This document shows, one piece after another, positions 1-62,574 of a stretch of 62,574 nucleotides of DNA. The notes under the pieces were generated by a model, which was given only the letters and a program-made list of their open reading frames with translations, ran no database searches and was not told the origin of the DNA. This DNA is from an uncultured Candidatus Saccharimonas sp. (GTDB taxonomy: Bacteria > Patescibacteriota > Saccharimonadia > Saccharimonadales > AQU-01). Numbering within the stretch: the stretch's first letter is position 1; the number at the start of each line of letters is the position of its first letter. The position numbers were made by a program, and so were the translations under genes. The stretch spans positions 1-62,574 of the forward strand of contig CALRGT010000005.1 of assembly GCA_943358095.1 (NCBI GenBank), given 5' to 3'.

Positions 1-845
1 GTAACGCCATTAGCCCTGATCTTCAGTATTACCGCATGAGTCTCACTCCGAGTCTTCTTGATAAGGTGCGAGTAAATATTAAAAGCGACATGGTTCGTTC
101 AGATGATAACGAATTTGCATTATTCGAAATCGGAAAAGCACATGTCAAAAGTTTACAAGACTCTAAGGAAACAGACTTGCCGGCAGAATTAAACTTGCTG
201 GCCATGGTATTTGCGGCTGATGACAAAACTGCTGCAAGAAAATATAGCGGGTCGCCTTATTACATAGCGATTAAATATCTCACAGTATTGTTAAGGAAAT
301 TGGGCTTGAATTATGAGGTCGAGGCCTACGACCATGAGCCAACAAAAACTGAAGGTAGAATGTTGGTAGCTCCATTCGAGCCTGTCCGTACTGCAATAAT
401 AAAAGTGAATGGTAAGACTGCCTGTTTGGTCGGCGAATACAGAAGTGCAGTTAAGCAAAAACTTAAGTTGCCATCTTTTACAGCTGGCTTTGAACTTGAT
501 CTTAATGTGATTCTTAAAGCCGACAAGAACCAAGCTGCCTACGTGGCTCTACCAAAGTTTCCAAAAGTTCAACAAGATATGACCTTAAAAATACCATCAA
601 ATATTAAATTTGGTGATGTATCTAGCTTCATGGCAGGTGAAATCAAAAGATTGAACCCAGATAATTCTCACTGGGATCTAGACACGGTTGATATTTATCA
701 ATCAGACGACGCTAGTCACAAAAATGTAACATTTAGACTTTGGATAAGCGCCCATGATAGAACGCTAACGGCTGAATCAGTAAATAGTTTGCTAGATAAT
801 GTTGCGAAGTCCGCAAATGAGAAATTCGGCGCCGAGAGACTATGA
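1..845 (+). CDS. pheT: Phenylalanine--tRNA ligase beta subunit, C-terminal part (5' end lies outside the window)
   Basis: The frame is open from the window edge (NAISPDLQYYRMSLTPSLL...). The C-terminal FDX-ACB-like block PKFPKVQQDMTLKIP...NVTFRLWISAHDRTLTAESVN is typical of PheT. Stop TGA at 843-845. Confidence 0.85.
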   Translation, partial: NAISPDLQYYRMSLTPSLLDKVRVNIKSDMVRSDDNEFALFEIGKAHVKSLQDSKETDLPAELNLLAMVFAADDKTAARKYSGSPYYIAIKYLTVLLRKLGLNYEVEAYDHEPTKTEGRMLVAPFEPVRTAIIKVNGKTACLVGEYRSAVKQKLKLPSFTAGFELDLNVILKADKNQAAYVALPKFPKVQQDMTLKIPSNIKFGDVSSFMAGEIKRLNPDNSHWDLDTVDIYQSDDASHKNVTFRLWISAHDRTLTAESVNSLLDNVAKSANEKFGAERL

Positions 846-885
846 AGAAGTTAGTAATACGATCAATAGTCGGAGGTAGTTTGTA

Positions 886-2664
886 GTGAAGCACATTTGG
901 CGAATAATCACATCCACTAAAGTTCTGTGGCCATATTATTTGGCGGTTTCAGTTTTTAGCGTTTTGGTGTCAGTGATGAGCACTATACAGCCTATATTTA
1001 CCAAAGGTGCAATTGACCAAGTACAGAAAATTGTTGGCGGTGGTCACGCTAACGTTAAGCTAGTAGCCATATTTGCTTTCGCTATATTCCTAGCAGATGT
1101 TGGCCAGACGGTTTTTAGTAACATTGGTGGATATTTGGGTGACATTATGTCCGTCAAATTAAAGCAATTACTTCAAAACCGCTACTACAGCCACCTACTT
1201 AGCTTGCCGCAAAAATACTTCGACGCTGAGCTTTCCGGCAAAATCATAAACCGAATGAATCGTGGAATTGGCCAGATTGGTGACTTTGCCCAGATGTATA
1301 GTAATAACTTTTTGCAGTTTATTTTTAGCACGATAATGTCGCTAGTTATTGTAAGTTACTATTCATGGCAAGTAGCTGTAATGTTGGCGCTACTTTATCC
1401 CGTTTTTGTATGGTTAACCGCTAAAACAAGCAGTCGCTGGCAAGATTATCAGACGCAAATAAATAAACATTTAGACGTTTCTAGTGGCCGTTTTGCGGAA
1501 AGTGTTAGCCAAGTAAAGGTTGTTAAAAGTTTTATACAGGAGGCGCGAGAGCTTAGCTTCTTTAATAAACACCTTAAGTCGGCAGTTGATATAACTAGGC
1601 CGCAAAGTCGTTACTGGCACAATCAAGACGTGTTTCGTAGATTAGTTTTGAATGTGATATTTCTAGCGGTTTCTGCTTATATATTTATTGAGACGGCTAA
1701 TGGTAGGTTCACAGTAGGTCAGATGGTGCTGTTGATCCAGTACGCTGCTTTAGTTCGTATGCCCATATTTAGTATTAGCTACTTGATTGATCAAACCCAG
1801 AGAGCTATTGCAGACAGTAAAGATTTCTTTGAAGTTCTTGATGAGCAGCCAGATATTGCTGATCATAAAGACGCAAAAGATCTAGTTATAAAACAGGGTG
1901 AAATATCTTATAAAGAAGTAAGCTTTAGCTATCACCACGAGCCTGTTTTGAAGGGGCTTAATTTCACAATAAAGCCTGACACAAAAGTTGCCTTGGTGGG
2001 TGAGTCCGGCGAGGGTAAGACAACTATAACTAATCTTTTGATGCGTTTATATGAGCCGCAATCCGGAGAGATATTGATAGATGGTCAAAATATCAATGAA
2101 GTTACTCAAGCTAGTTTACGGTCACAGATTGGCGTTGTGTTTCAGGATCCAGCATTATTTAGCGGCACTATTGCCGAGAATATCGGCTACGCTAAGCAGT
2201 CACCAAATACAGAAGAAATTATTGCAGCAGCTAAATCCGCAAACGCTCATGAATTTATTGCTAAGCTCGAAAAAGGTTACGACACAGAGATCGGCGAAAG
2301 AGGACTTAGACTGTCTGGTGGTCAAAAGCAGCGTATTGCTATCGCTAGAGCTCTATTAAAAGACGCTCCAATCTTGATCCTGGACGAAGCCACGTCTAGT
2401 TTGGATAGTAAGAGTGAGGCTATGGTCCAGCAGGCCCTAGTTAACTTAATGAAGGGCCGCACGACTATTATTATTGCTCACCGCTTAAGTACTATTCAAA
2501 ATGTTGACGAAATCATAACAATTCGTAACGGTCAGATTGACGAGATCGGTACTCCAGCCAAATTAGCCAAGTCGAACGGCATTTACGCACAACTTCTTAA
2601 ATTACAGCTAGGTAAGACAGATGACACCACTACTAAATTAAAGAAATTCGAAATCCTAGGTTAA
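886..2664 (+). CDS. ABC transporter, fused permease/ATP-binding exporter (MsbA-like)
   Basis: GTG start 9 nt after GGAGG (872-876). An N-terminal multi-TM domain is followed by Walker A GESGEGKTT, signature LSGGQKQRIAIARA and Walker B ILILDEATS. Confidence 0.9.
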   Translation: MKHIWRIITSTKVLWPYYLAVSVFSVLVSVMSTIQPIFTKGAIDQVQKIVGGGHANVKLVAIFAFAIFLADVGQTVFSNIGGYLGDIMSVKLKQLLQNRYYSHLLSLPQKYFDAELSGKIINRMNRGIGQIGDFAQMYSNNFLQFIFSTIMSLVIVSYYSWQVAVMLALLYPVFVWLTAKTSSRWQDYQTQINKHLDVSSGRFAESVSQVKVVKSFIQEARELSFFNKHLKSAVDITRPQSRYWHNQDVFRRLVLNVIFLAVSAYIFIETANGRFTVGQMVLLIQYAALVRMPIFSISYLIDQTQRAIADSKDFFEVLDEQPDIADHKDAKDLVIKQGEISYKEVSFSYHHEPVLKGLNFTIKPDTKVALVGESGEGKTTITNLLMRLYEPQSGEILIDGQNINEVTQASLRSQIGVVFQDPALFSGTIAENIGYAKQSPNTEEIIAAAKSANAHEFIAKLEKGYDTEIGERGLRLSGGQKQRIAIARALLKDAPILILDEATSSLDSKSEAMVQQALVNLMKGRTTIIIAHRLSTIQNVDEIITIRNGQIDEIGTPAKLAKSNGIYAQLLKLQLGKTDDTTTKLKKFEILG

Positions 2665-2671
2665 TAAATTT

Positions 2672-3145
2672 ATGTCTGACAGACGAGCTGTAAGAGTGAT
2701 TGCGTTTAGGGGAAGCCAGATCTTGGTAATGAAGCGCAATAAGTTTGGAAACGAATACTATACATTAATTGGTGGTGGCATTGACGCCGGAGAAGATGCC
2801 AATCAAGCGATTGTTAGGGAGGTTAAAGAAGAGACTGGGCTAGTATTAACTAACACTAGACTAGTTATAATCGAAGATTCAGGTGATCCTTTTGGCATTC
2901 AGTATATTTATGCAGCCGACTGTAGCCATGACGAGCCTAAGCTGGCCGAAGATTCCGAGGAGGCTCTTATTAGTAAAATGGGCAAAAATACCTATACGCC
3001 TATGTGGCTAGATATTGAAAGCTTCAAAAACTGTCGTTTCTTTTCCGATGTCTTAAAGATATCAATACTTCAAGGCATGAAAACGGAATTTGCCGGTGAA
3101 ATTAAAAACTTACAATCTAACTCAAAAGTAAGTTACAATAGTTAG
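2672..3145 (+). CDS. NUDIX hydrolase
   Basis: Nudix box GGGIDAGEDANQAIVREVKEETGL matches GX5EX7REUXEEXGU. Confidence 0.85.
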   Translation: MSDRRAVRVIAFRGSQILVMKRNKFGNEYYTLIGGGIDAGEDANQAIVREVKEETGLVLTNTRLVIIEDSGDPFGIQYIYAADCSHDEPKLAEDSEEALISKMGKNTYTPMWLDIESFKNCRFFSDVLKISILQGMKTEFAGEIKNLQSNSKVSYNS

Positions 3146-3174
3146 ACAATTCTAATTGAGGGAGAAAAAGTTTT

Positions 3175-3771
3175 ATGGAGTTATTCAGAGAGTGGCGTAA
3201 AAGAATCGTAGCAATTTTAGCCGCTGTGTTGTTTTTGATCACTTCAGTTGGCTTTAGCGGTATGGTGATTTGGCAAATGCGCAAAGATGGCCAAAAGAAT
3301 AAAGAGGATACCAAGCTTCAAGAAGTGCTTAAACAGGCACAGGATAAGCAATCAGCCGCACAGTCGAGTCCGGCAAGCGAACCAGTAACTAAAAAGGAGG
3401 GTAAATTGGAAGGAACAAAATTAGCAGGCTTTACGCCGCAAGGAACGGTTACGACACTACAAATAACTGATCCTATCGTAGGAACAGGAGCTGAAGTTAA
3501 GGCTTCAGACACAATAACAGCTCACTACACGGGTGCGCTAGTTGCAGACGGTACAATCTTCCAGAGCTCATTAGACTCAGGCCGTCCTTTTACTAGTGCT
3601 CTAAGTGGTCTTATTAAGGGCTGGCAGGCTGGCATTCCAGGCATGAAGGTTGGCGGCACTCGTCGACTAGTAATTCCTGCTGAGCAAGCTTATGGATCTC
3701 AATCACAAGCTGGCATTCCAGCAAATTCTGACCTAGTGTTCGACATTCAACTGATAAGCATTGGCAATTAA
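3175..3771 (+). CDS. FKBP-type peptidyl-prolyl cis-trans isomerase with N-terminal membrane anchor
   Basis: A hydrophobic N-terminal helix (IVAILAAVLFLITSVGFSGMVIW) is followed by an FKBP_C block: AHYTGALVADGTIFQSS...LIKGWQAGIPGMKVGGTRRLVIPAEQAYG...LVFDIQLISI. GAGGGAG SD upstream. Confidence 0.85.
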   Translation: MELFREWRKRIVAILAAVLFLITSVGFSGMVIWQMRKDGQKNKEDTKLQEVLKQAQDKQSAAQSSPASEPVTKKEGKLEGTKLAGFTPQGTVTTLQITDPIVGTGAEVKASDTITAHYTGALVADGTIFQSSLDSGRPFTSALSGLIKGWQAGIPGMKVGGTRRLVIPAEQAYGSQSQAGIPANSDLVFDIQLISIGN

Positions 3772-3799
3772 CAGATTAGCGACAAGTCATAAACACAAC

Positions 3800-3833
3800 A
3801 TATAGCGTATTGCTAAAACCATAAACGCTATAT
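3800..3833. promoter_or_regulatory. Perfect 9-bp inverted repeat (ATATAGCGT-N16-ACGCTATAT) abutting a TATAAT box (3833-3838) upstream of the Grx-like gene
   Basis: Read directly: 3800-3808 is the reverse complement of 3825-3833. It could be an operator or a weak terminator of the FKBP gene. Confidence 0.4.
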
Positions 3834-3886
3834 ATAATTGATTTAAGCACTAGAAAAATATAAATAACTTCAGAGGAGCCAAAAAA

Positions 3887-4135
3887 ATGCCTAAAAACAT
3901 CACTATTTTCACCACCAATACATGTGCCTATTGTGTTATGGTCAAGCGTTGGTTAGGGGCAAAAGGCTTCACCTATGAAGAGGTTAATCTTGACGAGTTT
4001 CCAGAAAGACAGCAAGAAGCTATGCAAGTTAGCGGGCAGATGGCGGTGCCGGTAACAGTCATTACCAAGCACGACGACTCTCAAGAAGTTGTCGTTGGCT
4101 ATAATCTTGCTAAGCTAGCACCAGCCGTCGCCTAG
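3887..4135 (+). CDS. Glutaredoxin-like protein (Grx/NrdH family)
   Basis: 82 aa with N-terminal ITIFTTNTCAYCVMVKRWL carrying a CxxC redox motif in thioredoxin-fold context. GAGGAG SD upstream. Confidence 0.8.
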   Translation: MPKNITIFTTNTCAYCVMVKRWLGAKGFTYEEVNLDEFPERQQEAMQVSGQMAVPVTVITKHDDSQEVVVGYNLAKLAPAVA

Positions 4136-4202
4136 GAATAGTCGATTATTTAATACTTATTCGTGACTCAACTCGCGCGAATCAACGAAATAATATAATG
4201 AA

Positions 4203-5183
4203 ATGGTTAAACAAATGACAAAAGACACTACACCAACACATGACGTAATAATGATCGGTGCTGGTCCAGCATCTCTTAGCGCGGCCATATATACGACCCG
4301 CGAAGATGTCGACACACTCATATTCGAAAAGGGTGCTATCGGTGGATTAGCGGCAATAACTGACTGGATTGATAATTATCCAGGTTTTGCTAAAGGTGTA
4401 GCTGGGCTTGAGTTGGCTGATAGTTTATGGCAGCAGGCAGAAAGATTTGGCGCCAAAATTGAGTTAGGCGAAGTCACAGAAATTATTAACGAAGGCAAGT
4501 TCAAAAGACTTAAGACTACAAGTGGCGACTATTTGGCTAAGGCTGTACTTATCGCAACCGGTAGTGATTATAAAAAACTGGGTATTCCAGGCGAAAAAGA
4601 ATATTATGGACGAGGAGTCCATTACTGCGCAACTTGTGATGGAGCTTTCTACAGAGACAAGCACTTGGTAGTTGTCGGTGGCGGCAACTCTGCTGTACAA
4701 GAGGCTATATTTTTGACTAGATTCACAAAAGGTATTGATTTGTTAGTACGCGGTGATAAATTTAGAGCTTCTGAGGTTCTTCAGCACGAATTAGCTAAGA
4801 ACAAAGACAAAATAACTGTGCATATGAACACCACTACTGACGAAATAAGCGGCGTACTACCAACAGGAAAACCACCAACTGGCGGCAAAGTCACCAAAGT
4901 AATAGGCACAAATAAGCTTACCGGTAAAAAAGTCGAGTTTCCTACTGACGGCGTATTTATTTTTGTTGGACTTAGTCCGAACACTGAGTTTGTAAAGGGT
5001 AGCGATATCGAACTAGACAAAGTTGGGCTGATTAAAACCGGTCAACTTCTCGAGACTAGTATGCCTGGTGTATTTGCTGCAGGGGATGTACGTAGCGGTG
5101 CAACTATGCAGATTGCTAGTGCTACTGGTGAAGGCGCAACAGCTGCTCTAATTATTCGTAAATATCTTGAAGGCCATGCATAA
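4203..5183 (+). CDS. trxB: Thioredoxin-disulfide reductase
   Basis: FAD motif IGAGPASLSAA, redox-active CATCDG, NADPH motif VVGGGNSAVQEA and FAAGDV near the C-terminus. An alternative start is the ATG at 4215. Confidence 0.9.
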   Translation: MVKQMTKDTTPTHDVIMIGAGPASLSAAIYTTREDVDTLIFEKGAIGGLAAITDWIDNYPGFAKGVAGLELADSLWQQAERFGAKIELGEVTEIINEGKFKRLKTTSGDYLAKAVLIATGSDYKKLGIPGEKEYYGRGVHYCATCDGAFYRDKHLVVVGGGNSAVQEAIFLTRFTKGIDLLVRGDKFRASEVLQHELAKNKDKITVHMNTTTDEISGVLPTGKPPTGGKVTKVIGTNKLTGKKVEFPTDGVFIFVGLSPNTEFVKGSDIELDKVGLIKTGQLLETSMPGVFAAGDVRSGATMQIASATGEGATAALIIRKYLEGHA

Positions 5184-5184
5184 G

Positions 5185-5301
5185 CAATTGGTCATTTAAA
5201 CATTGACCATTGATACATTAATTTATCATTTAACATTTAGACATTGAAGCTACAATGACAAAATGACACCCTGAGTAAATTAATGTATCAATGATAAATT
5301 G
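5185..5301. repeat. Dispersed quasi-palindromic intergenic repeat, copy A (full length)
   Basis: Perfect 17-bp arms CATTGATACATTAATTT (5208-5224) and AAATTAATGTATCAATG (5277-5293) surround the core CATTG-aagcta-CAATG (5242-5257). The arms are made of CATT(G/T)A units spaced 7-9 bp. Related copies lie at 13711-13799 and 55061-55190. Confidence 0.8.
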
Positions 5302-5308
5302 GAGCTAC

Positions 5309-6019
5309 TTATGTTAAGTCTGCAGGATAGCCAGGGAAGAAATCTCCGACAAGTTGGCTTTCGTGTAGGCCATGCTCTAGAAGGCCTTTTTGCAAGGCCT
5401 CAACCATTTGTTCTGGCCCAGATATGTAGATGCGCTGGTTTGTGATTGGTCCTACTAATTCGATAATTCTCTCAGCAGTCAGTCTGCCGACCTCACCATT
5501 CCAGCCAGGAGATGGACTGCTAACTATTTCGATTGGTTTGTCGCCATATTCGGCAAAAGTATCAGCAAAAACAATGTCTTGTTCGGTGTTTGCAGCGAGT
5601 AGTACCTTTATATCGCGCAGCTCCTTGGTGTCGTTGAGCCACTTAATAATGCTGCGATAAGGAGTTACGCCTATTCCGCCGGCAATAAATATCAACGGAA
5701 GAGTTGCGTCTTTTGGTAGTACGAAGTCACCCATAGCTTCAGAAATTTCTATCTCGTCGCCAATCACCAAAGTATGAAGATGATGCTTAAAGTCACTACT
5801 ATTTTTATCAGCAAACTTGGTTGTTATTGTCAGTAAGTCTTCTGTCGGCGAGGATGAAAGCGTAAACCATCTTTTTGGGCCACGGCTATCAGGAGTGTTG
5901 TCGGGCAAATACATTTCGATAAATTGACCAGCTGTATACTGTAGGATTTTACTGGCGCTAAAACTAAAAGAGACCACTCCGTCGGTAATTTTATCGATTC
6001 TTTCTAATCGTGCTTTCAT
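5309..6019 (-). CDS. FAD/NAD(P)-binding oxidoreductase (ferredoxin-NADP reductase-like fold)
   Basis: RxYS-type FAD motif (RWFTLSS), a GGIGVTP nucleotide-binding motif and a two-domain size of about 235 aa. Confidence 0.75.
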   Translation of the reverse strand: MKARLERIDKITDGVVSFSFSASKILQYTAGQFIEMYLPDNTPDSRGPKRWFTLSSSPTEDLLTITTKFADKNSSDFKHHLHTLVIGDEIEISEAMGDFVLPKDATLPLIFIAGGIGVTPYRSIIKWLNDTKELRDIKVLLAANTEQDIVFADTFAEYGDKPIEIVSSPSPGWNGEVGRLTAERIIELVGPITNQRIYISGPEQMVEALQKGLLEHGLHESQLVGDFFPGYPADLT

Positions 6020-6708
6020 TTAGATTTCCTAGGCTTATTCTTGGTGAAATATTGTGGATTATTGGTGCAGATCATAACTTTTGGATACAAGAAGTGTATG
6101 AATCTAGCAAGAAATTGACTATCAATAGTATAGACCATAATATCTAGCTTATTAAATATTGCGTAGAAGTAAGTTAGCGGATTCAGGACCCAGAAGTTTA
6201 AGTCTAAACCGTCGGCGCCAATGGCTTTTGCGTTCTGCAGAAGTTCAAATGGGTTTGTGCGTGAACCAACATAGGCTTTAGTGTTTGGACTTAGTCTTTT
6301 TAGTAGTGAGATCTCGTAATGTTTAAAGGAAGCTATGGTGACTATTGCTTCAGGGAAGGCCTCGACGATATTTATAACTTTTCTGACCATATTATCTTCT
6401 TTGATCTCGATAATTACAGGAGTACGGCCTGTGGTTTCTAGCGCTTCGGATAGTAGCGGCACAGACTCGCCGTTATTCAGTTTGATCGTCTTGAGCTCTT
6501 CAAGAGTCAGATCTTTAAGCGAGCGCTTATCTTGGCTAATTTTCTTCAGGTCAGAGTCATGGCAAAGCACTACCTCGCCGTCTTTTGTTAATCTGACGTC
6601 AAACTCTATGCTGTGAGCGCCAGCATTAATACCTGCTCGCAATGATTCGAGGGTGTTTTCTAGCGCTAAACCTGCTGCGCCACGGTGACCAATAATTTTC
6701 ATTTTCAT
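6016..6708 (-). CDS. Glycerophosphodiester phosphodiesterase
   Basis: GDPD motifs IGHRGAAG, ENTLESL and IEFDVRLTKDGEVVLCHD. There is a 4-nt ATGA overlap with the downstream oxidoreductase gene. Confidence 0.85.
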   Translation of the reverse strand: MKMKIIGHRGAAGLALENTLESLRAGINAGAHSIEFDVRLTKDGEVVLCHDSDLKKISQDKRSLKDLTLEELKTIKLNNGESVPLLSEALETTGRTPVIIEIKEDNMVRKVINIVEAFPEAIVTIASFKHYEISLLKRLSPNTKAYVGSRTNPFELLQNAKAIGADGLDLNFWVLNPLTYFYAIFNKLDIMVYTIDSQFLARFIHFLYPKVMICTNNPQYFTKNKPRKSK

Positions 6709-6757
6709 AGCAACTTACTACTAGTGTACAATATTAAGCATATCTAAGGAGAAAAAT

Positions 6758-7282
6758 ATGGCAGATTACGACGAATTATATGACTTTGGTGTAAAAGACG
6801 AATTTATTTATACAGTATGTGAAATCCCAAAAGGGTCAATGAATAAAATCGAATACGACCGCGAAAAGAAGGTCTTTGTATTAGACAGAGTAGAGCCAGG
6901 TATTTTCGCAAAGCCTGTTAATTATGGATTCATTCCGCGTACGCTTGACGAAGACGGAGACGCTCTTGATACTTTGATTCTTACTGACGAAGCATTACCT
7001 ACGGGCGTTGTCGTTAAGGCTCGAGTTGTTGCTGTGCTTAATTTTGATGATGGCGGCGAGAACGACCACAAGATTGTTTGTGTGCCTGAAGATGACAGAC
7101 ACTGGGGCAATAGTATTAAATCATTGGGCGACTTGTCTGACGCCTGGAAGAACCAGATCGAACATCACTTCAACCATTACAAAGATCTGAAGAGTCCTGG
7201 GTCAACAAAAGTTCTAGGCTGGGGTGATACCGACGCTGCTTGGCAGATCATTCAGTCTTGTGCCGAAGCACTTAAGCATTGA
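6758..7282 (+). CDS. ppa: Inorganic pyrophosphatase (family I)
   Basis: EIPKGSMNKIEYD, DGDALDTLIL and HKIVCVPEDD motifs. AAGGAG SD upstream. Confidence 0.92.
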   Translation: MADYDELYDFGVKDEFIYTVCEIPKGSMNKIEYDREKKVFVLDRVEPGIFAKPVNYGFIPRTLDEDGDALDTLILTDEALPTGVVVKARVVAVLNFDDGGENDHKIVCVPEDDRHWGNSIKSLGDLSDAWKNQIEHHFNHYKDLKSPGSTKVLGWGDTDAAWQIIQSCAEALKH

Positions 7283-7306
7283 CAAATATAGAAAAACAGT
7301 TATAAT
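7279..7306 (+). promoter_or_regulatory. Sigma-70-type promoter TTGACA-N16-TATAAT; the ATG lies 9 nt after the -10 box (leaderless architecture)
   Basis: TTGACA at 7279-7284, TATAAT at 7301-7306, ATG at 7316, and no SD in between. Confidence 0.55.
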
Positions 7307-7315
7307 ATCTTACAT

Positions 7316-7654
7316 ATGGAAAATATTACACCCAGTTCAGAATCTTTTATACTAATTGGCGATATCGCACTAACACCGGAGCATAGAAATGCTTCAGCTA
7401 TCTTGCGAGCCAACGAATTTATGGGCAGTTACACAAAAATTGATGACGAACAAAATCTTGGGCTTAATCCAGAGAATCCAATAACAAGAGAAGTTGCGAA
7501 ATTATACGTTGGATACCTCGCCACTGTTGCTGATATTGACCCAGAGTTCGTAGAAATTGCTATTCCTCCTTACAAAAGAAGCGATGTGAAGAAGTTTTTG
7601 CCGTTGCTAGAAGTGCTATCTGAAGATCCTGAAGACTCCCCGGACGAACTTTAA
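7316..7654 (+). CDS. Hypothetical acidic protein (112 aa)
   Basis: ORF with its own canonical promoter and no recognisable motif. The C-terminus is acidic (SEDPEDSPDEL). Confidence 0.6.
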   Translation: MENITPSSESFILIGDIALTPEHRNASAILRANEFMGSYTKIDDEQNLGLNPENPITREVAKLYVGYLATVADIDPEFVEIAIPPYKRSDVKKFLPLLEVLSEDPEDSPDEL

Positions 7655-7684
7655 CCTTTATTTTGCCGACTAATCAGATGACGG

Positions 7685-7713
7685 TTGTCGCTACCTTGCT
7701 TTAGATATATAAT
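7685..7713 (+). promoter_or_regulatory. Candidate promoter of the gap operon (TTGTCG-N17-TATAAT), followed by the palindrome ATTACCT-ct-AGGTAAT
   Basis: TTGTCG at 7685-7690, TATAAT at 7708-7713 and a perfect 7-bp palindrome at 7712-7727. Confidence 0.45.
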
Positions 7714-7755
7714 TACCTCTAGGTAATACCGCTAATGCTTGAAGGGTAGGCAAAA

Positions 7756-8775
7756 ATGAAAACAAGAGTCGCAATTAACGGATTTGGCCGCATAGGTCGA
7801 AATGCTTTTAAGATTGCTTTTGATCGCAGTGATATCGAAATTGTTGCCATTAATGACATAACTGATACGAAAACTTTAGCTTACTTGTTGAAGCACGATA
7901 GCAACTACGGTACATACAGCCACGAAGTTGGCCACGACGACACTAACCTTATTGTCGATGGTAAGCCAATTAAAATATTAGCCGAAAAAGATCCGGCCGC
8001 TTTGCCATGGAAAGATTTAGCCGTTGATATTGTTATCGAATCAACTGGATTTTTTGTCGATCCTGCAAAAGCCAAGGCTCATATTGATGCCGGTGCCAAG
8101 AAAGTGGTCCTTAGTGGTCCTGCCAAGGGTGATGGTGCGACGACAGTAGTGCTTGGTGTTAATGAGGATAAATTAGAGACGGCAGAAGATATAATCTCTA
8201 ACGCTTCGTGTACCACCAACTGTATTACGCCGGTAGCAGCTGTTATCGAGAATGCTTTTGGTATTGAGAAAGCCATGATGACGACAGTTCATAGTTATAC
8301 TGCTAGTCAAAAACTGCAAGATGCACCTTCAAAAGATTTACGTGAAGGTCGCAACGCTGCTGAAAATATCGTGCCAACTACGACAGGCGCTTCCAAGGCA
8401 GCGGCTCTTGCTCTACCGGCTCTGGCAGGTATATTTGGTGGTCTGAGCGTGCGTGTACCGACCCCGGTTGTGTCACTTAGCGATTTTGTCATCATCACTA
8501 AGCGCGACGTCACAGTTGAAGAAGTTAACGAAGTATTTAAAAAAGCTGCTAAAGAACCATTTTACCAAGGGATACTTGAAGTAACTGAGGAAGAACTTGT
8601 TTCGAGTGATTTTATTGGCAACAGTCATTCAGCCATCGTCGACTTAAACTTAACGGCCGTGGTTGCCGGTAATATGTTAAAAGTTGTCGCTTGGTATGAC
8701 AACGAATGGGGCTATAGTAACCGATTAGTAGAAGTAGTTGCTGACACAGGCCGCATACTCAATAAAGGAAAATAA
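7756..8775 (+). CDS. gap: Glyceraldehyde-3-phosphate dehydrogenase
   Basis: NGFGRIGRN NAD-binding motif, catalytic SCTTNC and WYDNEWGYS. Confidence 0.95.
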   Translation: MKTRVAINGFGRIGRNAFKIAFDRSDIEIVAINDITDTKTLAYLLKHDSNYGTYSHEVGHDDTNLIVDGKPIKILAEKDPAALPWKDLAVDIVIESTGFFVDPAKAKAHIDAGAKKVVLSGPAKGDGATTVVLGVNEDKLETAEDIISNASCTTNCITPVAAVIENAFGIEKAMMTTVHSYTASQKLQDAPSKDLREGRNAAENIVPTTTGASKAAALALPALAGIFGGLSVRVPTPVVSLSDFVIITKRDVTVEEVNEVFKKAAKEPFYQGILEVTEEELVSSDFIGNSHSAIVDLNLTAVVAGNMLKVVAWYDNEWGYSNRLVEVVADTGRILNKGK

Positions 8776-9225
8776 ATGCATATTTATATAGGTGCTGATC
8801 ATCGTGGCTTTGAACTAAAAAAAGTTATTAAAGACTTTTTGTTGTCTCAAAACTATTCTGTCACTGATGTTGGTGACGAACGTATGGACCCCGACGATGA
8901 TTATCCTCAGTTCGCTGGGCGATGCGCTACGGCTGTACTTGGTAGTAGCGATAAAGATGCCAGAGGTATTTTGATATGTAGTAGCGGCCAAGGAATGTGT
9001 ATCTCTGCTAACCGATATAAAGGCATAAGAGCCGCGCTTGGTCACAATATCGAGGCAGCACGCTCATCTCGTAACGACGATGACACAAATGTTTTGTGTT
9101 TGCCGGCTGAGCTTGCCGAGAGCCGCGCTTGGGAGGATATAGTTTTGGCATTCCTGGACACTCACTTTGCTGCATCTGCCCGATTTATGCGACGCAATAA
9201 AGCTATGGATGAGCTAGGTAATTAA
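8776..9225 (+). CDS. rpiB: Ribose-5-phosphate isomerase B
   Basis: RpiB/LacAB family: IGADHRGFELK and the active-site loop ILICSSGQGMCISANR. Its start directly abuts the gap stop. Confidence 0.9.
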   Translation: MHIYIGADHRGFELKKVIKDFLLSQNYSVTDVGDERMDPDDDYPQFAGRCATAVLGSSDKDARGILICSSGQGMCISANRYKGIRAALGHNIEAARSSRNDDDTNVLCLPAELAESRAWEDIVLAFLDTHFAASARFMRRNKAMDELGN

Positions 9226-9858
9226 ATGGCAGTCATATGCCCAACGGTAACAACTGATGACCCGCATGTATATCGCCAACAAGTAGAAAAGGTTGCGGCT
9301 TTCGCCAATCGTATACATATCGACTTAGCTGATGGTGTGCTGGCGCCCATTAAACTACTGTCTATTGATAAGTTGTGGATTCCAAGTGATCTAATCGTCG
9401 ATATTCATCTCATGTATCAAGATCCTGCTAGCGTGGTTGATAAAATAATTGAATTAAAGCCGAACCTATTAGTGTTCCACGCCGAAGCTGATGGAAACTT
9501 TGCTGAAATCGCCTCAAAATTGAAATCTGCTGGGGTAAAAGTTGGCCTGGCGCTATTAGCATCTACAGAAGTTGATACCATCAAGGATGTCATTGATTCC
9601 GTTGACCATGTGTTAGTTTTTAGCGGTAATCTTGGATATTTTGGAGGTACAGCTGATCTTGAACTTCTAGATAAGGTTAGTGACCTCAAGCAATTAAAGC
9701 CAGAGTTGGAAGTCGGTTGGGACGGTGGCATTAACGACTATAACGCAAAAGGTTTGACCCAAGGCGGAGTAGACGTACTAAACGTCGGTGGTTATATTCA
9801 AAAATCAGAGCATCCCGAAAAAGCTTATGCTACACTTATGGAGGCGATAAAGAAGTAG
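9226..9858 (+). CDS. rpe: Ribulose-phosphate 3-epimerase family protein (divergent)
   Basis: Rpe-type ligand motifs occur in the correct order: HIDLADG, DIHLM, VGWDGGI. About 210 aa, consistent with a TIM barrel. Confidence 0.65.
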   Translation: MAVICPTVTTDDPHVYRQQVEKVAAFANRIHIDLADGVLAPIKLLSIDKLWIPSDLIVDIHLMYQDPASVVDKIIELKPNLLVFHAEADGNFAEIASKLKSAGVKVGLALLASTEVDTIKDVIDSVDHVLVFSGNLGYFGGTADLELLDKVSDLKQLKPELEVGWDGGINDYNAKGLTQGGVDVLNVGGYIQKSEHPEKAYATLMEAIKK

Positions 9859-9860
9859 AA

Positions 9861-10727
9861 TTGATGAAAATGACCCAAAAACTAACAATTACTGAACTAG
9901 AGACAATAGCTAATAATATTCGCATTGATATTATTAAGATGCTAGAACGCGCCGGCAGTGGCCATAGCGCTGGTCCGATGGATTTAGCAGACATTTTTAC
10001 TGCTCTATATTTTGATATTCTAAAACACGATCCCAAGAAACCAGACTGGGACCAACGTGATATTTTATTACTAAGCAACGGACACTGCGTGCCGGTGCTG
10101 TATGCCACTATGGCTCAGGCTGGATATTTCGAACGTGAAGAACTTATGACTTTACGAAAGTTCGGCTCTAGACTTCAAGGTCATCCTGAGCGGACTCGGT
10201 TACCTGGCCTAGAAAACACTAGCGGTCCACTTGGTTGTGGTTTGAGTCAGGCCGCCGGTATGGCCTTGGCTATGAGGATGAATCGCCAATTGCATCGTTA
10301 TATTTATGTAGTTATGGGTGATGGTGAGCAGAACGAAGGCAATGTCTGGGAAGCTGCCATGCTAGTGTCTAAATATAAGCTCAATAATGTAATAGCTATA
10401 ACTGACCGCAATAATATACAAATTGATGGTCCGACTGAGCTAGTTATGCCGCTAGAAGATCTAAGGGCTAAGTGGGAGGCCTTCGGCTGGCATGTTATAG
10501 AGATTGACGGCAACAATATTGAAGCCTTTATTGATGCAACGGCTATGGCGCGAGCAATAGTCGAGAAGCCGGTGATGATAATTGCGCATACTGTTGCTGG
10601 CAAGGGAGTTGATTTTATGGAGTATGACTTCCATTGGCACGGTACAGCCCCTAATGCCGAACAAGCTAAATTAGCGCTACACGAGTTGCGGACACTTGGC
10701 GGTAAGATTAAATCGGAGCATGAATAA
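9861..10727 (+). CDS. Transketolase, N-terminal (TPP-binding) subunit
   Basis: GSGHSAGPMDLADIF, GHPE, GPLGCGLSQAAGMA and VVMGDGEQNEGNVWEA. This is the first half of a split tkt. TTG start at 9861, or ATG at 9864. Confidence 0.9.
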   Translation: MMKMTQKLTITELETIANNIRIDIIKMLERAGSGHSAGPMDLADIFTALYFDILKHDPKKPDWDQRDILLLSNGHCVPVLYATMAQAGYFEREELMTLRKFGSRLQGHPERTRLPGLENTSGPLGCGLSQAAGMALAMRMNRQLHRYIYVVMGDGEQNEGNVWEAAMLVSKYKLNNVIAITDRNNIQIDGPTELVMPLEDLRAKWEAFGWHVIEIDGNNIEAFIDATAMARAIVEKPVMIIAHTVAGKGVDFMEYDFHWHGTAPNAEQAKLALHELRTLGGKIKSEHE

Positions 10728-10729
10728 TT

Positions 10730-11719
10730 ATGACAAACTTACATCTTGTAGATAGTATGAAATTAAAAGACGTAGTTATCGAACCTATCAGAAAAGGTTT
10801 TGGCAGAGGTCTGTTAGAGGCCGGAAAGCGCAATGAAAATGTAGTTGCTGTCTGTGCCGATTTGACCGACTCGACTCAGATTAGTTTATTTGCAAAAGAA
10901 TTCCCAGAAAGATTTGTTGAAGTTGGAATAGCCGAACAAAACCTCGTTACTGTTGGCTCAGGACTTGCTGCTCAAGGAAAAATTCCATTTGTTAGCAGTT
11001 ACGCTGCATTTAGCCCTGGTCGTAATTGGGAGCAGATTCGTACGACTATATGCTTGAACGACCGTCCGGTGAAAATTGTTGGCTCACACGCTGGGCTATA
11101 TACAGGTGCGGACGGCGCAACTCATCAAATGCTTGAAGACATCGCCCTAATGAGAGTGTTGCCCAATATGGTAGTTATCGCTCCGGGTGATTCATTGGAG
11201 GCGGAAAAAGCCACGCTAGCCATGGCCGAAGACAGCCGACCTAATTATATTCGTTTATCGCGTGAGGCAACGCCAATTATGACAACCGCAAAATCTCCTT
11301 TCGAGATTGGGAAAGCTTATGTATACACTGGCGGTACAGACGTGACTATTATTAGTACCGGCACAATGACTTATCAAGCAATGTTGGCAGCAGAAATGTT
11401 GTTTAAGGAAGGCATCGACGCAGAAGTTGTCCATGTGCCGACAATTAAGCCTCTCGATAATGTAACTATTCTTGAGAGTGCTCGTAAAACCGGCTTAGTA
11501 ATTACTGTTGAGGAAGCGCAGATTAACGGTGGTTTGGGTGGCGCAGTAGCAGAATTATTAGGAGAAGAATTGCCAACGCACATTAAACGACTTGGCATGA
11601 GAGATCATTTTGGTGAATCCGGTAAGCCAGAAGAGTTATTTGAAAACTTTGGCCTAACCGCTAAGCATATAGCGCTAGCTGCACACGAAATTACTAGTAA
11701 TAAGAAAGCCAGGAGTTAA
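10730..11719 (+). CDS. Transketolase, C-terminal (pyrimidine-binding) subunit
   Basis: ERFVEVGIAEQNLV, GADGATHQMLEDIA and a C-terminal transketolase_C-like region. Confidence 0.9.
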   Translation: MTNLHLVDSMKLKDVVIEPIRKGFGRGLLEAGKRNENVVAVCADLTDSTQISLFAKEFPERFVEVGIAEQNLVTVGSGLAAQGKIPFVSSYAAFSPGRNWEQIRTTICLNDRPVKIVGSHAGLYTGADGATHQMLEDIALMRVLPNMVVIAPGDSLEAEKATLAMAEDSRPNYIRLSREATPIMTTAKSPFEIGKAYVYTGGTDVTIISTGTMTYQAMLAAEMLFKEGIDAEVVHVPTIKPLDNVTILESARKTGLVITVEEAQINGGLGGAVAELLGEELPTHIKRLGMRDHFGESGKPEELFENFGLTAKHIALAAHEITSNKKARS

Positions 11720-11720
11720 C

Positions 11721-12635
11721 ATGTCATTATCTTTAGAACAAATGCAGGCTAATTGTGCTGCAGCCAGAGCTGCTATTGCCAGAGCGCGAGCTGAGCACTT
11801 TGCACTTGGCGCTTTTAATCTAGACAATCAAGAAACTCTAATTGCTGTAGTTAGGGCTGCCAAAGCCAAGAACGCTCCAGTTCTAGTCGAGGTCAGCAAG
11901 GGAGAGGTTGACGCGCTTGGGTTAGATAATGTGCGTGACATGGTAGATAACTATAAGGCCGATATTGGCGTTGAAATGTATATAAATCTCGACCATTCAC
12001 CTACTGTAGAGGATGCCATTGCAGGCATAAATGCAGGATTCGAATTTATTCATATCGATATATCTCAATCTAATCACGATGCAACGGAAGAAGAAATTAT
12101 CGCCAAAACAAAAGAAGTTGTAGAAGCAGCCAAAAAAACTGGCGCCTTAGTAGAAAGCGAACCACATTATTTTGGTGGTGGATCAAATGTGTTTACGGAA
12201 GCTTTCGATTACGAAGAAATTAAGAAAACGTTTAGTACCCCTGAAGATGCTAAGTACTTTGTTGATGCCACGGGTATCGACACCTACGCCGCAGCAATTG
12301 GGAATTTACACGGAAGCTATCCAGTCCCCAAGGTATTAGACCTAGAATTATTACAAAGAGTGCGTGATTCGATAGATTGTAATATCAGCCTTCACGGAGG
12401 AAGCGGCACCCCAGGGAATTATTTTGTAGAAGCTGTGCGTATTGGTGTCACTAAAGTTAACATCAACTCTGATATGCGTCGAGCCTACCGCGATACTCTA
12501 GAGAAGGCGCTTCACGATAATCCTACAGAATACGCCGTAGTTAAGCTTATGGATGGTGTGATAAAGGCGGTTCAGGCGGTAGTAGAAAGTAAGATTGATA
12601 TGTTCAATTCGTCAGGTAAGGCGCAGATTAGTTAA
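11721..12635 (+). CDS. fba: Class II fructose-bisphosphate aldolase
   Basis: GAFNLDN, NLDHS, SLHGGSG and NINSDMR motifs. Confidence 0.9.
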   Translation: MSLSLEQMQANCAAARAAIARARAEHFALGAFNLDNQETLIAVVRAAKAKNAPVLVEVSKGEVDALGLDNVRDMVDNYKADIGVEMYINLDHSPTVEDAIAGINAGFEFIHIDISQSNHDATEEEIIAKTKEVVEAAKKTGALVESEPHYFGGGSNVFTEAFDYEEIKKTFSTPEDAKYFVDATGIDTYAAAIGNLHGSYPVPKVLDLELLQRVRDSIDCNISLHGGSGTPGNYFVEAVRIGVTKVNINSDMRRAYRDTLEKALHDNPTEYAVVKLMDGVIKAVQAVVESKIDMFNSSGKAQIS

Positions 12636-12698
12636 TATTTGGTAGTTTGAACCAGTTGTGGCACAATTAAGCTTAAGCAATATAAAGGTGGGGGTGGA

Positions 12699-13709
12699 AT
12701 GAGTGATAGCGGTCAACTAGATGTTTTAGCGATTGGTGACGTGGTTACTGATGCGTTTATTAAACTGCTTGATGACAGAGCTGTTACTTATGACAATGAC
12801 CAGGGTAAATGGTTGGCTATGCCTTTTGCCACCAAGATACCATTCGACCACGCCACAATAATCGAGGGTGTAGGCAATGCCGCAAACGCCGCAGTTAGTT
12901 TTGCAAGACTTGGACTACGTAGTGGATTAGTATCAAATGTCGGCAGCGATCAGCACGGCAGAGATATGATTGCCGCACTACATAAGAGTAAGGTTGATGC
13001 CCGGTTTGTCCATATAAACAGTGGCAAGATTAGTAATTATCATTATGTTTTATGGTACAAAGAAGAGCGAACAATACTAATTAAGCATGAAGAATACGAC
13101 TATCAGTGGCCAAGATTCCGCCCTGTTGATATACCGAAATGGATTTATTTTAGTTCGATTAGCAAAAACGCCCTCGATACTTACCACGATCATGTTGCAG
13201 AGTGGCTAGACAATAATCCAGAAGTTAACCTGGCGTTTCAGCCTGGAACTTTCCAGTTAGAAGCTGGTGCTGAGCGTTTAGCAGCCTTGTATCGTCGCAC
13301 AGCTATATTAGTCGTAAACCGCGAAGAAGCAGTCAAAATAAGTGGTGGAAATTATGACGATGTTCATGACTTGTTTAATAAATTGCATGAAATCGGTCCA
13401 CAGGTTGTAGTGATTACAGATGGTCCAGATGGTGCCTATGCAAGCGATGGCGAGAATAGGTATAAAATGCCATCTTATCCAGACCCTGCGCCACCTTTTG
13501 AGAGAACTGGAGCCGGTGATGCGTTTGCTAGTACTTTTGTTGCTGCCATTATGAAAGGCAAGAGTCTAGAAGAAGCTATGCGTTGGGGGCCCATTAACTC
13601 GATGAGTGTTGTTCAACAGGTTGGCGCGCAGAATGGTCTAATAACTGACGAAGAGTTAGAAGAATTACTGTCACGAGCTCCTGAGTGGTATCACCCAGAG
13701 CGCTTCTAG
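12699..13709 (+). CDS. PfkB-family carbohydrate kinase
   Basis: Ribokinase-like fold with N-terminal IGDVVTD and the C-terminal ATP/anion-hole motif TGAGDAFASTFVAA. AAGGTGGGGG SD upstream. Confidence 0.85.
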   Translation: MSDSGQLDVLAIGDVVTDAFIKLLDDRAVTYDNDQGKWLAMPFATKIPFDHATIIEGVGNAANAAVSFARLGLRSGLVSNVGSDQHGRDMIAALHKSKVDARFVHINSGKISNYHYVLWYKEERTILIKHEEYDYQWPRFRPVDIPKWIYFSSISKNALDTYHDHVAEWLDNNPEVNLAFQPGTFQLEAGAERLAALYRRTAILVVNREEAVKISGGNYDDVHDLFNKLHEIGPQVVVITDGPDGAYASDGENRYKMPSYPDPAPPFERTGAGDAFASTFVAAIMKGKSLEEAMRWGPINSMSVVQQVGAQNGLITDEELEELLSRAPEWYHPERF

Positions 13710-13710
13710 G

Positions 13711-13799
13711 TCATTGAATCATTGATGCATTGACCATTGATTCATTAATTGACCCATTTAGCATGTGTCATTGTGGCTTCAATGATAAATATATTCAAT
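13711..13799. repeat. Dispersed quasi-palindromic intergenic repeat, copy B (left arm plus core; right arm truncated)
   Basis: CATTGA at 13712, 13720, 13728 and 13735, and CATTAA at 13743. Core CATTG-tggctt-CAATG at 13769-13784. About 80% identical to copy A over roughly 60 nt. Confidence 0.75.
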
Positions 13800-13844
13800 C
13801 TTGCTATTTCACTGAAGCCTCTAAACTGTTATGCTTATGCTAAT

Positions 13845-15101
13845 ATGTCGTGGGTTTTATCAGAATTATTAGAGGCTCCAGAGCCATTATTTAGTCAGAC
13901 CGTGCATGAGCTAGAGCTGGCTAGTGGTTCTCGTGGCATTGATGTTAAATTGTCAACAGAACTAGACCAAAACTATCAGTTGAAAGCACGTGAACTAGGT
14001 TTAGATCAACACGACACTCACGGTCAGGAGCTTTATCATGCGTTGCAGGCTATAACAGAAAAACATGACTTATTTCTGGCTCGTTCACTAGGTATAAAGG
14101 ATCCCCATAACGTAGCTGAAACTTTGACAAAGATTAAGGCAAAAGTAGACAAGCTTGACATACCAATGACATGCTGGGCAATTAAGCACAGCGTTGCCAA
14201 GAAGTTATTAAAGCAAACTCCCCCTAAAAAAGTTATGAAGCTTCTCGGATATCGTTCTGTAGATTCAATGTTAAAAAGAGAGAGTATTGATGAGCTGTTT
14301 GGTTCTCTTAGATTCGTAGAAAGTGATCAGTGGCTAATAAGGTTCGTTAAAACTTATAAAAAGTTGCAACCTCAAGATTTTGAGACTAGAAAAATTAAAA
14401 TTATTGAATTGCCAGAGAATCGTTGGGGTATAAAAGCTAGCGAATATGTCAGCAACAAGAGGCTCAACATTACTCATCTCAAGGAGATGGGGGTAGTCGT
14501 GCTGCTGCCTATGCCAGTTTCGAAGTTGCGAGGCGTTTGTCTTGCTGTTCTGCTATTAACTCTGCATTATATTGATGAGATCAGGACGTATAGCGCGCTA
14601 TTTAAGCTGGAGCAAGTTCGGCCGGACTTTGCCGCTAATCTGATTAATACACTTATTAATGACCCTAGTGACTCATTTTCTTTGCTTGGTAGACCAGTAC
14701 ATTGGCGAATCTTGAAGAAACATTTCGGCCGAAGTAGGGTTGGTTATTTGCCAGAAGTATTTGAACCTCACATTCAGGTCGATGATATGCTTTGGCGCAG
14801 AGCAGAAGAAGTGTTGTATAAGATTGAGCCGGCTCTTAAATTTTGGGAATCAATGGAATATTCTGGTGTCAGTTATGGCGGCAAGCCAGTTTCCTTTAAT
14901 CTTATGGATAACGCAGTCAACTATTGCAACAATCTTGATTACTCGGAACGGGTGACGCATCATCTTCAGAATAGTCTATGGAATGAGTTGTTGACGAGAT
15001 ATATAAGCCACAAAGACCTCGAAGATATGTTGCTTCAACAGTTGGATCAAGGGCAGACAAAATACGGAATATTAACCAGTTTAAACGGGGGTAAGATATG
15101 A
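13845..15101 (+). CDS. Hypothetical protein (418 aa)
   Basis: Long ORF with no motif I recognise. The ATG at 13845 is preferred over the TTG at 13749, which reads through repeat copy B. There is a 4-nt ATGA overlap with the next gene. Confidence 0.65.
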   Translation: MSWVLSELLEAPEPLFSQTVHELELASGSRGIDVKLSTELDQNYQLKARELGLDQHDTHGQELYHALQAITEKHDLFLARSLGIKDPHNVAETLTKIKAKVDKLDIPMTCWAIKHSVAKKLLKQTPPKKVMKLLGYRSVDSMLKRESIDELFGSLRFVESDQWLIRFVKTYKKLQPQDFETRKIKIIELPENRWGIKASEYVSNKRLNITHLKEMGVVVLLPMPVSKLRGVCLAVLLLTLHYIDEIRTYSALFKLEQVRPDFAANLINTLINDPSDSFSLLGRPVHWRILKKHFGRSRVGYLPEVFEPHIQVDDMLWRRAEEVLYKIEPALKFWESMEYSGVSYGGKPVSFNLMDNAVNYCNNLDYSERVTHHLQNSLWNELLTRYISHKDLEDMLLQQLDQGQTKYGILTSLNGGKI

Positions 15102-15727
15102 ATTATACGATATGTGTATCTGGCGCAGCGGGTGGCGATACTGTAGAAACTTCAAGTAAATTAGCAGAAAGAATCGGCACGGCTATTGCCAAGTCGGGTC
15201 ACATAACAACGACTGGCGCTACTGTTGGATTACCCTATTTCGCGGCCAGAGCAGCAACAAAAGCTGGTGGCATGAGTATCGGATTTTCTCCTGCAGCCTC
15301 TCTAAGAGAACACATTTATAAATACCGGTTACCAATTGGAATATATGATTTTGTTAACTTCACGGGAATGCATTATGTAGGTCGTGATGTTTTATTGGTG
15401 CAATCCAGTGACGCGATTATTACTGTTGGGGGTAGATTCGGCAGCCTTCATGAGTTCACTACGGCCCTAGAGTCCAATATGCCGTGTGGAGTGTTGCTAG
15501 GTAGTGGCGGAACTGCTGATTTGATACCAGGTTTGCTCGAGAAATTAGAGCATGCTCATCGTGAGTTGATAGTCATGGACGAGAATCCAGAAAAGCTAGT
15601 CGCAAAGATAGTCAAAATGCTAGACAAAGATCATAAAGACATAGATACCGACAGCTTGGCATCGCATTGGTATTTGGACGGAAACGACGGCCATATAACA
15701 CGTAAAGCCCACAACAAAGCCGGTTGA
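15098..15727 (+). CDS. SLOG/LOG-like Rossmann-fold protein (TIGR00725-like)
   Basis: ICVSGAAGG N-terminus, TTGATVGLPYFAARAATKAGGMSIGF and VGGRFGSLHEF resemble the GGGxG...GG.xIG and PGGxGTxxE motifs of LOG/TIGR00725 proteins, with substitutions. Confidence 0.55.
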   Translation: MNYTICVSGAAGGDTVETSSKLAERIGTAIAKSGHITTTGATVGLPYFAARAATKAGGMSIGFSPAASLREHIYKYRLPIGIYDFVNFTGMHYVGRDVLLVQSSDAIITVGGRFGSLHEFTTALESNMPCGVLLGSGGTADLIPGLLEKLEHAHRELIVMDENPEKLVAKIVKMLDKDHKDIDTDSLASHWYLDGNDGHITRKAHNKAG

Positions 15728-15783
15728 TTGGTGTTACTGTTATCAAGTTAAGATAGTTGCCCTCACCCTGTTATAATAGGTGG

Positions 15784-17760
15784 GTGAATAAATTTGAACT
15801 AAAGTCCGACTATAAACCTACTGGCGACCAACCGTCGGCTATTGCGCAGCTAACGGCCGGTCTGGCTAAGGGCGATAAAGAACAAGTGCTTTTGGGTGTT
15901 ACGGGGTCTGGAAAGACCTTCACTATGGCCAATATCATACAAAATGTTCAGAAGCCGACTCTAATTCTTAGCCACAACAAAACTCTTGCAGCTCAGCTTT
16001 ATGGAGAGTTTAAAAAATTCTTCCCCAATAATCCGGTGCATTATTTTGTAAGTTACTTTGATTACTACCAGCCAGAGGCATATATCGCTAGGTCCGACAC
16101 TTATATCGAAAAAGACTCACAGATAAACGAAGAGATTGACCGACTAAGGCACGCTGCTACTGATTCCTTGCTCTCGAGAAGTGACGTAATTATTGTCGCC
16201 AGCGTAAGTTGTATTTATGGTATTGGGTCGGTCGAGGACTACGGCAATCTAGCAATTGAAGTTAAAAAAGGTGAACGTCGAGTTCGCGATAAATTTTTGC
16301 GTCAATTAACCGATATTCAGTATCAACGTAATGATATAGATTTTCATCGAGGAACATTTCGTGTTCATGGTGATGTTGTTGATATTTTTCCTGCCGGCGA
16401 AGAGCTAGCTTATAGAGTTGATTTTTTTGGTGACGATGTTGAGCGAATAACAAAAATCGATCCGTTGACCGGAGAAATTCTAGACGACCTTAAGGATTTT
16501 AAAATTTTCCCAAGCTCACACTACGTTACTCCATACGACAAGCTAAAGGGCGCTATTATAAATATCGAGGCCGAACTTAAACAGCGATTGGCTTTGTTTA
16601 AAAAGAATGGGCAACTACTGGAGGCGCAACGACTTGAGCAGCGTACTAGATTTGATATTGAGATGATGGCAGAAACTGGGTTTGTTAAGGGTATCGAAAA
16701 CTACAGTCGTTATTTGACTAATCGTGAGCCAGGTGAGCAGCCAGCGACTCTGCTAGATTATTTTCCTGATGATTACTTGATGTTTATCGACGAATCACAC
16801 ATGACCTTGCCTCAAGTTCGCGGTATGTATAACGGTGATCGCGCCCGTAAAGAAGTACTGGTCGACTATGGATTTCGCTTGCCAAGCGCATTAGACAATA
16901 GGCCTCTGACATTTACAGAGTTCGATAAACACATTAACAAAGTTATTTACGTGAGTGCTACTCCGGCCGAATACGAACTCAGTCGTAGTCCAGAGCCAGC
17001 CCAGCAAGTTATTCGACCTACTGGATTATTGGACCCAATAATCGAGCTTAGACCGATTGAAGGTCAAATCGACGATCTAATAGGCGAAATCAGAAAGACT
17101 ATCGCTAAGCGTCAAAGAGTATTGATCACCACCCTCACTAAAAGAATGTCGGAAGATTTAACCGATTATCTTAAAGAAATTAACATCAAAGTTACTTATC
17201 TTCATAGCGATGTTGAAACCCTGGAGAGAACTGATATTTTGCGAGATTTACGGCTGGGTATATACGATGTGGTAGTTGGCATTAATCTGTTACGCGAAGG
17301 GTTGGATCTGCCTGAAGTTAGCTTAGTTGCGATACTGGATGCCGATAAAGAAGGGTTCTTGCGAAGTGAGCAGGCTCTCGTGCAAACAATCGGTAGAGCT
17401 GCTAGACACGAAGAAGGACGAGTAATTATGTATGCCGATCGCATAACTGGCAGCATGAAGCGCGCCATGGATGAGACTTCGCGGCGCCGTAAAATTCAAC
17501 AAGAACATAACAAGGCTAACGGACTTAAGCCGGTTGGGATTTCTAGGACAATAGAAAAGGGTATGCGACCGGAATTAACGGAAGAAGCCAAGTCGATCAA
17601 GCTAAATCTAAATAAAATACCAAAAGACGAGTACAAGCATATTATTAAAGATTTGACGGCCCAGATGGACATGGCTTCACTGAATCTTCAGTTTGAGACT
17701 GCTGCTGAACTTCGCGATATGATTTCTGACGTTAAGAAACGTCTAGACTCGGGCAAGTAA
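15784..17760 (+). CDS. uvrB: Excinuclease ABC subunit B
   Basis: [17 protein letters not shown], Walker [17 protein letters not shown] and a C-terminal UVR motif (FETAAELRD). The GTG at 15784 is preferred; the track's TTG at 15757 would lie upstream of the TGnTATAAT at 15769-15777. Confidence 0.92.
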
Positions 17761-17761
17761 G

Positions 17762-17790
17762 TTGCTAGTTTAGTATAATAGTGGTATAAT
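17762..17790 (+). promoter_or_regulatory. Promoter TTGCTA-N17-TATAAT with TGn extension; the ATG lies 9 nt after the -10 box
   Basis: TTGCTA at 17762-17767, TGG-TATAAT at 17782-17790, ATG at 17800. Confidence 0.5.
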
Positions 17791-17799
17791 ATACACATT

Positions 17800-18624
17800 A
17801 TGAGCGAATATACGGCTGACTCACAGCCCAACAAAGACCCAGGACTAGCCTATAAAGGGCAGCAATTTTCTAGCGATACTGGCCGTTTGTTATTAAAGGT
17901 GTCTATGGAGCTTGGGATTATTTCTGATCCAGAGATAGGCGAAGAATTTATAGAGAACGGCCTAGAGTCACTTCGTCAGACTATGTCAGAATTTCAATAT
18001 GTTGCACCTCTAGTTAGCGTGCCGGTAAAACCTGAAACATTATATGAGCATATTCGAGGCTACCACGATACACATGCTCAGGATAGGCAGCCCAATATTA
18101 TTGGTAGATTGTGGAATGACAATCCAGAGTATGAAGAAGTTATGGGTGGATATAGCCCCAGGTCGTACGGAACGAAGGAATTAAATCTGCGCTCAATAAA
18201 AGACGATGAAGTTATGGATAAACCACAGGTAAGAGGTATGTTGCTTGGAGCGGATAACGACAATGGCGAAGACGGCTTGCATTTTACTGACAGAGATTTG
18301 GCCAGTCAACGCTTTGAAGCCGAGCGCTTGGAGTATCAGTTTAGTTTAGGATATCCAGATCAACAGCTTAGGATAGCAAATGTCACAGATGTTATATTTT
18401 TAGCTGCGATGCACCGTGAGCAAGGTAGCTCTCTGTTTTCAAAGGGCACGACAAGCTTTTCGCAAATGCCTACCAAGCTATATAGTAAACTGAATTTCGT
18501 AGGCTCAGCCAATGAATTCCTGGCAGATATATCACTTAGTCGCTGGAACGGCAAGGCTAGTAAAAAAGTTGGAATGAGACTCACGGTAGGTCCTAATCCC
18601 GACCAAGAACCTATTCAAGAATAG
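17800..18624 (+). CDS. Hypothetical protein (274 aa)
   Basis: ORF with its own promoter and no recognisable domain. Confidence 0.65.
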   Translation: MSEYTADSQPNKDPGLAYKGQQFSSDTGRLLLKVSMELGIISDPEIGEEFIENGLESLRQTMSEFQYVAPLVSVPVKPETLYEHIRGYHDTHAQDRQPNIIGRLWNDNPEYEEVMGGYSPRSYGTKELNLRSIKDDEVMDKPQVRGMLLGADNDNGEDGLHFTDRDLASQRFEAERLEYQFSLGYPDQQLRIANVTDVIFLAAMHREQGSSLFSKGTTSFSQMPTKLYSKLNFVGSANEFLADISLSRWNGKASKKVGMRLTVGPNPDQEPIQE

Positions 18625-18664
18625 ATTCCCTCCTAGTTATAAAATAGAACCGTAATTACCTCTG

Positions 18665-18692
18665 TTGCTCGCGCGCTATGTTCTGGTATACT
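18665..18692 (+). promoter_or_regulatory. Promoter of the gat operon, TTGCTC-N16-TATACT with TGn extension; the ATG lies 9 nt after the -10 box
   Basis: TTGCTC at 18665-18670, TGG-TATACT at 18684-18692, gatC ATG at 18702. Confidence 0.5.
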
Positions 18693-18701
18693 AAATCCAA
18701 T

Positions 18702-18995
18702 ATGGCAAAACTAACACGCGATGATGTCTTGAAATTGGCTGGATTAGCCAAACTCGAACTATCTGAAGACGAAGTAAATAAGTTTACACTAGAAATAAGC
18801 GAGATTCTTGGTTATGTCGAACAACTCCAGGCCGTAGATGTAGAAGGTCTAGAACCAACCTACCAATTAACTGGTCTTAGCAACGTTATGCGTCCAGACG
18901 AAATTGTAGATTATAAGATAGAACGCTCAGAACTAATGAAGAATTTACCCGCCGAAGAAGACGGTCAGATTAAAGTAAAGCGAGTTCTAGCATGA
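18702..18995 (+). CDS. gatC: Asp/Glu-tRNA amidotransferase subunit C
   Basis: The LTRDDVLKLAGLAKLELSEDEV N-terminus is typical of GatC. ATGA overlap with gatA. The ATG at 18702 is preferred over the track start at 18678, which overlaps the promoter. Confidence 0.88.
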   Translation: MAKLTRDDVLKLAGLAKLELSEDEVNKFTLEISEILGYVEQLQAVDVEGLEPTYQLTGLSNVMRPDEIVDYKIERSELMKNLPAEEDGQIKVKRVLA

Positions 18996-20422
18996 GCCAG
19001 TGGCCATCTATTAAGGACTTAGCAAGTGACGTTAACTCTGGTCGAGTCTCGGCCTCTGAGCAAGTAGAAAAAGCCTTGAAAACTATCGAAGAAAAGAAAG
19101 AATTCAATGCGATTATAGCTACTCTGGCGGACCGTGCTCGCCAAAGAGCTAAGACGATTGACGACAGAATAAAGGCGGGTGAAAATGTCGGTAGACTCGC
19201 TGGCGTGCCATTTATAGCCAAAGACAACTTTTTGACATTTGGGGCTGAAACAACTGCAGCGAGTAATATTCTAAAGGGCTTTGAGGCACCTTATCAAGCC
19301 ACCGCTATTGAAAGATTAGAGGCAGAGGGTGCTATTTGCGTGGCAAAAGCTAACTTAGATGCCTTTGCTCACGGATCAAGCACCGAGAATAGTGACTTCT
19401 TTACGACATTAAACCCACATGACAAATCTAAGGTTCCTGGCGGTTCATCTGGAGGTTCTACGGCATCTGTAGTTCTAGATATGGCTCCTTTTGCTCTTGG
19501 TACCGATACTGGTGGTTCGATTCGTCTGCCAGCATCATTCTGCGGTGCCGTTGGCTATAAGCCTACCTACGGTCTTGTATCGCGATCAGGGGTTGTGGCT
19601 ATGGCCAGTAGTACTGACGTAATTGGGCCACTAACTAGGACTGTCGCAGATTCTGCCTTGGTTTTAGATATTATGGCCGGAACGGATGAGCTAGACAGCA
19701 CGTCTATCGTAAAAGATAAATTAGGGTACGAATTATCGCCTACAGAAGCACATCTAAAGGGTCAGAAAATCGGCATGATTAGCGAGTATATGAGCGAAGG
19801 TTTGGAGCCAGAAGTTAAGGATAGTATAAATATGGCGATAGAAGCCTTAAAGCAGGCCGGGGCAGAGATAGTAGACGTAAGCTTGCCATCGTTGCCATTA
19901 GCGCTAGCGGTATATTATGTCATATGTCCGGCAGAAGTTAGCAGTAACTTGAGTCGTTATGACGGACAGCGTTATGGATTTAGCCAACAAGATACTACTA
20001 ATCTAGACGATATTTATAAGCAAACTCGTTCAATAGGTTTCGGTAACGAAGCTAAAAGGCGAATTATGATTGGTACTTATGTGCTAAGTAGTGGATTTTA
20101 TGATGCATACTACAAAAAAGCTCAAATCGTTAGAACAAAATTAGTAAAAGAATTTGAAGACGCATTTAAAAAAGTAGACTTCTTAATAGGACCAACTGCC
20201 CCAACAACAGCTTTTGGGGTAGGCGAAAATACCGCTGATCCGTTAAAGATGTACCTAACTGATATTATGACCGTTGCCGTAAATTTAGTTGGCGTGCCAG
20301 CTATTAGCGTGCCTTGCCCAGTGAGCGACAATATGCCAATCGGTTTACAGTTAATTGCCGCCCAGCATCAAGACAGAAAATTATTAGAAATAGCGCAATT
20401 AGCAGAAAGTATTTTGAAATGA
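18992..20422 (+). CDS. gatA: Asp/Glu-tRNA amidotransferase subunit A
   Basis: Amidase signature PGGSSGGSTASV and GTDTGGSIRLPASFCG. Confidence 0.95.
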   Translation: MSQWPSIKDLASDVNSGRVSASEQVEKALKTIEEKKEFNAIIATLADRARQRAKTIDDRIKAGENVGRLAGVPFIAKDNFLTFGAETTAASNILKGFEAPYQATAIERLEAEGAICVAKANLDAFAHGSSTENSDFFTTLNPHDKSKVPGGSSGGSTASVVLDMAPFALGTDTGGSIRLPASFCGAVGYKPTYGLVSRSGVVAMASSTDVIGPLTRTVADSALVLDIMAGTDELDSTSIVKDKLGYELSPTEAHLKGQKIGMISEYMSEGLEPEVKDSINMAIEALKQAGAEIVDVSLPSLPLALAVYYVICPAEVSSNLSRYDGQRYGFSQQDTTNLDDIYKQTRSIGFGNEAKRRIMIGTYVLSSGFYDAYYKKAQIVRTKLVKEFEDAFKKVDFLIGPTAPTTAFGVGENTADPLKMYLTDIMTVAVNLVGVPAISVPCPVSDNMPIGLQLIAAQHQDRKLLEIAQLAESILK

Positions 20423-20823
20423 ACCACCTATTAATAGCGGCCGTAAGTGCCGTCGTGACATTAGTTTTAGCTTTATTGGTATTGTCGGTATTGCGCCGCA
20501 AATCTAATAAAAGGAAATATACGGAAAGATGGCAAGACCTGCAGCGTTATTGTGGTAGTAAGGAAACTTGGCCTCTAGCCATTATTACGGCAGACAAGTT
20601 ATTAGACGAAGCACTAAGAAACCATCGCATAAAGGGCAAAAGTACTGGCGAGCGATTAGTTGCTGCTCAGCATAAAATTACCGACAATGACGCTGTTTGG
20701 TATTCTCATAATCTTGCCAAAAAACTAATAGCAGAAACTACCGTACGACTTAATCAAGCTGATGTTAAGAAGTCTTTAGTTGGGTTTAGGCAGGCGCTGA
20801 AAGATTTAGGGGTTGTAGTGTGA
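20419..20823 (+). CDS. Hypothetical membrane-anchored protein (134 aa) inserted between gatA and gatB
   Basis: ATG at 20419 overlaps the gatA stop (ATGA). N-terminal TM helix LLIAAVSAVVTLVLALLVLSVL. Its stop overlaps the gatB GTG (GTGTGA). Confidence 0.65.
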   Translation: MNHLLIAAVSAVVTLVLALLVLSVLRRKSNKRKYTERWQDLQRYCGSKETWPLAIITADKLLDEALRNHRIKGKSTGERLVAAQHKITDNDAVWYSHNLAKKLIAETTVRLNQADVKKSLVGFRQALKDLGVVV

Positions 20824-22289
20824 GTCAATCCAGCAAGACCTATACCCCGACTATCGGCATAGAATGTCACGTCCAGCTAAGCACAAAGACAAAATTGTTT
20901 GCTGCTGTCGGTAACGACGCTAGAGATGCTCGGCCGAATACTTTGATTAGCCATATTTGCCTTGGAATGCCAGGAGCGTTGCCTGTCCTAAATGCAAAAG
21001 CTGTCGAACTTGGTGCTAGGGCGGCATTTGCATTAAACACGACTCCAGCAGCATTCAGTAAGTTCGACAGGAAGCACTATTTTTACCCTGATTTACCAAA
21101 AGGTTACCAGATTACACAATTTGAGCAACCAATAGTACTAGGTGGTTACGTAGAGATTGAAAGTGAAGGCGTAAAAAAGAAGATTGGCATTACCCGGGCT
21201 CACTTAGAAGAAGATGCTGGCAAAAGCACTCATCCAGCCGGTAAAGATTACAGCCTCGTAGACTTAAACCGCGCTGGTACGCCGCTACTAGAGATAGTCT
21301 CAGAACCAGATATTAAGTCTGCGGCAGATGCTAAGGCTTACGCTCGAGAATTATATTTGATTGTTAAGTATGCGGGTATTTCCGATGCAGATTTGTACCA
21401 TGGCAATATGCGTTTTGACGTTAACGTATCAGTTAGTAGCGATCCAAACGTATTAGGTACTCGCACAGAGTCAAAGAACTTAAACTCGTTTAAGAGCGTA
21501 GAAAAAGCGGCAGAATACGAGATTAAACGCCAAATAGAGTTGCTCGAAAAAGGTGAAGTAATTATACAAGAAACTCGTGGTTGGGATGACGCCAAACAGA
21601 GAACATTTTCACAGCGTGGCAAAGAGCAGGCCCATGATTATCGCTATATGCCAGAACCGGATGTTCCGCCAATAATTCTATCTGAAGAATTTATTAATGA
21701 GATAAAATCATCGCTGCCTGTAATGCCTGACGAATGGCGTAATCGCTTGTTGTCGTTAGGATTGAGCCGAAGTCAGATAGACACGCTCTTAGAAGCAGAA
21801 ATCGATAACGAAGCCGTAGATTACCTTCCTATAATTGAAAGTAATTTAGATAATCCAGATGTTGCTAAGTTTATTGCTAATTATTTTGTAAACATTGAGA
21901 TACCTATGCGTCATGACGGTAGTGTAAGTGATAAGCTTGACAACCAGGCCCGATCAACTATATATATTGCGATCGACAGACTAATTCAAGATAACAAGCT
22001 TAGCTCTACGAATGCCAAGGCCTTACTTACGCAGCTACTTAAAGATGGTTTAAGTCCTACAGATATTGAAGAATATGCCGCCGAGCAGGGTTATATACAA
22101 GAATCCGATAGTAACGAAATCGAAAAGATTGTAGAAGCGGTTATAGCTGAGTTTCCTGACGCCGCCAATGATGTCAAGAACGGCGAAATGAAGGCTATAG
22201 GTTTCTTAACTGGTCAAGTTATGAAGAAGTCTCTAGGCAAGGCTAATCCAGGAATGGCACAAGAATTAATTCGTAAAAAACTAGCGTAA
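20820..22289 (+). CDS. gatB: Asp/Glu-tRNA amidotransferase subunit B
   Basis: IGIECHVQL, HYFYPDLPKGYQITQ, AHLEEDAGK and a C-terminal GatB/YqeY-like domain. Confidence 0.95.
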   Translation: MSQSSKTYTPTIGIECHVQLSTKTKLFAAVGNDARDARPNTLISHICLGMPGALPVLNAKAVELGARAAFALNTTPAAFSKFDRKHYFYPDLPKGYQITQFEQPIVLGGYVEIESEGVKKKIGITRAHLEEDAGKSTHPAGKDYSLVDLNRAGTPLLEIVSEPDIKSAADAKAYARELYLIVKYAGISDADLYHGNMRFDVNVSVSSDPNVLGTRTESKNLNSFKSVEKAAEYEIKRQIELLEKGEVIIQETRGWDDAKQRTFSQRGKEQAHDYRYMPEPDVPPIILSEEFINEIKSSLPVMPDEWRNRLLSLGLSRSQIDTLLEAEIDNEAVDYLPIIESNLDNPDVAKFIANYFVNIEIPMRHDGSVSDKLDNQARSTIYIAIDRLIQDNKLSSTNAKALLTQLLKDGLSPTDIEEYAAEQGYIQESDSNEIEKIVEAVIAEFPDAANDVKNGEMKAIGFLTGQVMKKSLGKANPGMAQELIRKKLA

Positions 22290-22317
22290 GTTGTTTGGAA
22301 TAAGTTACAATCAGCTT

Positions 22318-23220
22318 ATGAATAACAAACCCGTACGAAAAGCAGTTATAGCAGCCGCTGGATATGGTACTAGATTCTTACCGCAAACTAAGGCAATGCC
22401 CAAGGAAATGTTGCCACTTATCGACAAACCAATTATTCAGTATATTGTTGAAGATTTAGTCGCAGCAGGCATCAAAGACATTATTATAGTAACTGGTTAT
22501 AGTAAACGAAACATAGAAGACCACTTCGACACGCCAAACGAAGATTTATTGAACAATTTGAGGGCCGGCGGAGAATCAAAGGCGCACTTGATTGCAGAAA
22601 TCGAAAGAATTTCTGACATGGCTAACTTTGCTTATGTTAGACAGAAAGGGCCTTATGGCACGGCCACACCATTAATGAATGTGGCGCACTTGGTTGGTGA
22701 CGAGCCTTTTATCTATACCTATGCAGACGATTTATTTGTTTCTCAACCGAATGCATTTCAACAAATGATCGAGCTATACAATGAATTTGGGTCCAGTATT
22801 CTCCCATGTATCAGAATCGAAGATGATCGTGACTACAGTCGTTACGGTGTAGTGTCTGGTGATAATGTGCGCGAGGATGTGATAAAGATAAATAACATAA
22901 TTGAAAAGCCAGGCAAAGATAATGCGCCGTCAAATTTTGCTAGTGTGGCTGGATACTTATTAACACCCGATGTATTCGATTATCTGGATAAGGGTCGTGA
23001 TGAATTACCGGAGGGTAAAGAGTTCTATCTGACTGATAATATCATCAAGCCTATGTTAACAGACGGAAAAGCTTTTTATGCTTGTGAGATCAAAGATAGC
23101 GTTCGTTACGATACTGGGAACAAGCTAGATTATCTAAAAGCTGTTGTTGATTTTGCATTAATGAGAGACGACATTAAAGATGAGTTTAAGCAATTCCTCA
23201 AACAAAAATCAAACGAATAG
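22318..23220 (+). CDS. galU: UTP--glucose-1-phosphate uridylyltransferase
   Basis: AAGYGTRFLPQTKAMPKEMLPLIDKP motif. ATG at 22318 lies 6 nt after TACAAT (22306-22311). The track's TTG at 22291 is less likely. Confidence 0.9.
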   Translation: MNNKPVRKAVIAAAGYGTRFLPQTKAMPKEMLPLIDKPIIQYIVEDLVAAGIKDIIIVTGYSKRNIEDHFDTPNEDLLNNLRAGGESKAHLIAEIERISDMANFAYVRQKGPYGTATPLMNVAHLVGDEPFIYTYADDLFVSQPNAFQQMIELYNEFGSSILPCIRIEDDRDYSRYGVVSGDNVREDVIKINNIIEKPGKDNAPSNFASVAGYLLTPDVFDYLDKGRDELPEGKEFYLTDNIIKPMLTDGKAFYACEIKDSVRYDTGNKLDYLKAVVDFALMRDDIKDEFKQFLKQKSNE

Positions 23221-23258
23221 TGATTGCTTTTAGTAACTGATGTATAATTAAGTCATAA

Positions 23259-23507
23259 ATGAATACAGACGAAAGATTCCTAGTAATCCTACTTTCACTA
23301 GCACTTGCTACCTTCCTGGTATTAGGCATAGTGGCTGTAATAAAAACGATTCAAATATTAGACAATGTCCGGAAAATAACCGAGAAGGCTGAAGAATTTG
23401 CCGAGAAAGCAGAAGCAGTTGGTGACTTCTTGCATAAAACCGCTGGTCCTGCCGTTTTAATTAAGACACTAGGCAAGATGGCCAGATCATACACCGACAA
23501 AAAATAA
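23259..23507 (+). CDS. Small membrane protein, DUF948/YtxG-like
   Basis: An N-terminal TM helix is followed by a charged helical segment (DNVRKITEKAEEFAEKAEAVGDFL). Adjacency to a YtxH-like gene mirrors the Bacillus ytxG-ytxH arrangement. Confidence 0.5.
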   Translation: MNTDERFLVILLSLALATFLVLGIVAVIKTIQILDNVRKITEKAEEFAEKAEAVGDFLHKTAGPAVLIKTLGKMARSYTDKK

Positions 23508-23529
23508 GGCAATTTAAAGGGGTAATATT

Positions 23530-23958
23530 GTGAAGAAAAAAACAGAAAAAATAGCTATCGGCACAGCTGTAGCAGCGGCAGTAGGTTATTTGGCTGGAAT
23601 TCTAACAGCTCCAAAAACTGGAAAGAGTTTGCGAAAAACAATTCACAACACGGCATCTAAAACACGATCTGAAACAGAACGAAAACTCAAGTCAATGCAT
23701 AGTGAAGTCAACGACCTTATTGTTACTGGTAACGAAACTCGAGATAAACTTCAAGATAAGACGGACGAAAAATTAGCGGCACTTCTAGTAACAGCTAACA
23801 CCGCCAAAGATAAGGCTCGTGAAATGATTTCTGCGCTACACGAAGGTGGTGCTGCCGACGAAGAGCTACAAGTAGCAATAAATGACGTTAACAAGGCTAT
23901 AGACCACCTTAAAAAGTATTTAACAAATGATACAAAAACTAAAAAAACAAGCAAGTAG
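23530..23958 (+). CDS. YtxH domain-containing protein
   Basis: GTG start after AAGGGG. The N-terminal AVGYLAGILTAPKTGKSLRKTI matches the YtxH APKSGKExR-type motif. The rest is coiled-coil-like. Confidence 0.7.
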   Translation: MKKKTEKIAIGTAVAAAVGYLAGILTAPKTGKSLRKTIHNTASKTRSETERKLKSMHSEVNDLIVTGNETRDKLQDKTDEKLAALLVTANTAKDKAREMISALHEGGAADEELQVAINDVNKAIDHLKKYLTNDTKTKKTSK

Positions 23959-24202
23959 AACCGACAAGGAGTACGAGACTCTAGGGCGCATGCTAGAGAG
24001 CTTTTATGAGAGTGGTTACATTAATCACAAAAAAGCCTATAAAGTTAGTTTTGTTAAAGGAATTTTTACTGGACTTGGCACGGTAATTGGCGCCACCATA
24101 GTAGTATCGATACTTATTTTTGTGCTTTCCTTCTTTAAGCAAATCCCTTTAATTGGCCATTTCGCGGATAAAGTTAGATCTTCAATAGAAGTTACCCGCT
24201 AA
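23927..24202 (+). CDS. Small hypothetical membrane protein (91 aa)
   Basis: C-terminal hydrophobic segment GLGTVIGATIVVSILIFVLSFF. Overlaps the previous gene by 32 nt. An alternative start is the ATG at 23990. Confidence 0.5.
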   Translation: MIQKLKKQASRTDKEYETLGRMLESFYESGYINHKKAYKVSFVKGIFTGLGTVIGATIVVSILIFVLSFFKQIPLIGHFADKVRSSIEVTR

Positions 24203-24300
24203 CTCTGTTGTAATTATCGCTTTCACCGACTTAGCAGGGGCAGAGGTCGGTAAAGTCAGTTACAATAGATGTACATATATTTATAAAATCAGGATTAAGT

Positions 24301-27300
24301 ATGGCCAAAGAATTAACTCCGGCAAATTTCGTACATCTACATAATCATACCCAATATAGCTTGCTGGACGGACTTACGAAAATCCCGGCATTGATTGATT
24401 ATGTAAACGAGATGGGCATGAAGGCTATTGCGATAACAGACCACGGTACCTTGTCGGGAGCTGTAGAATTTTATAAGACGGCCAAGGCCGGTGATGTTAA
24501 GCCAATTATCGGTATGGAAACTTATGTCGCTCCAAGGGGTCATACAGACAGGGATCCTAGTAAAGATAAGACACCTTTTCATTTAATAGTTTTGGCAATG
24601 AATTATCAGGGTTATCAAAATTTAATGCGTTTAAGTACGACTGCAAATTTAGACGGGTTTTATTATAAGCCTAGAGTTGATCATGAGTTATTGGAAAAAT
24701 ATAACGAAGGATTAATCATCCTTAGTGGATGTATTGGTGGAGAGATTGGGGATGCCCTAAGACAAGGTCAGTATGATAAGGCCGTGACTGTAGCCACTTG
24801 GTATAAATCAATATTTGGTGACAGATATTATTTTGAAGTTCAAGATCATGGACATCTGAAGCATCCTGCTCGATGGGTTGAGCAAACTGCTGTGAATGAT
24901 CAAATATTCAAATTGTCAGCAGAATTAGATATTCCAGTTGTTGTAACTAGCGATGCTCATTACCTAAGACATGAAGACCAGGAAGCGCACGAAATATTAT
25001 TGTGTGTTCAGACTGGTTCTTTTTTGAGCGATGAAAAGCGAATGAGCTTAAAAGAGTTTGAGCTTCATGTTACTGAGCCCGAAGAGATAATCAAAAGATG
25101 GGGCGCAGATCATCCGGACGTGATAACGAATACACGCGATATCGCCGATAGATGCGATGTAGAGTTGAAGTTGGGCGAATACCTTATTCCAAAATTTTCT
25201 GTTCCGGATGGTGAGTCCGAAAAAAGCTATCTAGATAAACTCACTTTCTCGAGGTTATTGAAGCGTTACAATAATGTAGACGCAAAAGCTTCCGAAAAGA
25301 TGACTATACAGTCTATGAAGGATGTGTTGCCGCCAGAAGTTGTTGTTCGAGCAGATTATGAGCTGGGAACTATTGATAGGATGGGATTCAACGGATATTT
25401 TTTGATCGTTCAGGATTTTATTAACTGGGGCAAGAACGAAGGAATCATTTTTGGCCCAGGTAGAGGTAGTGGCGCAGGATCGATTGTTGCATTTGCGCTT
25501 AGGATTACTGAACTTGATCCGCTTAAGTATGAACTATTGTTCGAGCGTTTTCTTAATCCAGATCGTATATCTATGCCCGATTTTGATATTGATATACAGG
25601 ATTCGCGCCGTGAAGAAGTTATCCAGTATTGTGTAAGAAAGTACGGAAAAGAACGAGTGGCAAATATTGTCACATTCGGTAAAATGGCGGCACGAAACGC
25701 CGTACGAGATGTGTCTAGGGTTTTACAAGTTCCATATGCAGAGGCAGATCGTCTTGCAAAAATGATTCCTCCGCCAGTACAGGGCAGGCATATTCCACTA
25801 TCAAAATCTATAGTAGATGACCCTGATTTGAAGAGAGAATATGAAGCCAGTGATCTTACAAAGAGAGTATTTGATTTAGCGATTAGACTAGAAGGTACTA
25901 TTCGATCTCATGGTGTGCACGCAGCAGGAGTGGTAATTGCGCCAGACGATATCGTTAAGTTTGCACCTTTGGAAATGGCCCAGAAGGGCGTAGTGTCTAC
26001 GCAGTATTCTATGGGTCCCGTTGAGGAACTAGGATTATTGAAGATGGACTTTTTGGGACTATCAAACTTAACTACGATCAAGAACGCTTTGAGAATCATT
26101 AAGAAAGTTTACAAAAAAGACATTGATATTAATACTCTGCCTTTGGATGATGTGGCAACTTATAAATTACTTGCCAAAGGTGATACTACTGGAGTATTTC
26201 AGCTTGAATCTGCTGGCATGAAGAGGTATTTGAAAGATCTTAAGCCGACGGTCTTTGATGATATTGTGGCTATGGGCGCATTGTATCGTCCTGGACCGAT
26301 GCAGTGGATTGAGGATTTTATCGCTAGAAAACACGGATTAAGAGAAATTGAATATCTTCACCCTGCAATGGAGCCAGCGTTGAAGCCAACTTACGGTATT
26401 ATTGTTTATCAAGAGCAGGTGATGCAAATTAGCCGTGAAATGTGTGGCTTTACTGGCGGTCAATCTGATACTCTCAGAAAAGCTATTGGTAAGAAGAAGC
26501 CTGAAGAAATGGCTAAGATGAAGGCTGCGTTTATTGATGGAGCGATTAAAACAGTAGGCGCTAATCCACAAGTCATGGAAAAATTTTGGGGACAGCTTGA
26601 AGCATTCGCAGCCTACGCCTTTCCTAAGGCGCACGCCGCTTGTTACGCCCTGACCTCCTATCATACGGCCTATTTGAAGGCTCATTATCCTGCGGCGTTT
26701 ATGGCAGCTCTAATGACAAGTGATTTTGACGATACAGACAGATTAAGTATTGAAATAAGTGAATGTAAGCACATGGGCCTAGAAGTATTGGCGCCAGACG
26801 TCAACCAATCTTTTGGAGAGTTCGCAGTAGTACCTGGAGAAACGGTAAAGCAGGGTCAAATTCGTTTCGGGATGAACGCTGTTAAAAACGTAGGTTCTGG
26901 AGCTGTCGAGGATATTATCTTAGCTAGAGACATTGACGGTAAATTCTCGAGTCTAGAAGACTTTTTGGCAAAAGTAAATTCTAAAGTTGTAAATCGTAAA
27001 ACTATGGAAAGCTTGATTAAGTCGGGTGCCTTTTCTAGTTTTGAAACTAGGGGAGTTCTGCTCAATAATCTCGACACTATATTAGCTTATTCTTCACGCC
27101 TGCATAAGGAGAAGAACAGTGGTCAAACTGATTTGTTCGGAAACCAATTGGATAGTGAGGTTTCTACACCTAAACTCGCTCTCGATAACATGGATATTAC
27201 TTATACCAGTCGTGATGAATTGCAATGGGAAAGAGACCTGCTTGGCCTATATTTATCGCAACATCCTCTAGAGCAATTTACAGTGTTTCTTGACGAACAA

Positions 27301-27930
27301 ACTGTTCCTCTTGCTAGTATTAAGCCCGAGCATGATGGTAAATTAGTCACTATTGGCGGGATAATTATGGAGTTTAGAGAAATCTCCACTAAGAATGGTC
27401 AAAAAATGGCGTTTGTTAAAATAGCCGACCAAAATACAGAGTGTGAATTAGTTTTATTCCCGTCAATATATCAAAAGACTATTGGTATTTGGCAGCGCGA
27501 TCATATTGTACTTGTTAAGGGCAAGGTCAACGGCAAGGACCGAGAGGGCAATATTCATTCCGATCTTAAAATTCTAGTCGATGACGCTAGAGAAGTGACT
27601 ATAGAACAAGCGATTGCATACGAAACTACAGGTAAAAAGCAGAGAGTACTAAAAACGCCTTCTCCTGCAAAAGTAAAGAATACTGCCACATCAAATGATT
27701 CAAAAAATCAAAGGCTATATATTAGAATAAAAAATTCAGAAGATAGTGCGACATTGTCAAAGTTAAAGAATCTAATAGACGAGAACGCTGGCGAGACAGA
27801 AGTCGTATTAGTGCTGGGTGAAGAATCAAATAAACAAATCATCAAGCTGCCGCTAAAGATTGGCATTAAAGACAAAGTTACAGAAAGTTTAAATAACTTA
27901 GTAGGTGCAGAGAACGTTAAGATTAACTAG
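24301..27930 (+). CDS. dnaE: DNA polymerase III alpha subunit
   Basis: PHP domain FVHLHNHTQYSLLDG, GPGRGSGAGS, PDFDIDI and a C-terminal OB-fold region. 1209 aa. Confidence 0.95.
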   Translation: MAKELTPANFVHLHNHTQYSLLDGLTKIPALIDYVNEMGMKAIAITDHGTLSGAVEFYKTAKAGDVKPIIGMETYVAPRGHTDRDPSKDKTPFHLIVLAMNYQGYQNLMRLSTTANLDGFYYKPRVDHELLEKYNEGLIILSGCIGGEIGDALRQGQYDKAVTVATWYKSIFGDRYYFEVQDHGHLKHPARWVEQTAVNDQIFKLSAELDIPVVVTSDAHYLRHEDQEAHEILLCVQTGSFLSDEKRMSLKEFELHVTEPEEIIKRWGADHPDVITNTRDIADRCDVELKLGEYLIPKFSVPDGESEKSYLDKLTFSRLLKRYNNVDAKASEKMTIQSMKDVLPPEVVVRADYELGTIDRMGFNGYFLIVQDFINWGKNEGIIFGPGRGSGAGSIVAFALRITELDPLKYELLFERFLNPDRISMPDFDIDIQDSRREEVIQYCVRKYGKERVANIVTFGKMAARNAVRDVSRVLQVPYAEADRLAKMIPPPVQGRHIPLSKSIVDDPDLKREYEASDLTKRVFDLAIRLEGTIRSHGVHAAGVVIAPDDIVKFAPLEMAQKGVVSTQYSMGPVEELGLLKMDFLGLSNLTTIKNALRIIKKVYKKDIDINTLPLDDVATYKLLAKGDTTGVFQLESAGMKRYLKDLKPTVFDDIVAMGALYRPGPMQWIEDFIARKHGLREIEYLHPAMEPALKPTYGIIVYQEQVMQISREMCGFTGGQSDTLRKAIGKKKPEEMAKMKAAFIDGAIKTVGANPQVMEKFWGQLEAFAAYAFPKAHAACYALTSYHTAYLKAHYPAAFMAALMTSDFDDTDRLSIEISECKHMGLEVLAPDVNQSFGEFAVVPGETVKQGQIRFGMNAVKNVGSGAVEDIILARDIDGKFSSLEDFLAKVNSKVVNRKTMESLIKSGAFSSFETRGVLLNNLDTILAYSSRLHKEKNSGQTDLFGNQLDSEVSTPKLALDNMDITYTSRDELQWERDLLGLYLSQHPLEQFTVFLDEQTVPLASIKPEHDGKLVTIGGIIMEFREISTKNGQKMAFVKIADQNTECELVLFPSIYQKTIGIWQRDHIVLVKGKVNGKDREGNIHSDLKILVDDAREVTIEQAIAYETTGKKQRVLKTPSPAKVKNTATSNDSKNQRLYIRIKNSEDSATLSKLKNLIDENAGETEVVLVLGEESNKQIIKLPLKIGIKDKVTESLNNLVGAENVKIN

Positions 27931-27959
27931 GTTGTGATAATAATCTATTAAATAAAGTT

Positions 27960-28937
27960 CTAACGAATATGTCCGGCTGTTTGGCCGACAATCAAACACA
28001 GACCGATTAGGCTAATTAGGGTAATGTCTAAAAGCATATGTGAGGCGACGTATTTTTCGCCTTTTCTTATCATTTTGTGTAGTTTTACTCCGTGTCTTGA
28101 GACTATTGTAAGAATTGCCAAAATAGATACGAGAACTGCGACAGTTGTAAGAATTGGTAATTTGCCGTTTGTGACCGTGGTTAGCCGTGAAATTTTGATT
28201 GTACTAGGCTCGACAAGAGGCCTAGCGTCAGTGTTGGGAGAAATAACGGCTACTGGTTCTGCAAATATTTGTGTTGTTGAGGTAGGCTTAGTGACAGCCG
28301 TGGCTGTTGGTGTGCTCTTTACGACTGGCGCAGATACGGGTGTTATTGGCACGAGCGGCATAGCATACTCTGCAACAACCACCGTCTCATTGCCGTTACT
28401 AACGTAATCGCTGGAATTTGCAAAGCCAAATCCTACTTCTTGAAACGAGCTATTAAGTAAATTCTCGCGGTGAGATGGACTATTCATCCAACCGGTAATA
28501 GTGTCGCCACTTGTCATGAATCCGAAAGCTAGATTTTCGCCTGCTTTGAAGTAAGCATAGCCTGCGTTATCAAAAAATGCCCACGGTTCAACACCATCTG
28601 GTGTGTTATGAGACCAGTAATTTCTGGTTACCATATCGTTAGCTTTTGCCTGGGCGGCTTGGTTTAATCTGGCGTTAATTGTAAGTGCGTTCAGTCCATT
28701 TAAAGAGCGTTGCTGATTCGTTTGCAACAATAAACTATCAACTCCAATGTTGGTGGCGTAGGCTAGAACGCCTTTTTTAGCATGAGGCTGCCACATGCTC
28801 GTGAAGACAATTCCGGTAACTAATATCAATATAAGTGGAATATAGGGAAGGTATACGTGCAGGAATTGTTTGGTATGTTTTTGATGTTTACCGTGACGCT
28901 TTTGGCTATGAGCACTGCGGTTGTTCGTTGCTGCCAT
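27960..28937 (-). CDS. CAP/SCP/PR-1-like domain membrane protein
   Basis: CAP core AAQAKANDM..WSHNTP..GENLAFG..GWMNSPSHRENLL, with one N-terminal and two C-terminal hydrophobic helices and a Thr/Pro-rich linker. Confidence 0.8.
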   Translation of the reverse strand: MAATNNRSAHSQKRHGKHQKHTKQFLHVYLPYIPLILILVTGIVFTSMWQPHAKKGVLAYATNIGVDSLLLQTNQQRSLNGLNALTINARLNQAAQAKANDMVTRNYWSHNTPDGVEPWAFFDNAGYAYFKAGENLAFGFMTSGDTITGWMNSPSHRENLLNSSFQEVGFGFANSSDYVSNGNETVVVAEYAMPLVPITPVSAPVVKSTPTATAVTKPTSTTQIFAEPVAVISPNTDARPLVEPSTIKISRLTTVTNGKLPILTTVAVLVSILAILTIVSRHGVKLHKMIRKGEKYVASHMLLDITLISLIGLCLIVGQTAGHIR

Positions 28938-28978
28938 ACATTTAGTATAGAGCGATGTGGCAATTTTACAAAGTAGTC

Positions 28979-29500
28979 TTAGTTCTTTAGCTTATCTGGG
29001 TTACGTATTTTCCATCGCAGCTGATAAAGGGCTATTGCGGCGGCTTGTGTGACGTTTAATGACTCTTTCTTTCCTAACATCGGTATTTCAAGTATTAGAT
29101 CGCAAAGTTTCAGTATTTTTGCATCGATTCCTTCGACTTCTCTACCTAGTATTAGTGCAATATCTTGATTATCAGTATAGTCGGTGATCGAAATAGAGTC
29201 ATCTGATTGCTCGAGTGCAGCAACTAGATAATTATCTGATTTTAAACTTTTAACTAGTGAATCTAAATCTTCAACGTACTCCCAATCAACAAACTCTTCG
29301 GCTCCCAAAGAGGTTTTAACTATTTGCTTGTGTATTTTGCTAGCAATATGTGGCAGCCTAATGTCGTTTTTTGATATTGGGTAAGGCGTATAGCCTGTAA
29401 AGTATATTTTGTGTACTCCTAAGCCGTCAGCGGTACGGATTAAAGAGCCAACATTATGTGCACTCCGTAGATCGTGGGCAATAACAATAATTTTTGACAT
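28979..29500 (-). CDS. SpoU/TrmH-family RNA 2'-O-methyltransferase
   Basis: LRSAHNVGSLIRTADGLGV, LILGREVEGI and IPMLGKKESLNVTQAAAIALYQL. The ATG at 29500 lies 7 nt after CATACT (29508-29513, - strand) and is preferred over 29518. Confidence 0.85.
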   Translation of the reverse strand: MSKIIVIAHDLRSAHNVGSLIRTADGLGVHKIYFTGYTPYPISKNDIRLPHIASKIHKQIVKTSLGAEEFVDWEYVEDLDSLVKSLKSDNYLVAALEQSDDSISITDYTDNQDIALILGREVEGIDAKILKLCDLILEIPMLGKKESLNVTQAAAIALYQLRWKIRNPDKLKN

Positions 29501-29605
29501 CAAGCACAGTATGGACAAATCTTAAGAAAGTGGCAAATTAAAAGTTATTTTGCTTTATTTTCTGACTCTATTTTGATGTAAAAACCCCACTATTCATATA
29601 TACTT

Positions 29606-31210
29606 ATGCTTATGTCACATGATATTCGACAAGATGAAGAGTTGTCTACCGCTAGGCGCGCCAAAGTTCTAGGTATGGACTACTTCGATACCTACAAGAA
29701 TAAAAGGCCTCTATTCAAACAAGTCCTAGCAGTTGGAGATATTAGGAAGTACCGCGTCGTACCTTTATTTGCAGATGAACACAATATTCTATTTGGTTTA
29801 ACTACTACGACTTCTCAACAGACTATCAACGGCTTAACACAGCATTTTCAAGACCAGCGAGTTGAGTATACTCTTATATCTGATACGGGTTTCAATGACT
29901 TTATGTTGCTGTACGACCCACCTAGGCAAGTTATTTATCAAGATATTGAAGTAGCATCAGCCGGAAATTCTGAACTGCTCAAAAAGGTATCTGCCATACT
30001 CGAACAGATTAAGGCCGATGACATGTTGGCTTATTTAGTTCAACAGGCTCACCGCCTCAATGCATCAGATATCCACTTTGAGAATCAGTCCAAATTTGCC
30101 AGAATCCGTTTTCGTATTGATGGAGTGCTGCATCCAATAGCGCAAATCAGCTTCGCTAAGGCTCATATTCTGATCTCAGCCATAGCCAGTGGAGCAAACG
30201 TCTCGACCGCCTCATTAGATGCGCAGCAGGGGCATATCGCAGAGAACACGAAAATGGCGGATGGTACTCAAGTTAGTATCAACTTGCGTGTCGAGACCGT
30301 ACCAGCTATCAACGGCATGGATATTGTCATGCGTTTATTCAATATGGACCAGAGTATGTACAACCTAGACAGATTGGGTCTATCTGACAAAGAAAGAAAA
30401 GTAGTAGAAGATATTATAGCTAAGCCGAGTGGTCTAGTCATGGTTGTCGGGCCTACAGGTTCTGGTAAGACTACGACTTTATATTCGATACTTCAAACTT
30501 TGAACACAGACGAGAATAAGATTATAACCATTGAAGATCCTGTTGAATATCAATTCGAAGGCGTGACTCAGATATCGGTAAACAATACTCCTGAGCATAA
30601 AACTAGCTTTGCCGATCAACTTAGAGCAGTATTAAGGCTCGATCCAGACGTCGTGATGGTTGGAGAGATTCGAGATAATGATACAGCCAAAACTGCTCTG
30701 CAGGCTGCTCTGACGGGACACCTTGTGTTGTCTACTTTTCACGCTAGTTCTGCGTCGGCTGCAATTACACGCATTATGGATATTATTGGCGAGAATCCAC
30801 TATTTCTATCTGCTATTCGATTAGTTATGGCGCAGCGACTTGTTAGGCGCCTAGATGATGCTATTAAGCAGCCCTATAAGCCTGACGAAAAGACCATGCA
30901 ACTAATTAAACAGGTAGTTGACGGACTTCCTGCTTCTGTAGAAAAGCCAAGTTTGGAAAACCTGCAACTCTATAAGCCAGGTGTATCTGAAGAAAATCCT
31001 TACGGCTATAAAGGCCAGTTGGCCTTGCGCGAACAATTCATAATGAGTGGACCAGTATATGAACTCTTGCAGAAGAGTCAAAAGTTAACAACTCAAGATA
31101 TTGAGGCTTCGGCTATAGAGAGCGGGATGACTACAATGTTGCAAGAAGGTGTTCTTAAGGCTATTAAGGGCGAAACTACACTAGAGGAAGTATATCGAGT
31201 CGTAGGATAG
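29606..31210 (+). CDS. pilB: Type IV pilus / type II secretion assembly ATPase (PilB/GspE family)
   Basis: N-terminal T2SSE_N-like domain, Walker A GPTGSGKTTT, Walker B VVMVGEIRD and His box GHLVLSTFHA. An alternative leaderless start is ATG 29612, 7 nt after TATACT (29599-29604). Confidence 0.88.
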   Translation: MLMSHDIRQDEELSTARRAKVLGMDYFDTYKNKRPLFKQVLAVGDIRKYRVVPLFADEHNILFGLTTTTSQQTINGLTQHFQDQRVEYTLISDTGFNDFMLLYDPPRQVIYQDIEVASAGNSELLKKVSAILEQIKADDMLAYLVQQAHRLNASDIHFENQSKFARIRFRIDGVLHPIAQISFAKAHILISAIASGANVSTASLDAQQGHIAENTKMADGTQVSINLRVETVPAINGMDIVMRLFNMDQSMYNLDRLGLSDKERKVVEDIIAKPSGLVMVVGPTGSGKTTTLYSILQTLNTDENKIITIEDPVEYQFEGVTQISVNNTPEHKTSFADQLRAVLRLDPDVVMVGEIRDNDTAKTALQAALTGHLVLSTFHASSASAAITRIMDIIGENPLFLSAIRLVMAQRLVRRLDDAIKQPYKPDEKTMQLIKQVVDGLPASVEKPSLENLQLYKPGVSEENPYGYKGQLALREQFIMSGPVYELLQKSQKLTTQDIEASAIESGMTTMLQEGVLKAIKGETTLEEVYRVVG

Positions 31211-31309
31211 CTTTTGTGGTATGTTTTGGTGGTTAAGTCACTATTCCAATCCCGCAACAGATATGGTATACTTGATTTAAAGAGTTAAATAAGGTAGAGT
31301 AGTAAGTCT

Positions 31310-31735
31310 ATGCAAAGCGTAATACATGCAGTTGAAGCAAAATACAAAAAACACGCCGTCGTCGACGTTAAGTCTGGCGATACTGTAAAAGTACACCAGA
31401 AAATTAAAGAAGGCGCTAAAGAGCGCGTTCAGATATTTGAAGGTTTGGTTATTCGTGCATCACGCAAGGATAGTTTAACTAGCACAATCTGTGTACGTAA
31501 GATTGCAAGCGGCGTTGGTGTTGAAAAGACCTATCTATTACACAGTCCTAACGTTATTAAAATCGAAGTAACTAAGCGAAGTAAAGTACGCCGAAATTAC
31601 CTAAGTTACATGCGCGCACTTACAGGTAAAAACGCTCGTCTTAGTAGTGTCGAGTTTGACAAAAGAGGCGTTAACGATATCCCTGAACCCGTAGTAAACG
31701 AAGAAGTTGTTGCTGAAGACGCAAAAACTGAATAG
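31310..31735 (+). CDS. rplS: 50S ribosomal protein L19
   Basis: GDTVKVHQKIKEGAKERVQIFEGLVI and RKIASGVGVEKTYLLHSPNV are typical of L19. There is a short acidic C-terminal tail. Confidence 0.95.
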   Translation: MQSVIHAVEAKYKKHAVVDVKSGDTVKVHQKIKEGAKERVQIFEGLVIRASRKDSLTSTICVRKIASGVGVEKTYLLHSPNVIKIEVTKRSKVRRNYLSYMRALTGKNARLSSVEFDKRGVNDIPEPVVNEEVVAEDAKTE

Positions 31736-31758
31736 TTAGACAAAAAGCTATAAAAGCA

Positions 31759-31785
31759 AAAAAGCCCAGAATTACTGGGCTTTTT
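31759..31785 (+). terminator. Rho-independent terminator after rplS
   Basis: Stem GCCCAG (31764-31769), loop aatta, stem CTGGGC (31775-31780), then TTTTT. An A-run precedes it. Confidence 0.75.
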
Positions 31786-31853
31786 AATGTCATATAAATG
31801 ACAAACGAATATCTGTACTAGTAACATCTAACACGATAGGCGATACTAATATT

Positions 31854-32432
31854 ATGATAGGAATAGACGAGGTTGGTAGAGGTTGTTGGGCAGGTCCGTT
31901 ACTAATAGTGGCTGCAAGACCAAAAGCAGATCTACCTGTGGGTTTAAAAGATTCCAAGAAGCTATCTGCTAAACAGCGCGAAAAGCTTTACCCTTTGATT
32001 ATTGAAAGTTGCGACCTTGGAGAGGGTTGGGTTGGGCCAGAAGAGATTGATAGTGTCGGATTAGCTCAGGCAATGATTCTGGGAGTTCAGAGAGCTCTGG
32101 ATAATATCGATCCATCAAAAGCCGAGGAAGTTATTATGGACGGAGATATAAACTATGTATCCAAGATTCCAGCTCACGGTTCATTAAATAGTCGAGCCGT
32201 CATTAAAGCCGACGATGAATACCCTATAGTGAGCGCCGCCAGTATCTACGCAAAAGTAAAACGAGATGAATATATGAGCAAAGCTAGCCTTGAATTTCCT
32301 GGCTATGGTTTCGAAAAGCATGTAGGTTATGGAACGTCTCAGCATCTGCAGGCGATGCAAGCCTTAGGCGTAGTCAAATTGCACAGATTATCCTTCAAGC
32401 CCGTCAAACAGATGCTAATAAATAGAGTGTAA
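31854..32432 (+). CDS. rnhB: Ribonuclease HII
   Basis: IGIDEVGRGCWAGPL, DSKKLS and ASIYAKVKRD. Confidence 0.92.
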   Translation: MIGIDEVGRGCWAGPLLIVAARPKADLPVGLKDSKKLSAKQREKLYPLIIESCDLGEGWVGPEEIDSVGLAQAMILGVQRALDNIDPSKAEEVIMDGDINYVSKIPAHGSLNSRAVIKADDEYPIVSAASIYAKVKRDEYMSKASLEFPGYGFEKHVGYGTSQHLQAMQALGVVKLHRLSFKPVKQMLINRV

Positions 32433-32779
32433 TGACAAATTATGCGAACGGTCACAAGGCAGAAGAAGTTGCTGCAAAATATTTAGAACAATTAGGCTAT
32501 AAAATTATCGAACGCAACTACCGAACTCGAATGTGCGAAATTGACATAGTGGCAAAACGTAGAGATGTTATTTATTTTATTGAAGTTAAATATCGACTAA
32601 ATGCTCAGCAGGGAGCTGGCCTCGATTATATAACAGACAAAAAACTTAGACAGATGCGTTTTGGGGCAGAAGTGTGGCTGATTAATGATGGTTGGAATGG
32701 CGACTATAGGCTATCCGCAATAAATGTCGACGGATTTGATTATACAGTTACAGAGTTCATTGAAAGTGTGAACTATTAG
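32432..32779 (+). CDS. YraN-family (UPF0102) endonuclease-like protein
   Basis: GHKAEEVAAKYLEQLGYKIIERNYR..CEIDIVA..IYFIEVKYR. TAATG overlap with rnhB. Confidence 0.8.
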   Translation: MTNYANGHKAEEVAAKYLEQLGYKIIERNYRTRMCEIDIVAKRRDVIYFIEVKYRLNAQQGAGLDYITDKKLRQMRFGAEVWLINDGWNGDYRLSAINVDGFDYTVTEFIESVNY

Positions 32780-35412
32780 ATTTGATTCTTGAAGAAGGCT
32801 TTAACTTCTTTAAGGCTGCGCTTTTTCCAGGCAGATTGCCACTGTATCATCTCAATGCCTTGATTGTAGGTTCTCTCAAGCGTAATGGACATTCTCGGCA
32901 AGAAGAAGGCTTTGTACTCTTCAAGGAATTTTTCGTCGCTGAAGGCTCTACCAACATATACCGGCATTCTATAGAAGCTTAGGTCGCTGCCTAATGTTTT
33001 TTCTAGCCAATCCCAGTGTGTTTTGAGCCAATCCCATGTCTGTTGTTTGGCGTGGCGATTAAGGAGGCTGTAGGCGATCCAATAGGTAATATCTTGGGCT
33101 CGAACATGGTCGCTGTCTATCATACTGAGCGCTTGGTCGATTATTTCTGGTTGTTTGAATCCAGTGAGGGCTGCTGAAAGCGTAACTCTCTCTTCGCTTA
33201 AGGTGGCCTCATTATGAAGTTTTAGAAGTTTATCGAACTCATCCTGTCCGCCTAGTCTGGCAGCAGTACCATACACAGTTCCTCTAAGATCTGGGTCGAT
33301 GTCTATGCCTCGTTTTACTTTTCGCTGTGATGGGTTTACTAACAGATCGCTGTCAATTTCTTGGTTGTGCTCTATTTTGGCAAATAATTCTAAACAGTGC
33401 TTAACAATTGTCGGTTCATCAGCAGCCGATGCCATTCCTAAAATAATTGGTCGTAGTAATTTGTCGAAGTGTGATTCTCCAGACAATCGTTCCCAGCCTA
33501 ATCTTTTTAGCTGTGAGGCGATTAGCTTCCGTTTAAAAGGCTTCATATCTTCTCTTAATTCGTCGTCGTTCATAGTCATTCTTAGGGCGCCAATCGTCAT
33601 GCTGATAGCGTCCCAGACGGCATAATTGTCCTCATTCTTGAAGTTACTTATAAAATGAAGCATGTCGGCAGTATCTGCGTAGCCGGCCTTAGCAGATTCA
33701 GACAAGTCGGATAATATACCAAGTCTGTCTATTGGTCCTAAGTGGCCCTTCTTGATCTGTGCTCCAAGTCTAACTAGATGTGAACTATTGTAAGTTGTGC
33801 GATAAAACCCACTATGATTTTGATTAAGTTTGAATTCAGTAGTATCGTGTACTTTAAATGTCTCGGTCTGTGTATCAAATAATTCTGGAAGTTTCGAATT
33901 TTTAGACTGTAGTGCAACTGGCCATAGAGTTTCCGGTAATTTGCTATGCGAAGGATTTGTAAAGAAGCGTTCCTGACTAATTGTTACAGAGTTACTCTCA
34001 ACTTTTGCTCTGACTAATGGGAACCCTGGTTGACTGGTCCAGGCGTCCATAAAATCTTTAACAGGCTTTTCTGACGCTTCTTCCATAGCGTCCCATAGGT
34101 CTTTGGTGTCAGTATTGCCATAGGAATGCTTCTTGAGATAGTAGCGTAGGCCAGTCTGAAATGTTTGTGGCCCTAAGTAGCTATGTAGCATATGTATGGT
34201 GCTTGCACCTTTGGAATAGCTGATGGCGTCAAATATAGACCGTATTTCATCAGGATGAGAAACTGGTACTTCAATAGGGTGAGTGTGCTCCAGGGCATCA
34301 AGCTTAAGAGCTTGCTGTTGTTCGTCAATTATAAACTGAGTCCACATCTTCCATTCAGGGAAGATATGATCAACTGCTAAGTATTCTATCCAGCTAGCAA
34401 AGCCCTCATTTAGCCATAAATCTGTCCACCAACGCATTGTGACTAGGTTGCCGAACCATTGATGGGCTAATTCGTGAGCAACAACCATCGCCACGTATTG
34501 TTTGGTTGCGAGGCTGGTATTCTTTGGATCAACAAGCAATGCGTGCTCTCTAAAGGTTATGCAACCCCAGTTTTCCATCGCTCCTGACGCAAAGTCAGGT
34601 AGGGCGATTAAATCACATTTAGGTAGAGGATAGTCGATGCCGAAATAATCATTAAAGAACTCAAGGCACTTAACCGCTACGTCTAGAGCGAATTTCGTGT
34701 GTTCGACATTATCTGGAGTAGCGTAAGCCCTAACTAGGACATTGTCTTTGGTTTTTTGCTCTAAGTAATCGAGTTCACCGTAAATAAAGGCTAGCAAGTA
34801 GGTGGACATGTGGGGCGTAGTTTCAAAAGTGGTCTTAACTAGTTCGACAGATTTAGCGTTTTTGCTAGGTAATGGAACTTGCTTGGCGACAGGCGTATTA
34901 GCTAGAACCGCTTCGTTTGCTGGTGTGGTAAGGCTTAGTGCGAATGTAGCTTTTGCTTCTGGCTCATCAATACACGGGATAACTTCTCTGGCGTGGTGGC
35001 TTTCGAACTGAGTGGCGATTAACTTCTTGTCTATTCCATCGTGCTTAAAGAAACAAGGATATACACCGTTCATTTGCTTGGTAATCTTGCCCGTAAATTC
35101 TAGGGCGACGGTATATCGGCCTGGGTACTGAGTCTTAGGAGAATGTAGCCTGACTTCTGTGAAGCCCTCGTGGTGGTTTATGCGATCAATTTCAATAACT
35201 TCGTCACCGTTTTTGTCGTGACGTACTACTACTGCGGAAGTTATTTTTAAGCCTTTTTGATGAAAGGTGAGTCGTTGGTTTGGTTTACCTACTTTTTGCC
35301 CTGTTATTACGACGCTACCAGAAAAAGTCATTTTGTCTCTGTCAGGGATTAGGTCTATGTCATAATTTTTGGGTATAAAGCCCGTGTATAATCTTTTAAC
35401 AGTCTTGCTCAT
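32776..35412 (-). CDS. pepN: M1-family aminopeptidase N
   Basis: GAMENWG exopeptidase motif, HELAHQWFGN...WLNEGFA zinc site and a long ERAP1-like C-terminal domain. 878 aa. Confidence 0.92.
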   Translation of the reverse strand: MSKTVKRLYTGFIPKNYDIDLIPDRDKMTFSGSVVITGQKVGKPNQRLTFHQKGLKITSAVVVRHDKNGDEVIEIDRINHHEGFTEVRLHSPKTQYPGRYTVALEFTGKITKQMNGVYPCFFKHDGIDKKLIATQFESHHAREVIPCIDEPEAKATFALSLTTPANEAVLANTPVAKQVPLPSKNAKSVELVKTTFETTPHMSTYLLAFIYGELDYLEQKTKDNVLVRAYATPDNVEHTKFALDVAVKCLEFFNDYFGIDYPLPKCDLIALPDFASGAMENWGCITFREHALLVDPKNTSLATKQYVAMVVAHELAHQWFGNLVTMRWWTDLWLNEGFASWIEYLAVDHIFPEWKMWTQFIIDEQQQALKLDALEHTHPIEVPVSHPDEIRSIFDAISYSKGASTIHMLHSYLGPQTFQTGLRYYLKKHSYGNTDTKDLWDAMEEASEKPVKDFMDAWTSQPGFPLVRAKVESNSVTISQERFFTNPSHSKLPETLWPVALQSKNSKLPELFDTQTETFKVHDTTEFKLNQNHSGFYRTTYNSSHLVRLGAQIKKGHLGPIDRLGILSDLSESAKAGYADTADMLHFISNFKNEDNYAVWDAISMTIGALRMTMNDDELREDMKPFKRKLIASQLKRLGWERLSGESHFDKLLRPIILGMASAADEPTIVKHCLELFAKIEHNQEIDSDLLVNPSQRKVKRGIDIDPDLRGTVYGTAARLGGQDEFDKLLKLHNEATLSEERVTLSAALTGFKQPEIIDQALSMIDSDHVRAQDITYWIAYSLLNRHAKQQTWDWLKTHWDWLEKTLGSDLSFYRMPVYVGRAFSDEKFLEEYKAFFLPRMSITLERTYNQGIEMIQWQSAWKKRSLKEVKAFFKNQI

Positions 35413-35446
35413 AGGGTTAATTTTAGCATAGACAGAGTGTGTAAAA

Positions 35447-35475
35447 TTGACAATTTAAGCTGGGGATAGTAATAT
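35447..35475 (+). promoter_or_regulatory. Promoter TTGACA-N17-TAATAT upstream of nusA
   Basis: TTGACA at 35447-35452 and TAATAT at 35470-35475. The -35 overlaps the - strand TTGTCA of the divergent pepN promoter (TTGTCA-N17-TATGCT). Confidence 0.55.
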
Positions 35476-35490
35476 TATCTTGTACATTAG

Positions 35491-35514
35491 TCCGGCCAGC
35501 AGGTCGGATTTTTT
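35491..35514 (+). terminator. Promoter-proximal intrinsic terminator/attenuator in the nusA leader
   Basis: Stem TCCGGCC (35491-35497), loop agca, stem GGTCGGA (35502-35508, one G-U pair), then TTTTTT (35509-35514). It lies about 10 nt after the predicted TSS and 47 nt before the nusA ATG. Confidence 0.55.
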
Positions 35515-35560
35515 AAGTTAAAGACTCTATCCAAACAATAATTCAAGAAAGGAATATAAA

Positions 35561-36724
35561 ATGGAACTAGATATGAAACAACTAGCTGTTGCCGTTAAGG
35601 CTATAGCTGAGGAAAAAAACTTGCCCGAAGAGGCAGTTCAGGAAATTGTTGAACAGGCTCTTGCGGTAGCTTATCGCCGAGATTACGGCGACAGAGAGCA
35701 AGAAGTCCGCGTTACTATGAACTTGAACAACGGCGAAGTTGACGCTTATATTACAAAAGAAATTGTAGACACTGTAACCGACAAGCAATTCGAAATTAGT
35801 TTGGGCGACGCTCAAGTAGTTCGCAAAAATGCTGCAGTTGGCGAGACAATTGAAATACACGAAAAAGTTAATGACTTCGGTCGTGTTGCTGCCCAGAATG
35901 CAAAACAACATATCTTGCAAAGATTACGAGAAGCAGAACGCGAGACTATTATGACTGAATACGAAGATAAAATCGGTACAGTTATTAATGGTGTGGTCAG
36001 CAAGGTTGAGGGTAACATCGTACGAGTAGAGCTAGGAAAAGCACAAGGAATTATGCCTAAAAGTGAGCAGATTCAGAACGAGCACTATTATCCTGGCCAA
36101 AGAATCAAAGTATTTCTAAAGGACGTTGAACGTGGATTCCGTGGACCACAATTAGTTGTTAGTCGTGGTAACAAAGAATTTATTGAATGGCTATTTAGAG
36201 CAGAAGTTCCAGAAATGGAGAACGGCTCAGTCGAAATCAAGGGTATCGCCAGAGAAGCTGGTGTCCGTACTAAGATAGCAGTAAGTAGCTCAACTCCTGG
36301 AGTAGATCCAGTTGGCACATTCGTTGGCGGTCATGGTATGCGCGTTAATGCTGTCATGAGTGAAGTTGGCGAACAAGAGAAGATAGATATTGTAGTCTGG
36401 AATGAAGAAACTCGTGCATATATAACTAATGCTCTTAGCCCGACTAGAGTATCAAAAGTTACGCTAGATGAAGCAACCAAAAAAGCCACAGTAGTTGTGC
36501 CAGAAGATCAGCTAAGTATTGCTATCGGCAAAAGCGGTCAAAACGTACGCCTTGCAAGTAAGCTTGCTGGTTATGACATCGACATTGTTTCAGAAAGCGA
36601 ACAGCCTGTGTCTAAGACAGAGGCATCAGAAGTAAAAGTTACAAAACCATCCCTACCTAAGCTTAAGAAAAAGGAACAGCTGGAAAGCTCATTGCTAGAA
36701 GCTATCGAGGAGCACGGAGAGTAA
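35561..36724 (+). CDS. nusA: Transcription termination/antitermination factor NusA
   Basis: NusA N-terminal domain, S1 domain (GTVINGVVSKVEGNIVRVEL) and two KH domains (IAIGKSGQNVRLASKLAGYDIDI). AAAGGA SD 7 nt upstream. Confidence 0.93.
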   Translation: MELDMKQLAVAVKAIAEEKNLPEEAVQEIVEQALAVAYRRDYGDREQEVRVTMNLNNGEVDAYITKEIVDTVTDKQFEISLGDAQVVRKNAAVGETIEIHEKVNDFGRVAAQNAKQHILQRLREAERETIMTEYEDKIGTVINGVVSKVEGNIVRVELGKAQGIMPKSEQIQNEHYYPGQRIKVFLKDVERGFRGPQLVVSRGNKEFIEWLFRAEVPEMENGSVEIKGIAREAGVRTKIAVSSSTPGVDPVGTFVGGHGMRVNAVMSEVGEQEKIDIVVWNEETRAYITNALSPTRVSKVTLDEATKKATVVVPEDQLSIAIGKSGQNVRLASKLAGYDIDIVSESEQPVSKTEASEVKVTKPSLPKLKKKEQLESSLLEAIEEHGE

Positions 36725-36726
36725 AG

Positions 36727-37179
36727 ATGTCAGAAGAGCTTAATGGATATGAGCTCAGAGAATACGACGCACTTGATTTAATCAGGTCGTTCGAAAATGA
36801 CGAATTTCATAACAAATTAGGGGCTACTGTAATAATGACATACTCGCTTCATAGCGAGGGTTACGAAAAGGAAACTAGCCGAATAGCCTACGGTGCGGAG
36901 CTTCATGGTTTGGTTCAAGACGAAGATGAGCGTTGGAGCGCGGATGTTACCGAGACTATTGCTACGATCTATGACAAAAAAACACTGCCACAGTTGTATG
37001 CTAGCCATAGAGATCAAGAAGACGAAGTCCTGGAAGTGCCTATCACTTTTACTATGGCGGAAGCTTTAGCTGAGTTTCAGCGCAAGTCAGTAAAGTTGCC
37101 AATTGAGCCTGCAAGAATTTCTCGTAGGCTTGGGGACATCTGTTCGCTGGTTGTAAGCAGGCACTTTCCGACAATTTAA
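36727..37179 (+). CDS. Hypothetical acidic protein (150 aa) immediately after nusA
   Basis: ORF starts 2 nt after the nusA stop. No YlxR (RxC..C) or L7Ae motif. Confidence 0.6.
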   Translation: MSEELNGYELREYDALDLIRSFENDEFHNKLGATVIMTYSLHSEGYEKETSRIAYGAELHGLVQDEDERWSADVTETIATIYDKKTLPQLYASHRDQEDEVLEVPITFTMAEALAEFQRKSVKLPIEPARISRRLGDICSLVVSRHFPTI

Positions 37180-37221
37180 TCCTAGTCTTAATGTCTACTT
37201 CAACAATTTAAGTCTTGTAAC

Positions 37222-37248
37222 TTAGCACTCTTGACCGTAGAGTGCTAA
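37222..37248. promoter_or_regulatory. CIRCE operator (HrcA binding site), perfect consensus, upstream of clpC
   Basis: TTAGCACTC (37222-37230), N9 ttgaccgta, GAGTGCTAA (37240-37248). Confidence 0.85.
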
Positions 37249-37260
37249 GTTTGTTACTAT
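37231..37260 (+). promoter_or_regulatory. Candidate clpC promoter TTGACC-N18-TACTAT (TGn extended), with its -35 inside the CIRCE spacer
   Basis: TTGACC at 37231-37236 and TGT-TACTAT at 37252-37260. A second TATAAT lies at 37307-37312. Confidence 0.45.
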
Positions 37261-37342
37261 TAAATCTGCTAAGACTTATCAATTAACTTAGCAGTATAGG
37301 CAGCTATATAATCAATAATTAACTAGCTGAAAAGAATTTATT

Positions 37343-39826
37343 ATGATGCCTGAATCTTCCGATTTTCTAGAGTTTTTTAATCACTTGACTCCTAATGCGC
37401 AGTCGAGCTTAAAGCACGCTGGAGCAATTGCAACCGGTTTTGGTAGCGCCTATATCGGCACAGAACACCTACTGCTGGGTGTATTAGCCCAAGATGTTTC
37501 GTTGGGTGCTAAATTGCTAGCTGGTGCCGGCGTTACTATAGACCGAGCCAGATTAGCTCTAAATCTTAATCCAAAAACACTGGTTATTAATCTAGGCGCA
37601 AAAGGTTTGAGTGAAACTGCAAAACTGACACTTCGAATGGCATTTGACGTAGCTCAAGATTATAACCAAGAATTTTGTGGTACAGAACATATTCTTTACA
37701 GTATTCTTTCACAGAAAAACGCCCGAGCTACTGAATTATTAAAAAATATGAATGTTGATGTAGAGAATTTGATAGATCAACTAGAGCAGTTCCTGAATAG
37801 ACAGCAATATGAAGAACCTAGTGGAGTAAGTGGAGCTAATCCTCGCGTTCGTGGCGGCAAACGCCAAAAGACTGCGCTAGATTTCTTTGGTACTGATTTG
37901 ACTGCAGAAGCTAGGGCCGGCAAACTCGATCCTGTTGTTGGCCGCGAACCTCAAATTCGACGCGTAATTACTATACTAAATCGACGAACAAAAAATAATC
38001 CTGTATTGATTGGAGAGCCGGGTGTTGGTAAGACGGCAATCGTAGAGGGTTTGGCTCAAAGAATCGTGGCAGAGGATGTACCGGATAGTTTGCTAGATAA
38101 AAGAATTATTATGCTAGATTTAGCTGCGATGATTGCCGGAACTAAATATCGTGGAGAATTCGAAGAGCGACTAAAAAAGATTATGACGGAGCTCGAGAAT
38201 GACGACAAGACGATTGCGTTTATAGATGAGCTACATTTAATAGTTGGAGCAGGGGCAGCCGAGGGAGCGATGGATGCAGGGAATATTCTTAAACCAGCGC
38301 TAGCACGAGGAAAAATGCAGATGATCGGCGCTACGACCATCACTGAATATACTAAGCACATCGAAAAGGACGCCGCTCTAGAGCGACGATTCCAGCCAAT
38401 TAAAGTCCCAGAAACTACGTTAGCCGAAACTATAGCTATTCTTAAGGGTCTTAGACGACATTATGAAGAATTTCATGGGGTAAAGATTAGCGACGAAGTA
38501 ATTGTCGACACGGTGACTCTAGCTAAGAGGTATATAAATGACCGATTTATGCCAGATAAAGCTATAGATTTAATTGACGAAACTTCGGCTTATCTTCGTG
38601 TAGATAAAGGCAAGACACCGCCCGCTGTTCGTGCGCTTCAAAAGGAACTTAAATTAGTAAATTCGCGTATAGAAGATGCCGTTGATACTGAAAATTACGA
38701 AAGAGCTGCTCAACACAAAACTAGAGCAAGCCAGATTAGTAGTGAGCTAAAGAAGCTGCAAAGCGACGGCAAATCAACCAACACTCTAAACGTAACTAGT
38801 GAAGATGTTGCAGAAGTTGTGGCAAGAATGACAGGTGTTCCGGTCACAAAAGTAATTAGATCTGAAGCAAAGTATTTATTAGGCCTCGAAAAGACTCTGA
38901 GTAAGCATGTTATCGGCCAAGATGAGGCAGTTGTTGCTGTTTCTAAAGCTGTAAGGCGTAATCGTACAGGTATAAGTAGTGGTAATCGACCAATTGGTTC
39001 TTTTATATTTCTTGGGCCAACCGGCGTCGGTAAGACTGAGCTGGCAAGAGTGTTGGCAAGAGAGTTCTTTGGTAGCGATGAGGCTTTAATTAAGATAGAC
39101 ATGAGTGAATTTGGTGAACATCATACTGTTTCTAGATTAGTTGGAGCTCCTGCCGGATATGTTGGCTACGAAGAAGGCGGTCAATTAACAGACAAGATAA
39201 GACGTCAGCCATATAGTTTAGTGTTGTTTGACGAAATTGAGAAAGCTCACCCAGAAGTATTTAACATGTTGCTTCAGATTCTGGAAGATGGCGTCTTGAC
39301 CGACTCTAAGGGTCGTAAAATTGACTTCACTAACACTATAGTTATTATGACTAGTAACTTAGGCGCTCAGAAATTACAGAAAGAGGCTAGTCTTGGTTTC
39401 CAGGCAAATAACAGTAGTGAATTAAAAGATTTAGACGCTTTACATGACAGGAACAAGAGTAAAGTACTTGATGAACTAAAGAAGATGATGCGTCCTGAGC
39501 TACTTAACAGAATCGATAAAATTGTTGTATTTAGAGCTCTGACGAAAAAGGATGCGATACGAATATTAGATTTGCAGATTGATGAGTTACGCCAGCGATT
39601 AGTAAAACACGGCCTAGGCATTGAGTTCACTGCTTCAGCCAAGCAGTTGCTGCTAAATGACGGCTACGATGCGCATAATGGAGTTAGGCCGCTTAGGCGA
39701 CTACTTCAAGACACTATCGAGGATCATATTGCAGTAGGAATGCTCGAAAATAACTTCCAAAAGGGCACTTTGGTGCAAGTATCATCAAAAGGTAAGCAGC
39801 TAATCTACGGTTCGACTAAAGAATAG
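37343..39826 (+). CDS. clpC: ATP-dependent Clp protease ATP-binding subunit ClpC
   Basis: Two Clp_N repeats, NBD1 GEPGVGKTA, a short UVR-like middle domain, NBD2 GPTGVGKTE and an LGF loop consistent with ClpP docking. Confidence 0.92.
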
Positions 39827-39889
39827 CTATTCACGGTACGGGTATAGTCCGATAAAGTGCATCAACAGTTAGTTTGATATACTTAATTT

Positions 39890-40858
39890 ATGCAAAGCAA
39901 AAAAGGCAAAGTAGGGTTAATAATTGTACTGATTTGTTTGGGTGCGACTGTATTTATTGGGAATAAAAGACAGTATATCTATGACCAAGCTAGGTTATAT
40001 GGCTATCAACCTCCAGAAAGCTTTATCCAGTTGGCGACCGATACGTCAATGAACGACAGGGCTAGGAATATACTTTATGTACAGCATCCAGAGTTGAACG
40101 ATAAGGAATCCTTCAATAATAATTGTCGATTTAACGAGCTAACAATAGTGCTCGGGTGCTACATATTAAATAAAGGCATCTATGTTTATGATATTACTGA
40201 TGACAGATTAGCTGGTATTCGGCAGGTTACTACTGCTCACGAAATGTTGCACGCCGCCTATGACAGGTTGAATGTCAAAGAGCGTGCTCAAGTTGATGCT
40301 ATGACCGCTGCGGCCTATGAAAAGCTAGATAACGCCAGAATAAAAAATGTAATTGATTTGTATCGTAAGGCTAATGCCAATGTTAGCAATGAACTACACT
40401 CAATATTGGGAACTGAAATCAGGAATTTACCATCAGATCTTGAGGCTTATTATAAAAAATATTTTAATGATAGAACCGCAGTAGTTGGATATTCTGAAAA
40501 ATACGAGCAAGTATTTACAGAAAGAAAAGATAAAATCGATAAAATGGACATCACCCTGAGTAGCATGAAAGTGTCTATAGAGCGGGCAGAAGCCGAACTA
40601 AATGCAGAGAATATTGATATAACAAATCGTAGGCAGGCTCTTGATCAAAAGTTTTCAGCCGGTCAATATAGCCTGTATAACAGTAGCGTGAACTCATTCA
40701 ATGCATCTATTCGGGCATATAACAGTAAAGTTGCTAGCACTAAGGCTCAGATAGACGAATACAACAGAATAATTGAAGAACGCAACGCAATCGCAGTCGA
40801 AGAACAGACGCTATACAAGGCTATAGATAGCCGTCTTACGACTCAAACAAACAAATAG
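39890..40858 (+). CDS. Hypothetical membrane-anchored protein with HEXXH motif and C-terminal coiled coil
   Basis: N-terminal TM helix VGLIIVLICLGATVFIG, then TTAHEMLHAAY (HEXXH), then ELHSILGTE, then a heptad-like C-terminal third. TGaTATACT at 39875-39883 lies 6 nt before the ATG. Confidence 0.65.
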   Translation: MQSKKGKVGLIIVLICLGATVFIGNKRQYIYDQARLYGYQPPESFIQLATDTSMNDRARNILYVQHPELNDKESFNNNCRFNELTIVLGCYILNKGIYVYDITDDRLAGIRQVTTAHEMLHAAYDRLNVKERAQVDAMTAAAYEKLDNARIKNVIDLYRKANANVSNELHSILGTEIRNLPSDLEAYYKKYFNDRTAVVGYSEKYEQVFTERKDKIDKMDITLSSMKVSIERAEAELNAENIDITNRRQALDQKFSAGQYSLYNSSVNSFNASIRAYNSKVASTKAQIDEYNRIIEERNAIAVEEQTLYKAIDSRLTTQTNK

Positions 40859-40915
40859 TTTACAAATATATGACAAGTGTTCGACTAAAGCCGCAACTCA
40901 GGTTAAGCTTGATGT

Positions 40916-42268
40916 ATGGCAAAGAGAAATCAGGTGAAATATGTTTGTAGTAGCTGTGGCGCATCATCGGGCACTTGGTCAGGGCGTTGTAACGCCTGTG
41001 GTGAATGGAATACACTACAAGAACAAATTGTTATCACTGCCGGTAGTATCGCTTCTGGTGGAAACGTACTAAGCTCACAAAATGTTTCCGAAGTGTCTAA
41101 GCATGATTCTGCAAAAAGATTATTAACAGGCATAGATGAGGTCGACAATGTTTTAGGCGGTGGATTCGTTGCTGGTAGCGTAACTTTAATTGCAGGTCAG
41201 CCAGGTATAGGTAAAAGTACTTTATTATTGCAATTAGCAGACGCTGTCGCCAAAAAGCACAGTGTTTTATATATTAGCGGCGAAGAATCGGCGCATCAAG
41301 TAGGTCTAAGGGCTCAAAGACTAGGAGTTAAAAGCACTAACCTGCAATTATCAATGAGTACTGTAGCCGATGACATCGCGTCAACTATTGCGGAAGGTAA
41401 GTACGATTTAATAATTGTTGATTCTATTCAGGCGATATCTGCGAACGCTATATCTTCGGCAGCCGGCACGGTTAGTCAAATCACAAACAGCACTCAATTG
41501 TTGATAGTGGCAGCCAAACAGACCAACACTGCCCTAGTTGTAGTTGGTCATGTCACCAAAGAAGGTTCAATTGCTGGACCTAAAGTATTAGAGCACGTGG
41601 TTGATGTGGTGTTGCAATTAGAAGGTGATAGATATGGTGGATTTAAGCTTTTAAGAGGCGTAAAGAATCGTTTTGGATCTACTAACGAAACAGGTATTTT
41701 TGAAATGGTTGAGCAGGGGCTAATGCCCGTCAAGAATCCTTCAGCAGCGTTATTGGCGGAGCGTCAAGTCAGCGATGGATCTGTCGTTCTGGCTACTATG
41801 GAGGGCACGAGACCGTTGTTAGTCGAAGTTCAGGCACTTGTAAACAAAACAAGCTATGGCTACCCCAAACGAGCAGCTAGTGGGATGGATTTGAATAGAT
41901 TAAATCTGCTAGTTGCAATGTTAGAGCGCAGGACAAAACTTAATTTAGCAGAATTTGATATTTATATTAACATCGTAGGCGGAATCAAGATTACGGAACC
42001 AGCCGCAGATTTAGCCGTATGTATGGCTATTGCTTCTGCCGCTAAAGGGATGCAGCTCAAGAAAAACGCTGTAGTATTCGGCGAAGTTGGACTATCTGGC
42101 GAAGTTAGGCATGTGCCATATATCGACAAAAGAGTAGCAGAAGCAAAGAAGCTAGGTTTTGACGGAGCAATTGGTCCAATTATCAAAACGGGGAAGCAGC
42201 CTACTGGATTAAGCGGCGTGTTGGATGTTAAGTCTGCTCTAAATCAATTTCTCGAAAAAGATAGCTAG
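40916..42268 (+). CDS. radA: DNA repair protein RadA/Sms
   Basis: Zn ribbon CSSCG..CNACGEW, Walker A GQPGIGKST, KNRFG motif and a Lon-protease-like C-terminal domain. Confidence 0.93.
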   Translation: MAKRNQVKYVCSSCGASSGTWSGRCNACGEWNTLQEQIVITAGSIASGGNVLSSQNVSEVSKHDSAKRLLTGIDEVDNVLGGGFVAGSVTLIAGQPGIGKSTLLLQLADAVAKKHSVLYISGEESAHQVGLRAQRLGVKSTNLQLSMSTVADDIASTIAEGKYDLIIVDSIQAISANAISSAAGTVSQITNSTQLLIVAAKQTNTALVVVGHVTKEGSIAGPKVLEHVVDVVLQLEGDRYGGFKLLRGVKNRFGSTNETGIFEMVEQGLMPVKNPSAALLAERQVSDGSVVLATMEGTRPLLVEVQALVNKTSYGYPKRAASGMDLNRLNLLVAMLERRTKLNLAEFDIYINIVGGIKITEPAADLAVCMAIASAAKGMQLKKNAVVFGEVGLSGEVRHVPYIDKRVAEAKKLGFDGAIGPIIKTGKQPTGLSGVLDVKSALNQFLEKDS

Positions 42269-42309
42269 ACAATACCAGTCCTAAAGTACGACGGTGTTGT
42301 TATTAAGCC

Positions 42310-45309
42310 CTAGAAAGATTTGGTATTTGATTGGGCTGAAGTATTGGCTTTGACGTAGGCTTTTCGGCTTGAGCCAGATACTGATCTCTGATCTCCGCTG
42401 ATTGCTGCTGAGCAGGCATAGCTTGAAGAATTCGTAGATATGCATAGCTGGTAAGGAGAACCGCTAGGTAGATTGGTCCAGCTAAATTTGTAGTTATTTC
42501 CACCAGTTGATGTAACTACAAGGTTAAAAGCTAGTACGTCTGTCGTTACAGTGTTCGGACTAGTTGTGTCGTATAAAACGCTGTCGATTATTTGTGCAGA
42601 TATGACAGTTCCAGCCGGTTGGTCAGATGTATCGAAAGTCATGGTTTGGCCGTCGTTATTTACTGCGAAAGACTGTAAAACTTGACCATTTGCTATGAAG
42701 TTTACGGCAGCTTTATACAGATCACTATTTAATGGATGAGTACCTTGATGGGCGGTCGTCGTAATTATGCCGCTTGAATTTAGCACTAAGGCATCCAAAG
42801 AGGGCTTGATGTCATCACATTTGTGTATATCGTCTTGTTCTTCGACGTTTCCATTTGCTCCAGGGTTTTCGAATCTATCTATGGAAAAATTATTGGCTAA
42901 CGCATCTGTAACTGTTTTTTTAGCTGCTTCAGGCGTGCAGTCAGTAGCTAGTTTGTTAGATATAATGTCCATCGATTTTGGTGCAGAGCTAGTCTTAGAA
43001 CTTGGCTTGTACCAACCTGGGAATAAGTCCTTATCAGGACTAGGCTCAATTGATCCAATTCCAACGTGACTTCGAATAACATAAGCTGGTAGGGTCTGCA
43101 GATCACTCGGTCGTTGTCTGTCTTCTGGTTTGAGGTTTTCGTGCGCTCTTTTCATCCAACCTTCCCAAATTGGTTGGGTCATGTTTTCCATGGTTCCATT
43201 CATGACAACTCTTCTACTGTGGTATCCTACCCAAACAGAAGTAGCGTATTGAGTTGAGAAGCCAGTCATCCATCCGTCCTTGCCATCGTTAGTCGTACCA
43301 GTCTTCATAGCAAAACTCCATGTACCTTGGCTGTTTTTATAGCGATGTGGTTTTCTGCTTGAAGGGAAGTAGCTGGCGTTAGGATCGCTCATCATATCGG
43401 CAACAATATATGCGGAATCTTGTTTTACAACTTGCTCGCCCTTTGATGGCTTCCATTCATTTATGACCTTATTTCCAGCGTCAGTAATTTTAAGGATGTA
43501 TGTCTGAGGTATATTAAGTCCATTTCGAGATAGCGTAGCGAATCCGTGAGTATGTTGGTCTAGGTGAAGGAACGCGCCGTCACCAATTGCAGATGATCCA
43601 TAGCAAGGACCTTCTTTGCTGAGTTCTTCATCATAGTAACAATTATATCCGTAGGCAGTACTGCCATTGCGGGGATCCATAAGCTTTTCAGCCGTCTTAA
43701 TAGTCTTATCGATGCCAGTAATAAGCATTGCTTTTACCGCAGGGACGTTACGTGAACCACCTAAGGCGTAGCGCAAGGTAATGGGCCCAGGATAGCGGAA
43801 ATCATAGTCCCATAGGCAGTTTCCGCCTTGTTTTGGCTGAGCTTTATTTGTGCAAGGGTATCCATCCATAACAGACTGTGAGTCGTATAAAACAGAGCCA
43901 GCTCCTACATTGGTGCTGTTCTCAATTAAAGCCGTGTAGTCGTATGGTTTGAAGCTTGATCCTGGCGGCAAAGGTGTTTGCGCGTAATTGATCTGTCCGT
44001 AATCTGGGTTAGTAAAATCAGATCCTCCGACAAGTGCGACCATTTGACCGGTTTTAACATCCTCCGCTGCAAAAGCTGCTACATCACCGCCTTGGCGTTT
44101 AATTTGCGCTAATCCTTTAGTGACTTGTTCTTCGGCTATGTTCTGCAAGTTCATATCTAGAGTAGTAGTAATTGTCCAGCCACCAAGTTTGACTGACTGT
44201 TCGCCCCTAGTATCCTCAAGCTGTTTTTTGGCTGCTAGTACAAACCAAGGAGCCTTGATCCCTGCGTATTTTGGTTGTCTAGGCTTAACTTCAGCAAGCA
44301 CATCTACTTTCTTAGCGTCATCGTGCTCTTTTTTGGTAATTTTGTGTTGCTGTTCTAGAAGTGTCAAAATATAGTCTTTACGGCCAATAAATAAGGCTTT
44401 ATCAAAGTCGTCACTATAAGGTGAGTAGTATCTTGGAGATTTCGGTATTGTTGCAAGCATTGCTGCTTCTGGAAGAGTTAAGTCTTTGGCAGATTTCTGG
44501 AAGTAATCTCTGGCGGCCGCCTCTACTCCGTATTCAATTCCGCCATAAGGAGCGGCATTCAAATAACCTGTTAAAATTTCTAGTTTAGAATAGCTACGCT
44601 CTAATTCGACAGATAAGATAAGTTCTTTAATCTTACGACTATATGTACGGTCTTTGCTCCAGTCTTGAGTCAGCTTTACCAGCTGTTGCGTGATAGTCGA
44701 GCCACCCTGTGTGCTATTGCTGCCAAAAGCATTGTTGATACCGGCTCTTAGGATACCCTTAACGTCAAAGCCTCCGTGATTGAAGAAATCTTTGTCTTCA
44801 ACTGCCACCGTTGCATCTTGCATGAATTTAGATATATCTTTATTTGCAACAGGTATACGCTTAACAGCATCGTAGTCTTCCCATAATAATATTTGACCGG
44901 TGCGATCGTAGTAACGAACGCTGCCGCCAATATTTTTACCAGAAATATCCTTGAGGTTTGGAAGATCTTTGCGGAAGTAAGATAATGCGCCTACCAACAT
45001 TAACGAGCCAACAACTATGCCTAGTCCTACAAGTTTTAAGGCCATTATTACGCCGTCACGGCTAAACCAGTAATGATAAATGCGCTTTGGGCTCATATGA
45101 TAAAGTATTCGCTTTACTCGACCCTTAGGTAGAGTAGCGAGTCTTTTTGCTCGTCGCTGTGCTTTTAGGTCTTTACCGTTTAGTAGTTTGTCAAAAAACG
45201 AACGGTTAATTTTCTGGATTTTTCCACTGCGGGTAACGAAACTGTTTTTGGTTACTTTACTACCGCTACGACCCTGTTGTGTCTTTATGATTTTCTTGAT
45301 TTTCTTCAT
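42310..45309 (-). CDS. Class A penicillin-binding protein (glycosyltransferase plus transpeptidase) with long terminal extensions
   Basis: GT51 motifs EDKDFFNHGGFD and GGSTITQQL. TP motifs SSFKP (aa 451-455), SRN (aa 519-521) and KTG (aa 669-671). A basic tail of about 85 aa precedes the TM helix, and about 265 aa follow the TP domain. Confidence 0.92.
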   Translation of the reverse strand: MKKIKKIIKTQQGRSGSKVTKNSFVTRSGKIQKINRSFFDKLLNGKDLKAQRRAKRLATLPKGRVKRILYHMSPKRIYHYWFSRDGVIMALKLVGLGIVVGSLMLVGALSYFRKDLPNLKDISGKNIGGSVRYYDRTGQILLWEDYDAVKRIPVANKDISKFMQDATVAVEDKDFFNHGGFDVKGILRAGINNAFGSNSTQGGSTITQQLVKLTQDWSKDRTYSRKIKELILSVELERSYSKLEILTGYLNAAPYGGIEYGVEAAARDYFQKSAKDLTLPEAAMLATIPKSPRYYSPYSDDFDKALFIGRKDYILTLLEQQHKITKKEHDDAKKVDVLAEVKPRQPKYAGIKAPWFVLAAKKQLEDTRGEQSVKLGGWTITTTLDMNLQNIAEEQVTKGLAQIKRQGGDVAAFAAEDVKTGQMVALVGGSDFTNPDYGQINYAQTPLPPGSSFKPYDYTALIENSTNVGAGSVLYDSQSVMDGYPCTNKAQPKQGGNCLWDYDFRYPGPITLRYALGGSRNVPAVKAMLITGIDKTIKTAEKLMDPRNGSTAYGYNCYYDEELSKEGPCYGSSAIGDGAFLHLDQHTHGFATLSRNGLNIPQTYILKITDAGNKVINEWKPSKGEQVVKQDSAYIVADMMSDPNASYFPSSRKPHRYKNSQGTWSFAMKTGTTNDGKDGWMTGFSTQYATSVWVGYHSRRVVMNGTMENMTQPIWEGWMKRAHENLKPEDRQRPSDLQTLPAYVIRSHVGIGSIEPSPDKDLFPGWYKPSSKTSSAPKSMDIISNKLATDCTPEAAKKTVTDALANNFSIDRFENPGANGNVEEQDDIHKCDDIKPSLDALVLNSSGIITTTAHQGTHPLNSDLYKAAVNFIANGQVLQSFAVNNDGQTMTFDTSDQPAGTVISAQIIDSVLYDTTSPNTVTTDVLAFNLVVTSTGGNNYKFSWTNLPSGSPYQLCISTNSSSYACSAAISGDQRSVSGSSRKAYVKANTSAQSNTKSF

Positions 45310-45429
45310 ATATATAACTTTTCTCCCTATAGGTATACTGTCATATTATAGCAAACTAAAGTCGATATATTTATCTATATACGCTAACTACTATGACTTG
45401 GCCATACATATAGGCTATAATTTATTTCT

Positions 45430-46686
45430 ATGAGCAATATGACACTATCAGAAGAGCTAAAATGGCGAGGGTTTGTTAATCAGACTACAATTAAAGACAT
45501 CAATATACTAGATGGCGAACCGATAACTTTCTACTGGGGGGTTGACCCGAGTGCGGCATCGATGACGATCGGTAATCTTGCCGCGGCAATGATGACGCGA
45601 TTATTTATAAAGCATGGTCATAAAGCGATACTGCTAGTTGGTGGTGCTACGGGTATGATAGGTGACCCAGACGGTAAGAGCGAAGAGCGCGAGCTTAAAT
45701 CAATAGAAGAAATTGCCGTGAATAAGGCGGGCATTAGCGAGCAGTATAGTCAGATTTTTGCTGGTATGCATTTTGACGTAGTAGATAATTACGACTGGTT
45801 TAAGGGTATGAACTATCTGACATTTTTGCGAGACATAGGCAAGCATGTGCCACTAAGGCAAATGATGTCACGCGATTTCGTCCAGTCTCGTTTGGGTGAA
45901 TCCGGTGCCGGTATTAGTTACGCTGAGTTCAGCTACTCACTAATACAAGGCTACGATTTCCTGCATTTGCACAAAGAACATGGCGTTAGTTTGCAGCTTT
46001 GCGGCGCAGATCAATGGGGTAATAGTATTGCTGGCGTAGATTTGATTAGACGAAAAACAGGTGACGAAGCTCATGTTTGGTCTTGTCCATTAATAATCAA
46101 CAAAGCCACAGGTATCAAATTTGGCAAATCTGAAGACGGCGCCATATGGCTAGACTCCAAATTAACTGGTATCTATAAGTTTTATCAATTCTGGTTAAAC
46201 TCAGACGATGAAGGTGTGGAGGATTACCTAAAGGTCTATACGACACTCTCAAAAGACGAAATTGATGACATTATGGCGCAGTTCAATGCCGACAAGGCTA
46301 GTCGAATAGCACAGAAGAAATTAGCCTATGAGGTAACTAAAGTAGTTCACGGCCAAGCACGAGCCGACTCTATCGTACGTGTTAGCGAGTCATTATTTGG
46401 CGATGGCGACTATCAGAGCTTGAGCAGCGAAGACTTCGACATAATTAAGGCAGAACTTAAAACGGTGACCGCAGTTGCTGGTGAAACAACAATAGTTAGC
46501 TTGCTAGTTGAGGGCGGATTAGCGTCGTCTAATAGTGACGCCAAGAGATTCATAGACAGTCAGGCAGTTTATCTTAATGGTAAAAAACTGAGTGAGGGTC
46601 AAAATAACTTGAGTCAATCAGATGCAATCAACGGGTTCGTAATAATAAGACGCGGTAAAAATAGTCAAATTCTCGTAAGTCTATAA
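45430..46686 (+). CDS. tyrS: Tyrosine--tRNA ligase
   Basis: TyrRS-wide similarity (YWGVDPSA..., LVGGATGMIGDPDGK, QLCGADQWGN, KFGKS) and a C-terminal S4 domain. The HIGH position reads TIGN. Confidence 0.88.
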   Translation: MSNMTLSEELKWRGFVNQTTIKDINILDGEPITFYWGVDPSAASMTIGNLAAAMMTRLFIKHGHKAILLVGGATGMIGDPDGKSEERELKSIEEIAVNKAGISEQYSQIFAGMHFDVVDNYDWFKGMNYLTFLRDIGKHVPLRQMMSRDFVQSRLGESGAGISYAEFSYSLIQGYDFLHLHKEHGVSLQLCGADQWGNSIAGVDLIRRKTGDEAHVWSCPLIINKATGIKFGKSEDGAIWLDSKLTGIYKFYQFWLNSDDEGVEDYLKVYTTLSKDEIDDIMAQFNADKASRIAQKKLAYEVTKVVHGQARADSIVRVSESLFGDGDYQSLSSEDFDIIKAELKTVTAVAGETTIVSLLVEGGLASSNSDAKRFIDSQAVYLNGKKLSEGQNNLSQSDAINGFVIIRRGKNSQILVSL

Positions 46687-46710
46687 AAGGTCGTGATATA
46701 CTAAAATCCA

Positions 46711-47472
46711 ATGTCAAACATAAAAAAAGCTGACCAATACAACGACCCGAGCCATAATTATCTACATTATTGGGATAATCGTGACTACGAACACGCTGCA
46801 GAAGAAATGGCTATAAAGCGCCTATTAAAGGGTAAGAGATTTCATAACGCTGTGGATGTAGGTGGCGGATATGGCAGATTAGCAGTACTACTTGAGAAAT
46901 ATTCTGAGAAGGTGACTTTAGCCGAACCAAGTCAGCAACAGCTTGATATTGCCAAAGATTTCTTAAAGGATCATCCAAAAATCGATCGGAGCTTGTTGCA
47001 GGCAGATAATTTGAAATTTAAGTCCGACACTATGGATCTGGTGACTATGATTAGAGTCATGCATCACTTGCCAGACCCGAGCGCCGAGTTTAACGAGATT
47101 CATCGTATTATGCGTAACGACGGTTGGTTTATTCTTGAAGTTGCAAACTTCTCTCATGGCCGCAACAGATTGAAGTACGCACTTAGAGGCAAGAGAATGC
47201 CTCAAGCACCAGTAGACATACGATCAAAAAATAATAAGAACGAGGACGAGATCGCCTTTGTTAACCATAATCCAATTACTGTCATAAAGCAGCTTGCACA
47301 CGCCGGATTCAAGGTTGAACGAATTTTATCAGTATCAAACTTGCGTTCTACAAAACTCAAGAAATTTCTTCCTATCAACGCCATGCTCGCTGTTGAGAAG
47401 GTGTTACAGCCAGCTCTCGCCAAGACTTACTTCGGTCCAAGTGTTTTCTTGCTAGTTCGTAAAGCCAGCTAG
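46711..47472 (+). CDS. Class I SAM-dependent methyltransferase
   Basis: Motif I VDVGGGYGRL and a post-I acidic residue. TGaTATACT at 46694-46702 lies 8 nt before the ATG. Confidence 0.8.
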   Translation: MSNIKKADQYNDPSHNYLHYWDNRDYEHAAEEMAIKRLLKGKRFHNAVDVGGGYGRLAVLLEKYSEKVTLAEPSQQQLDIAKDFLKDHPKIDRSLLQADNLKFKSDTMDLVTMIRVMHHLPDPSAEFNEIHRIMRNDGWFILEVANFSHGRNRLKYALRGKRMPQAPVDIRSKNNKNEDEIAFVNHNPITVIKQLAHAGFKVERILSVSNLRSTKLKKFLPINAMLAVEKVLQPALAKTYFGPSVFLLVRKAS

Positions 47473-47488
47473 TCTATAATATAGTCCT

Positions 47489-49522
47489 ATGACGACTGAC
47501 AGTTTGGTGACTGAGATTAAAGGTATTGGTGAAGCTATGAACGAAAAGTTCAAGTCTATCGGCATTACTGATGTGAATGATCTGATTGATTATTATCCGC
47601 GTCGTTATGATGATTACTCGCAGATTCAGAGCATTGATAGTCTGGAGCCAGGCGCAGTGACTATTAAGGCCAAGATCGGTCAGATTAAAGGGCATTATGT
47701 GCGGCGCGGATTGCATATTACTGAAGCCGTGGCTAGTGACGGTGACGGTAGCGTTCGATTAGTTTGGTTCAACCAGCCTTACAGGGCTGCTGCTATTAAG
47801 CCGGAAACAGATTATTTTATATCAGGTCAATTCGAGCTTAGTAATCGCCGACTTGGGATATTAAATGCTTCTATGGAGTTAGTTAGTGAATTTCCTGTAA
47901 GCACCGCTAGAATAGTGCCAATTTACCGCGAAACTAAGAACCTAAAGTCTGTACAGATAAGACGAGCTCTGAGAGATGTTGGGCCATTGATCAATAAATT
48001 GCCTGAAACTTTGCCTAGTTGGCTTATAAAAAGCCACAAACTCATGACTAGGTCGGAAGCTATTATGGCCATTCACTTTCCGAAGGATGCCGACCACATG
48101 GCACTCGCTCAAAAGAGGTTAGGCTTCGAGGAGGTTTTTGAGCTTACACTAGCGAGTTTGATCAATAAATACGAATTACTAAAAGACCAGGCTCTTCCAA
48201 TACCTTTTAAACCAAAGTTGGCGCAAGAGTTTGTCTCGCATTTGCCGTTTACTCTTACGGACGCTCAGCGCAAAGTAATTTGGCGAATTTATCAGGATTT
48301 AGAGAAGCCGCAGGCAATGAATCGACTGATTGAGGGTGATGTTGGGTCTGGTAAAACAGTTGTGGCGACTATGGCCGCGCTAATGGCGTTGGAACAGGGA
48401 TATCAGGTAGCATTAATGGCACCGACTGAGCTTTTGGCAAGACAGCATGCCGACACTATCCACCGCTTGTTGACGCCTCTAGGTTATGCTGACCAAGTTG
48501 GCTTACTAGTCGGTGGGCTCAAGCCAGCTCAGAAAAAACAAGCACAAGAAAGAATAGCGAGTGGTCAGATAAGGTTTATGATAGGTACTCACGCTCTTAT
48601 TCAATCGTCGGTCGATATGCACAAACTAGGTTTAATAATTGTAGATGAGCAACACCGTTTTGGAGTCGAACAGCGTAAGAAGCTGCAGGCTAAGGCCGGT
48701 CATGCCTTGCATGTTTTAAGTATGACAGCCACACCAATTCCTCGTAGCTTGGCGCTGACTTTGTATGGTGAAATGGACATTTCAATTATTGACACCAAGC
48801 CCGCCGGCCGTAAGACCATAATTACCAAAATTTCTTCTCCAAATTCACGGCCTGCGCTTTATGAAAAAATCGAAAAACAGTTAATAGAGGGTAGACAGAT
48901 GTTTGTCGTTACGCCTCTTATTGTTGATTCCGAGGTGCTAGTAGCGGCATCAGCCGAAAAAGTCTATAAAGATATGAAGTTGGCATTTGCGAATCGCCGG
49001 GTTGGTTTAATGCACGGTAAACTTAAAAGTGATGAGAAAAATGAAGTCATGGAGCAGTTCGTCGCCGGTAAGATAGATATTCTTGTTTCGACTACTGTGA
49101 TCGAGGTTGGTGTAGATGTGCCGAACGCTACTGTAATGTTGATAGAAAACGCCGAGCGATTCGGTTTGGCTCAGATTCATCAGTTGAGGGGCCGAGTTGG
49201 TCGAAGTGAACATCAAGGCTATTGTTATTTGATGATGGGTGACTCTAAGGCTCCTAGTCGTCGTTTGTTGGCGCTAGAGAGTTCGTCTGATGGTTTCGCT
49301 TTGGCTGAGCTAGATTTAGAAATGAGAGGACCGGGTGCAATATACGGAACAATGCAGCATGGCCAGCTCGATCTTCGTGTAGCAAAACTAAGCGATATAA
49401 AACTAATTGCTAGCGCCCGCGAATCTGCCCAAAGCTTCATAGATAAGGACGAAGATCTGCTACAATATAGTCATCTTGCTCAACGTGTAAACAAATTGCG
49501 AGCAGTCACAAATCTAAATTAA
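47489..49522 (+). CDS. recG: ATP-dependent DNA helicase RecG
   Basis: Wedge/OB N-terminus, GDVGSGKT, VDEQHRFG and helicase-C motifs (QLRGRVGR). Confidence 0.93.
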   Translation: MTTDSLVTEIKGIGEAMNEKFKSIGITDVNDLIDYYPRRYDDYSQIQSIDSLEPGAVTIKAKIGQIKGHYVRRGLHITEAVASDGDGSVRLVWFNQPYRAAAIKPETDYFISGQFELSNRRLGILNASMELVSEFPVSTARIVPIYRETKNLKSVQIRRALRDVGPLINKLPETLPSWLIKSHKLMTRSEAIMAIHFPKDADHMALAQKRLGFEEVFELTLASLINKYELLKDQALPIPFKPKLAQEFVSHLPFTLTDAQRKVIWRIYQDLEKPQAMNRLIEGDVGSGKTVVATMAALMALEQGYQVALMAPTELLARQHADTIHRLLTPLGYADQVGLLVGGLKPAQKKQAQERIASGQIRFMIGTHALIQSSVDMHKLGLIIVDEQHRFGVEQRKKLQAKAGHALHVLSMTATPIPRSLALTLYGEMDISIIDTKPAGRKTIITKISSPNSRPALYEKIEKQLIEGRQMFVVTPLIVDSEVLVAASAEKVYKDMKLAFANRRVGLMHGKLKSDEKNEVMEQFVAGKIDILVSTTVIEVGVDVPNATVMLIENAERFGLAQIHQLRGRVGRSEHQGYCYLMMGDSKAPSRRLLALESSSDGFALAELDLEMRGPGAIYGTMQHGQLDLRVAKLSDIKLIASARESAQSFIDKDEDLLQYSHLAQRVNKLRAVTNLN

Positions 49523-49563
49523 GTATCAAAGGAATTCGGCCGTCAACGGTCGTAAATTATCAT

Positions 49564-50445
49564 ATGTGGTCAGGCACAACAGTAACTAAGTTTTCTGGTC
49601 GTATCTGGGGAGCTCATCAAAAAATCGACAGAGTAGCACGGAGGCATCTTGTCCGTATGGTAGACGATAATCTTGCGTTTCCTAGCGGCGGTAAGATACT
49701 GCAGTTTGAAGGAAGAAACGGTCCTGACGGTATCAAAAACAAAAGCCCAGCTAAGGATGAGCCTTGGCATTATTACAGTCCCTTCAAAGATGATAACGAC
49801 AAGTTTATCGAGCTAATTACCAGCCACTATGATCAGTTAGTCAAGGAGCTAAAGGCCGGTAATAAGGAGCGAACAGCTTTTGAGGCGGCTTGGTTGGCGC
49901 ACGCACTAGTTGATGGTTTGACGCCGGCTCATCATTATCCGTACGAAGAAAAGTTAACAGAGATTCGTGGCGGAGAAGGTATTGAAACGAGAGACACTCT
50001 AAAAGGCAAAATTGTAATGCCCGGTAACACCAAGCGCGAAATGATTAGTAATAACTGGAAGATGTGGGGATTCGGTGGATTGCTGTCGACTCATGGCTTT
50101 TTTGAATTTGGTGTGGCTAGTATTATCAAGCCAATTAGCTTTGGTGAAGCCGTGCCGACCGAGCATGATCGCCTTATAATGCTAGATATTGGGCCAGTAG
50201 AGTGGTTTAAGCGTGCTGCGCGCGAGATAGCTGTGCTGGATATGTATGACCGTTACTGCGTGACTGGCTGGAACGCCAAATTAACTCTTGAAGTTAGGCA
50301 GAAGCTGATCCCTGTAATTATCCGGACGGTAACTTTGACTTGGTATAGTGCCATGGTAGATGCAGGCCTAGTAGACAAGAGTCGCAAAGTCACCAAAATT
50401 AAATTTGTATCTAATAAAACAAGTAAAGCAGTAGAGGCTAGCTAA
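49564..50445 (+). CDS. Hypothetical protein, possibly of the zinc-dependent phospholipase C / S1-P1 nuclease-like fold
   Basis: The N-terminal WGAHQKIDRVA and the later AWLAHALVDGLTPAHH resemble the W..H...A and H..xD...P.H metal-ligand motifs of that superfamily. The similarity is weak. Confidence 0.4.
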   Translation: MWSGTTVTKFSGRIWGAHQKIDRVARRHLVRMVDDNLAFPSGGKILQFEGRNGPDGIKNKSPAKDEPWHYYSPFKDDNDKFIELITSHYDQLVKELKAGNKERTAFEAAWLAHALVDGLTPAHHYPYEEKLTEIRGGEGIETRDTLKGKIVMPGNTKREMISNNWKMWGFGGLLSTHGFFEFGVASIIKPISFGEAVPTEHDRLIMLDIGPVEWFKRAAREIAVLDMYDRYCVTGWNAKLTLEVRQKLIPVIIRTVTLTWYSAMVDAGLVDKSRKVTKIKFVSNKTSKAVEAS

Positions 50446-50448
50446 GTT

Positions 50449-50985
50449 ATGAGAGTAATCGCTGGCAGGCTCGGCGGTCGACAGTTTGATGCACCGGCTG
50501 GCCACAAAACTCATCCAATGAGCGAAAAAGCTCGAGGTGGATTATTCAATGCGCTTGGCGATATTGAAGATTTAACTGTGCTAGACGCTTTTAGTGGTAC
50601 TGGCGCATTGTCATTTGAGGCCCTTAGCAGGGGAGCAAAACACGCAACTGCAATAGATAGTGACCGCAACGCCCAAGACACGGTCGTGCGTAATATTAAA
50701 ACGCTAGCATTATCCGGCAAGATCAAACTTATTCGCGCAAACGCCAGTGCTTGGTCGGACAATAACCCAGACAATAGTTATGACTTAGTTTTTTGCGATC
50801 CACCATATGACGACATTAAGCCAGATATATTAGAAAAATTAGCTCTACACGCCAAAACAGGTGGGTTAATTGTCTATTCGCTCCCTCCTACCGAAACCTT
50901 TAAGTTGGACGAAACTGACTACGATTTACTGGCCTTCAAATCATATGGTGATGCAACGCTAGCTTTTTATCGAAAAATTTCGTAA
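50449..50985 (+). CDS. rsmD: 16S rRNA (guanine966-N2)-methyltransferase RsmD
   Basis: VLDAFSGTGALSFEALSRGA SAM motif and FCDPPYD (DPPY). Confidence 0.85.
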   Translation: MRVIAGRLGGRQFDAPAGHKTHPMSEKARGGLFNALGDIEDLTVLDAFSGTGALSFEALSRGAKHATAIDSDRNAQDTVVRNIKTLALSGKIKLIRANASAWSDNNPDNSYDLVFCDPPYDDIKPDILEKLALHAKTGGLIVYSLPPTETFKLDETDYDLLAFKSYGDATLAFYRKIS

Positions 50986-51000
50986 AATACACTAGTTCAT

Positions 51001-51085
51001 GCGGATGTGGTGGAATTGGTAGACACGCTAGCCTTAGGAGCTAGTGTCGCAAGACGTGAAGGTTCAAGTCCTTTCATCCGCACCA
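51001..51085 (+). tRNA. tRNA-Leu (anticodon TAG), class II with long variable arm and encoded CCA
   Basis: Acceptor GCGGATG/CATCCGC. Anticodon stem CTAGC/GCTAG with loop CTTAGGA. Variable arm GTCGCAAGAC. T arm GAAGG-TTCAAGT-CCTTT. Discriminator A plus CCA. Confidence 0.9.
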
Positions 51086-51093
51086 AAATAAGC

Positions 51094-51119
51094 CGACCCA
51101 AAGGGGTCGTTTTATTTTG
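51094..51119 (+). terminator. Rho-independent terminator after tRNA-Leu
   Basis: Stem CGACCC (51094-51099), loop aaag, stem GGGTCG (51104-51109), then TTTTATTTT. Confidence 0.6.
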
Positions 51120-51136
51120 TGCAAATAAGTCTTGAG

Positions 51137-51202
51137 CCTTCAACCCCTATAAGGGGTGAAGGTTAGCCCGCGCCCACGGCCGGACGCTGTCCTTTCATCC
51201 GG
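51137..51202 (+). other. Structured GC-rich segment containing a split duplicate of the tRNA-Leu T-arm/acceptor 3' half
   Basis: 10-bp hairpin at 51137-51162. GTGAAGGTT (51156-51164) and GTCCTTTCATCCG (51189-51201) repeat tRNA positions 51056-51064 and 51068-51080, separated by a 24-nt insert. Confidence 0.6.
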
Positions 51203-51323
51203 TCCTCAACCAATGCTTACGCACTTGCGATAATACCTGAATAAACGATTAAGTATTGAAAAGACAGCTAATTAAATTAGGTAGGTGAAGGAATGGCCAT
51301 ATTCCTATATAATAGAACCAATA

Positions 51324-52634
51324 ATGGCACTAACAACACAACCATACAAAGGCACACGGGATTTCTATCCTGACGAAAAGCGCACACAAAATTATATTTT
51401 TGGAGTGATGCGCTCTGTTTCTGAGCGTTTTGGCTATGAGGAGTATGACGCGCCAATACTTGAGCCTATAGAACTTTACCAGGCTAAGAGTGGTGCAGAG
51501 ATCGTCAGCGAACAGACATACTTATTTACTGATCGTGGTGGCCGTCAGGTTGCGATTCGCCCCGAGATGACGCCTACTGTAAGCCGTATGGTAGCCGGCC
51601 GCCGGCAAGAGCTTGGATATCCGCTACGTTGGTACAGTATCCCTAATCTTATGCGCTATGAAAGACCGCAGCGTGGCAGACTACGTGAGCACTGGCAATT
51701 AAATGTAGATATATTTGGCGTTAAAGGACTAGAGGCGGAGCACGAAATTATAGCTTTGGCCGACGCAGTTATGCAGGGCTATGGAGCCAAACGGGACATG
51801 TACACTGTTAAGCTCAACAGTCGAAAGTTGATGGACTATTTGTTGGCAGACTATTTAGGTTTTGACGCCGAGCAGTCAACACGAATCGCAAAAATTATTG
51901 ACCATATGCATAAAGTTTCTACAGAAGTATTCCAAAAAGAAATTGATGATGTTTTAAGCGACTCACAACGGAGTAACAACACCGGGCAAAAGCTTGTTGA
52001 TTTGTTGAGTGTTAAGTCCCTAGACCAATTACCGTCTGAAGTTGCCGACAACACAGTAGCTGTTGAGTTGCAGAAATTATTAGATCTTTTGCAGTCATCT
52101 GGTATCACCAATGTCGTCTTTGATATTACGATCATGCGAGGCTTTGATTATTACACCGATATTGTATTTGAAGTAATGGACACTGACCCAGAAAACAATC
52201 GTTCAATGTTTGGTGGTGGCCGTTACGATGGTTTAGTTGGATTATTTGGTGTTGAGCCAGTCCCAACAGTTGGTTTTGGAATGGGTGATGTGACTATCGC
52301 TAACTTTTTGACTAGTCATAGCCTTATGCCGGAGCTAAAAGTCGTTACTGATGTTTATGTTGTGCTAGTCGGTGATGTTTATAGCCTTGCTCAAGCTACA
52401 ATTGCTAGTTTGCGAAGTCAGGGCCTAAATGTGGCCGTCGACACATCTGGTCGTAAGCCTGGCGATCAAATCAAGAACGCAGTAAAGAAGAACATTAACT
52501 TCGTCTTATTTATTGGCGAAAAAGAACTAGCAGACGGCAAATTTAGTCTTAAGAATTTAGCTGATGGTCAAGAATCAAATCTATCGGTAGAAGAAGTTGC
52601 CAGCGCAGTAAAAGCCTACCACCAAAGCAAATGA
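51324..52634 (+). CDS. hisS: Histidine--tRNA ligase
   Basis: Class II motifs (YEEYDAPILE, DRGGRQVAIRPEMT, RYERPQRGRLREHWQ, GGGRYDGL) and an anticodon-binding domain. ATG at 51324 lies 10 nt after TATAAT (51308-51313) and is preferred over GTG 51285. Confidence 0.92.
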   Translation: MALTTQPYKGTRDFYPDEKRTQNYIFGVMRSVSERFGYEEYDAPILEPIELYQAKSGAEIVSEQTYLFTDRGGRQVAIRPEMTPTVSRMVAGRRQELGYPLRWYSIPNLMRYERPQRGRLREHWQLNVDIFGVKGLEAEHEIIALADAVMQGYGAKRDMYTVKLNSRKLMDYLLADYLGFDAEQSTRIAKIIDHMHKVSTEVFQKEIDDVLSDSQRSNNTGQKLVDLLSVKSLDQLPSEVADNTVAVELQKLLDLLQSSGITNVVFDITIMRGFDYYTDIVFEVMDTDPENNRSMFGGGRYDGLVGLFGVEPVPTVGFGMGDVTIANFLTSHSLMPELKVVTDVYVVLVGDVYSLAQATIASLRSQGLNVAVDTSGRKPGDQIKNAVKKNINFVLFIGEKELADGKFSLKNLADGQESNLSVEEVASAVKAYHQSK

Positions 52635-53071
52635 CCGCTACAAACCATGTCGTAACTGGTGCACTTATTGCCATAACTATAAGTAACCCAGTTATTGGCC
52701 TGCCTTTGGCATTGTTGTCGCACTTGGTGCTTGATTCGATTCCACATTTTGGACTAGAAGATCTAAAGCTTGCTAAATTTGTTCCTATATTAATGACAGA
52801 TATTATATTCGCCGGTTCTGTGCTGGTGGCCTTACTTATTATTAGGCCTGAAAATTATTGGTTAATGGTAGCGGGTGGCATTATGGCTGCAAGCCCTGAT
52901 CTATTATCTATTCCATTATTTATTAGCATGATAAAGCGACGCAAGCATAAATTTGGTGTTGTGCAGCGATTTTTGCAGAAAATACAATGGAGCGAAACTG
53001 CTAAAGGTCTAGCTATAGAAGTGGTATGGTTTGGTTTTATTGGTGCTTTATTGCTACAAAAAATTCATTAG
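52631..53071 (+). CDS. Membrane protein, DUF457/YdjM-like putative metal-dependent hydrolase
   Basis: Four predicted TM segments. The N-terminal TNHVVTG, HLVLDSIPH and ASPDLL resemble YdjM-family motifs. ATGA overlap with hisS. Confidence 0.5.
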   Translation: MTATNHVVTGALIAITISNPVIGLPLALLSHLVLDSIPHFGLEDLKLAKFVPILMTDIIFAGSVLVALLIIRPENYWLMVAGGIMAASPDLLSIPLFISMIKRRKHKFGVVQRFLQKIQWSETAKGLAIEVVWFGFIGALLLQKIH

Positions 53072-53092
53072 GCTAGAAAAAGGCATTAAATA

Positions 53093-54394
53093 TTGGTACA
53101 ATCTTCAGTCATGCGTATAAACAAATCAATCGACTCCGAAACTAAAATTACATTAACCATAACAGCTGACGAAGCTTTCTTGGCAAAAACCAAAGATCAC
53201 ACTCTTCGACATATGGCACGAGACATGAAGATACCTGGCTTTCGTGCTGGTAAAGCGCCTCTTGCAATTGTCGAAAAGCAAGTTGATTCAAATATGTTGC
53301 AATCTGACTTTTTGGACGAGGCAATTAACCGACTATACACTGATGCAATTAAGGCTGAAGGCTTGCGCCCTGTCGCTAATCCAGAAGTTTCACTAAAGAA
53401 GTTCGTACCTTTTACGGTACTAGAGTTTGAGGCTAAGGTAGAAGTTCTTGGTGAAATTAAGCTTGCTGACTACAAAAAGATCAAAAAAGCGCTAAAAGTT
53501 GTTGCAGTAACTGCCGAGGATGTAAATCTAATTATTAACAACTTGCAGACTAGACTAGCCGAGAAATCTGAAGTTAAGCGAGCCTCAAAGGATGGCGACG
53601 AAGTTATCATCGACTTTACTGGCGTAGACGCTAAAGGCGTACACATTGCTGGAGCTGAAGCCAAGGATTATCCATTAACTATTGGTAGCAACAGTTTGAT
53701 TCCTGGATTCGAACCAGAACTTATCGGCTTAAAAGCTGGCGAAGAAAAGACTTTTGATATCGTATTCCCAAAGGATTATCAGGCAAAAGCATTGGCAGGG
53801 ACAAAAGTTACCTTTACAACCACTGTACATACAGTCAACGAACTTAAATTACCAAAAGCTGACGACGATTTTGCAAGTAAAGCTGGACCTTTTGAAACTC
53901 TTAAAGCACTCAAAGATGATATCAAGAAGCAATTAACATTTGAGCGCGAAGCAGACGCCCAAAAGAATCTCGAAAACGAATTACTTGCAGAAATTACAGC
54001 TAAGTCAAAAGTTACTATTCCGCAAACAATGACAGAAGATCAAGTACAACGCACAGAGGACGAAGAGCGCAAAAACCTATTGTATCGTGGTCAAACATGG
54101 CAAGAACACTTGGCTGAAGAGGGCGTTAGCGAAGAGCAACATCGTGCTCAAAATCGACCAGCAGCCGAAGAATCTATTAAAACTGGCCTAATATTAGCCG
54201 AAATAGCCGAGCTAGAAAAGATAACCTTTACTCCTGACGAAGTAGACATCAGAATAGAGCTGCTAAAAGGCCAGTATACTGACCCAGCAATGCGCGAACA
54301 GCTGGCATCACCAGATAACCGCCGCGACATTGAAGGCCGTATCATGACAGAAAAGACTGTTGATGCTATCGTTGCCTACGCTCTAGGCAAGTAG
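53093..54394 (+). CDS. tig: Trigger factor
   Basis: Ribosome-binding PGFRAGKAP motif, FKBP-like middle domain (IPGFEPELIGLKAGEEKTF) and a helical C-terminal domain. TTG start at 53093; an alternative is ATG 53111. Confidence 0.9.
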   Translation: MVQSSVMRINKSIDSETKITLTITADEAFLAKTKDHTLRHMARDMKIPGFRAGKAPLAIVEKQVDSNMLQSDFLDEAINRLYTDAIKAEGLRPVANPEVSLKKFVPFTVLEFEAKVEVLGEIKLADYKKIKKALKVVAVTAEDVNLIINNLQTRLAEKSEVKRASKDGDEVIIDFTGVDAKGVHIAGAEAKDYPLTIGSNSLIPGFEPELIGLKAGEEKTFDIVFPKDYQAKALAGTKVTFTTTVHTVNELKLPKADDDFASKAGPFETLKALKDDIKKQLTFEREADAQKNLENELLAEITAKSKVTIPQTMTEDQVQRTEDEERKNLLYRGQTWQEHLAEEGVSEEQHRAQNRPAAEESIKTGLILAEIAELEKITFTPDEVDIRIELLKGQYTDPAMREQLASPDNRRDIEGRIMTEKTVDAIVAYALGK

Positions 54395-54404
54395 TACTAA
54401 ATAA

Positions 54405-54431
54405 TTAGCACTCACTATTGACGAGTGCTAA
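54405..54431. promoter_or_regulatory. CIRCE operator (HrcA binding site), perfect consensus, upstream of clpP
   Basis: TTAGCACTC (54405-54413), N9 actattgac, GAGTGCTAA (54423-54431). Confidence 0.85.
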
Positions 54432-54446
54432 TTCGGTCTGTACAAT
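54418..54446 (+). promoter_or_regulatory. clpP promoter TTGACG-N17-TACAAT overlapping CIRCE; the ATG lies 7 nt after the -10 box
   Basis: TTGACG at 54418-54423 (spanning the spacer and right arm), TACAAT at 54441-54446, ATG at 54454. Confidence 0.5.
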
Positions 54447-54453
54447 TTTTACT

Positions 54454-55059
54454 ATGAGCGAACTACTTAGACCTACTAAATCTGCACTGATTCCGACTGT
54501 TATCGAAGGTGAAGGTCGAATGGAGCGCGCCTACGATATTTATAGCCGCCTACTACGCGATAGAATTATATTTTTGGGCGAAGATGTTAACGAGCATACC
54601 GCCAACTTGATTGTTGCGCAGCTATTATTCCTGGACAACGAAAGTAACGACAAAGACATATTCTTATATATTAACAGCCCCGGTGGTAGTGTTTACGACG
54701 CCTTAGCCATCTATGACACTATGCAATATGTTAAGAGCGACATCCAGACTGTCGGCATTGGCGTACAGGCCAGCGCAGCGGCATTCTTGCTAAGTAGTGG
54801 CACCAAGGGCAAGCGCACGATATTGCCAAACTCAACTGTTATGATCCACCAGCCATCAAGCGGCACTAGAGGTAAAGTAACGGATATGGAAATCGACCTT
54901 AAAGAATCTCTTCGTATTAAACACCGTCTAAATGAAATAATGGCTCGTAATACTGGCCAAACAGTTAAGAAAATTACCGAAGATATGGAACGCGATTATT
55001 GGATGACAGCCGAAGACGCCAAAAAATACGGCGTGGTTGATAAGGTTATAAGCAAATAG
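54454..55059 (+). CDS. clpP: ATP-dependent Clp protease proteolytic subunit
   Basis: Catalytic Ser in GVQASAAAF, His in MIHQPS and Asp in [14 protein letters not shown] at 54454 is preferred; the track's TTG at 54418 lies inside CIRCE. Confidence 0.93.
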
Positions 55060-55060
55060 A

Positions 55061-55190
55061 CAATTTATCATTTTTCATTGACCATTTGACATTTATTTAA
55101 CAATTGGACATTTAATCATTGTAGCTTCAATAAGAAATGACAAATGATTAATTAATGTATAAATGTATCAATGACAAAATGAATAAATTA
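55061..55190. repeat. Dispersed quasi-palindromic intergenic repeat, copy C (full length)
   Basis: The left arm is a CATT(T/G)N series at 55068, 55076, 55083, 55090 and 55109. Core CATTG-tagctt-CAATA at 55117-55132. The right arm is a complementary (T/A)CAATG/AAATGA series. It shares CAATTTATCATT and ATTAATGTAT..CAATG with the reverse complement of copy A. Confidence 0.75.
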
Positions 55191-55409
55191 TTATATATCC
55201 TTGACTCAAGGCTGATTCTTAGCTAAGCTATAAGATAAGAAGTAGTATAAGTAAGTATGTGCACTTATTTCTGATCAGTTATCGTGCACCAAAAAGCCGA
55301 CTTAGTAATCTTCGCTCTACAAATATAAAACCAAAAAGTTCTCTATTCGGGCACCGAAAAATTATAAATAACACTAAGTTTAAGGTTAAGCAGGGAGTAC
55401 TTTATTAGC

Positions 55410-58400
55410 ATGGCTAAAGCGATAACAACAACACCTAAAGAACGAGTATTTTATACAAAGACCGATGACAGTTTGGATCTACCAAATCTAGTCGATCACC
55501 AAAACAAATCATTCCAATGGTTTGTAGAAGAAGGACTAGGCGAACTATTAGCCGAGATTAGTCCCATCGATGACTACACAGGAACAAAACTTACCCTATC
55601 GTTCAAGGATTATCGTTTTGAAGATCCAAAATTGTCAGAAGCAGAAGCACGAGAGAACAACGTTAGCTATGACGCACCTCTAAAAGCTACTGTTGTTTTG
55701 ACAAACAAAGTTACTGGCGAAGTAAAAGAGCAAGAAATCTACCTTGGTGATTACCCATGGATGACGACTCGTGGAACTTTCGTTATTAACGGTGCTGAGC
55801 GTGTTGTTGTAAGTCAGTTGATTCGTTCAGCTGGTGTGTTCTTTACTGCCGACAACAAAGGTTCTCACAATCTATATGGCGCCAAAGTTATCCCTGGCCG
55901 TGGCGCATGGTTAGAGTTCGAGACCGCCGCTAACGGTGCTATTTTTGTTAAGATTGACCGCAAGCGCAAAATTCCTATCACGACTTTGCTACGAGCACTA
56001 GGTATGACTGACATTCAGATGCGCGAATCATTTGCTCATGTCGACCAAGGCAAGCTCAACTACCTAGAAGCAACAATGGAAAAAGACCCAGCTAAAGCTA
56101 ATAACGAAGCTTTGATTGAGGTTTATCGCCGTTTGCGACCAGGTGATCTTGCTACAGTAGAGAATGCCCGTTCACTACTAGAGAACATGTTCTATAACTA
56201 CAAACGATTCGACTTCAGTAAAGTTGGTCGTTATAAGATTAACAAGCGTTTGAATCTTGATGTTCCAAATGTTTTAGAGAAGCGCGTTATGCGTCTAGAA
56301 GATTTGATTGCGATTATTGCCGAAATTATTCGTCTTAATAATACTCAAGAACCAGCTGATGATATCGACAGTCTAGCTAACCGACGCGTTAAATTGGTTG
56401 GTGAACTTGTTCAGCGCCAATTCCGTATTGGTTTACTACGAATGGAACGAAATACTAAAGACCGAATGAGCATGAGTGAAATCGAGACAGTGTCACCAGC
56501 TCAATTGATCAATGCTCGTCCAATTGTTGCTGCTGTACGCGAGTTCTTCGCAAGCTCACAATTGTCGCAGTTCATGGATCAGATCAACCCACTAAGCGAA
56601 CTCGCTCACAAGCGACGCCTAAGCTCTATGGGACCTGGTGGTTTGTCACGCGAACGTGCAGGTTTTGAAGTTCGTGACGCTCATGCAACTCACTACGGAC
56701 GTATTTGTACTGTAGAAACACCTGAAGGTGCCAACATTGGTTTGGTGCTAAACCTTGCAAGCTATGCTCGTATTAATGACTATGGTTTTATTGAAACACC
56801 TTACCGCAAGGTAATTAACGCTGTTTCTGCTGCAAAGTCAGTTGGATATGAAGCTTCAGTTAATCTTGAAGACGAAAAAGGTAAAGTTATCGTTAAGGCT
56901 GGTGCTACTATCACAGCCGAAAACGCTAAGAAATTAGCAGAAGTTAAGAAGCAGGCTACATGGCCAGTACGCGCTAAAGTTACTAAGGAAATCGTTTATC
57001 TTGACGCTTCAGACGAAGAGCACGCAGTTATTGCCAGTGCTACTGAAGATATTGATGGTGACGGTTACTTCGTAGACGAGCGCGTAAGTGTTCGTAAGTA
57101 TCTAGCTTCTGGAGAAGTAGACGCTAACGAAGTTACTCACATGGATGCATCACGACGCCAGATTATTGGTTCTAGTGCTGCATTGATTCCGTTTATTGAA
57201 AAGAACTACGTTTATCGCTCATTGATGGGTAGTAACCAGCAGCGTCAAGCCGTACCTCTTATTGTTCCTGTAGCGCCAATTGTTGGTACTGGAATGGAAG
57301 GTATCGCAGCTCGTAACACTGGTCAGCTTATAGTAGCTGAAGCAGATGGTGAAGTTTTGAGTGCAAGCGCTGATGAAATCGTCGTTAAGTACAAAGAACG
57401 AACCGTTAAATATCACCCACAACACTATGTACGCAGTAACGAAGGCACTTGTATCAACCACAAAGTTGTTGTCAGTACTGGCGACAAAGTTAAGACTGGT
57501 GATCCTTTAAGTGAAGGTATGTCAGTTGCTGGTGGTGAGCTAGCTCTTGGTAAAGACTTAACTGTTGCGTTCATGCCTTGGTCTGGATACAACTTTGAAG
57601 ACGCTATCATCATTTCTCGCAAATTAGTCGAAGATGATACTTTGACATCTATTCATATCGTCGACTTCATGACCGAAGTTCGCGAAACTAAGTTGGGGCC
57701 TGAAATTGTCACACGAGATATTCCAAACGTTTCAGAAGAAGCTTTGCGACACCTTGATGACGACGGAATTGTCCGAATTGGTGCCGAAGTACATCCTGGC
57801 GATATTCTAGTAGGTAAAATCACACCTAAGGGCGAACAGGAACTAAGTTCTGAAGAACGATTGCTACGTGCTATATTTGGTGAAAAAGCTAAAGAAGTTC
57901 GCGATACTTCACAGCGTATGAGTAACGGTAAACACGGTAAAGTTGTTGGCGTAAAAGTATTCTCACGAGCTAATGGACACGAGCTTAAGGCTGGTGTTTT
58001 GATGCAGATTCAGATCTTCGTGGCTCAGATGCGTAAAATTGCTGTCGGCGATAAGCTAGGTGGACGTCACGGTAACAAGGGTGTTATCGCTCGTATTCTA
58101 CCAGTAGAAGACATGCCATTTAACGAAGCTGGTATGCCAGTAGATATCGTACTAAACCCACTAGGTATTCCTTCTCGTATGAACATGGGTCAGCTATTTG
58201 AAACTCACCTTGGCATCGCTGCTAAGATGCTCGGTATTAACGTTGCTAGCCCATCATTTAACGGTGTTAGCGTCGACAAAATTCGCAACCTGCTAAACGA
58301 AGCTGGACTACCAGAAGACGGCAAGCAGCAACTATTTGACGGCCGAACTGGCGAACCATTCAGAGAGCGAACAACTGTTGGCTCAATGTACATGATTAAG

Positions 58401-59009
58401 CTAAACCACATGATCGCAGATAAGATTCACGCTCGATCAACTGGACCATACACAATGGTTACACAGCAGCCACTAGGTGGTAAAGCTCAAAACGGTGGTC
58501 AGAGATTTGGAGAAATGGAAGTCTGGGCTCTAGAAGCTTACGGTGCTTCACACACTCTACAAGAAATGTTGACCATTAAGTCAGACGACGTTTACGGACG
58601 ATCAAAGGCCTACGAATCAATCATCAAGGGTACAGAAATTGTTGGACCAAAGGTGCCAGAAAGCTTTAACGTGTTAGTCAAGGAATTGCAGGGTCTAGGT
58701 CTTAAAGTTGACTTGATGACTGCCGATGCAATAATTGACGCCGAAAAAGTCCTTGCAGCAAGTATCAAGGAAGAAGCCGCTCACTTACCAGTAGTAGATG
58801 TACCAATGGATATGGCTTCAGCTGTAGATGTTACGACTGATGCAGTAGCTGACGAATTTCTAGAACTAGAACTTGACTCAGATATGCCAGTTGGTGGAAT
58901 AGAAGAAATAGAAAACGACCAAGACTTTACTGTAACTTTAACTGATGACGAAAACGGTCAGGATGTTACTGCCAAGGATGACGATAACGAAGGAGGATCA
59001 GCACTATGA
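55410..59009 (+). CDS. rpoB: DNA-directed RNA polymerase subunit beta
   Basis: Similarity across the full length of RpoB (e.g. GDKLGGRHGNKGV, NPLGIPSRMNMGQ, GGQRFGEMEVWALEAYGA), with an acidic C-terminal tail. 1199 aa. Confidence 0.97.
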   Translation: MAKAITTTPKERVFYTKTDDSLDLPNLVDHQNKSFQWFVEEGLGELLAEISPIDDYTGTKLTLSFKDYRFEDPKLSEAEARENNVSYDAPLKATVVLTNKVTGEVKEQEIYLGDYPWMTTRGTFVINGAERVVVSQLIRSAGVFFTADNKGSHNLYGAKVIPGRGAWLEFETAANGAIFVKIDRKRKIPITTLLRALGMTDIQMRESFAHVDQGKLNYLEATMEKDPAKANNEALIEVYRRLRPGDLATVENARSLLENMFYNYKRFDFSKVGRYKINKRLNLDVPNVLEKRVMRLEDLIAIIAEIIRLNNTQEPADDIDSLANRRVKLVGELVQRQFRIGLLRMERNTKDRMSMSEIETVSPAQLINARPIVAAVREFFASSQLSQFMDQINPLSELAHKRRLSSMGPGGLSRERAGFEVRDAHATHYGRICTVETPEGANIGLVLNLASYARINDYGFIETPYRKVINAVSAAKSVGYEASVNLEDEKGKVIVKAGATITAENAKKLAEVKKQATWPVRAKVTKEIVYLDASDEEHAVIASATEDIDGDGYFVDERVSVRKYLASGEVDANEVTHMDASRRQIIGSSAALIPFIEKNYVYRSLMGSNQQRQAVPLIVPVAPIVGTGMEGIAARNTGQLIVAEADGEVLSASADEIVVKYKERTVKYHPQHYVRSNEGTCINHKVVVSTGDKVKTGDPLSEGMSVAGGELALGKDLTVAFMPWSGYNFEDAIIISRKLVEDDTLTSIHIVDFMTEVRETKLGPEIVTRDIPNVSEEALRHLDDDGIVRIGAEVHPGDILVGKITPKGEQELSSEERLLRAIFGEKAKEVRDTSQRMSNGKHGKVVGVKVFSRANGHELKAGVLMQIQIFVAQMRKIAVGDKLGGRHGNKGVIARILPVEDMPFNEAGMPVDIVLNPLGIPSRMNMGQLFETHLGIAAKMLGINVASPSFNGVSVDKIRNLLNEAGLPEDGKQQLFDGRTGEPFRERTTVGSMYMIKLNHMIADKIHARSTGPYTMVTQQPLGGKAQNGGQRFGEMEVWALEAYGASHTLQEMLTIKSDDVYGRSKAYESIIKGTEIVGPKVPESFNVLVKELQGLGLKVDLMTADAIIDAEKVLAASIKEEAAHLPVVDVPMDMASAVDVTTDAVADEFLELELDSDMPVGGIEEIENDQDFTVTLTDDENGQDVTAKDDDNEGGSAL

Positions 59010-62000
59010 TGCGAAGATACAACAACAGTACAGATATCGCCGATTTTAACGCAGTTAGATTAGCTGTCGCCAGCCCTACTGATATTTTGGAATGGTCACA
59101 CGGCGAAATTACTAAGCCAGAAACAATCAACTATCGCACTCAGAAACCTGAGCGCGATGGTCTGTTCTGCGAAAGAATCTTTGGACCAGTTAAAGATATA
59201 AACCCACATGACGCTAAGTTCAAGGGCATGCGCAGCCGAGAAGCAGCAGTCGACAAGAACGGCGAAATCGTTACCAAAAGCATCGTACGACGTGAGCGAA
59301 TGGGTCATATTACTCTCGCTAGTCCAGTTGCACACATTTGGTTCCTTCGTGGGACACCGTCAGCTATTGGTCTAGTACTAGGCATGACTGTTAAGAACTT
59401 GGAAAGAATCGCTTACTTTGCCAGCTACATCATCAAAGAAGCTGATACTGCAAAGCGCGATACTATTCTAGCTGACAAAGAAGCTCAATACGTAGCAGCA
59501 CAAGAAGCTATTCGAATGCGCTACGAAAACGATGCTCACGCTGAGAACGCTGATGTTAAATCATTAGCAGCAGCTCAAACTAAAGAAATCGAAGAACTTA
59601 TTGCTGACTACGAACTAGCAAAAGAACAGCTTCAAGGTTTAGAGCGCTTACGACTTATCGGTGAAACTGATTACCGTAACCTACCAGATGATTTCCAGGC
59701 TTTGATTAAGGTTGGAATGGGTGGCTCAACACTAAAAGACATTCTAGAAACTGTTGACCTAGAAGATCTAATCAAGGATCTAAACGTAGAAGTTGAAGAA
59801 ACTAAGGGTCTTCGCAAGAAGAAGATCATGAAGCGACTTCGATTACTAGAAAGCATGCACCGTGCCGGCATTAAGCCAAGCAGCTTGTGTGTCACAGTAT
59901 TGCCAGTGATCCCTCCGGATCTTCGCCCTATGGTTCAGCTAACTGGTGGCCGTTTTGCGACATCAGACCTCAATGACCTTTACAGAAGAGTCATTAACCG
60001 TAACAATCGTTTGAAGAAATTGATTGATTTGAACGCTCCAGAAGTTATTCGTCGTAACGAGCAACGCATGCTTCAAGAGGCAGTTGACGCTCTAATCGAC
60101 AACAACAACGCTCGTTCAGGCCGTGCTGTAGCCGCTACAGGTCAGCGCCGCCGTCTTAAGTCACTCAGCGACATGTTAAAGGGCAAGCAAGGACGATTCC
60201 GTCAGAACTTGCTTGGTAAGCGTGTTGACTACTCTGGTCGTTCAGTAATCATTGCTGGTCCAGAACTTAAGATTTTCCAATGTGGTATGCCAAAGATGAT
60301 GGCGCTTGAACTATTCAAGCCATTTGTTATCGGTTACCTGATCACTAATGAGTTTGCACATAACATTCGTAGCGCAACTCGTATGATTGAAGCTGGTGAA
60401 ATCGCTGTATGGGATGCTCTCGACGAAGTAATTAAGGGCAAGTACGTGTTGCTAAACCGTGCGCCATCACTTCACCGTTTGAGTATCCAAGCTTTCCAAC
60501 CGATTCTAATTGAAGGTAAGGCTATCCAACTTCACCCATTAGTATGTAAAGGCTTTAACGCCGACTTTGACGGTGACCAAATGGCTGTCCACTTGCCACT
60601 TTCTGACGCCGCACAGGCCGAAGCTCGTGACATTATGGTTGCCAGCAAGAACTTGCTCAAGCCAGCAGACGGTTCGCCAATCCTACATATCGAACAAGAT
60701 ATCGTGCTTGGTTGTTACTACTTAACATACGAGCGCCCAGGTGCTCAAGCTGAACAGAAGTCATTCTCTGGTATTAACGAAGCTCTAATGGCTTACGACA
60801 GCGGTGTTATCGAATTGCAAGCAAAAGTACGTTTGCCGTTCCGTGGCGCTATGGTTGAAACGACTCTTGGACGCGTATTGTTTAACGAGATCTTCCCAGA
60901 AGATTTCCCGTTCCAGGACGAAACAATGACCAAGAAGAAGTTGCAGCAAGTTGTAGCATTGTCATACCAGAAGTACGGTCAATCAATAACTGCTACTATT
61001 GCAGATGATTTGAAAGACATCGGCTTCTTGTACGCTACTAAATCTGGTATCTCAATGGGTATGAATGACTTTAGTGACATTCCAACTCTTGATGCAATGA
61101 TTCAGGCTGGTGAAGATAAGACTACAGAAATCAGTGACCAATATGACCAAGGTTTCATTACAGAAGACGAGCGATATCGCTTAACAGTCGATACTTGGAT
61201 GAAGGCTGACGCTCAAATCCAACAGACTCTAAGTGAGCAGTTTGCTACAGAAGATAGCTCAATGGCTATCGCCGTTATATCTGGTGCTCGTGGTAACATC
61301 AGCCAGGTTAAGATGGCTGTCGGTTTGCTAGGTGTAACAACTGATGCAACTGGTCGTGCAATCGAACTTCCTATCAAGTCAGGCTACAAAAAAGGTCTTA
61401 CTCCACTAGAATACTTTACTGCTACTCGTGGTTCACGTAAGGGTATGATCGACACAGCCCTAAAGACAGCCGACTCAGGTTACCTAACTCGTCGTCTAGT
61501 AGATGTCAGCCAGGACGTATTCACTATTGCTGAAGATGTTGCTGACCCAGGATTCCCAATTTTCCGAAGCGACTCAGAAGAAATTGGCGTACCTTATGGT
61601 TCACGATTACGCGGACGATTCGCAGCTGAAAATATTGCAAAATTAGTCAAAAAAGGTGAGTTAATCACTATCGAAATATCTCAAGCAATTGAAGATGACA
61701 GCACTCTAGATGGTGTTAAGATCATGAGCGTTCTAAGTTGTACTAGCGTTAAGGGTGTGTCACGTAAGTCTTACGGACTAGACCCAGCTACTGGCGAACT
61801 AGTTGCTGCATATCACCCAGCCGGTGTTATTGCTGCACAAAGTATCGGTGAGCCAGGTACACAGCTAACTCTAAAGACATTCCACTCAGGTGGTGTTGCG
61901 GGTGAAGACATCACTACAGGTCTTCCACGTGTCGAAGAATTGTTCGAAGTTCGTACTCCTAAGGGTCAAGCATTCTTAAGCGAACTTGGTGGAGCAGTAT

Positions 62001-62574
62001 CAGTCTGGGAAGATGGTGACCATTACGTAGTACAGATTACAGCCTCAGAAGATGCGATTGTTGAACTAGCTGTTGCTGGTAGAATTAATCAAATCAAGAA
62101 TAATGCTGAAGTAGCAATTGGCGACATAGTTGCTTCTGCTGAAGACGGTAGCGATCCATTAATCTCACCAGTTGCTGGCAAAGCGCATGTTACCAAGAAG
62201 CTGATTACAATATCACCTACTAAGCAGAGTGTTGCTCGCTACGAAATCCCAAGTTACAAGCAAGTTCTCGTTAAAGATGGCGACACAGCAGTAGCTGGTC
62301 AAAGACTTACTAACGGTTCAATTAACTTGCATGAGTTGATGGCATTGCAAGGTGTTGAGGCAACTCAGCGCTATATCATGAACGATATTTTGAAGATCTT
62401 TGCATCACAGGGTCAAAACATTAACGACAAGCACCTTGAAGTTATTGTTAGACAGATGTTTAGTCGAGTACAGATAGAAGAAACAGGCGATAGTCAGTTT
62501 GTTATCGGCGACGTTGTAAGTAAATTGGCAGTAGTTGAAGCTAATGAAGAACTAACCGCTGACGACAAGAAGCC
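59006..62574 (+). CDS. rpoC: DNA-directed RNA polymerase subunit beta-prime (3' end lies outside the window)
   Basis: Absent from the ORF track because there is no stop codon in the window. ATG at 59006 overlaps the rpoB stop (ATGA), with AGGAGG at 58991-58996. My own translation gives [64 protein letters not shown] (60557 onward) and [21 protein letters not shown]. Confidence 0.95.
   Translation, partial: [1189 protein letters not shown]

Follow-up and report, generated by a model that had tools for sequence, protein, structure and literature searches.

By the usual description, bacterial RNA polymerase carries two zinc ions, both in the β′ subunit. The ligands of the second site (Zn2) are reportedly E. 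coli C814, C888, C895 and C898, and this site was said to be implicated in enzyme assembly (Markov et al., in 1999). Outside the polymerase, Makarova, Ponomarev and Koonin reportedly described, in 2001, Cys-less ('C-minus') forms of the zinc-ribbon ribosomal proteins L31, L33, L36, S14 and S18. In Gram-negative adenylate kinase, the lid is zinc-free. Antiterminator RNAs and proteins dock at the first polymerase site (Zn1) of E. coli, which also aids the opening of weak promoters (PMC9378689; bioRxiv 10.1101/2020.01.02.893370). Our search of the literature on Saccharibacteria, CPR or Patescibacteria found no description of a zinc-free or cysteine-less β′, in agreement with the initial annotation of the DNA analysed here, whose author knew of no such report; an endosymbiont polymerase preprint merely lists the E. 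coli cysteines (10.1101/2020.09.07.285775). The predicted clade-wide zinc-free variant of bacterial RNA polymerase that we characterize in this work is real and apparently unreported.

The window, by which we mean the whole stretch of DNA analysed, comprises 62,574 nt of the forward strand of contig CALRGT010000005.1, from the assembly GCA_943358095.1 of an uncultured Candidatus Saccharimonas sp., a member of the Patescibacteria (Saccharibacteria or TM7; class Saccharimonadia). Its last gene is a partial rpoC, encoding β′ (59006..62574, + strand), of which 1189 codons are present before the frame runs past the window end. Despite this truncation, the product exceeds the 963.5-bit cut-off of the equivalog model TIGR02386, scoring 1286.3 bits. 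A near-identical rpoC copy (L001) extends over 1267 codons from the aligned start and supplies the C-terminus. The catalytic Mg-binding motif NADFDGD (60557..60577, + strand; residues 518-524) is intact and, in our alignment, invariant among 121 β′ relatives. Judged by this intact motif, the window rpoC is a gene for a working polymerase subunit and no pseudogene. It lies directly downstream of rpoB, encoding the β subunit (55410..59009, + strand; TIGR02013 and NF001616, both above cut-off), whose stop codon overlaps the rpoC start in the sequence ATGA. In a related locus (L081), rpoC is followed by rpsL-rpsG-fusA-tuf, and one deep lineage, about 50% identical, has the same gene order as the window (recG-rsmD-hisS-tig-clpP-rpoB-rpoC).

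The equivalent of the Zn1 domain, located by gap-free alignment to PDB β′ chains, spans residues 60-98 (59183..59299, + strand). According to the initial annotation, its four Cys ligands are replaced by P67, D69, V82 and N85, without any indel and between nearly identical flanks. Translation from 59006 returns the peptide quoted there, and HMMER aligns residues 10-145 without gaps to solved β′ chains from C. difficile (7l7b, 8i23, 8x6f) and E. coli (8g1s), placing the CxC...CxxC columns at precisely these residues (codons 59204-59206, 59210-59212, 59249-59251 and 59258-59260, respectively). By translation and HMMER alignment, P67-H68-D69 (59204..59212, + strand) replaces the first knuckle, C70-L71-C72 in E. 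coli, and V82-D83-K84-N85 (59249..59260, + strand) replaces the second, C85-E86-K87-C88. In the window, as in every Saccharibacteria and every canonical β′ examined, 33 residues separate IFGP from RRER. The Zn1 Cys4 pattern CxC-x12-CxxC is absent from the window β′. Not one Cys occurs in the Zn1 domain among 239 Saccharibacteria sequences. The initial annotation had allowed that four Cys/His ligands might be located in this domain after all; none could be placed in any alignment tried. With neither the cysteines nor an alternative Cys/His set, zinc binding at Zn1 is therefore unexpected.

The loss is not confined to this domain. At Zn2, the column of the first ligand (E. coli C814) holds V845 (61538..61540, + strand; HMMER 'iaedvad.pg' against 'retdCgtrkg') and varies among A, D, S, P and E in relatives. 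The remaining three columns fall within the relic CTSVKGVSRKS (61739..61771, + strand), in which alignments and column counts equate C912 with C888, S919 with C895 and S922 with C898. Three of the four Zn2 cysteines are thus replaced in the window, and the one that remains, C912, stands in an unconserved column (C, A, S or T in relatives). The full pattern, in which a Cys of the DC block is joined by C-x(4-9)-C-x2-C ahead of YG...AAQSIGEP, is not found in the window. Zn2 is likewise absent from all 75 full-length GTDB copies, those that reach the second site, and 120 full-length homologues supply further evidence for the relic. The initial annotation, which dealt with Zn1 in a single genome, was correct in its sequence-level claims but understated the scope of the loss, which includes Zn2 and all sampled Saccharibacteria.

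We surveyed the best 150 cluster representatives together with 120 β′ sequences from other Patescibacteria, a sampling outside which independent losses in further lineages are possible. In line with the high conservation of the Cys4 domain cited in the initial annotation, 135 of these 150 representatives carry the four cysteines, and the 15 that lack them share the motif of the window, two of the 15 being garbled or frameshifted fragments. Of the 120 best homologues, 119 have the Cys-less 33-residue segment, and those with names are Saccharibacteria, Saccharimonadales or TM7; the segment is also present in 80 GTDB species genomes. It occurs too in a sequence from the oral taxon 348 TM7 (P0065), and deep lineages with about 50% identity, assigned by synteny and by named neighbours, likewise have neither zinc site. 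By contrast, the Cys residues lost in Saccharibacteria are kept in the β′ of all 120 other Patescibacteria, which include Uhr-, Kuenen-, Kerfeld-, Buchanan- and Nomurabacteria; all 120 retain both Cys4 motifs (CxC-x12-CxxC and C-x(4-9)-C-x2-C), so the double loss marks Saccharibacteria. These alignments show the loss of both predicted ligand sets to be fixed across the sampled Saccharibacteria and absent from the other Patescibacteria sampled.

Across 121 Saccharibacteria sequences, the mean majority frequency is 0.93 in the Zn1 domain versus 0.79 in the whole protein, and the residues now occupying the knuckles are nearly fixed (P67 98%, D69 99%, V82 97%, D83 100%, K84 99%). Among 82 distinct DNA haplotypes of the Cys-less segment, synonymous sites are saturated and amino acids are fixed, with all four Pro codons occurring at P67. 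The basic residues K71, K73, R76, R78 and K84 are also retained, corresponding to E. coli K74, K76, K79, R81 and K87; at K71 and K84 no variation occurs in 75 sequences, and K or R is conserved at 86-99% in the 121. In E. coli β′, K74 and K87 contact upstream DNA (bioRxiv 10.1101/2020.01.02.893370). Read at the level of codons and residues, these patterns show the putative former zinc-binding domain to be under strong purifying selection. The Zn2 relic is less conserved than the protein average in the same 121 sequences.

One AlphaFold2 run used residues 1-446 and 75 Cys-less homologues, the other all 1189 residues and 121 full-length homologues; in both, residues 38-117 were modelled with low confidence (pLDDT 29-56). 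Both models contain a hairpin at 80-82/88-90 within this low-confidence region, the only one predicted for it. The Zn2 relic (residues 831-930), modelled without metal, reached a pLDDT of 83-91.

We consider it likely that, with both structural zinc ligand sets lost from Saccharibacteria β′, the Zn1 domain persists as a functional metal-free ribbon and the Zn2 relic is also metal-free. Given that Cys ligands are lost at both sites while the Zn1 domain is full-length and under strong selection, Saccharibacteria RNA polymerase probably works without structural zinc. The Zn1 relic would stay as a metal-free β-ribbon where the RNA exit channel opens. Packing of I65, P67, A80/A81 and V82 would stand in for the metal centre, together with polar or Asx-type turns (N66, D69 and D83-K84-N85-G86) in which the turn-forming G86 is kept. 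In this form, the relic could continue to contact the nascent transcript, upstream DNA and partner proteins; from its sequence, we infer what the initial annotation called a 'remodelled exit-channel element'. The Zn2 relic would fold metal-free as well, and with both relics metal-free the enzyme would need no structural zinc. Possible causes of the loss include zinc scarcity at the host surface, the oxidant vulnerability of thiolate-zinc sites, and a neutral ratchet following compensating substitutions.

The Zn1 relic might instead be a decaying vestige. With regulation reduced, the functions of the zinc-binding domain (in such a scenario hairpin-dependent pausing and termination, antitermination, and help at promoters with a weak -35 element) would have become dispensable, and drift would have removed the cysteines and left a floppy loop. 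The small genomes and epibiotic life of these organisms fit this picture, as do the low AlphaFold2 confidence for the Zn1 segment and the below-average conservation of the Zn2 relic. Decay, however, should leave a segment that becomes shorter and more divergent, whereas the Zn1 segment ranks among the best conserved parts of β′ (0.93 versus 0.79), contains zero indels across lineages about 50% identical, is encoded with saturated synonymous sites, and keeps the lysines that contact nucleic acid. We therefore regard decay as unlikely.

It is also conceivable that the Zn1 relic binds a metal through non-Cys ligands, with H68, D69, D83 and N85/E87 forming a His/carboxylate site. Conservation of D69 (99%), D83 (100%) and H68 (93%) would in principle permit a non-thiolate site, and D69 and N85 occupy former ligand columns exactly. 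But the other two of the four columns hold P67 and V82, which are unable to coordinate metal, and H68 and D83 miss the register of the knuckle geometry by one position. H68 is moreover Phe or Asn in 9 of the 121 sequences, including entire deep lineages, and the N85 column drifts among N, K, H, S and A next to an invariant G86. Such a site would also leave unexplained the parallel loss of Zn2, in which Ser, Pro and Ala take the place of the ligands. A metal site of this kind thus seems distinctly improbable.

An artefact of sequencing, assembly or binning is almost certainly not behind the missing cysteines, and neither is a pseudogene copy; chance is excluded as well. The window does derive from a metagenome-assembled genome, and among database fragments of the same family a few unrelated ones contain visible frameshifts (P0158, P0198). 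But the same residues recur across many studies, in hundreds of independent assemblies, the 1189 codons form an open frame with its catalytic motif intact and TIGR02386 above cut-off, and the recurrence of these residues in the 82 DNA haplotypes and in a separate assembly (JBAXJI010000006.1, a GTDB representative; DNA 95.9% identical, first 446 β′ residues 100% identical) bears out the initial annotation in dismissing a frameshift or alignment artefact.

Two broader accounts of cysteine loss were also considered. Genome-wide abandonment of zinc was rejected, as the window encodes a Cys4 RadA and the zinc enzymes class II fructose-bisphosphate aldolase and aminopeptidase N. RadA (40916..42268, + strand; TIGR00416, 516 bits) serves as an internal control with an intact Cys4 finger (C11-x2-C14-x10-C25-x2-C28) and is the sole window protein with paired CxxC motifs. 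A simple economy of cysteine is weakened by a locus from non-Saccharibacteria Patescibacteria whose proteins contain 0.28% Cys and yet include all eight β′ ligand cysteines; the Cys content of the window proteins is 0.48%.

The metal-free ribbon that we favour can be taken further, though we do so tentatively and with some doubt. Among the multisubunit RNA polymerases of cellular organisms, this one may be the first known with a largest subunit free of structural zinc, its conserved relic may have gained lineage-specific properties, and the loss may have been adaptive to epibiotic life and not neutral. Under such a reading, the properties could be altered hairpin-dependent pausing or termination, or a partner newly gained at the RNA exit channel; the adaptive pressure could be a host surface on which zinc is withheld, or exposure to oxidants. 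Unusual trigger-loop variants in the same class present a possible link.

A class that lacks both ligand sets and keeps the residues of Zn1 that determine its shape and bind nucleic acid constitutes a natural experiment, one that separates the metal-dependent from the scaffold-only parts of Zn1 domain function. Cys-less rpoC also provides a clean sequence signature for Saccharibacteria and a case study in metal or thiol economy among obligate epibionts. Oral TM7 strains have been cultivated on Actinomyces hosts, and one relative is genetically tractable. Because the oral taxon 348 sequence has the motif and oral TM7 have been cultivated, the system is within experimental reach.

Compared with canonical Zn1, the window relic sits likewise between the PETINYRT...IFGP and RRERMGH blocks and has in common with it the 33-residue length, the five basic residues and the Gly after the second knuckle; it differs in having P/D/V/N for the four Cys, with no alternative Cys/His set. 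Similarly, around Zn2 the window keeps the canonical LTRRLVDV...DPGF and ...YG.D.A.G...AAQSIGEPGTQ blocks, whereas Saccharibacteria have S/P-x-K-S for the CxxC pair and a variable first-ligand column. The nearest parallels are the C-minus ribosomal proteins, which evolved recurrently, and the adenylate kinase lid, in which a Cys4 zinc ribbon or knuckle has likewise given way to a metal-free version in a functional protein. The window Zn1 relic has the features that define a C-minus form, namely homology to a Cys4 domain, replacement of the cysteines and retention of the domain. No second rpoC lies within the 11-24 kb loci examined, and a second copy is unlikely in Saccharibacteria genomes of ~1 Mb. 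C-minus ribosomal proteins, by contrast, often coexist with a zinc-bearing paralogue and are subject to Zur-controlled exchange, while the loss in Saccharibacteria is class-wide and strikes a single essential enzyme at two independent sites.

The rpoC frame of the window is open from 59006 to the window end (1189 codons), with a protein that starts MMRRYNNSTDIADFNAVRLAVASP, and the stop codon of rpoB (55410-59009, + strand) overlaps its start. The rpoC product reaches 1286 bits with the equivalog model for this family (cut-off 963.5) and carries the catalytic motif NADFDGD at β′ residues 518-524. The peptide quoted in the initial annotation matches the translation from 59006 exactly. In a HMMER alignment of residues 1-446 against all solved structures, residues 10-145 align without a gap to β′ of C. 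difficile (7l7b), to 8i23 and 8x6f, and to that of E. coli (8g1s). The CxC...CxxC cysteines of each solved chain pair with P67, D69, V82 and N85, and the interval 59204-59260 runs exactly from the P67 codon through the N85 codon. The gap-free alignment to solved β′ chains confirms the proposal that all four cysteine ligands of the N-terminal zinc-binding domain were lost without an indel.

When residues 31-125 were searched exhaustively with HMMER against 1.84 billion 50%-identity cluster representatives (~15 billion proteins), 4048 proteins matched at E-value ≤ 0.001. Among the best 150 of these 4048, 135 have all four cysteines and 15 have none (including two garbled or frameshifted fragments), and all 15 cysteine-less representatives share the motif DINP...AVDK. 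Three cysteine-less, full-length database proteins (P0130, P0131 and P0133) are only ~50% identical to the window β′. The contig of the P0133 lineage matches the window in gene order (recG, rsmD, hisS, tig, clpP, rpoB, rpoC), its named database neighbours are Saccharibacteria, and the cysteines are absent in 120/120. Cysteines are present in P0207, a protein with Saccharibacteria-like flanks; its best 119 relatives are named Uhrbacteria, Kuenenbacteria, Kerfeldbacteria, Buchananbacteria, Nomurabacteria or 'Patescibacteria group', and CxC-x12-CxxC is intact in 120/120 of this set. Within this sampling (the best 150 cluster representatives and 120 other Patescibacteria), the cysteine loss is a derived character that Saccharibacteria share and that Patescibacteria in general do not.

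The second zinc of bacterial β′ is bound via E. coli C814, C888, C895 and C898. When window residues 681-1189 are aligned to solved β′ chains, 'iaedvad.pg' pairs with 'retdCgtrkg' and 'svlsCtsvkgvsrksyg' with 'svltChseygvCakCyg' (window sequence first), and the second-site columns in the window are therefore V845, C912, S919 and S922. Across 121 Saccharibacteria proteins, the V845 column is highly variable, the C912 column holds C/A/S/T, the S919 column holds P/S/N/G, and S922 is Ser in 119. The second site is likewise lost in 75 full-length GTDB copies and in deep lineages. By comparison, the first-block cysteine and second-block C-x(4-9)-C-x2-C are found in 120/120 other Patescibacteria. The median number of cysteines per full-length β′ is 6 in Saccharibacteria versus 14 in other Patescibacteria, a gap of eight that equals the size of two ligand sets. 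The best-supported reading is that the second site is now an ordinary, more variable part of the fold, and that these proteins probably represent a zinc-independent, clade-wide variant of bacterial RNA polymerase.

Across the whole β′, the majority residue has a mean frequency of 0.79 in the 121-sequence alignment; this mean is 0.93 for the former zinc-binding domain (residues 60-98), 0.70-0.74 for the second-site relic and 0.67 for a lineage-specific insertion (residues 146-212). Invariant or nearly invariant positions in the former zinc-binding domain are K63, D64, I65, N66, P67, D69, K73, G74, R76, R78, A81, V82, D83, K84, G86, V89 and T90. With a three-residue offset, the E. coli counterparts of K71, K73, R76, R78 and K84 are K74, K76, K79, R81 and K87. 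In E. coli, K74 and K87 touch the upstream non-template strand and are required where -35 contacts are weak (bioRxiv 10.1101/2020.01.02.893370); HK022 put antiterminator RNA binds the zinc-binding domain at the mouth of the RNA exit channel, through an interface that includes L78 and K79 (PMC9378689). Given this conservation and these correspondences, the scaffold-defining and nucleic-acid-facing residues are retained, with the metal centre alone replaced. The first zinc ribbon would persist as a conserved metal-free element facing nascent RNA and upstream DNA. A non-thiolate metal site built from H68, D69 and D83 is unlikely, since some sequences lack H68 and since ligand positions are occupied by P67 and V82; Pro and Val, two of the four ligand-column replacements, are incapable of metal ligation. 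That the first-site element is instead a decaying vestige is contradicted both by its strong conservation and by the lack of any indel within it.

In an AlphaFold2 model of residues 1-446 built from 75 cysteine-less homologues, pLDDT is < 50 across most of residues 38-98; in a model of all 1189 residues, built from 121 homologues, block means across residues 31-120 are 29-56. A short hairpin (80-82/88-90) around the former second knuckle appears in both, at low confidence. For the second-site relic (831-930), pLDDT in the 1189-residue run is 83-91, consistent with a predicted stable fold without metal. For the insertion at residues 146-212 (59441-59641), which adds ~65 residues compared with E. 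coli and Firmicutes β′, the prediction is a long antiparallel helical hairpin of high confidence (pLDDT ~90); conservation within the N-terminal half of β′ is lowest here. Mycobacterial β′ aligns across it in one stretch, suggesting that an insertion may be present there at the same site.

Zinc use was not given up genome-wide. RadA (40916-42268) keeps its zinc finger (C11-x2-C14-x10-C25-x2-C28) and is the only window protein with paired CxxC motifs; a class II fructose-bisphosphate aldolase and an aminopeptidase N, zinc enzymes by family, are also encoded. Cysteine content is low, at 0.48% over 55 window ORFs and 0.46% in 80 related loci. General cysteine thrift as the sole cause is countered by another Patescibacterium: one of its loci has an even lower cysteine content (0.28%, with 10 of 15 cysteines within β′) and yet a β′ that retains both Cys4 motifs; thrift alone therefore does not explain the loss of eight. 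There was no sign of a zinc-bearing β′ paralogue in the 11-24 kb loci examined.

A glutaredoxin (3887-4135) and a thioredoxin-reductase-like protein (4203-5183) each have one CxxC motif. A GspE/PilB-type pilus assembly ATPase (29606-31210, + strand, 534 aa) has zero cysteines. Many ATPases of this type carry a tetracysteine zinc motif, and this one could be a second lost Cys4 site in the window genome.

An artefact as the source of the cysteine loss is excluded. The best 120 database homologues of residues 1-446 are 64-83% identical, those that are named are Saccharibacteria, Saccharimonadales or TM7, and in 119/120 the 33-residue segment is free of cysteines and of the window's type. In a GTDB scan with one genome per species, 80 loci were hit, almost all of them under the title Candidatus Saccharibacteria or Saccharimonadales. 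The top match, JBAXJI010000006.1 (isolate ELA371), is 100% identical over 446 β′ residues; its DNA is only 95.9% identical to the window over 8.5 kb, and it therefore comes from a close relative that was assembled independently. For a 123-nucleotide segment, the window, the 80 GTDB loci and one deep-lineage locus comprise 82 DNA versions versus only 30 peptide versions. Fixed amino acids are written in varied codons (four Pro codons at P67, four Val codons at V82, and six Arg codons each at R76 and R78), a pattern that indicates purifying selection acting over a long time on the residues now present. In two Saccharibacteria β′ fragments, P0158 and P0198, the sequence is garbled or frameshifted within the former zinc-binding domain or directly after it, apparently through assembly errors in other datasets. 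These two illustrate what a real artefact at this domain is like, and the window differs from them.

The trigger loop (61865-61903, β′ residues 954-966) has two forms within Saccharibacteria. A canonical-like L(T)L(K/R)TFH(S/G)GG is found in the window and ~45 of 80 close GTDB relatives, while LSLDSKHR(S/A)GAV or LKLDSKHGGG occurs in 28/80 GTDB relatives, most of 120 broader homologues and deep lineages. In E. coli terms, the divergent forms amount to M932L, R933D and F935K, and LSLDSKHR(S/A)GAV has one additional residue after the catalytic His. TMRTFHTG is present in 114/120 other Patescibacteria. It is unusual for residues that contact the substrate in a catalytic element to be replaced in this way.

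The stretch 47489-59009 carries recG, an unassigned 293-aa ORF, rsmD, hisS, an unassigned 146-aa ORF, tig and clpP ahead of rpoB; the usual rplK-rplA-rplJ-rplL genes do not precede the rpoB-rpoC pair. The order recG-rsmD-hisS-tig-clpP-rpoB-rpoC is kept in a deep Saccharibacteria lineage (~50% identical β′) and absent from the locus of the other Patescibacterium, which has rpoB-rpoC-ftsK-recA. Three ORFs elsewhere in the window (7316-7654, 13749-15101 and 17800-18624) have no Pfam match at E-value 1e-6, the second also lacking an NCBIfam match at 1e-10, and ORFs 49564-50445 and 52631-53071 have no NCBIfam match at E-value 0.001 (the only library scanned for these two). The five span 112-450 aa, and the 450-aa ORF has 5 cysteines.

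A full-text search, with subscription journals mostly uncovered, found no published description of a zinc-free or cysteine-less RpoC in Saccharibacteria, in other Patescibacteria or in the candidate phyla radiation, and the absence of an earlier report is probable. Zinc ribbons are recurrently disrupted in ribosomal proteins, and a zinc-free adenylate kinase lid exists; these are the closest precedents in kind to the zinc-independent polymerase proposed here. Unlike in those precedents, the loci examined give no hint of a paralogue that binds zinc, and two independent sites are hit in one essential enzyme in Saccharibacteria.

Follow-up and report, generated by a model that had tools for sequence, protein, structure and literature searches.

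Gene context

The window, by which we mean the whole 62,574-nucleotide stretch of DNA that was analysed, ends within a gene for the β′ subunit of RNA polymerase.

55410..59009, + strand: rpoB (β subunit), 1199 aa, recognised from Pfam RNA_pol_Rpb2 domains 1-7 and the junction sequence
59006..62574, + strand: rpoC (RNA polymerase β′), 5' 1189 codons, from the translation; the coding sequence continues past the window end
60557..60583, + strand: catalytic Mg2+ motif NADFDGDQM, intact, residues 518-526, from the translation; invariant in alignments A1 and A4

The two genes have the rpoB-rpoC operon arrangement, and the rpoC start codon (ATG at 59006) overlaps the rpoB stop (ATGA). The window RpoC matches 110 distinct β′ sequences in the PDB with E = 0. 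Its homologues carry the five Rpb1 domains (PF04997, PF00623, PF04983, PF05000 and PF04998, domains 1-5), and those with source names are all annotated as "DNA-directed RNA polymerase subunit beta'" of Candidatus Saccharibacteria. The bridge-helix and trigger-loop motifs (SGYLTRRLVDV and AAQSIGEPGTQLT) are present in the translation, and an AlphaFold2 (AF2) model (md5cef537c8aa) superimposes on solved β′ chains (8i23_D, 6jcx_D and others) with TM scores of 0.70-0.73. The window and 119 contig loci of relatives show one rpoC each. Apart from its zinc sites, the β′ encoded by the window rpoC is normal, and its catalytic motif is intact.

The Zn-II site

The second structural zinc ion of β′ is held in E. 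coli by Cys814, Cys888, Cys895 and Cys898 (Zn-II). The corresponding features of the window are as follows.

61523..61810, + strand: residues 840-935, Zn-II module lacking its metal ligands, located after the C-terminus of the bridge helix and before the trigger loop, from its length and AF2 pLDDT
61538..61540, + strand: V845 (GTT), the true Cys814-equivalent column, from alignments to solved chains and relatives retaining Cys
61541..61543, + strand: A846 (GCT), the codon originally taken for the Cys814 position, displaced from it by one codon in the 3' direction, from alignments
61724..61726, + strand: M907 (ATG), in place of the Arg five residues before Cys888 in zinc-binding β′, from alignment counts
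61739..61741, + strand: C912 (TGT), Cys888 equivalent and sole surviving ligand-column Cys, from alignments
61760..61762, + strand: S919 (TCA), Cys895-equivalent column, from alignments
61769..61771, + strand: S922 (TCT), Cys898-equivalent column, from alignments
61784..61786, + strand: P927 (CCA), in place of the Leu/Met after the CYGxD motif of zinc-binding β′, from alignment counts

Around the ligand columns the protein reads ...RRLVDVSQDVFTIAEDVADPGF... and ...KIMSVLSCTSVKGVSRKSYGLDPATGELVAAYHPAGVIAAQSIGEPGTQLT..., with V845, C912, S919 and S922 in place of the canonical four Cys. HMMER alignments to solved β′ (C. thermocellum 8i23, S. aureus 8x6f and others) put C912, S919 and S922 under the three knuckle Cys, exactly as an earlier note on this DNA had assigned the retained Cys888 equivalent and the two Ser codons. 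That note had also placed the Ala codon at 61541-61543 in the Cys814 column, which is one codon too far 3'. V845 lies under the Cys of (E/D)DCG in all seven alignments printed over this stretch (two plus five), and close relatives that still have a Cys in this column read TIDEDCEDPGF where the window has TIAEDVADPGF. The misalignment that the note had allowed for is thus real, but it makes no Cys or His available: neither residue is found near any ligand column in the sequence or its translation, and the count of three replaced Cys out of four stands despite the shift.

This one-codon error and the metagenome-like nature of the window are the grounds on which a low-quality consensus, a frameshifted assembly or a misalignment might be thought to mask real Cys, an artefact that we regard as having a negligible chance. 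In four independent lake-water metagenome runs, contigs spanning 61450-61850 align to the window at 95-99% identity, free of indels. They repeat the same codons, and the two differences inside the knuckle are both synonymous (61756, the third base of G917, and 61762, where the S919 codon changes from TCA to TCT). The sequence word set is present in at least 20 lake metagenome runs, a full-length protein identical to the window RpoC (P0001, 1267 aa) represents 31 member sequences, and 195 sequences from different species share the pattern. The recurrence of the codons in independent runs and of the pattern in relatives rules out the poor consensus that the note had raised.

The module shares with the canonical Zn-II site its protein, its position between bridge helix and trigger loop, a near-equal length and the flanks RRLVDVxQD, xYGxD and AAQSIGEPGTQLT, whose conservation had been correctly described before. 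The spacing from V845 to C912 is 67 residues versus 74 from Cys814 to Cys888 in E. coli numbering, which is near-canonical (within 7 residues). It differs in the three Cys replaced by V845, S919 and S922, in the Met (M907) at the position of the conserved Arg at -5 from Cys888, and in the Pro in place of Leu after CYGxD. The remaining C912 is most likely a relic.

Loss of the ligands across Saccharibacteria

The DNA pattern FGPxKD[IV][NS]PHD has matches in at least 119 contigs of GTDB species representatives, almost all titled Saccharibacteria, Saccharimonadales, Nanosynbacter or Nanoperiomorbaceae. Among 195 Saccharibacteria β′ sequences, 101 have no ligand Cys at Zn-II, 67 have one and 27 have two; three or four never occur. 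The Cys895 and Cys898 columns contain no Cys in any of these 195 sequences, in any of the 75 loci long enough to read, or in the 120 closest homologues (77-100% identity). Column 845 takes sixteen different residues, column 912 is Cys in 94 of the 195 and otherwise T/S/A/Y/N, column 919 varies over P/S/G/T/A/N/H/Q, and column 922 is Ser (174) or Ala (21). Met occupies column 907 in 132 sequences and Pro column 927 in 148. Nearby positions are invariant in an alignment of 52 Saccharibacteria (G917, Y923, G924, D926-P927-A928-T929, D847 and G849).

A Cys at column 845 occurs only alongside one at column 912 (27/27). This pairing could reflect a remaining interaction between the two Cys in some members instead of drift alone, with shared ancestry as the alternative explanation.

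The N-terminal zinc-binding domain

The other zinc ion of β′ is bound in E. coli by an N-terminal zinc-binding domain (ZBD) whose ligands are Cys70, Cys72, Cys85 and Cys88. Its equivalent in the window is also degenerate.

59195..59275, + strand: degenerate ZBD, residues 64-90, DINPHDAKFKGMRSREAAVDKNGEIVT, from translation and alignments; canonical length kept, no indel

Position and length are identical to those of the canonical ZBD and the basic residues K71, K73, R76, R78 and K84 are kept, but all four Cys of the CxC...CxxC motif are replaced (P67, D69, V82 and N85). The fold is not confidently predicted; pLDDT falls below 50 here in the AF2 model. None of the 120 closest homologues, all Saccharibacteria, has the ZBD Cys. 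The domain equivalent is nearly invariant among the 52 aligned Saccharibacteria, a degree of conservation that indicates purifying selection.

Complete loss of the ZBD Cys accompanies Zn-II loss in 75 of 75 species-representative loci, so the co-occurrence of the two losses that the earlier note had proposed to test holds within Saccharibacteria; outside them it breaks down, as described below. On these counts the loss of the Cys4 ligands at both sites is fixed in the Saccharibacteria clade. Because only one Cys is left in the four Zn-II columns and none in the four ZBD columns, neither canonical Cys4 site of the window β′ can form, in agreement with what had been proposed.

Either site might instead have been rebuilt with His, Asp or Glu, for example H68/D69/D83/E87 in the ZBD or D844/D847 near the knuckle, and bind zinc or another metal. 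P67-H68-D69, D83 and E87 are invariant in the 52 close Saccharibacteria and acidic residues lie on either side of column 845. These candidates are not conserved in the deeper Saccharibacteria branches, however, and we reject a rebuilt site as quite improbable: the P0121 group has VDKEGNLV and an Asn at residue 87, and P0124 reads INPFSHRYRG without His68 or Asp69. The Zn-II ligand columns vary very widely, with 16, 6 and 8 residue types, and mostly hold the non-metal-binding residues Ala, Val, Pro, Ser, Thr or Gly. The change of Arg to Met at -5 also fits a charged centre that has been removed better than one that has been rebuilt.

Distribution and origin

Both zinc sites are kept in 118 of 118 β′ sequences from other Patescibacteria (Peregrini-, Parcu-, Uhr- and Buchananbacteria and Peribacteria). 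The full complement of 4+1+3 Cys is found in 117 of them; the ZBD pattern is unmatched in P0524. The β′ homologues number roughly 32,000. Among 150 representatives of clusters at 50% identity, both sites are absent only in the Saccharibacteria-like clusters P0121-P0124, and the fragment P0137, which does not cover the ZBD, lacks Zn-II. Apparent ZBD anomalies in P0231, P0243, P0245 and P0246 are alignment effects of indels, and the Cys are retained in all four. When both zinc regions are masked, a simple distance tree (neighbour-joining) unites the 19 sampled Saccharibacteria-type sequences in one clade that is nested beside zinc-containing Patescibacteria. Since all 118 β′ sequences from other Patescibacteria keep both sites, the double loss is a derived trait of Saccharibacteria.

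Zn-II is lost with the ZBD kept in the Opitutales/Puniceicoccales of the Verrucomicrobiota and in at least two other lineages (P0187, P0189 and P0215 are sequences of this type). Judged from these sequences, Zn-II loss arose independently in Verrucomicrobiota and at two or more other places, and it is consequently less exceptional by itself than the earlier note implied. The Opitutales/Puniceicoccales, which include the cultured Cerasicoccus arenae and Rubellicoccus peritrichatus, share with the window β′ the loss of Zn-II, the change of Arg to Met and the change of Leu to Pro. Their knuckle reads LTHxxxNxxxAxAYGI[DN]P[AS]T and their Cys814 column is Asp. They differ in a ZBD that keeps its four Cys and in an independent origin, nested among zinc-containing sequences in the tree.

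Coupled substitutions

The residue five positions before the Cys888 column is Arg in 110 of 116 Zn-II-containing sequences, whereas it is Met, Leu, Gln or Cys in 27 of 28 Zn-II-less sequences, which come from at least four independent lineages. The residue after CYGxD is Leu or Met in 100 and Pro in 4 of the same 116, and the equivalent column is Pro in 21 of the 28. In these alignments, replacement of Arg by Met or Leu at -5, often accompanied by a Leu-to-Pro change downstream of the knuckle, recurs convergently with Zn-II loss. Horizontal transfer of the module between Verrucomicrobiota and Saccharibacteria was considered and rejected. In a hand comparison of group consensus residues over the 40-residue knuckle, the two groups are alike at 16/40 positions, versus 17/40 for Saccharibacteria and zinc-containing Patescibacteria. 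Because the knuckles are no more alike, convergence is the better reading.

The same recurrence bears on relaxed selection in a reduced-genome symbiont, in which the sites would be decaying and the polymerase partly impaired with no compensating adaptation. Saccharibacteria are small-genome epibionts, their former ligand columns drift freely, and the proteins of the window are Cys-poor overall (0.48%), all of which would suit such decay. Nevertheless, it is unlikely: the coupled substitutions also appear in free-living Verrucomicrobiota, neither site is missing from other Patescibacteria whose genomes are just as small, and conservation is strong at the residues that surround the lost ligands, with the ZBD equivalent almost invariant. 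This strong conservation suggests that RpoC may function without zinc.

Structural model and proposed mechanism

The AF2 model was built from a 149-sequence alignment; an earlier input of 52 close Saccharibacteria gave a mean pLDDT of 56 and a TM score of ~0.2 and was discarded. Mean pLDDT is 77 overall and 83-91 over residues 840-940, so that the structure prediction suggested in the earlier note yields a confidently modelled knuckle module (pLDDT about 83-91). AF2 ignores metals and would draw the canonical fold from homologues regardless, and this confidence is therefore weak evidence for zinc-free folding. Given the kept module length together with the model, a metal-free, side-chain-packed knuckle is the likely replacement for Zn-II.

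No replacement Cys cluster is found in either large subunit; RpoC has 6 scattered Cys, RpoB has 2, and neither contains a CxxC pair. A separate small zinc-binding protein docked on β′ might supply the zinc-ribbon function in trans. CPR bacteria encode many small uncharacterised proteins and several window ORFs lack a Pfam match, although nothing supports this idea directly. It is very improbable, as the interval from 5 kb upstream to 2.5 kb downstream of rpoC, read in 62 Saccharibacteria loci, holds no conserved CxxC...CxxC ORF and just 5 sporadic matches, in short or antisense frames. Moreover, Zn-II belongs to the internal fold and offers no docking surface; its module also keeps its full length.

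We favor, with a probability of about 0.78, a single functional rpoC from a freshwater member of Candidatus Saccharibacteria (TM7, Patescibacteria) in which loss of both Cys4 sites has been fixed, packing replaces the Zn-II metal, and the core enzyme is without structural zinc. The Zn-II module would be kept at nearly full length with its metal cross-link gone and side-chain packing as the substitute. The conserved Arg at -5 would normally lie next to the Zn(Cys)4 centre and may compensate the negative charge of this centre; here it is Met or Leu. After the changes of Arg to Met/Leu and of Leu to Pro, the old ligand columns would have been free to drift, with C912 left over. The full-length ZBD, with its basic residues, probably still works metal-free at the RNA-exit/upstream-DNA face. 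The core enzyme would most likely hold only the catalytic Mg2+ and no structural Zn2+. The zinc-independent core that the earlier note had proposed is supported as a reading of the ligand loss, and the lineage probably transcribes with an RNA polymerase core that holds no structural zinc, a statement that covers RpoB and RpoC, with α and ω encoded outside the window.

Relation to known systems

The two zinc ions of β′ are textbook features of RNA polymerase; in E. coli the enzyme requires the second site for its assembly, and the first modulates termination and antitermination. Cys mutants of the E. coli Zn-II site reportedly fail to assemble (Markov et al.), unlike the enzyme of Saccharibacteria, which evidently assembles without this site. 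The closest parallels are the zinc-independent "C-minus" forms reported for ribosomal proteins L31, L33, L36 and S14, and the DksA2 of Pseudomonas, which is said to be a zinc-independent form. In common with these, a Cys4 site is replaced by non-ligand residues with length and function kept, and both β′ sites show the C-minus pattern of replaced ligand Cys with retained domain length and flanks. C-minus forms are usually extra paralogues, Zur-induced under zinc starvation. The β′ case differs in that the sole orthologue, a catalytic subunit of RNA polymerase, has been permanently converted in a class-level lineage. As a system it is not new in kind, being a metal-free variant of an enzyme that is already very well known.

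A literature search that included Saccharibacteria, Patescibacteria and CPR RNA polymerases and zinc found no published account of β′ zinc-site loss in any bacterium. A paper on RNA polymerase erosion in endosymbionts (PMC8321222) mentions zinc fingers in passing only. Saccharibacteria would, rather more probably than otherwise, provide the first recognised cellular multisubunit RNA polymerase with zero structural zinc in its core.

If this interpretation is true, RNA polymerase is not a universal reason for the cellular need for zinc, and the convergent rule (Cys4 lost, Arg to Met/Leu at -5, Leu to Pro) would show packing that replaces an assembly-critical knuckle. The coupled substitutions offer a concrete, testable design for an engineered zinc-free knuckle. 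A class-level lineage without both sites, which includes the cultivable human-associated Nanosynbacter, may serve as a natural experiment on what the metals contribute, and Verrucomicrobiota without the second site only would provide a further comparison. The double loss also bears on the zinc economy and oxidant sensitivity of ultra-small epibiotic bacteria. Q proteins, RapA and fidaxomicin are examples of factors or inhibitors with ZBD contacts, and such agents may behave differently on Saccharibacteria RNA polymerase.

Zinc elsewhere in the window

One zinc-binding motif in the window serves as an internal control.

40946..40999, + strand: RadA N-terminal zinc ribbon CSSCGASSGTWSGRCNAC, all four Cys kept, from Pfam PF18073 in ORF 40916-42268 and the translation

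The ORFs of the window contain no CxxC...CxxC motif apart from this ribbon. Its retention is a further point against relaxed selection on zinc sites and shows that the organism is not free of zinc.

The rpoC Gene and Its Product

The 62.6-kb window belongs to the lineage Candidatus Saccharibacteria (TM7, Patescibacteria): all named closest β′ homologues come from Saccharibacteria or Saccharimonadales, and a dozen studies of lake water or fresh water supply at least 20 metagenome runs that contain sequence words of the window. The features that bear on its RNA polymerase (RNAP) and zinc use are as follows.

35561-36724: NusA, with NTD, S1 and KH domains
40916-42268: RadA, with its CxxC...CxxC ribbon kept
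55410-59009, + strand: rpoB, whose stop overlaps the rpoC start
59006 (ATG) to the window end, + strand: rpoC (β′), 1189 codons, overlapping the rpoB stop and running off the window
61724-61726 (ATG): M907 of RpoC, position -5 from the E. coli Cys888 column

A full-length identical β′ of 1267 aa (P0001) is present in the protein collection. The window RpoC matches solved β′ chains at E = 0, its translation contains NADFDGDQM along with the motifs of bridge helix and trigger loop, and an AlphaFold2 model from a 149-sequence alignment has TM scores of 0.70-0.73 to solved β′ chains. Apart from its zinc sites, it is an ordinary β′. NusA is an RNAP partner that acts at the RNA-exit face near the β′ N-terminal zinc-binding domain (ZBD). 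Upstream of rpoBC lie trigger factor (53093-54394) and then clpP (54418-55059), and the usual rplKAJL genes are not there. A 350-bp non-coding gap upstream of rpoB (55060-55409) could be the site of a promoter or leader.

Ligand Columns at the Two Zinc Sites

The second β′ zinc site (Zn-II) uses Cys814 and a knuckle of Cys888, Cys895 and Cys898 in E. coli. The knuckle codons are those that the earlier note gave: TGT at 61739-61741 (C912), TCA at 61760-61762 (S919) and TCT at 61769-61771 (S922). HMMER alignments place these residues under the three knuckle cysteines of solved structures, with window SVLSCTSVKGVSRKSYGLDPATGE paired to the Clostridium thermocellum knuckle segment. Cys814 is also replaced, as that note had claimed, but by V845 (GTT, 61538-61540) rather than by A846 at 61541-61543. 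V845 falls under the Cys of (E/D)DCG in all seven alignments printed over this stretch (two plus five), and Cys814-retaining relatives have TIDEDCEDPGF where the window has TIAEDVADPGF. A shifted alignment does not rescue the site, as neither V845 nor A846 supplies a Cys or His.

At the ZBD (Cys70/72/85/88 in E. coli), the window segment GPVKDINPHDAKFKGMRSREAAVDKNGEIVTKS aligns without gaps to GP[TS]KDWECYCGKYKxIRYKGxxCDKCGVEVTRS of zinc-containing Patescibacteria, and the ligand columns hold P67, D69, V82 and N85. Because RpoC has only six, scattered cysteines and RpoB only two, no new Cys cluster stands in for the lost sites in either subunit.

A low-quality consensus could mimic such losses. 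However, four independent lake metagenome runs yield contigs that span 61450-61850 with no indels and at 95-99% identity, and their only two knuckle differences are synonymous (the third base of G917 and TCA to TCT at S919). The loss of zinc ligands is not an assembly artefact. At the level of sequence, the zinc-independent RNAP core proposed earlier for this lineage is supported. Saccharibacteria β′ would be a form of a very well-known enzyme that does without its structural metal.

Distribution of the Double Loss

The ZBD cysteines and the Cys895/898 equivalents are missing in all 120 closest homologues (77-100% identity). A DNA pattern for FGPxKD[IV][NS]PHD, scanned over GTDB species-representative contigs, matched at least 119 contigs, nearly all titled Saccharibacteria, Saccharimonadales, Saccharimonas, Nanosynbacter or Nanoperiomorbaceae. 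Among the matches listed, the Cys895 and Cys898 columns are free of Cys in all 75 loci reaching Zn-II. Three contigs with a Saccharibacteria-type zinc-less rpoC carry the MAG titles Dongiaceae, Candidatus Dormiibacterota and Candidatus Nomurabacteria (L039, L066 and L077) and are probably mis-binned or mislabelled.

In 195 pooled sequences, the Zn-II cysteine count is 0 in 101, 1 in 67, 2 in 27 and never 3 or 4. Sixteen residue types occur at column 845, six at 912, eight at 919 and two (Ser and Ala) at 922; such free variation is expected of former ligand positions that have ceased to bind metal. The window's C912 is most likely a relic. Cys845 occurs only together with Cys912 (27/27, versus Cys912 in 94/195 overall), which may stem from common ancestry or from a pairwise interaction that persists between the two remaining cysteines.

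From 1.84 billion cluster representatives, we took the nearest 150 β′ clusters at 50% identity. Nearly all of them have two canonical zinc sites, and both sites are missing only in the Saccharibacteria-like clusters P0121-P0124; one fragment (P0137) is without Zn-II cysteines and does not extend over the ZBD. Next in similarity come representatives from other Patescibacteria, named by their sources as Peregrinibacteria, Parcubacteria, Uhrbacteria, Buchananbacteria and Peribacteria. All 118 other Patescibacteria β′ retrieved keep both sites, 117 with the full 4+1+3 cysteines and one (P0524) with an unmatched ZBD pattern. When both zinc regions are masked, a neighbour-joining tree places all 19 Saccharibacteria-type sequences sampled in one clade beside zinc-containing Patescibacteria, so the double loss is a derived trait common to Saccharibacteria and not a general CPR feature.

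Loss of Zn-II Alone

The two losses always occur together within Saccharibacteria, but across bacteria Zn-II can go alone. Four representatives (P0174, P0187, P0189 and P0215) combine a perfect CxC...CxxC ZBD with zero Zn-II cysteines, and these ZBD-retaining losses sit at three separate places in the tree among zinc-containing sequences. The P0174 family is Verrucomicrobiota (Opitutales/Puniceicoccales), with two cultured species, Cerasicoccus arenae and Rubellicoccus peritrichatus, among its members. Its knuckle, LTHxxxNxxxAxAYGI[DN]P[AS]T, is without Cys in about 110 of 119 relatives retrieved (P0290-P0408); the Cys814 column is Asp, and the N-terminal Cys4 ZBD is kept. We found no published report of Zn-II loss in Opitutales/Puniceicoccales β′. 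The other three represent two or three further lineages. The reverse case, a lost ZBD with Zn-II kept, was not seen among the β′ sequences compared.

Substitutions That May Replace the Metal

Two positions near the ligands change with ligand loss in every independent lineage. Position -5 from the Cys888 column carries Arg in 110/116 zinc-containing sequences; in 27/28 zinc-less ones it carries Met, Leu, Gln or Cys (M907 in the window). At the position after the CYGxD motif, 100/116 zinc-containing sequences have Leu or Met and 4/116 have Pro, versus 21/28 zinc-less ones with Pro (P927 in the window). The Arg might normally balance or hydrogen-bond the negatively charged Zn(Cys)4 centre; with the centre gone, a hydrophobic side chain could occupy the space and the Pro could stiffen the turn after the knuckle.

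Over the knuckle segment, Saccharibacteria share 16/40 consensus residues with Verrucomicrobiota and 17/40 with zinc-containing Patescibacteria when compared by hand. As the Verrucomicrobiota similarity is no closer, the substitutions that Saccharibacteria and Verrucomicrobiota have in common look convergent rather than transferred.

The Zn-II module keeps its length, G917, Y923, G924, D926-T929, D847 and G849 are invariant in the clade, and AlphaFold2 predicts the module at a pLDDT of about 83-91. The ZBD equivalent hardly varies within the clade and retains its basic residues; the model predicts its fold with low confidence (pLDDT <50).

Relation to Known Systems

The E. coli Zn-II site is reported to be required for enzyme assembly (Markov et al. 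1999), and the ZBD reportedly modulates termination and antitermination (King et al. 2004). Both papers are cited in PMC11112998. The closest analogy is with zinc-independent "C-minus" zinc-ribbon ribosomal proteins and DksA2. However, those are usually conditional paralogues, whereas in Saccharibacteria the apparently sole β′ orthologue would be permanently converted. In the largely open-access literature searched, we found no report of β′ zinc-site loss in any bacterium, though an earlier mention may exist. The loss matters because both β′ sites are usually seen as fixed, although its significance is tempered by the several losses of Zn-II alone elsewhere. Cultivable relatives make the zinc-free prediction directly testable.

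Other Features of the Window

The cell as a whole is not zinc-free, and the zinc-site change is specific to the polymerase: besides the RadA ribbon, an M1 zinc aminopeptidase and a fructose-bisphosphate aldolase of class II are encoded in the window. The 50 ORFs of the window are Cys-poor (0.48% overall), and across 62 loci the flanks of rpoBC hold no conserved zinc-ribbon ORF.

Transketolase is split over two adjacent ORFs, a TPP-binding N-terminal half (9861-10727) and a pyrimidine-binding plus C-terminal half (10730-11719), within a pentose-phosphate/glycolysis cluster (7756-13709) that holds GAPDH, RpiB, Rpe, a PfkB kinase and a class II FBP aldolase. At the thresholds used, Pfam gave no match for six ORFs of 112-450 aa (7316-7654, 13749-15101, 17800-18624, 36727-37179, 39890-40858 and 52631-53071). 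A CAP/SCP-family (cysteine-rich secretory protein) ORF (27960-28937, - strand) adjoins a type II/IV secretion ATPase (29606-31210, + strand); this pair fits the pilus-dependent, epibiotic lifestyle of Saccharibacteria. With positive GC skew in all 2-kb bins and nearly every gene on the + strand, the window is probably part of a single replichore and represents its leading strand.
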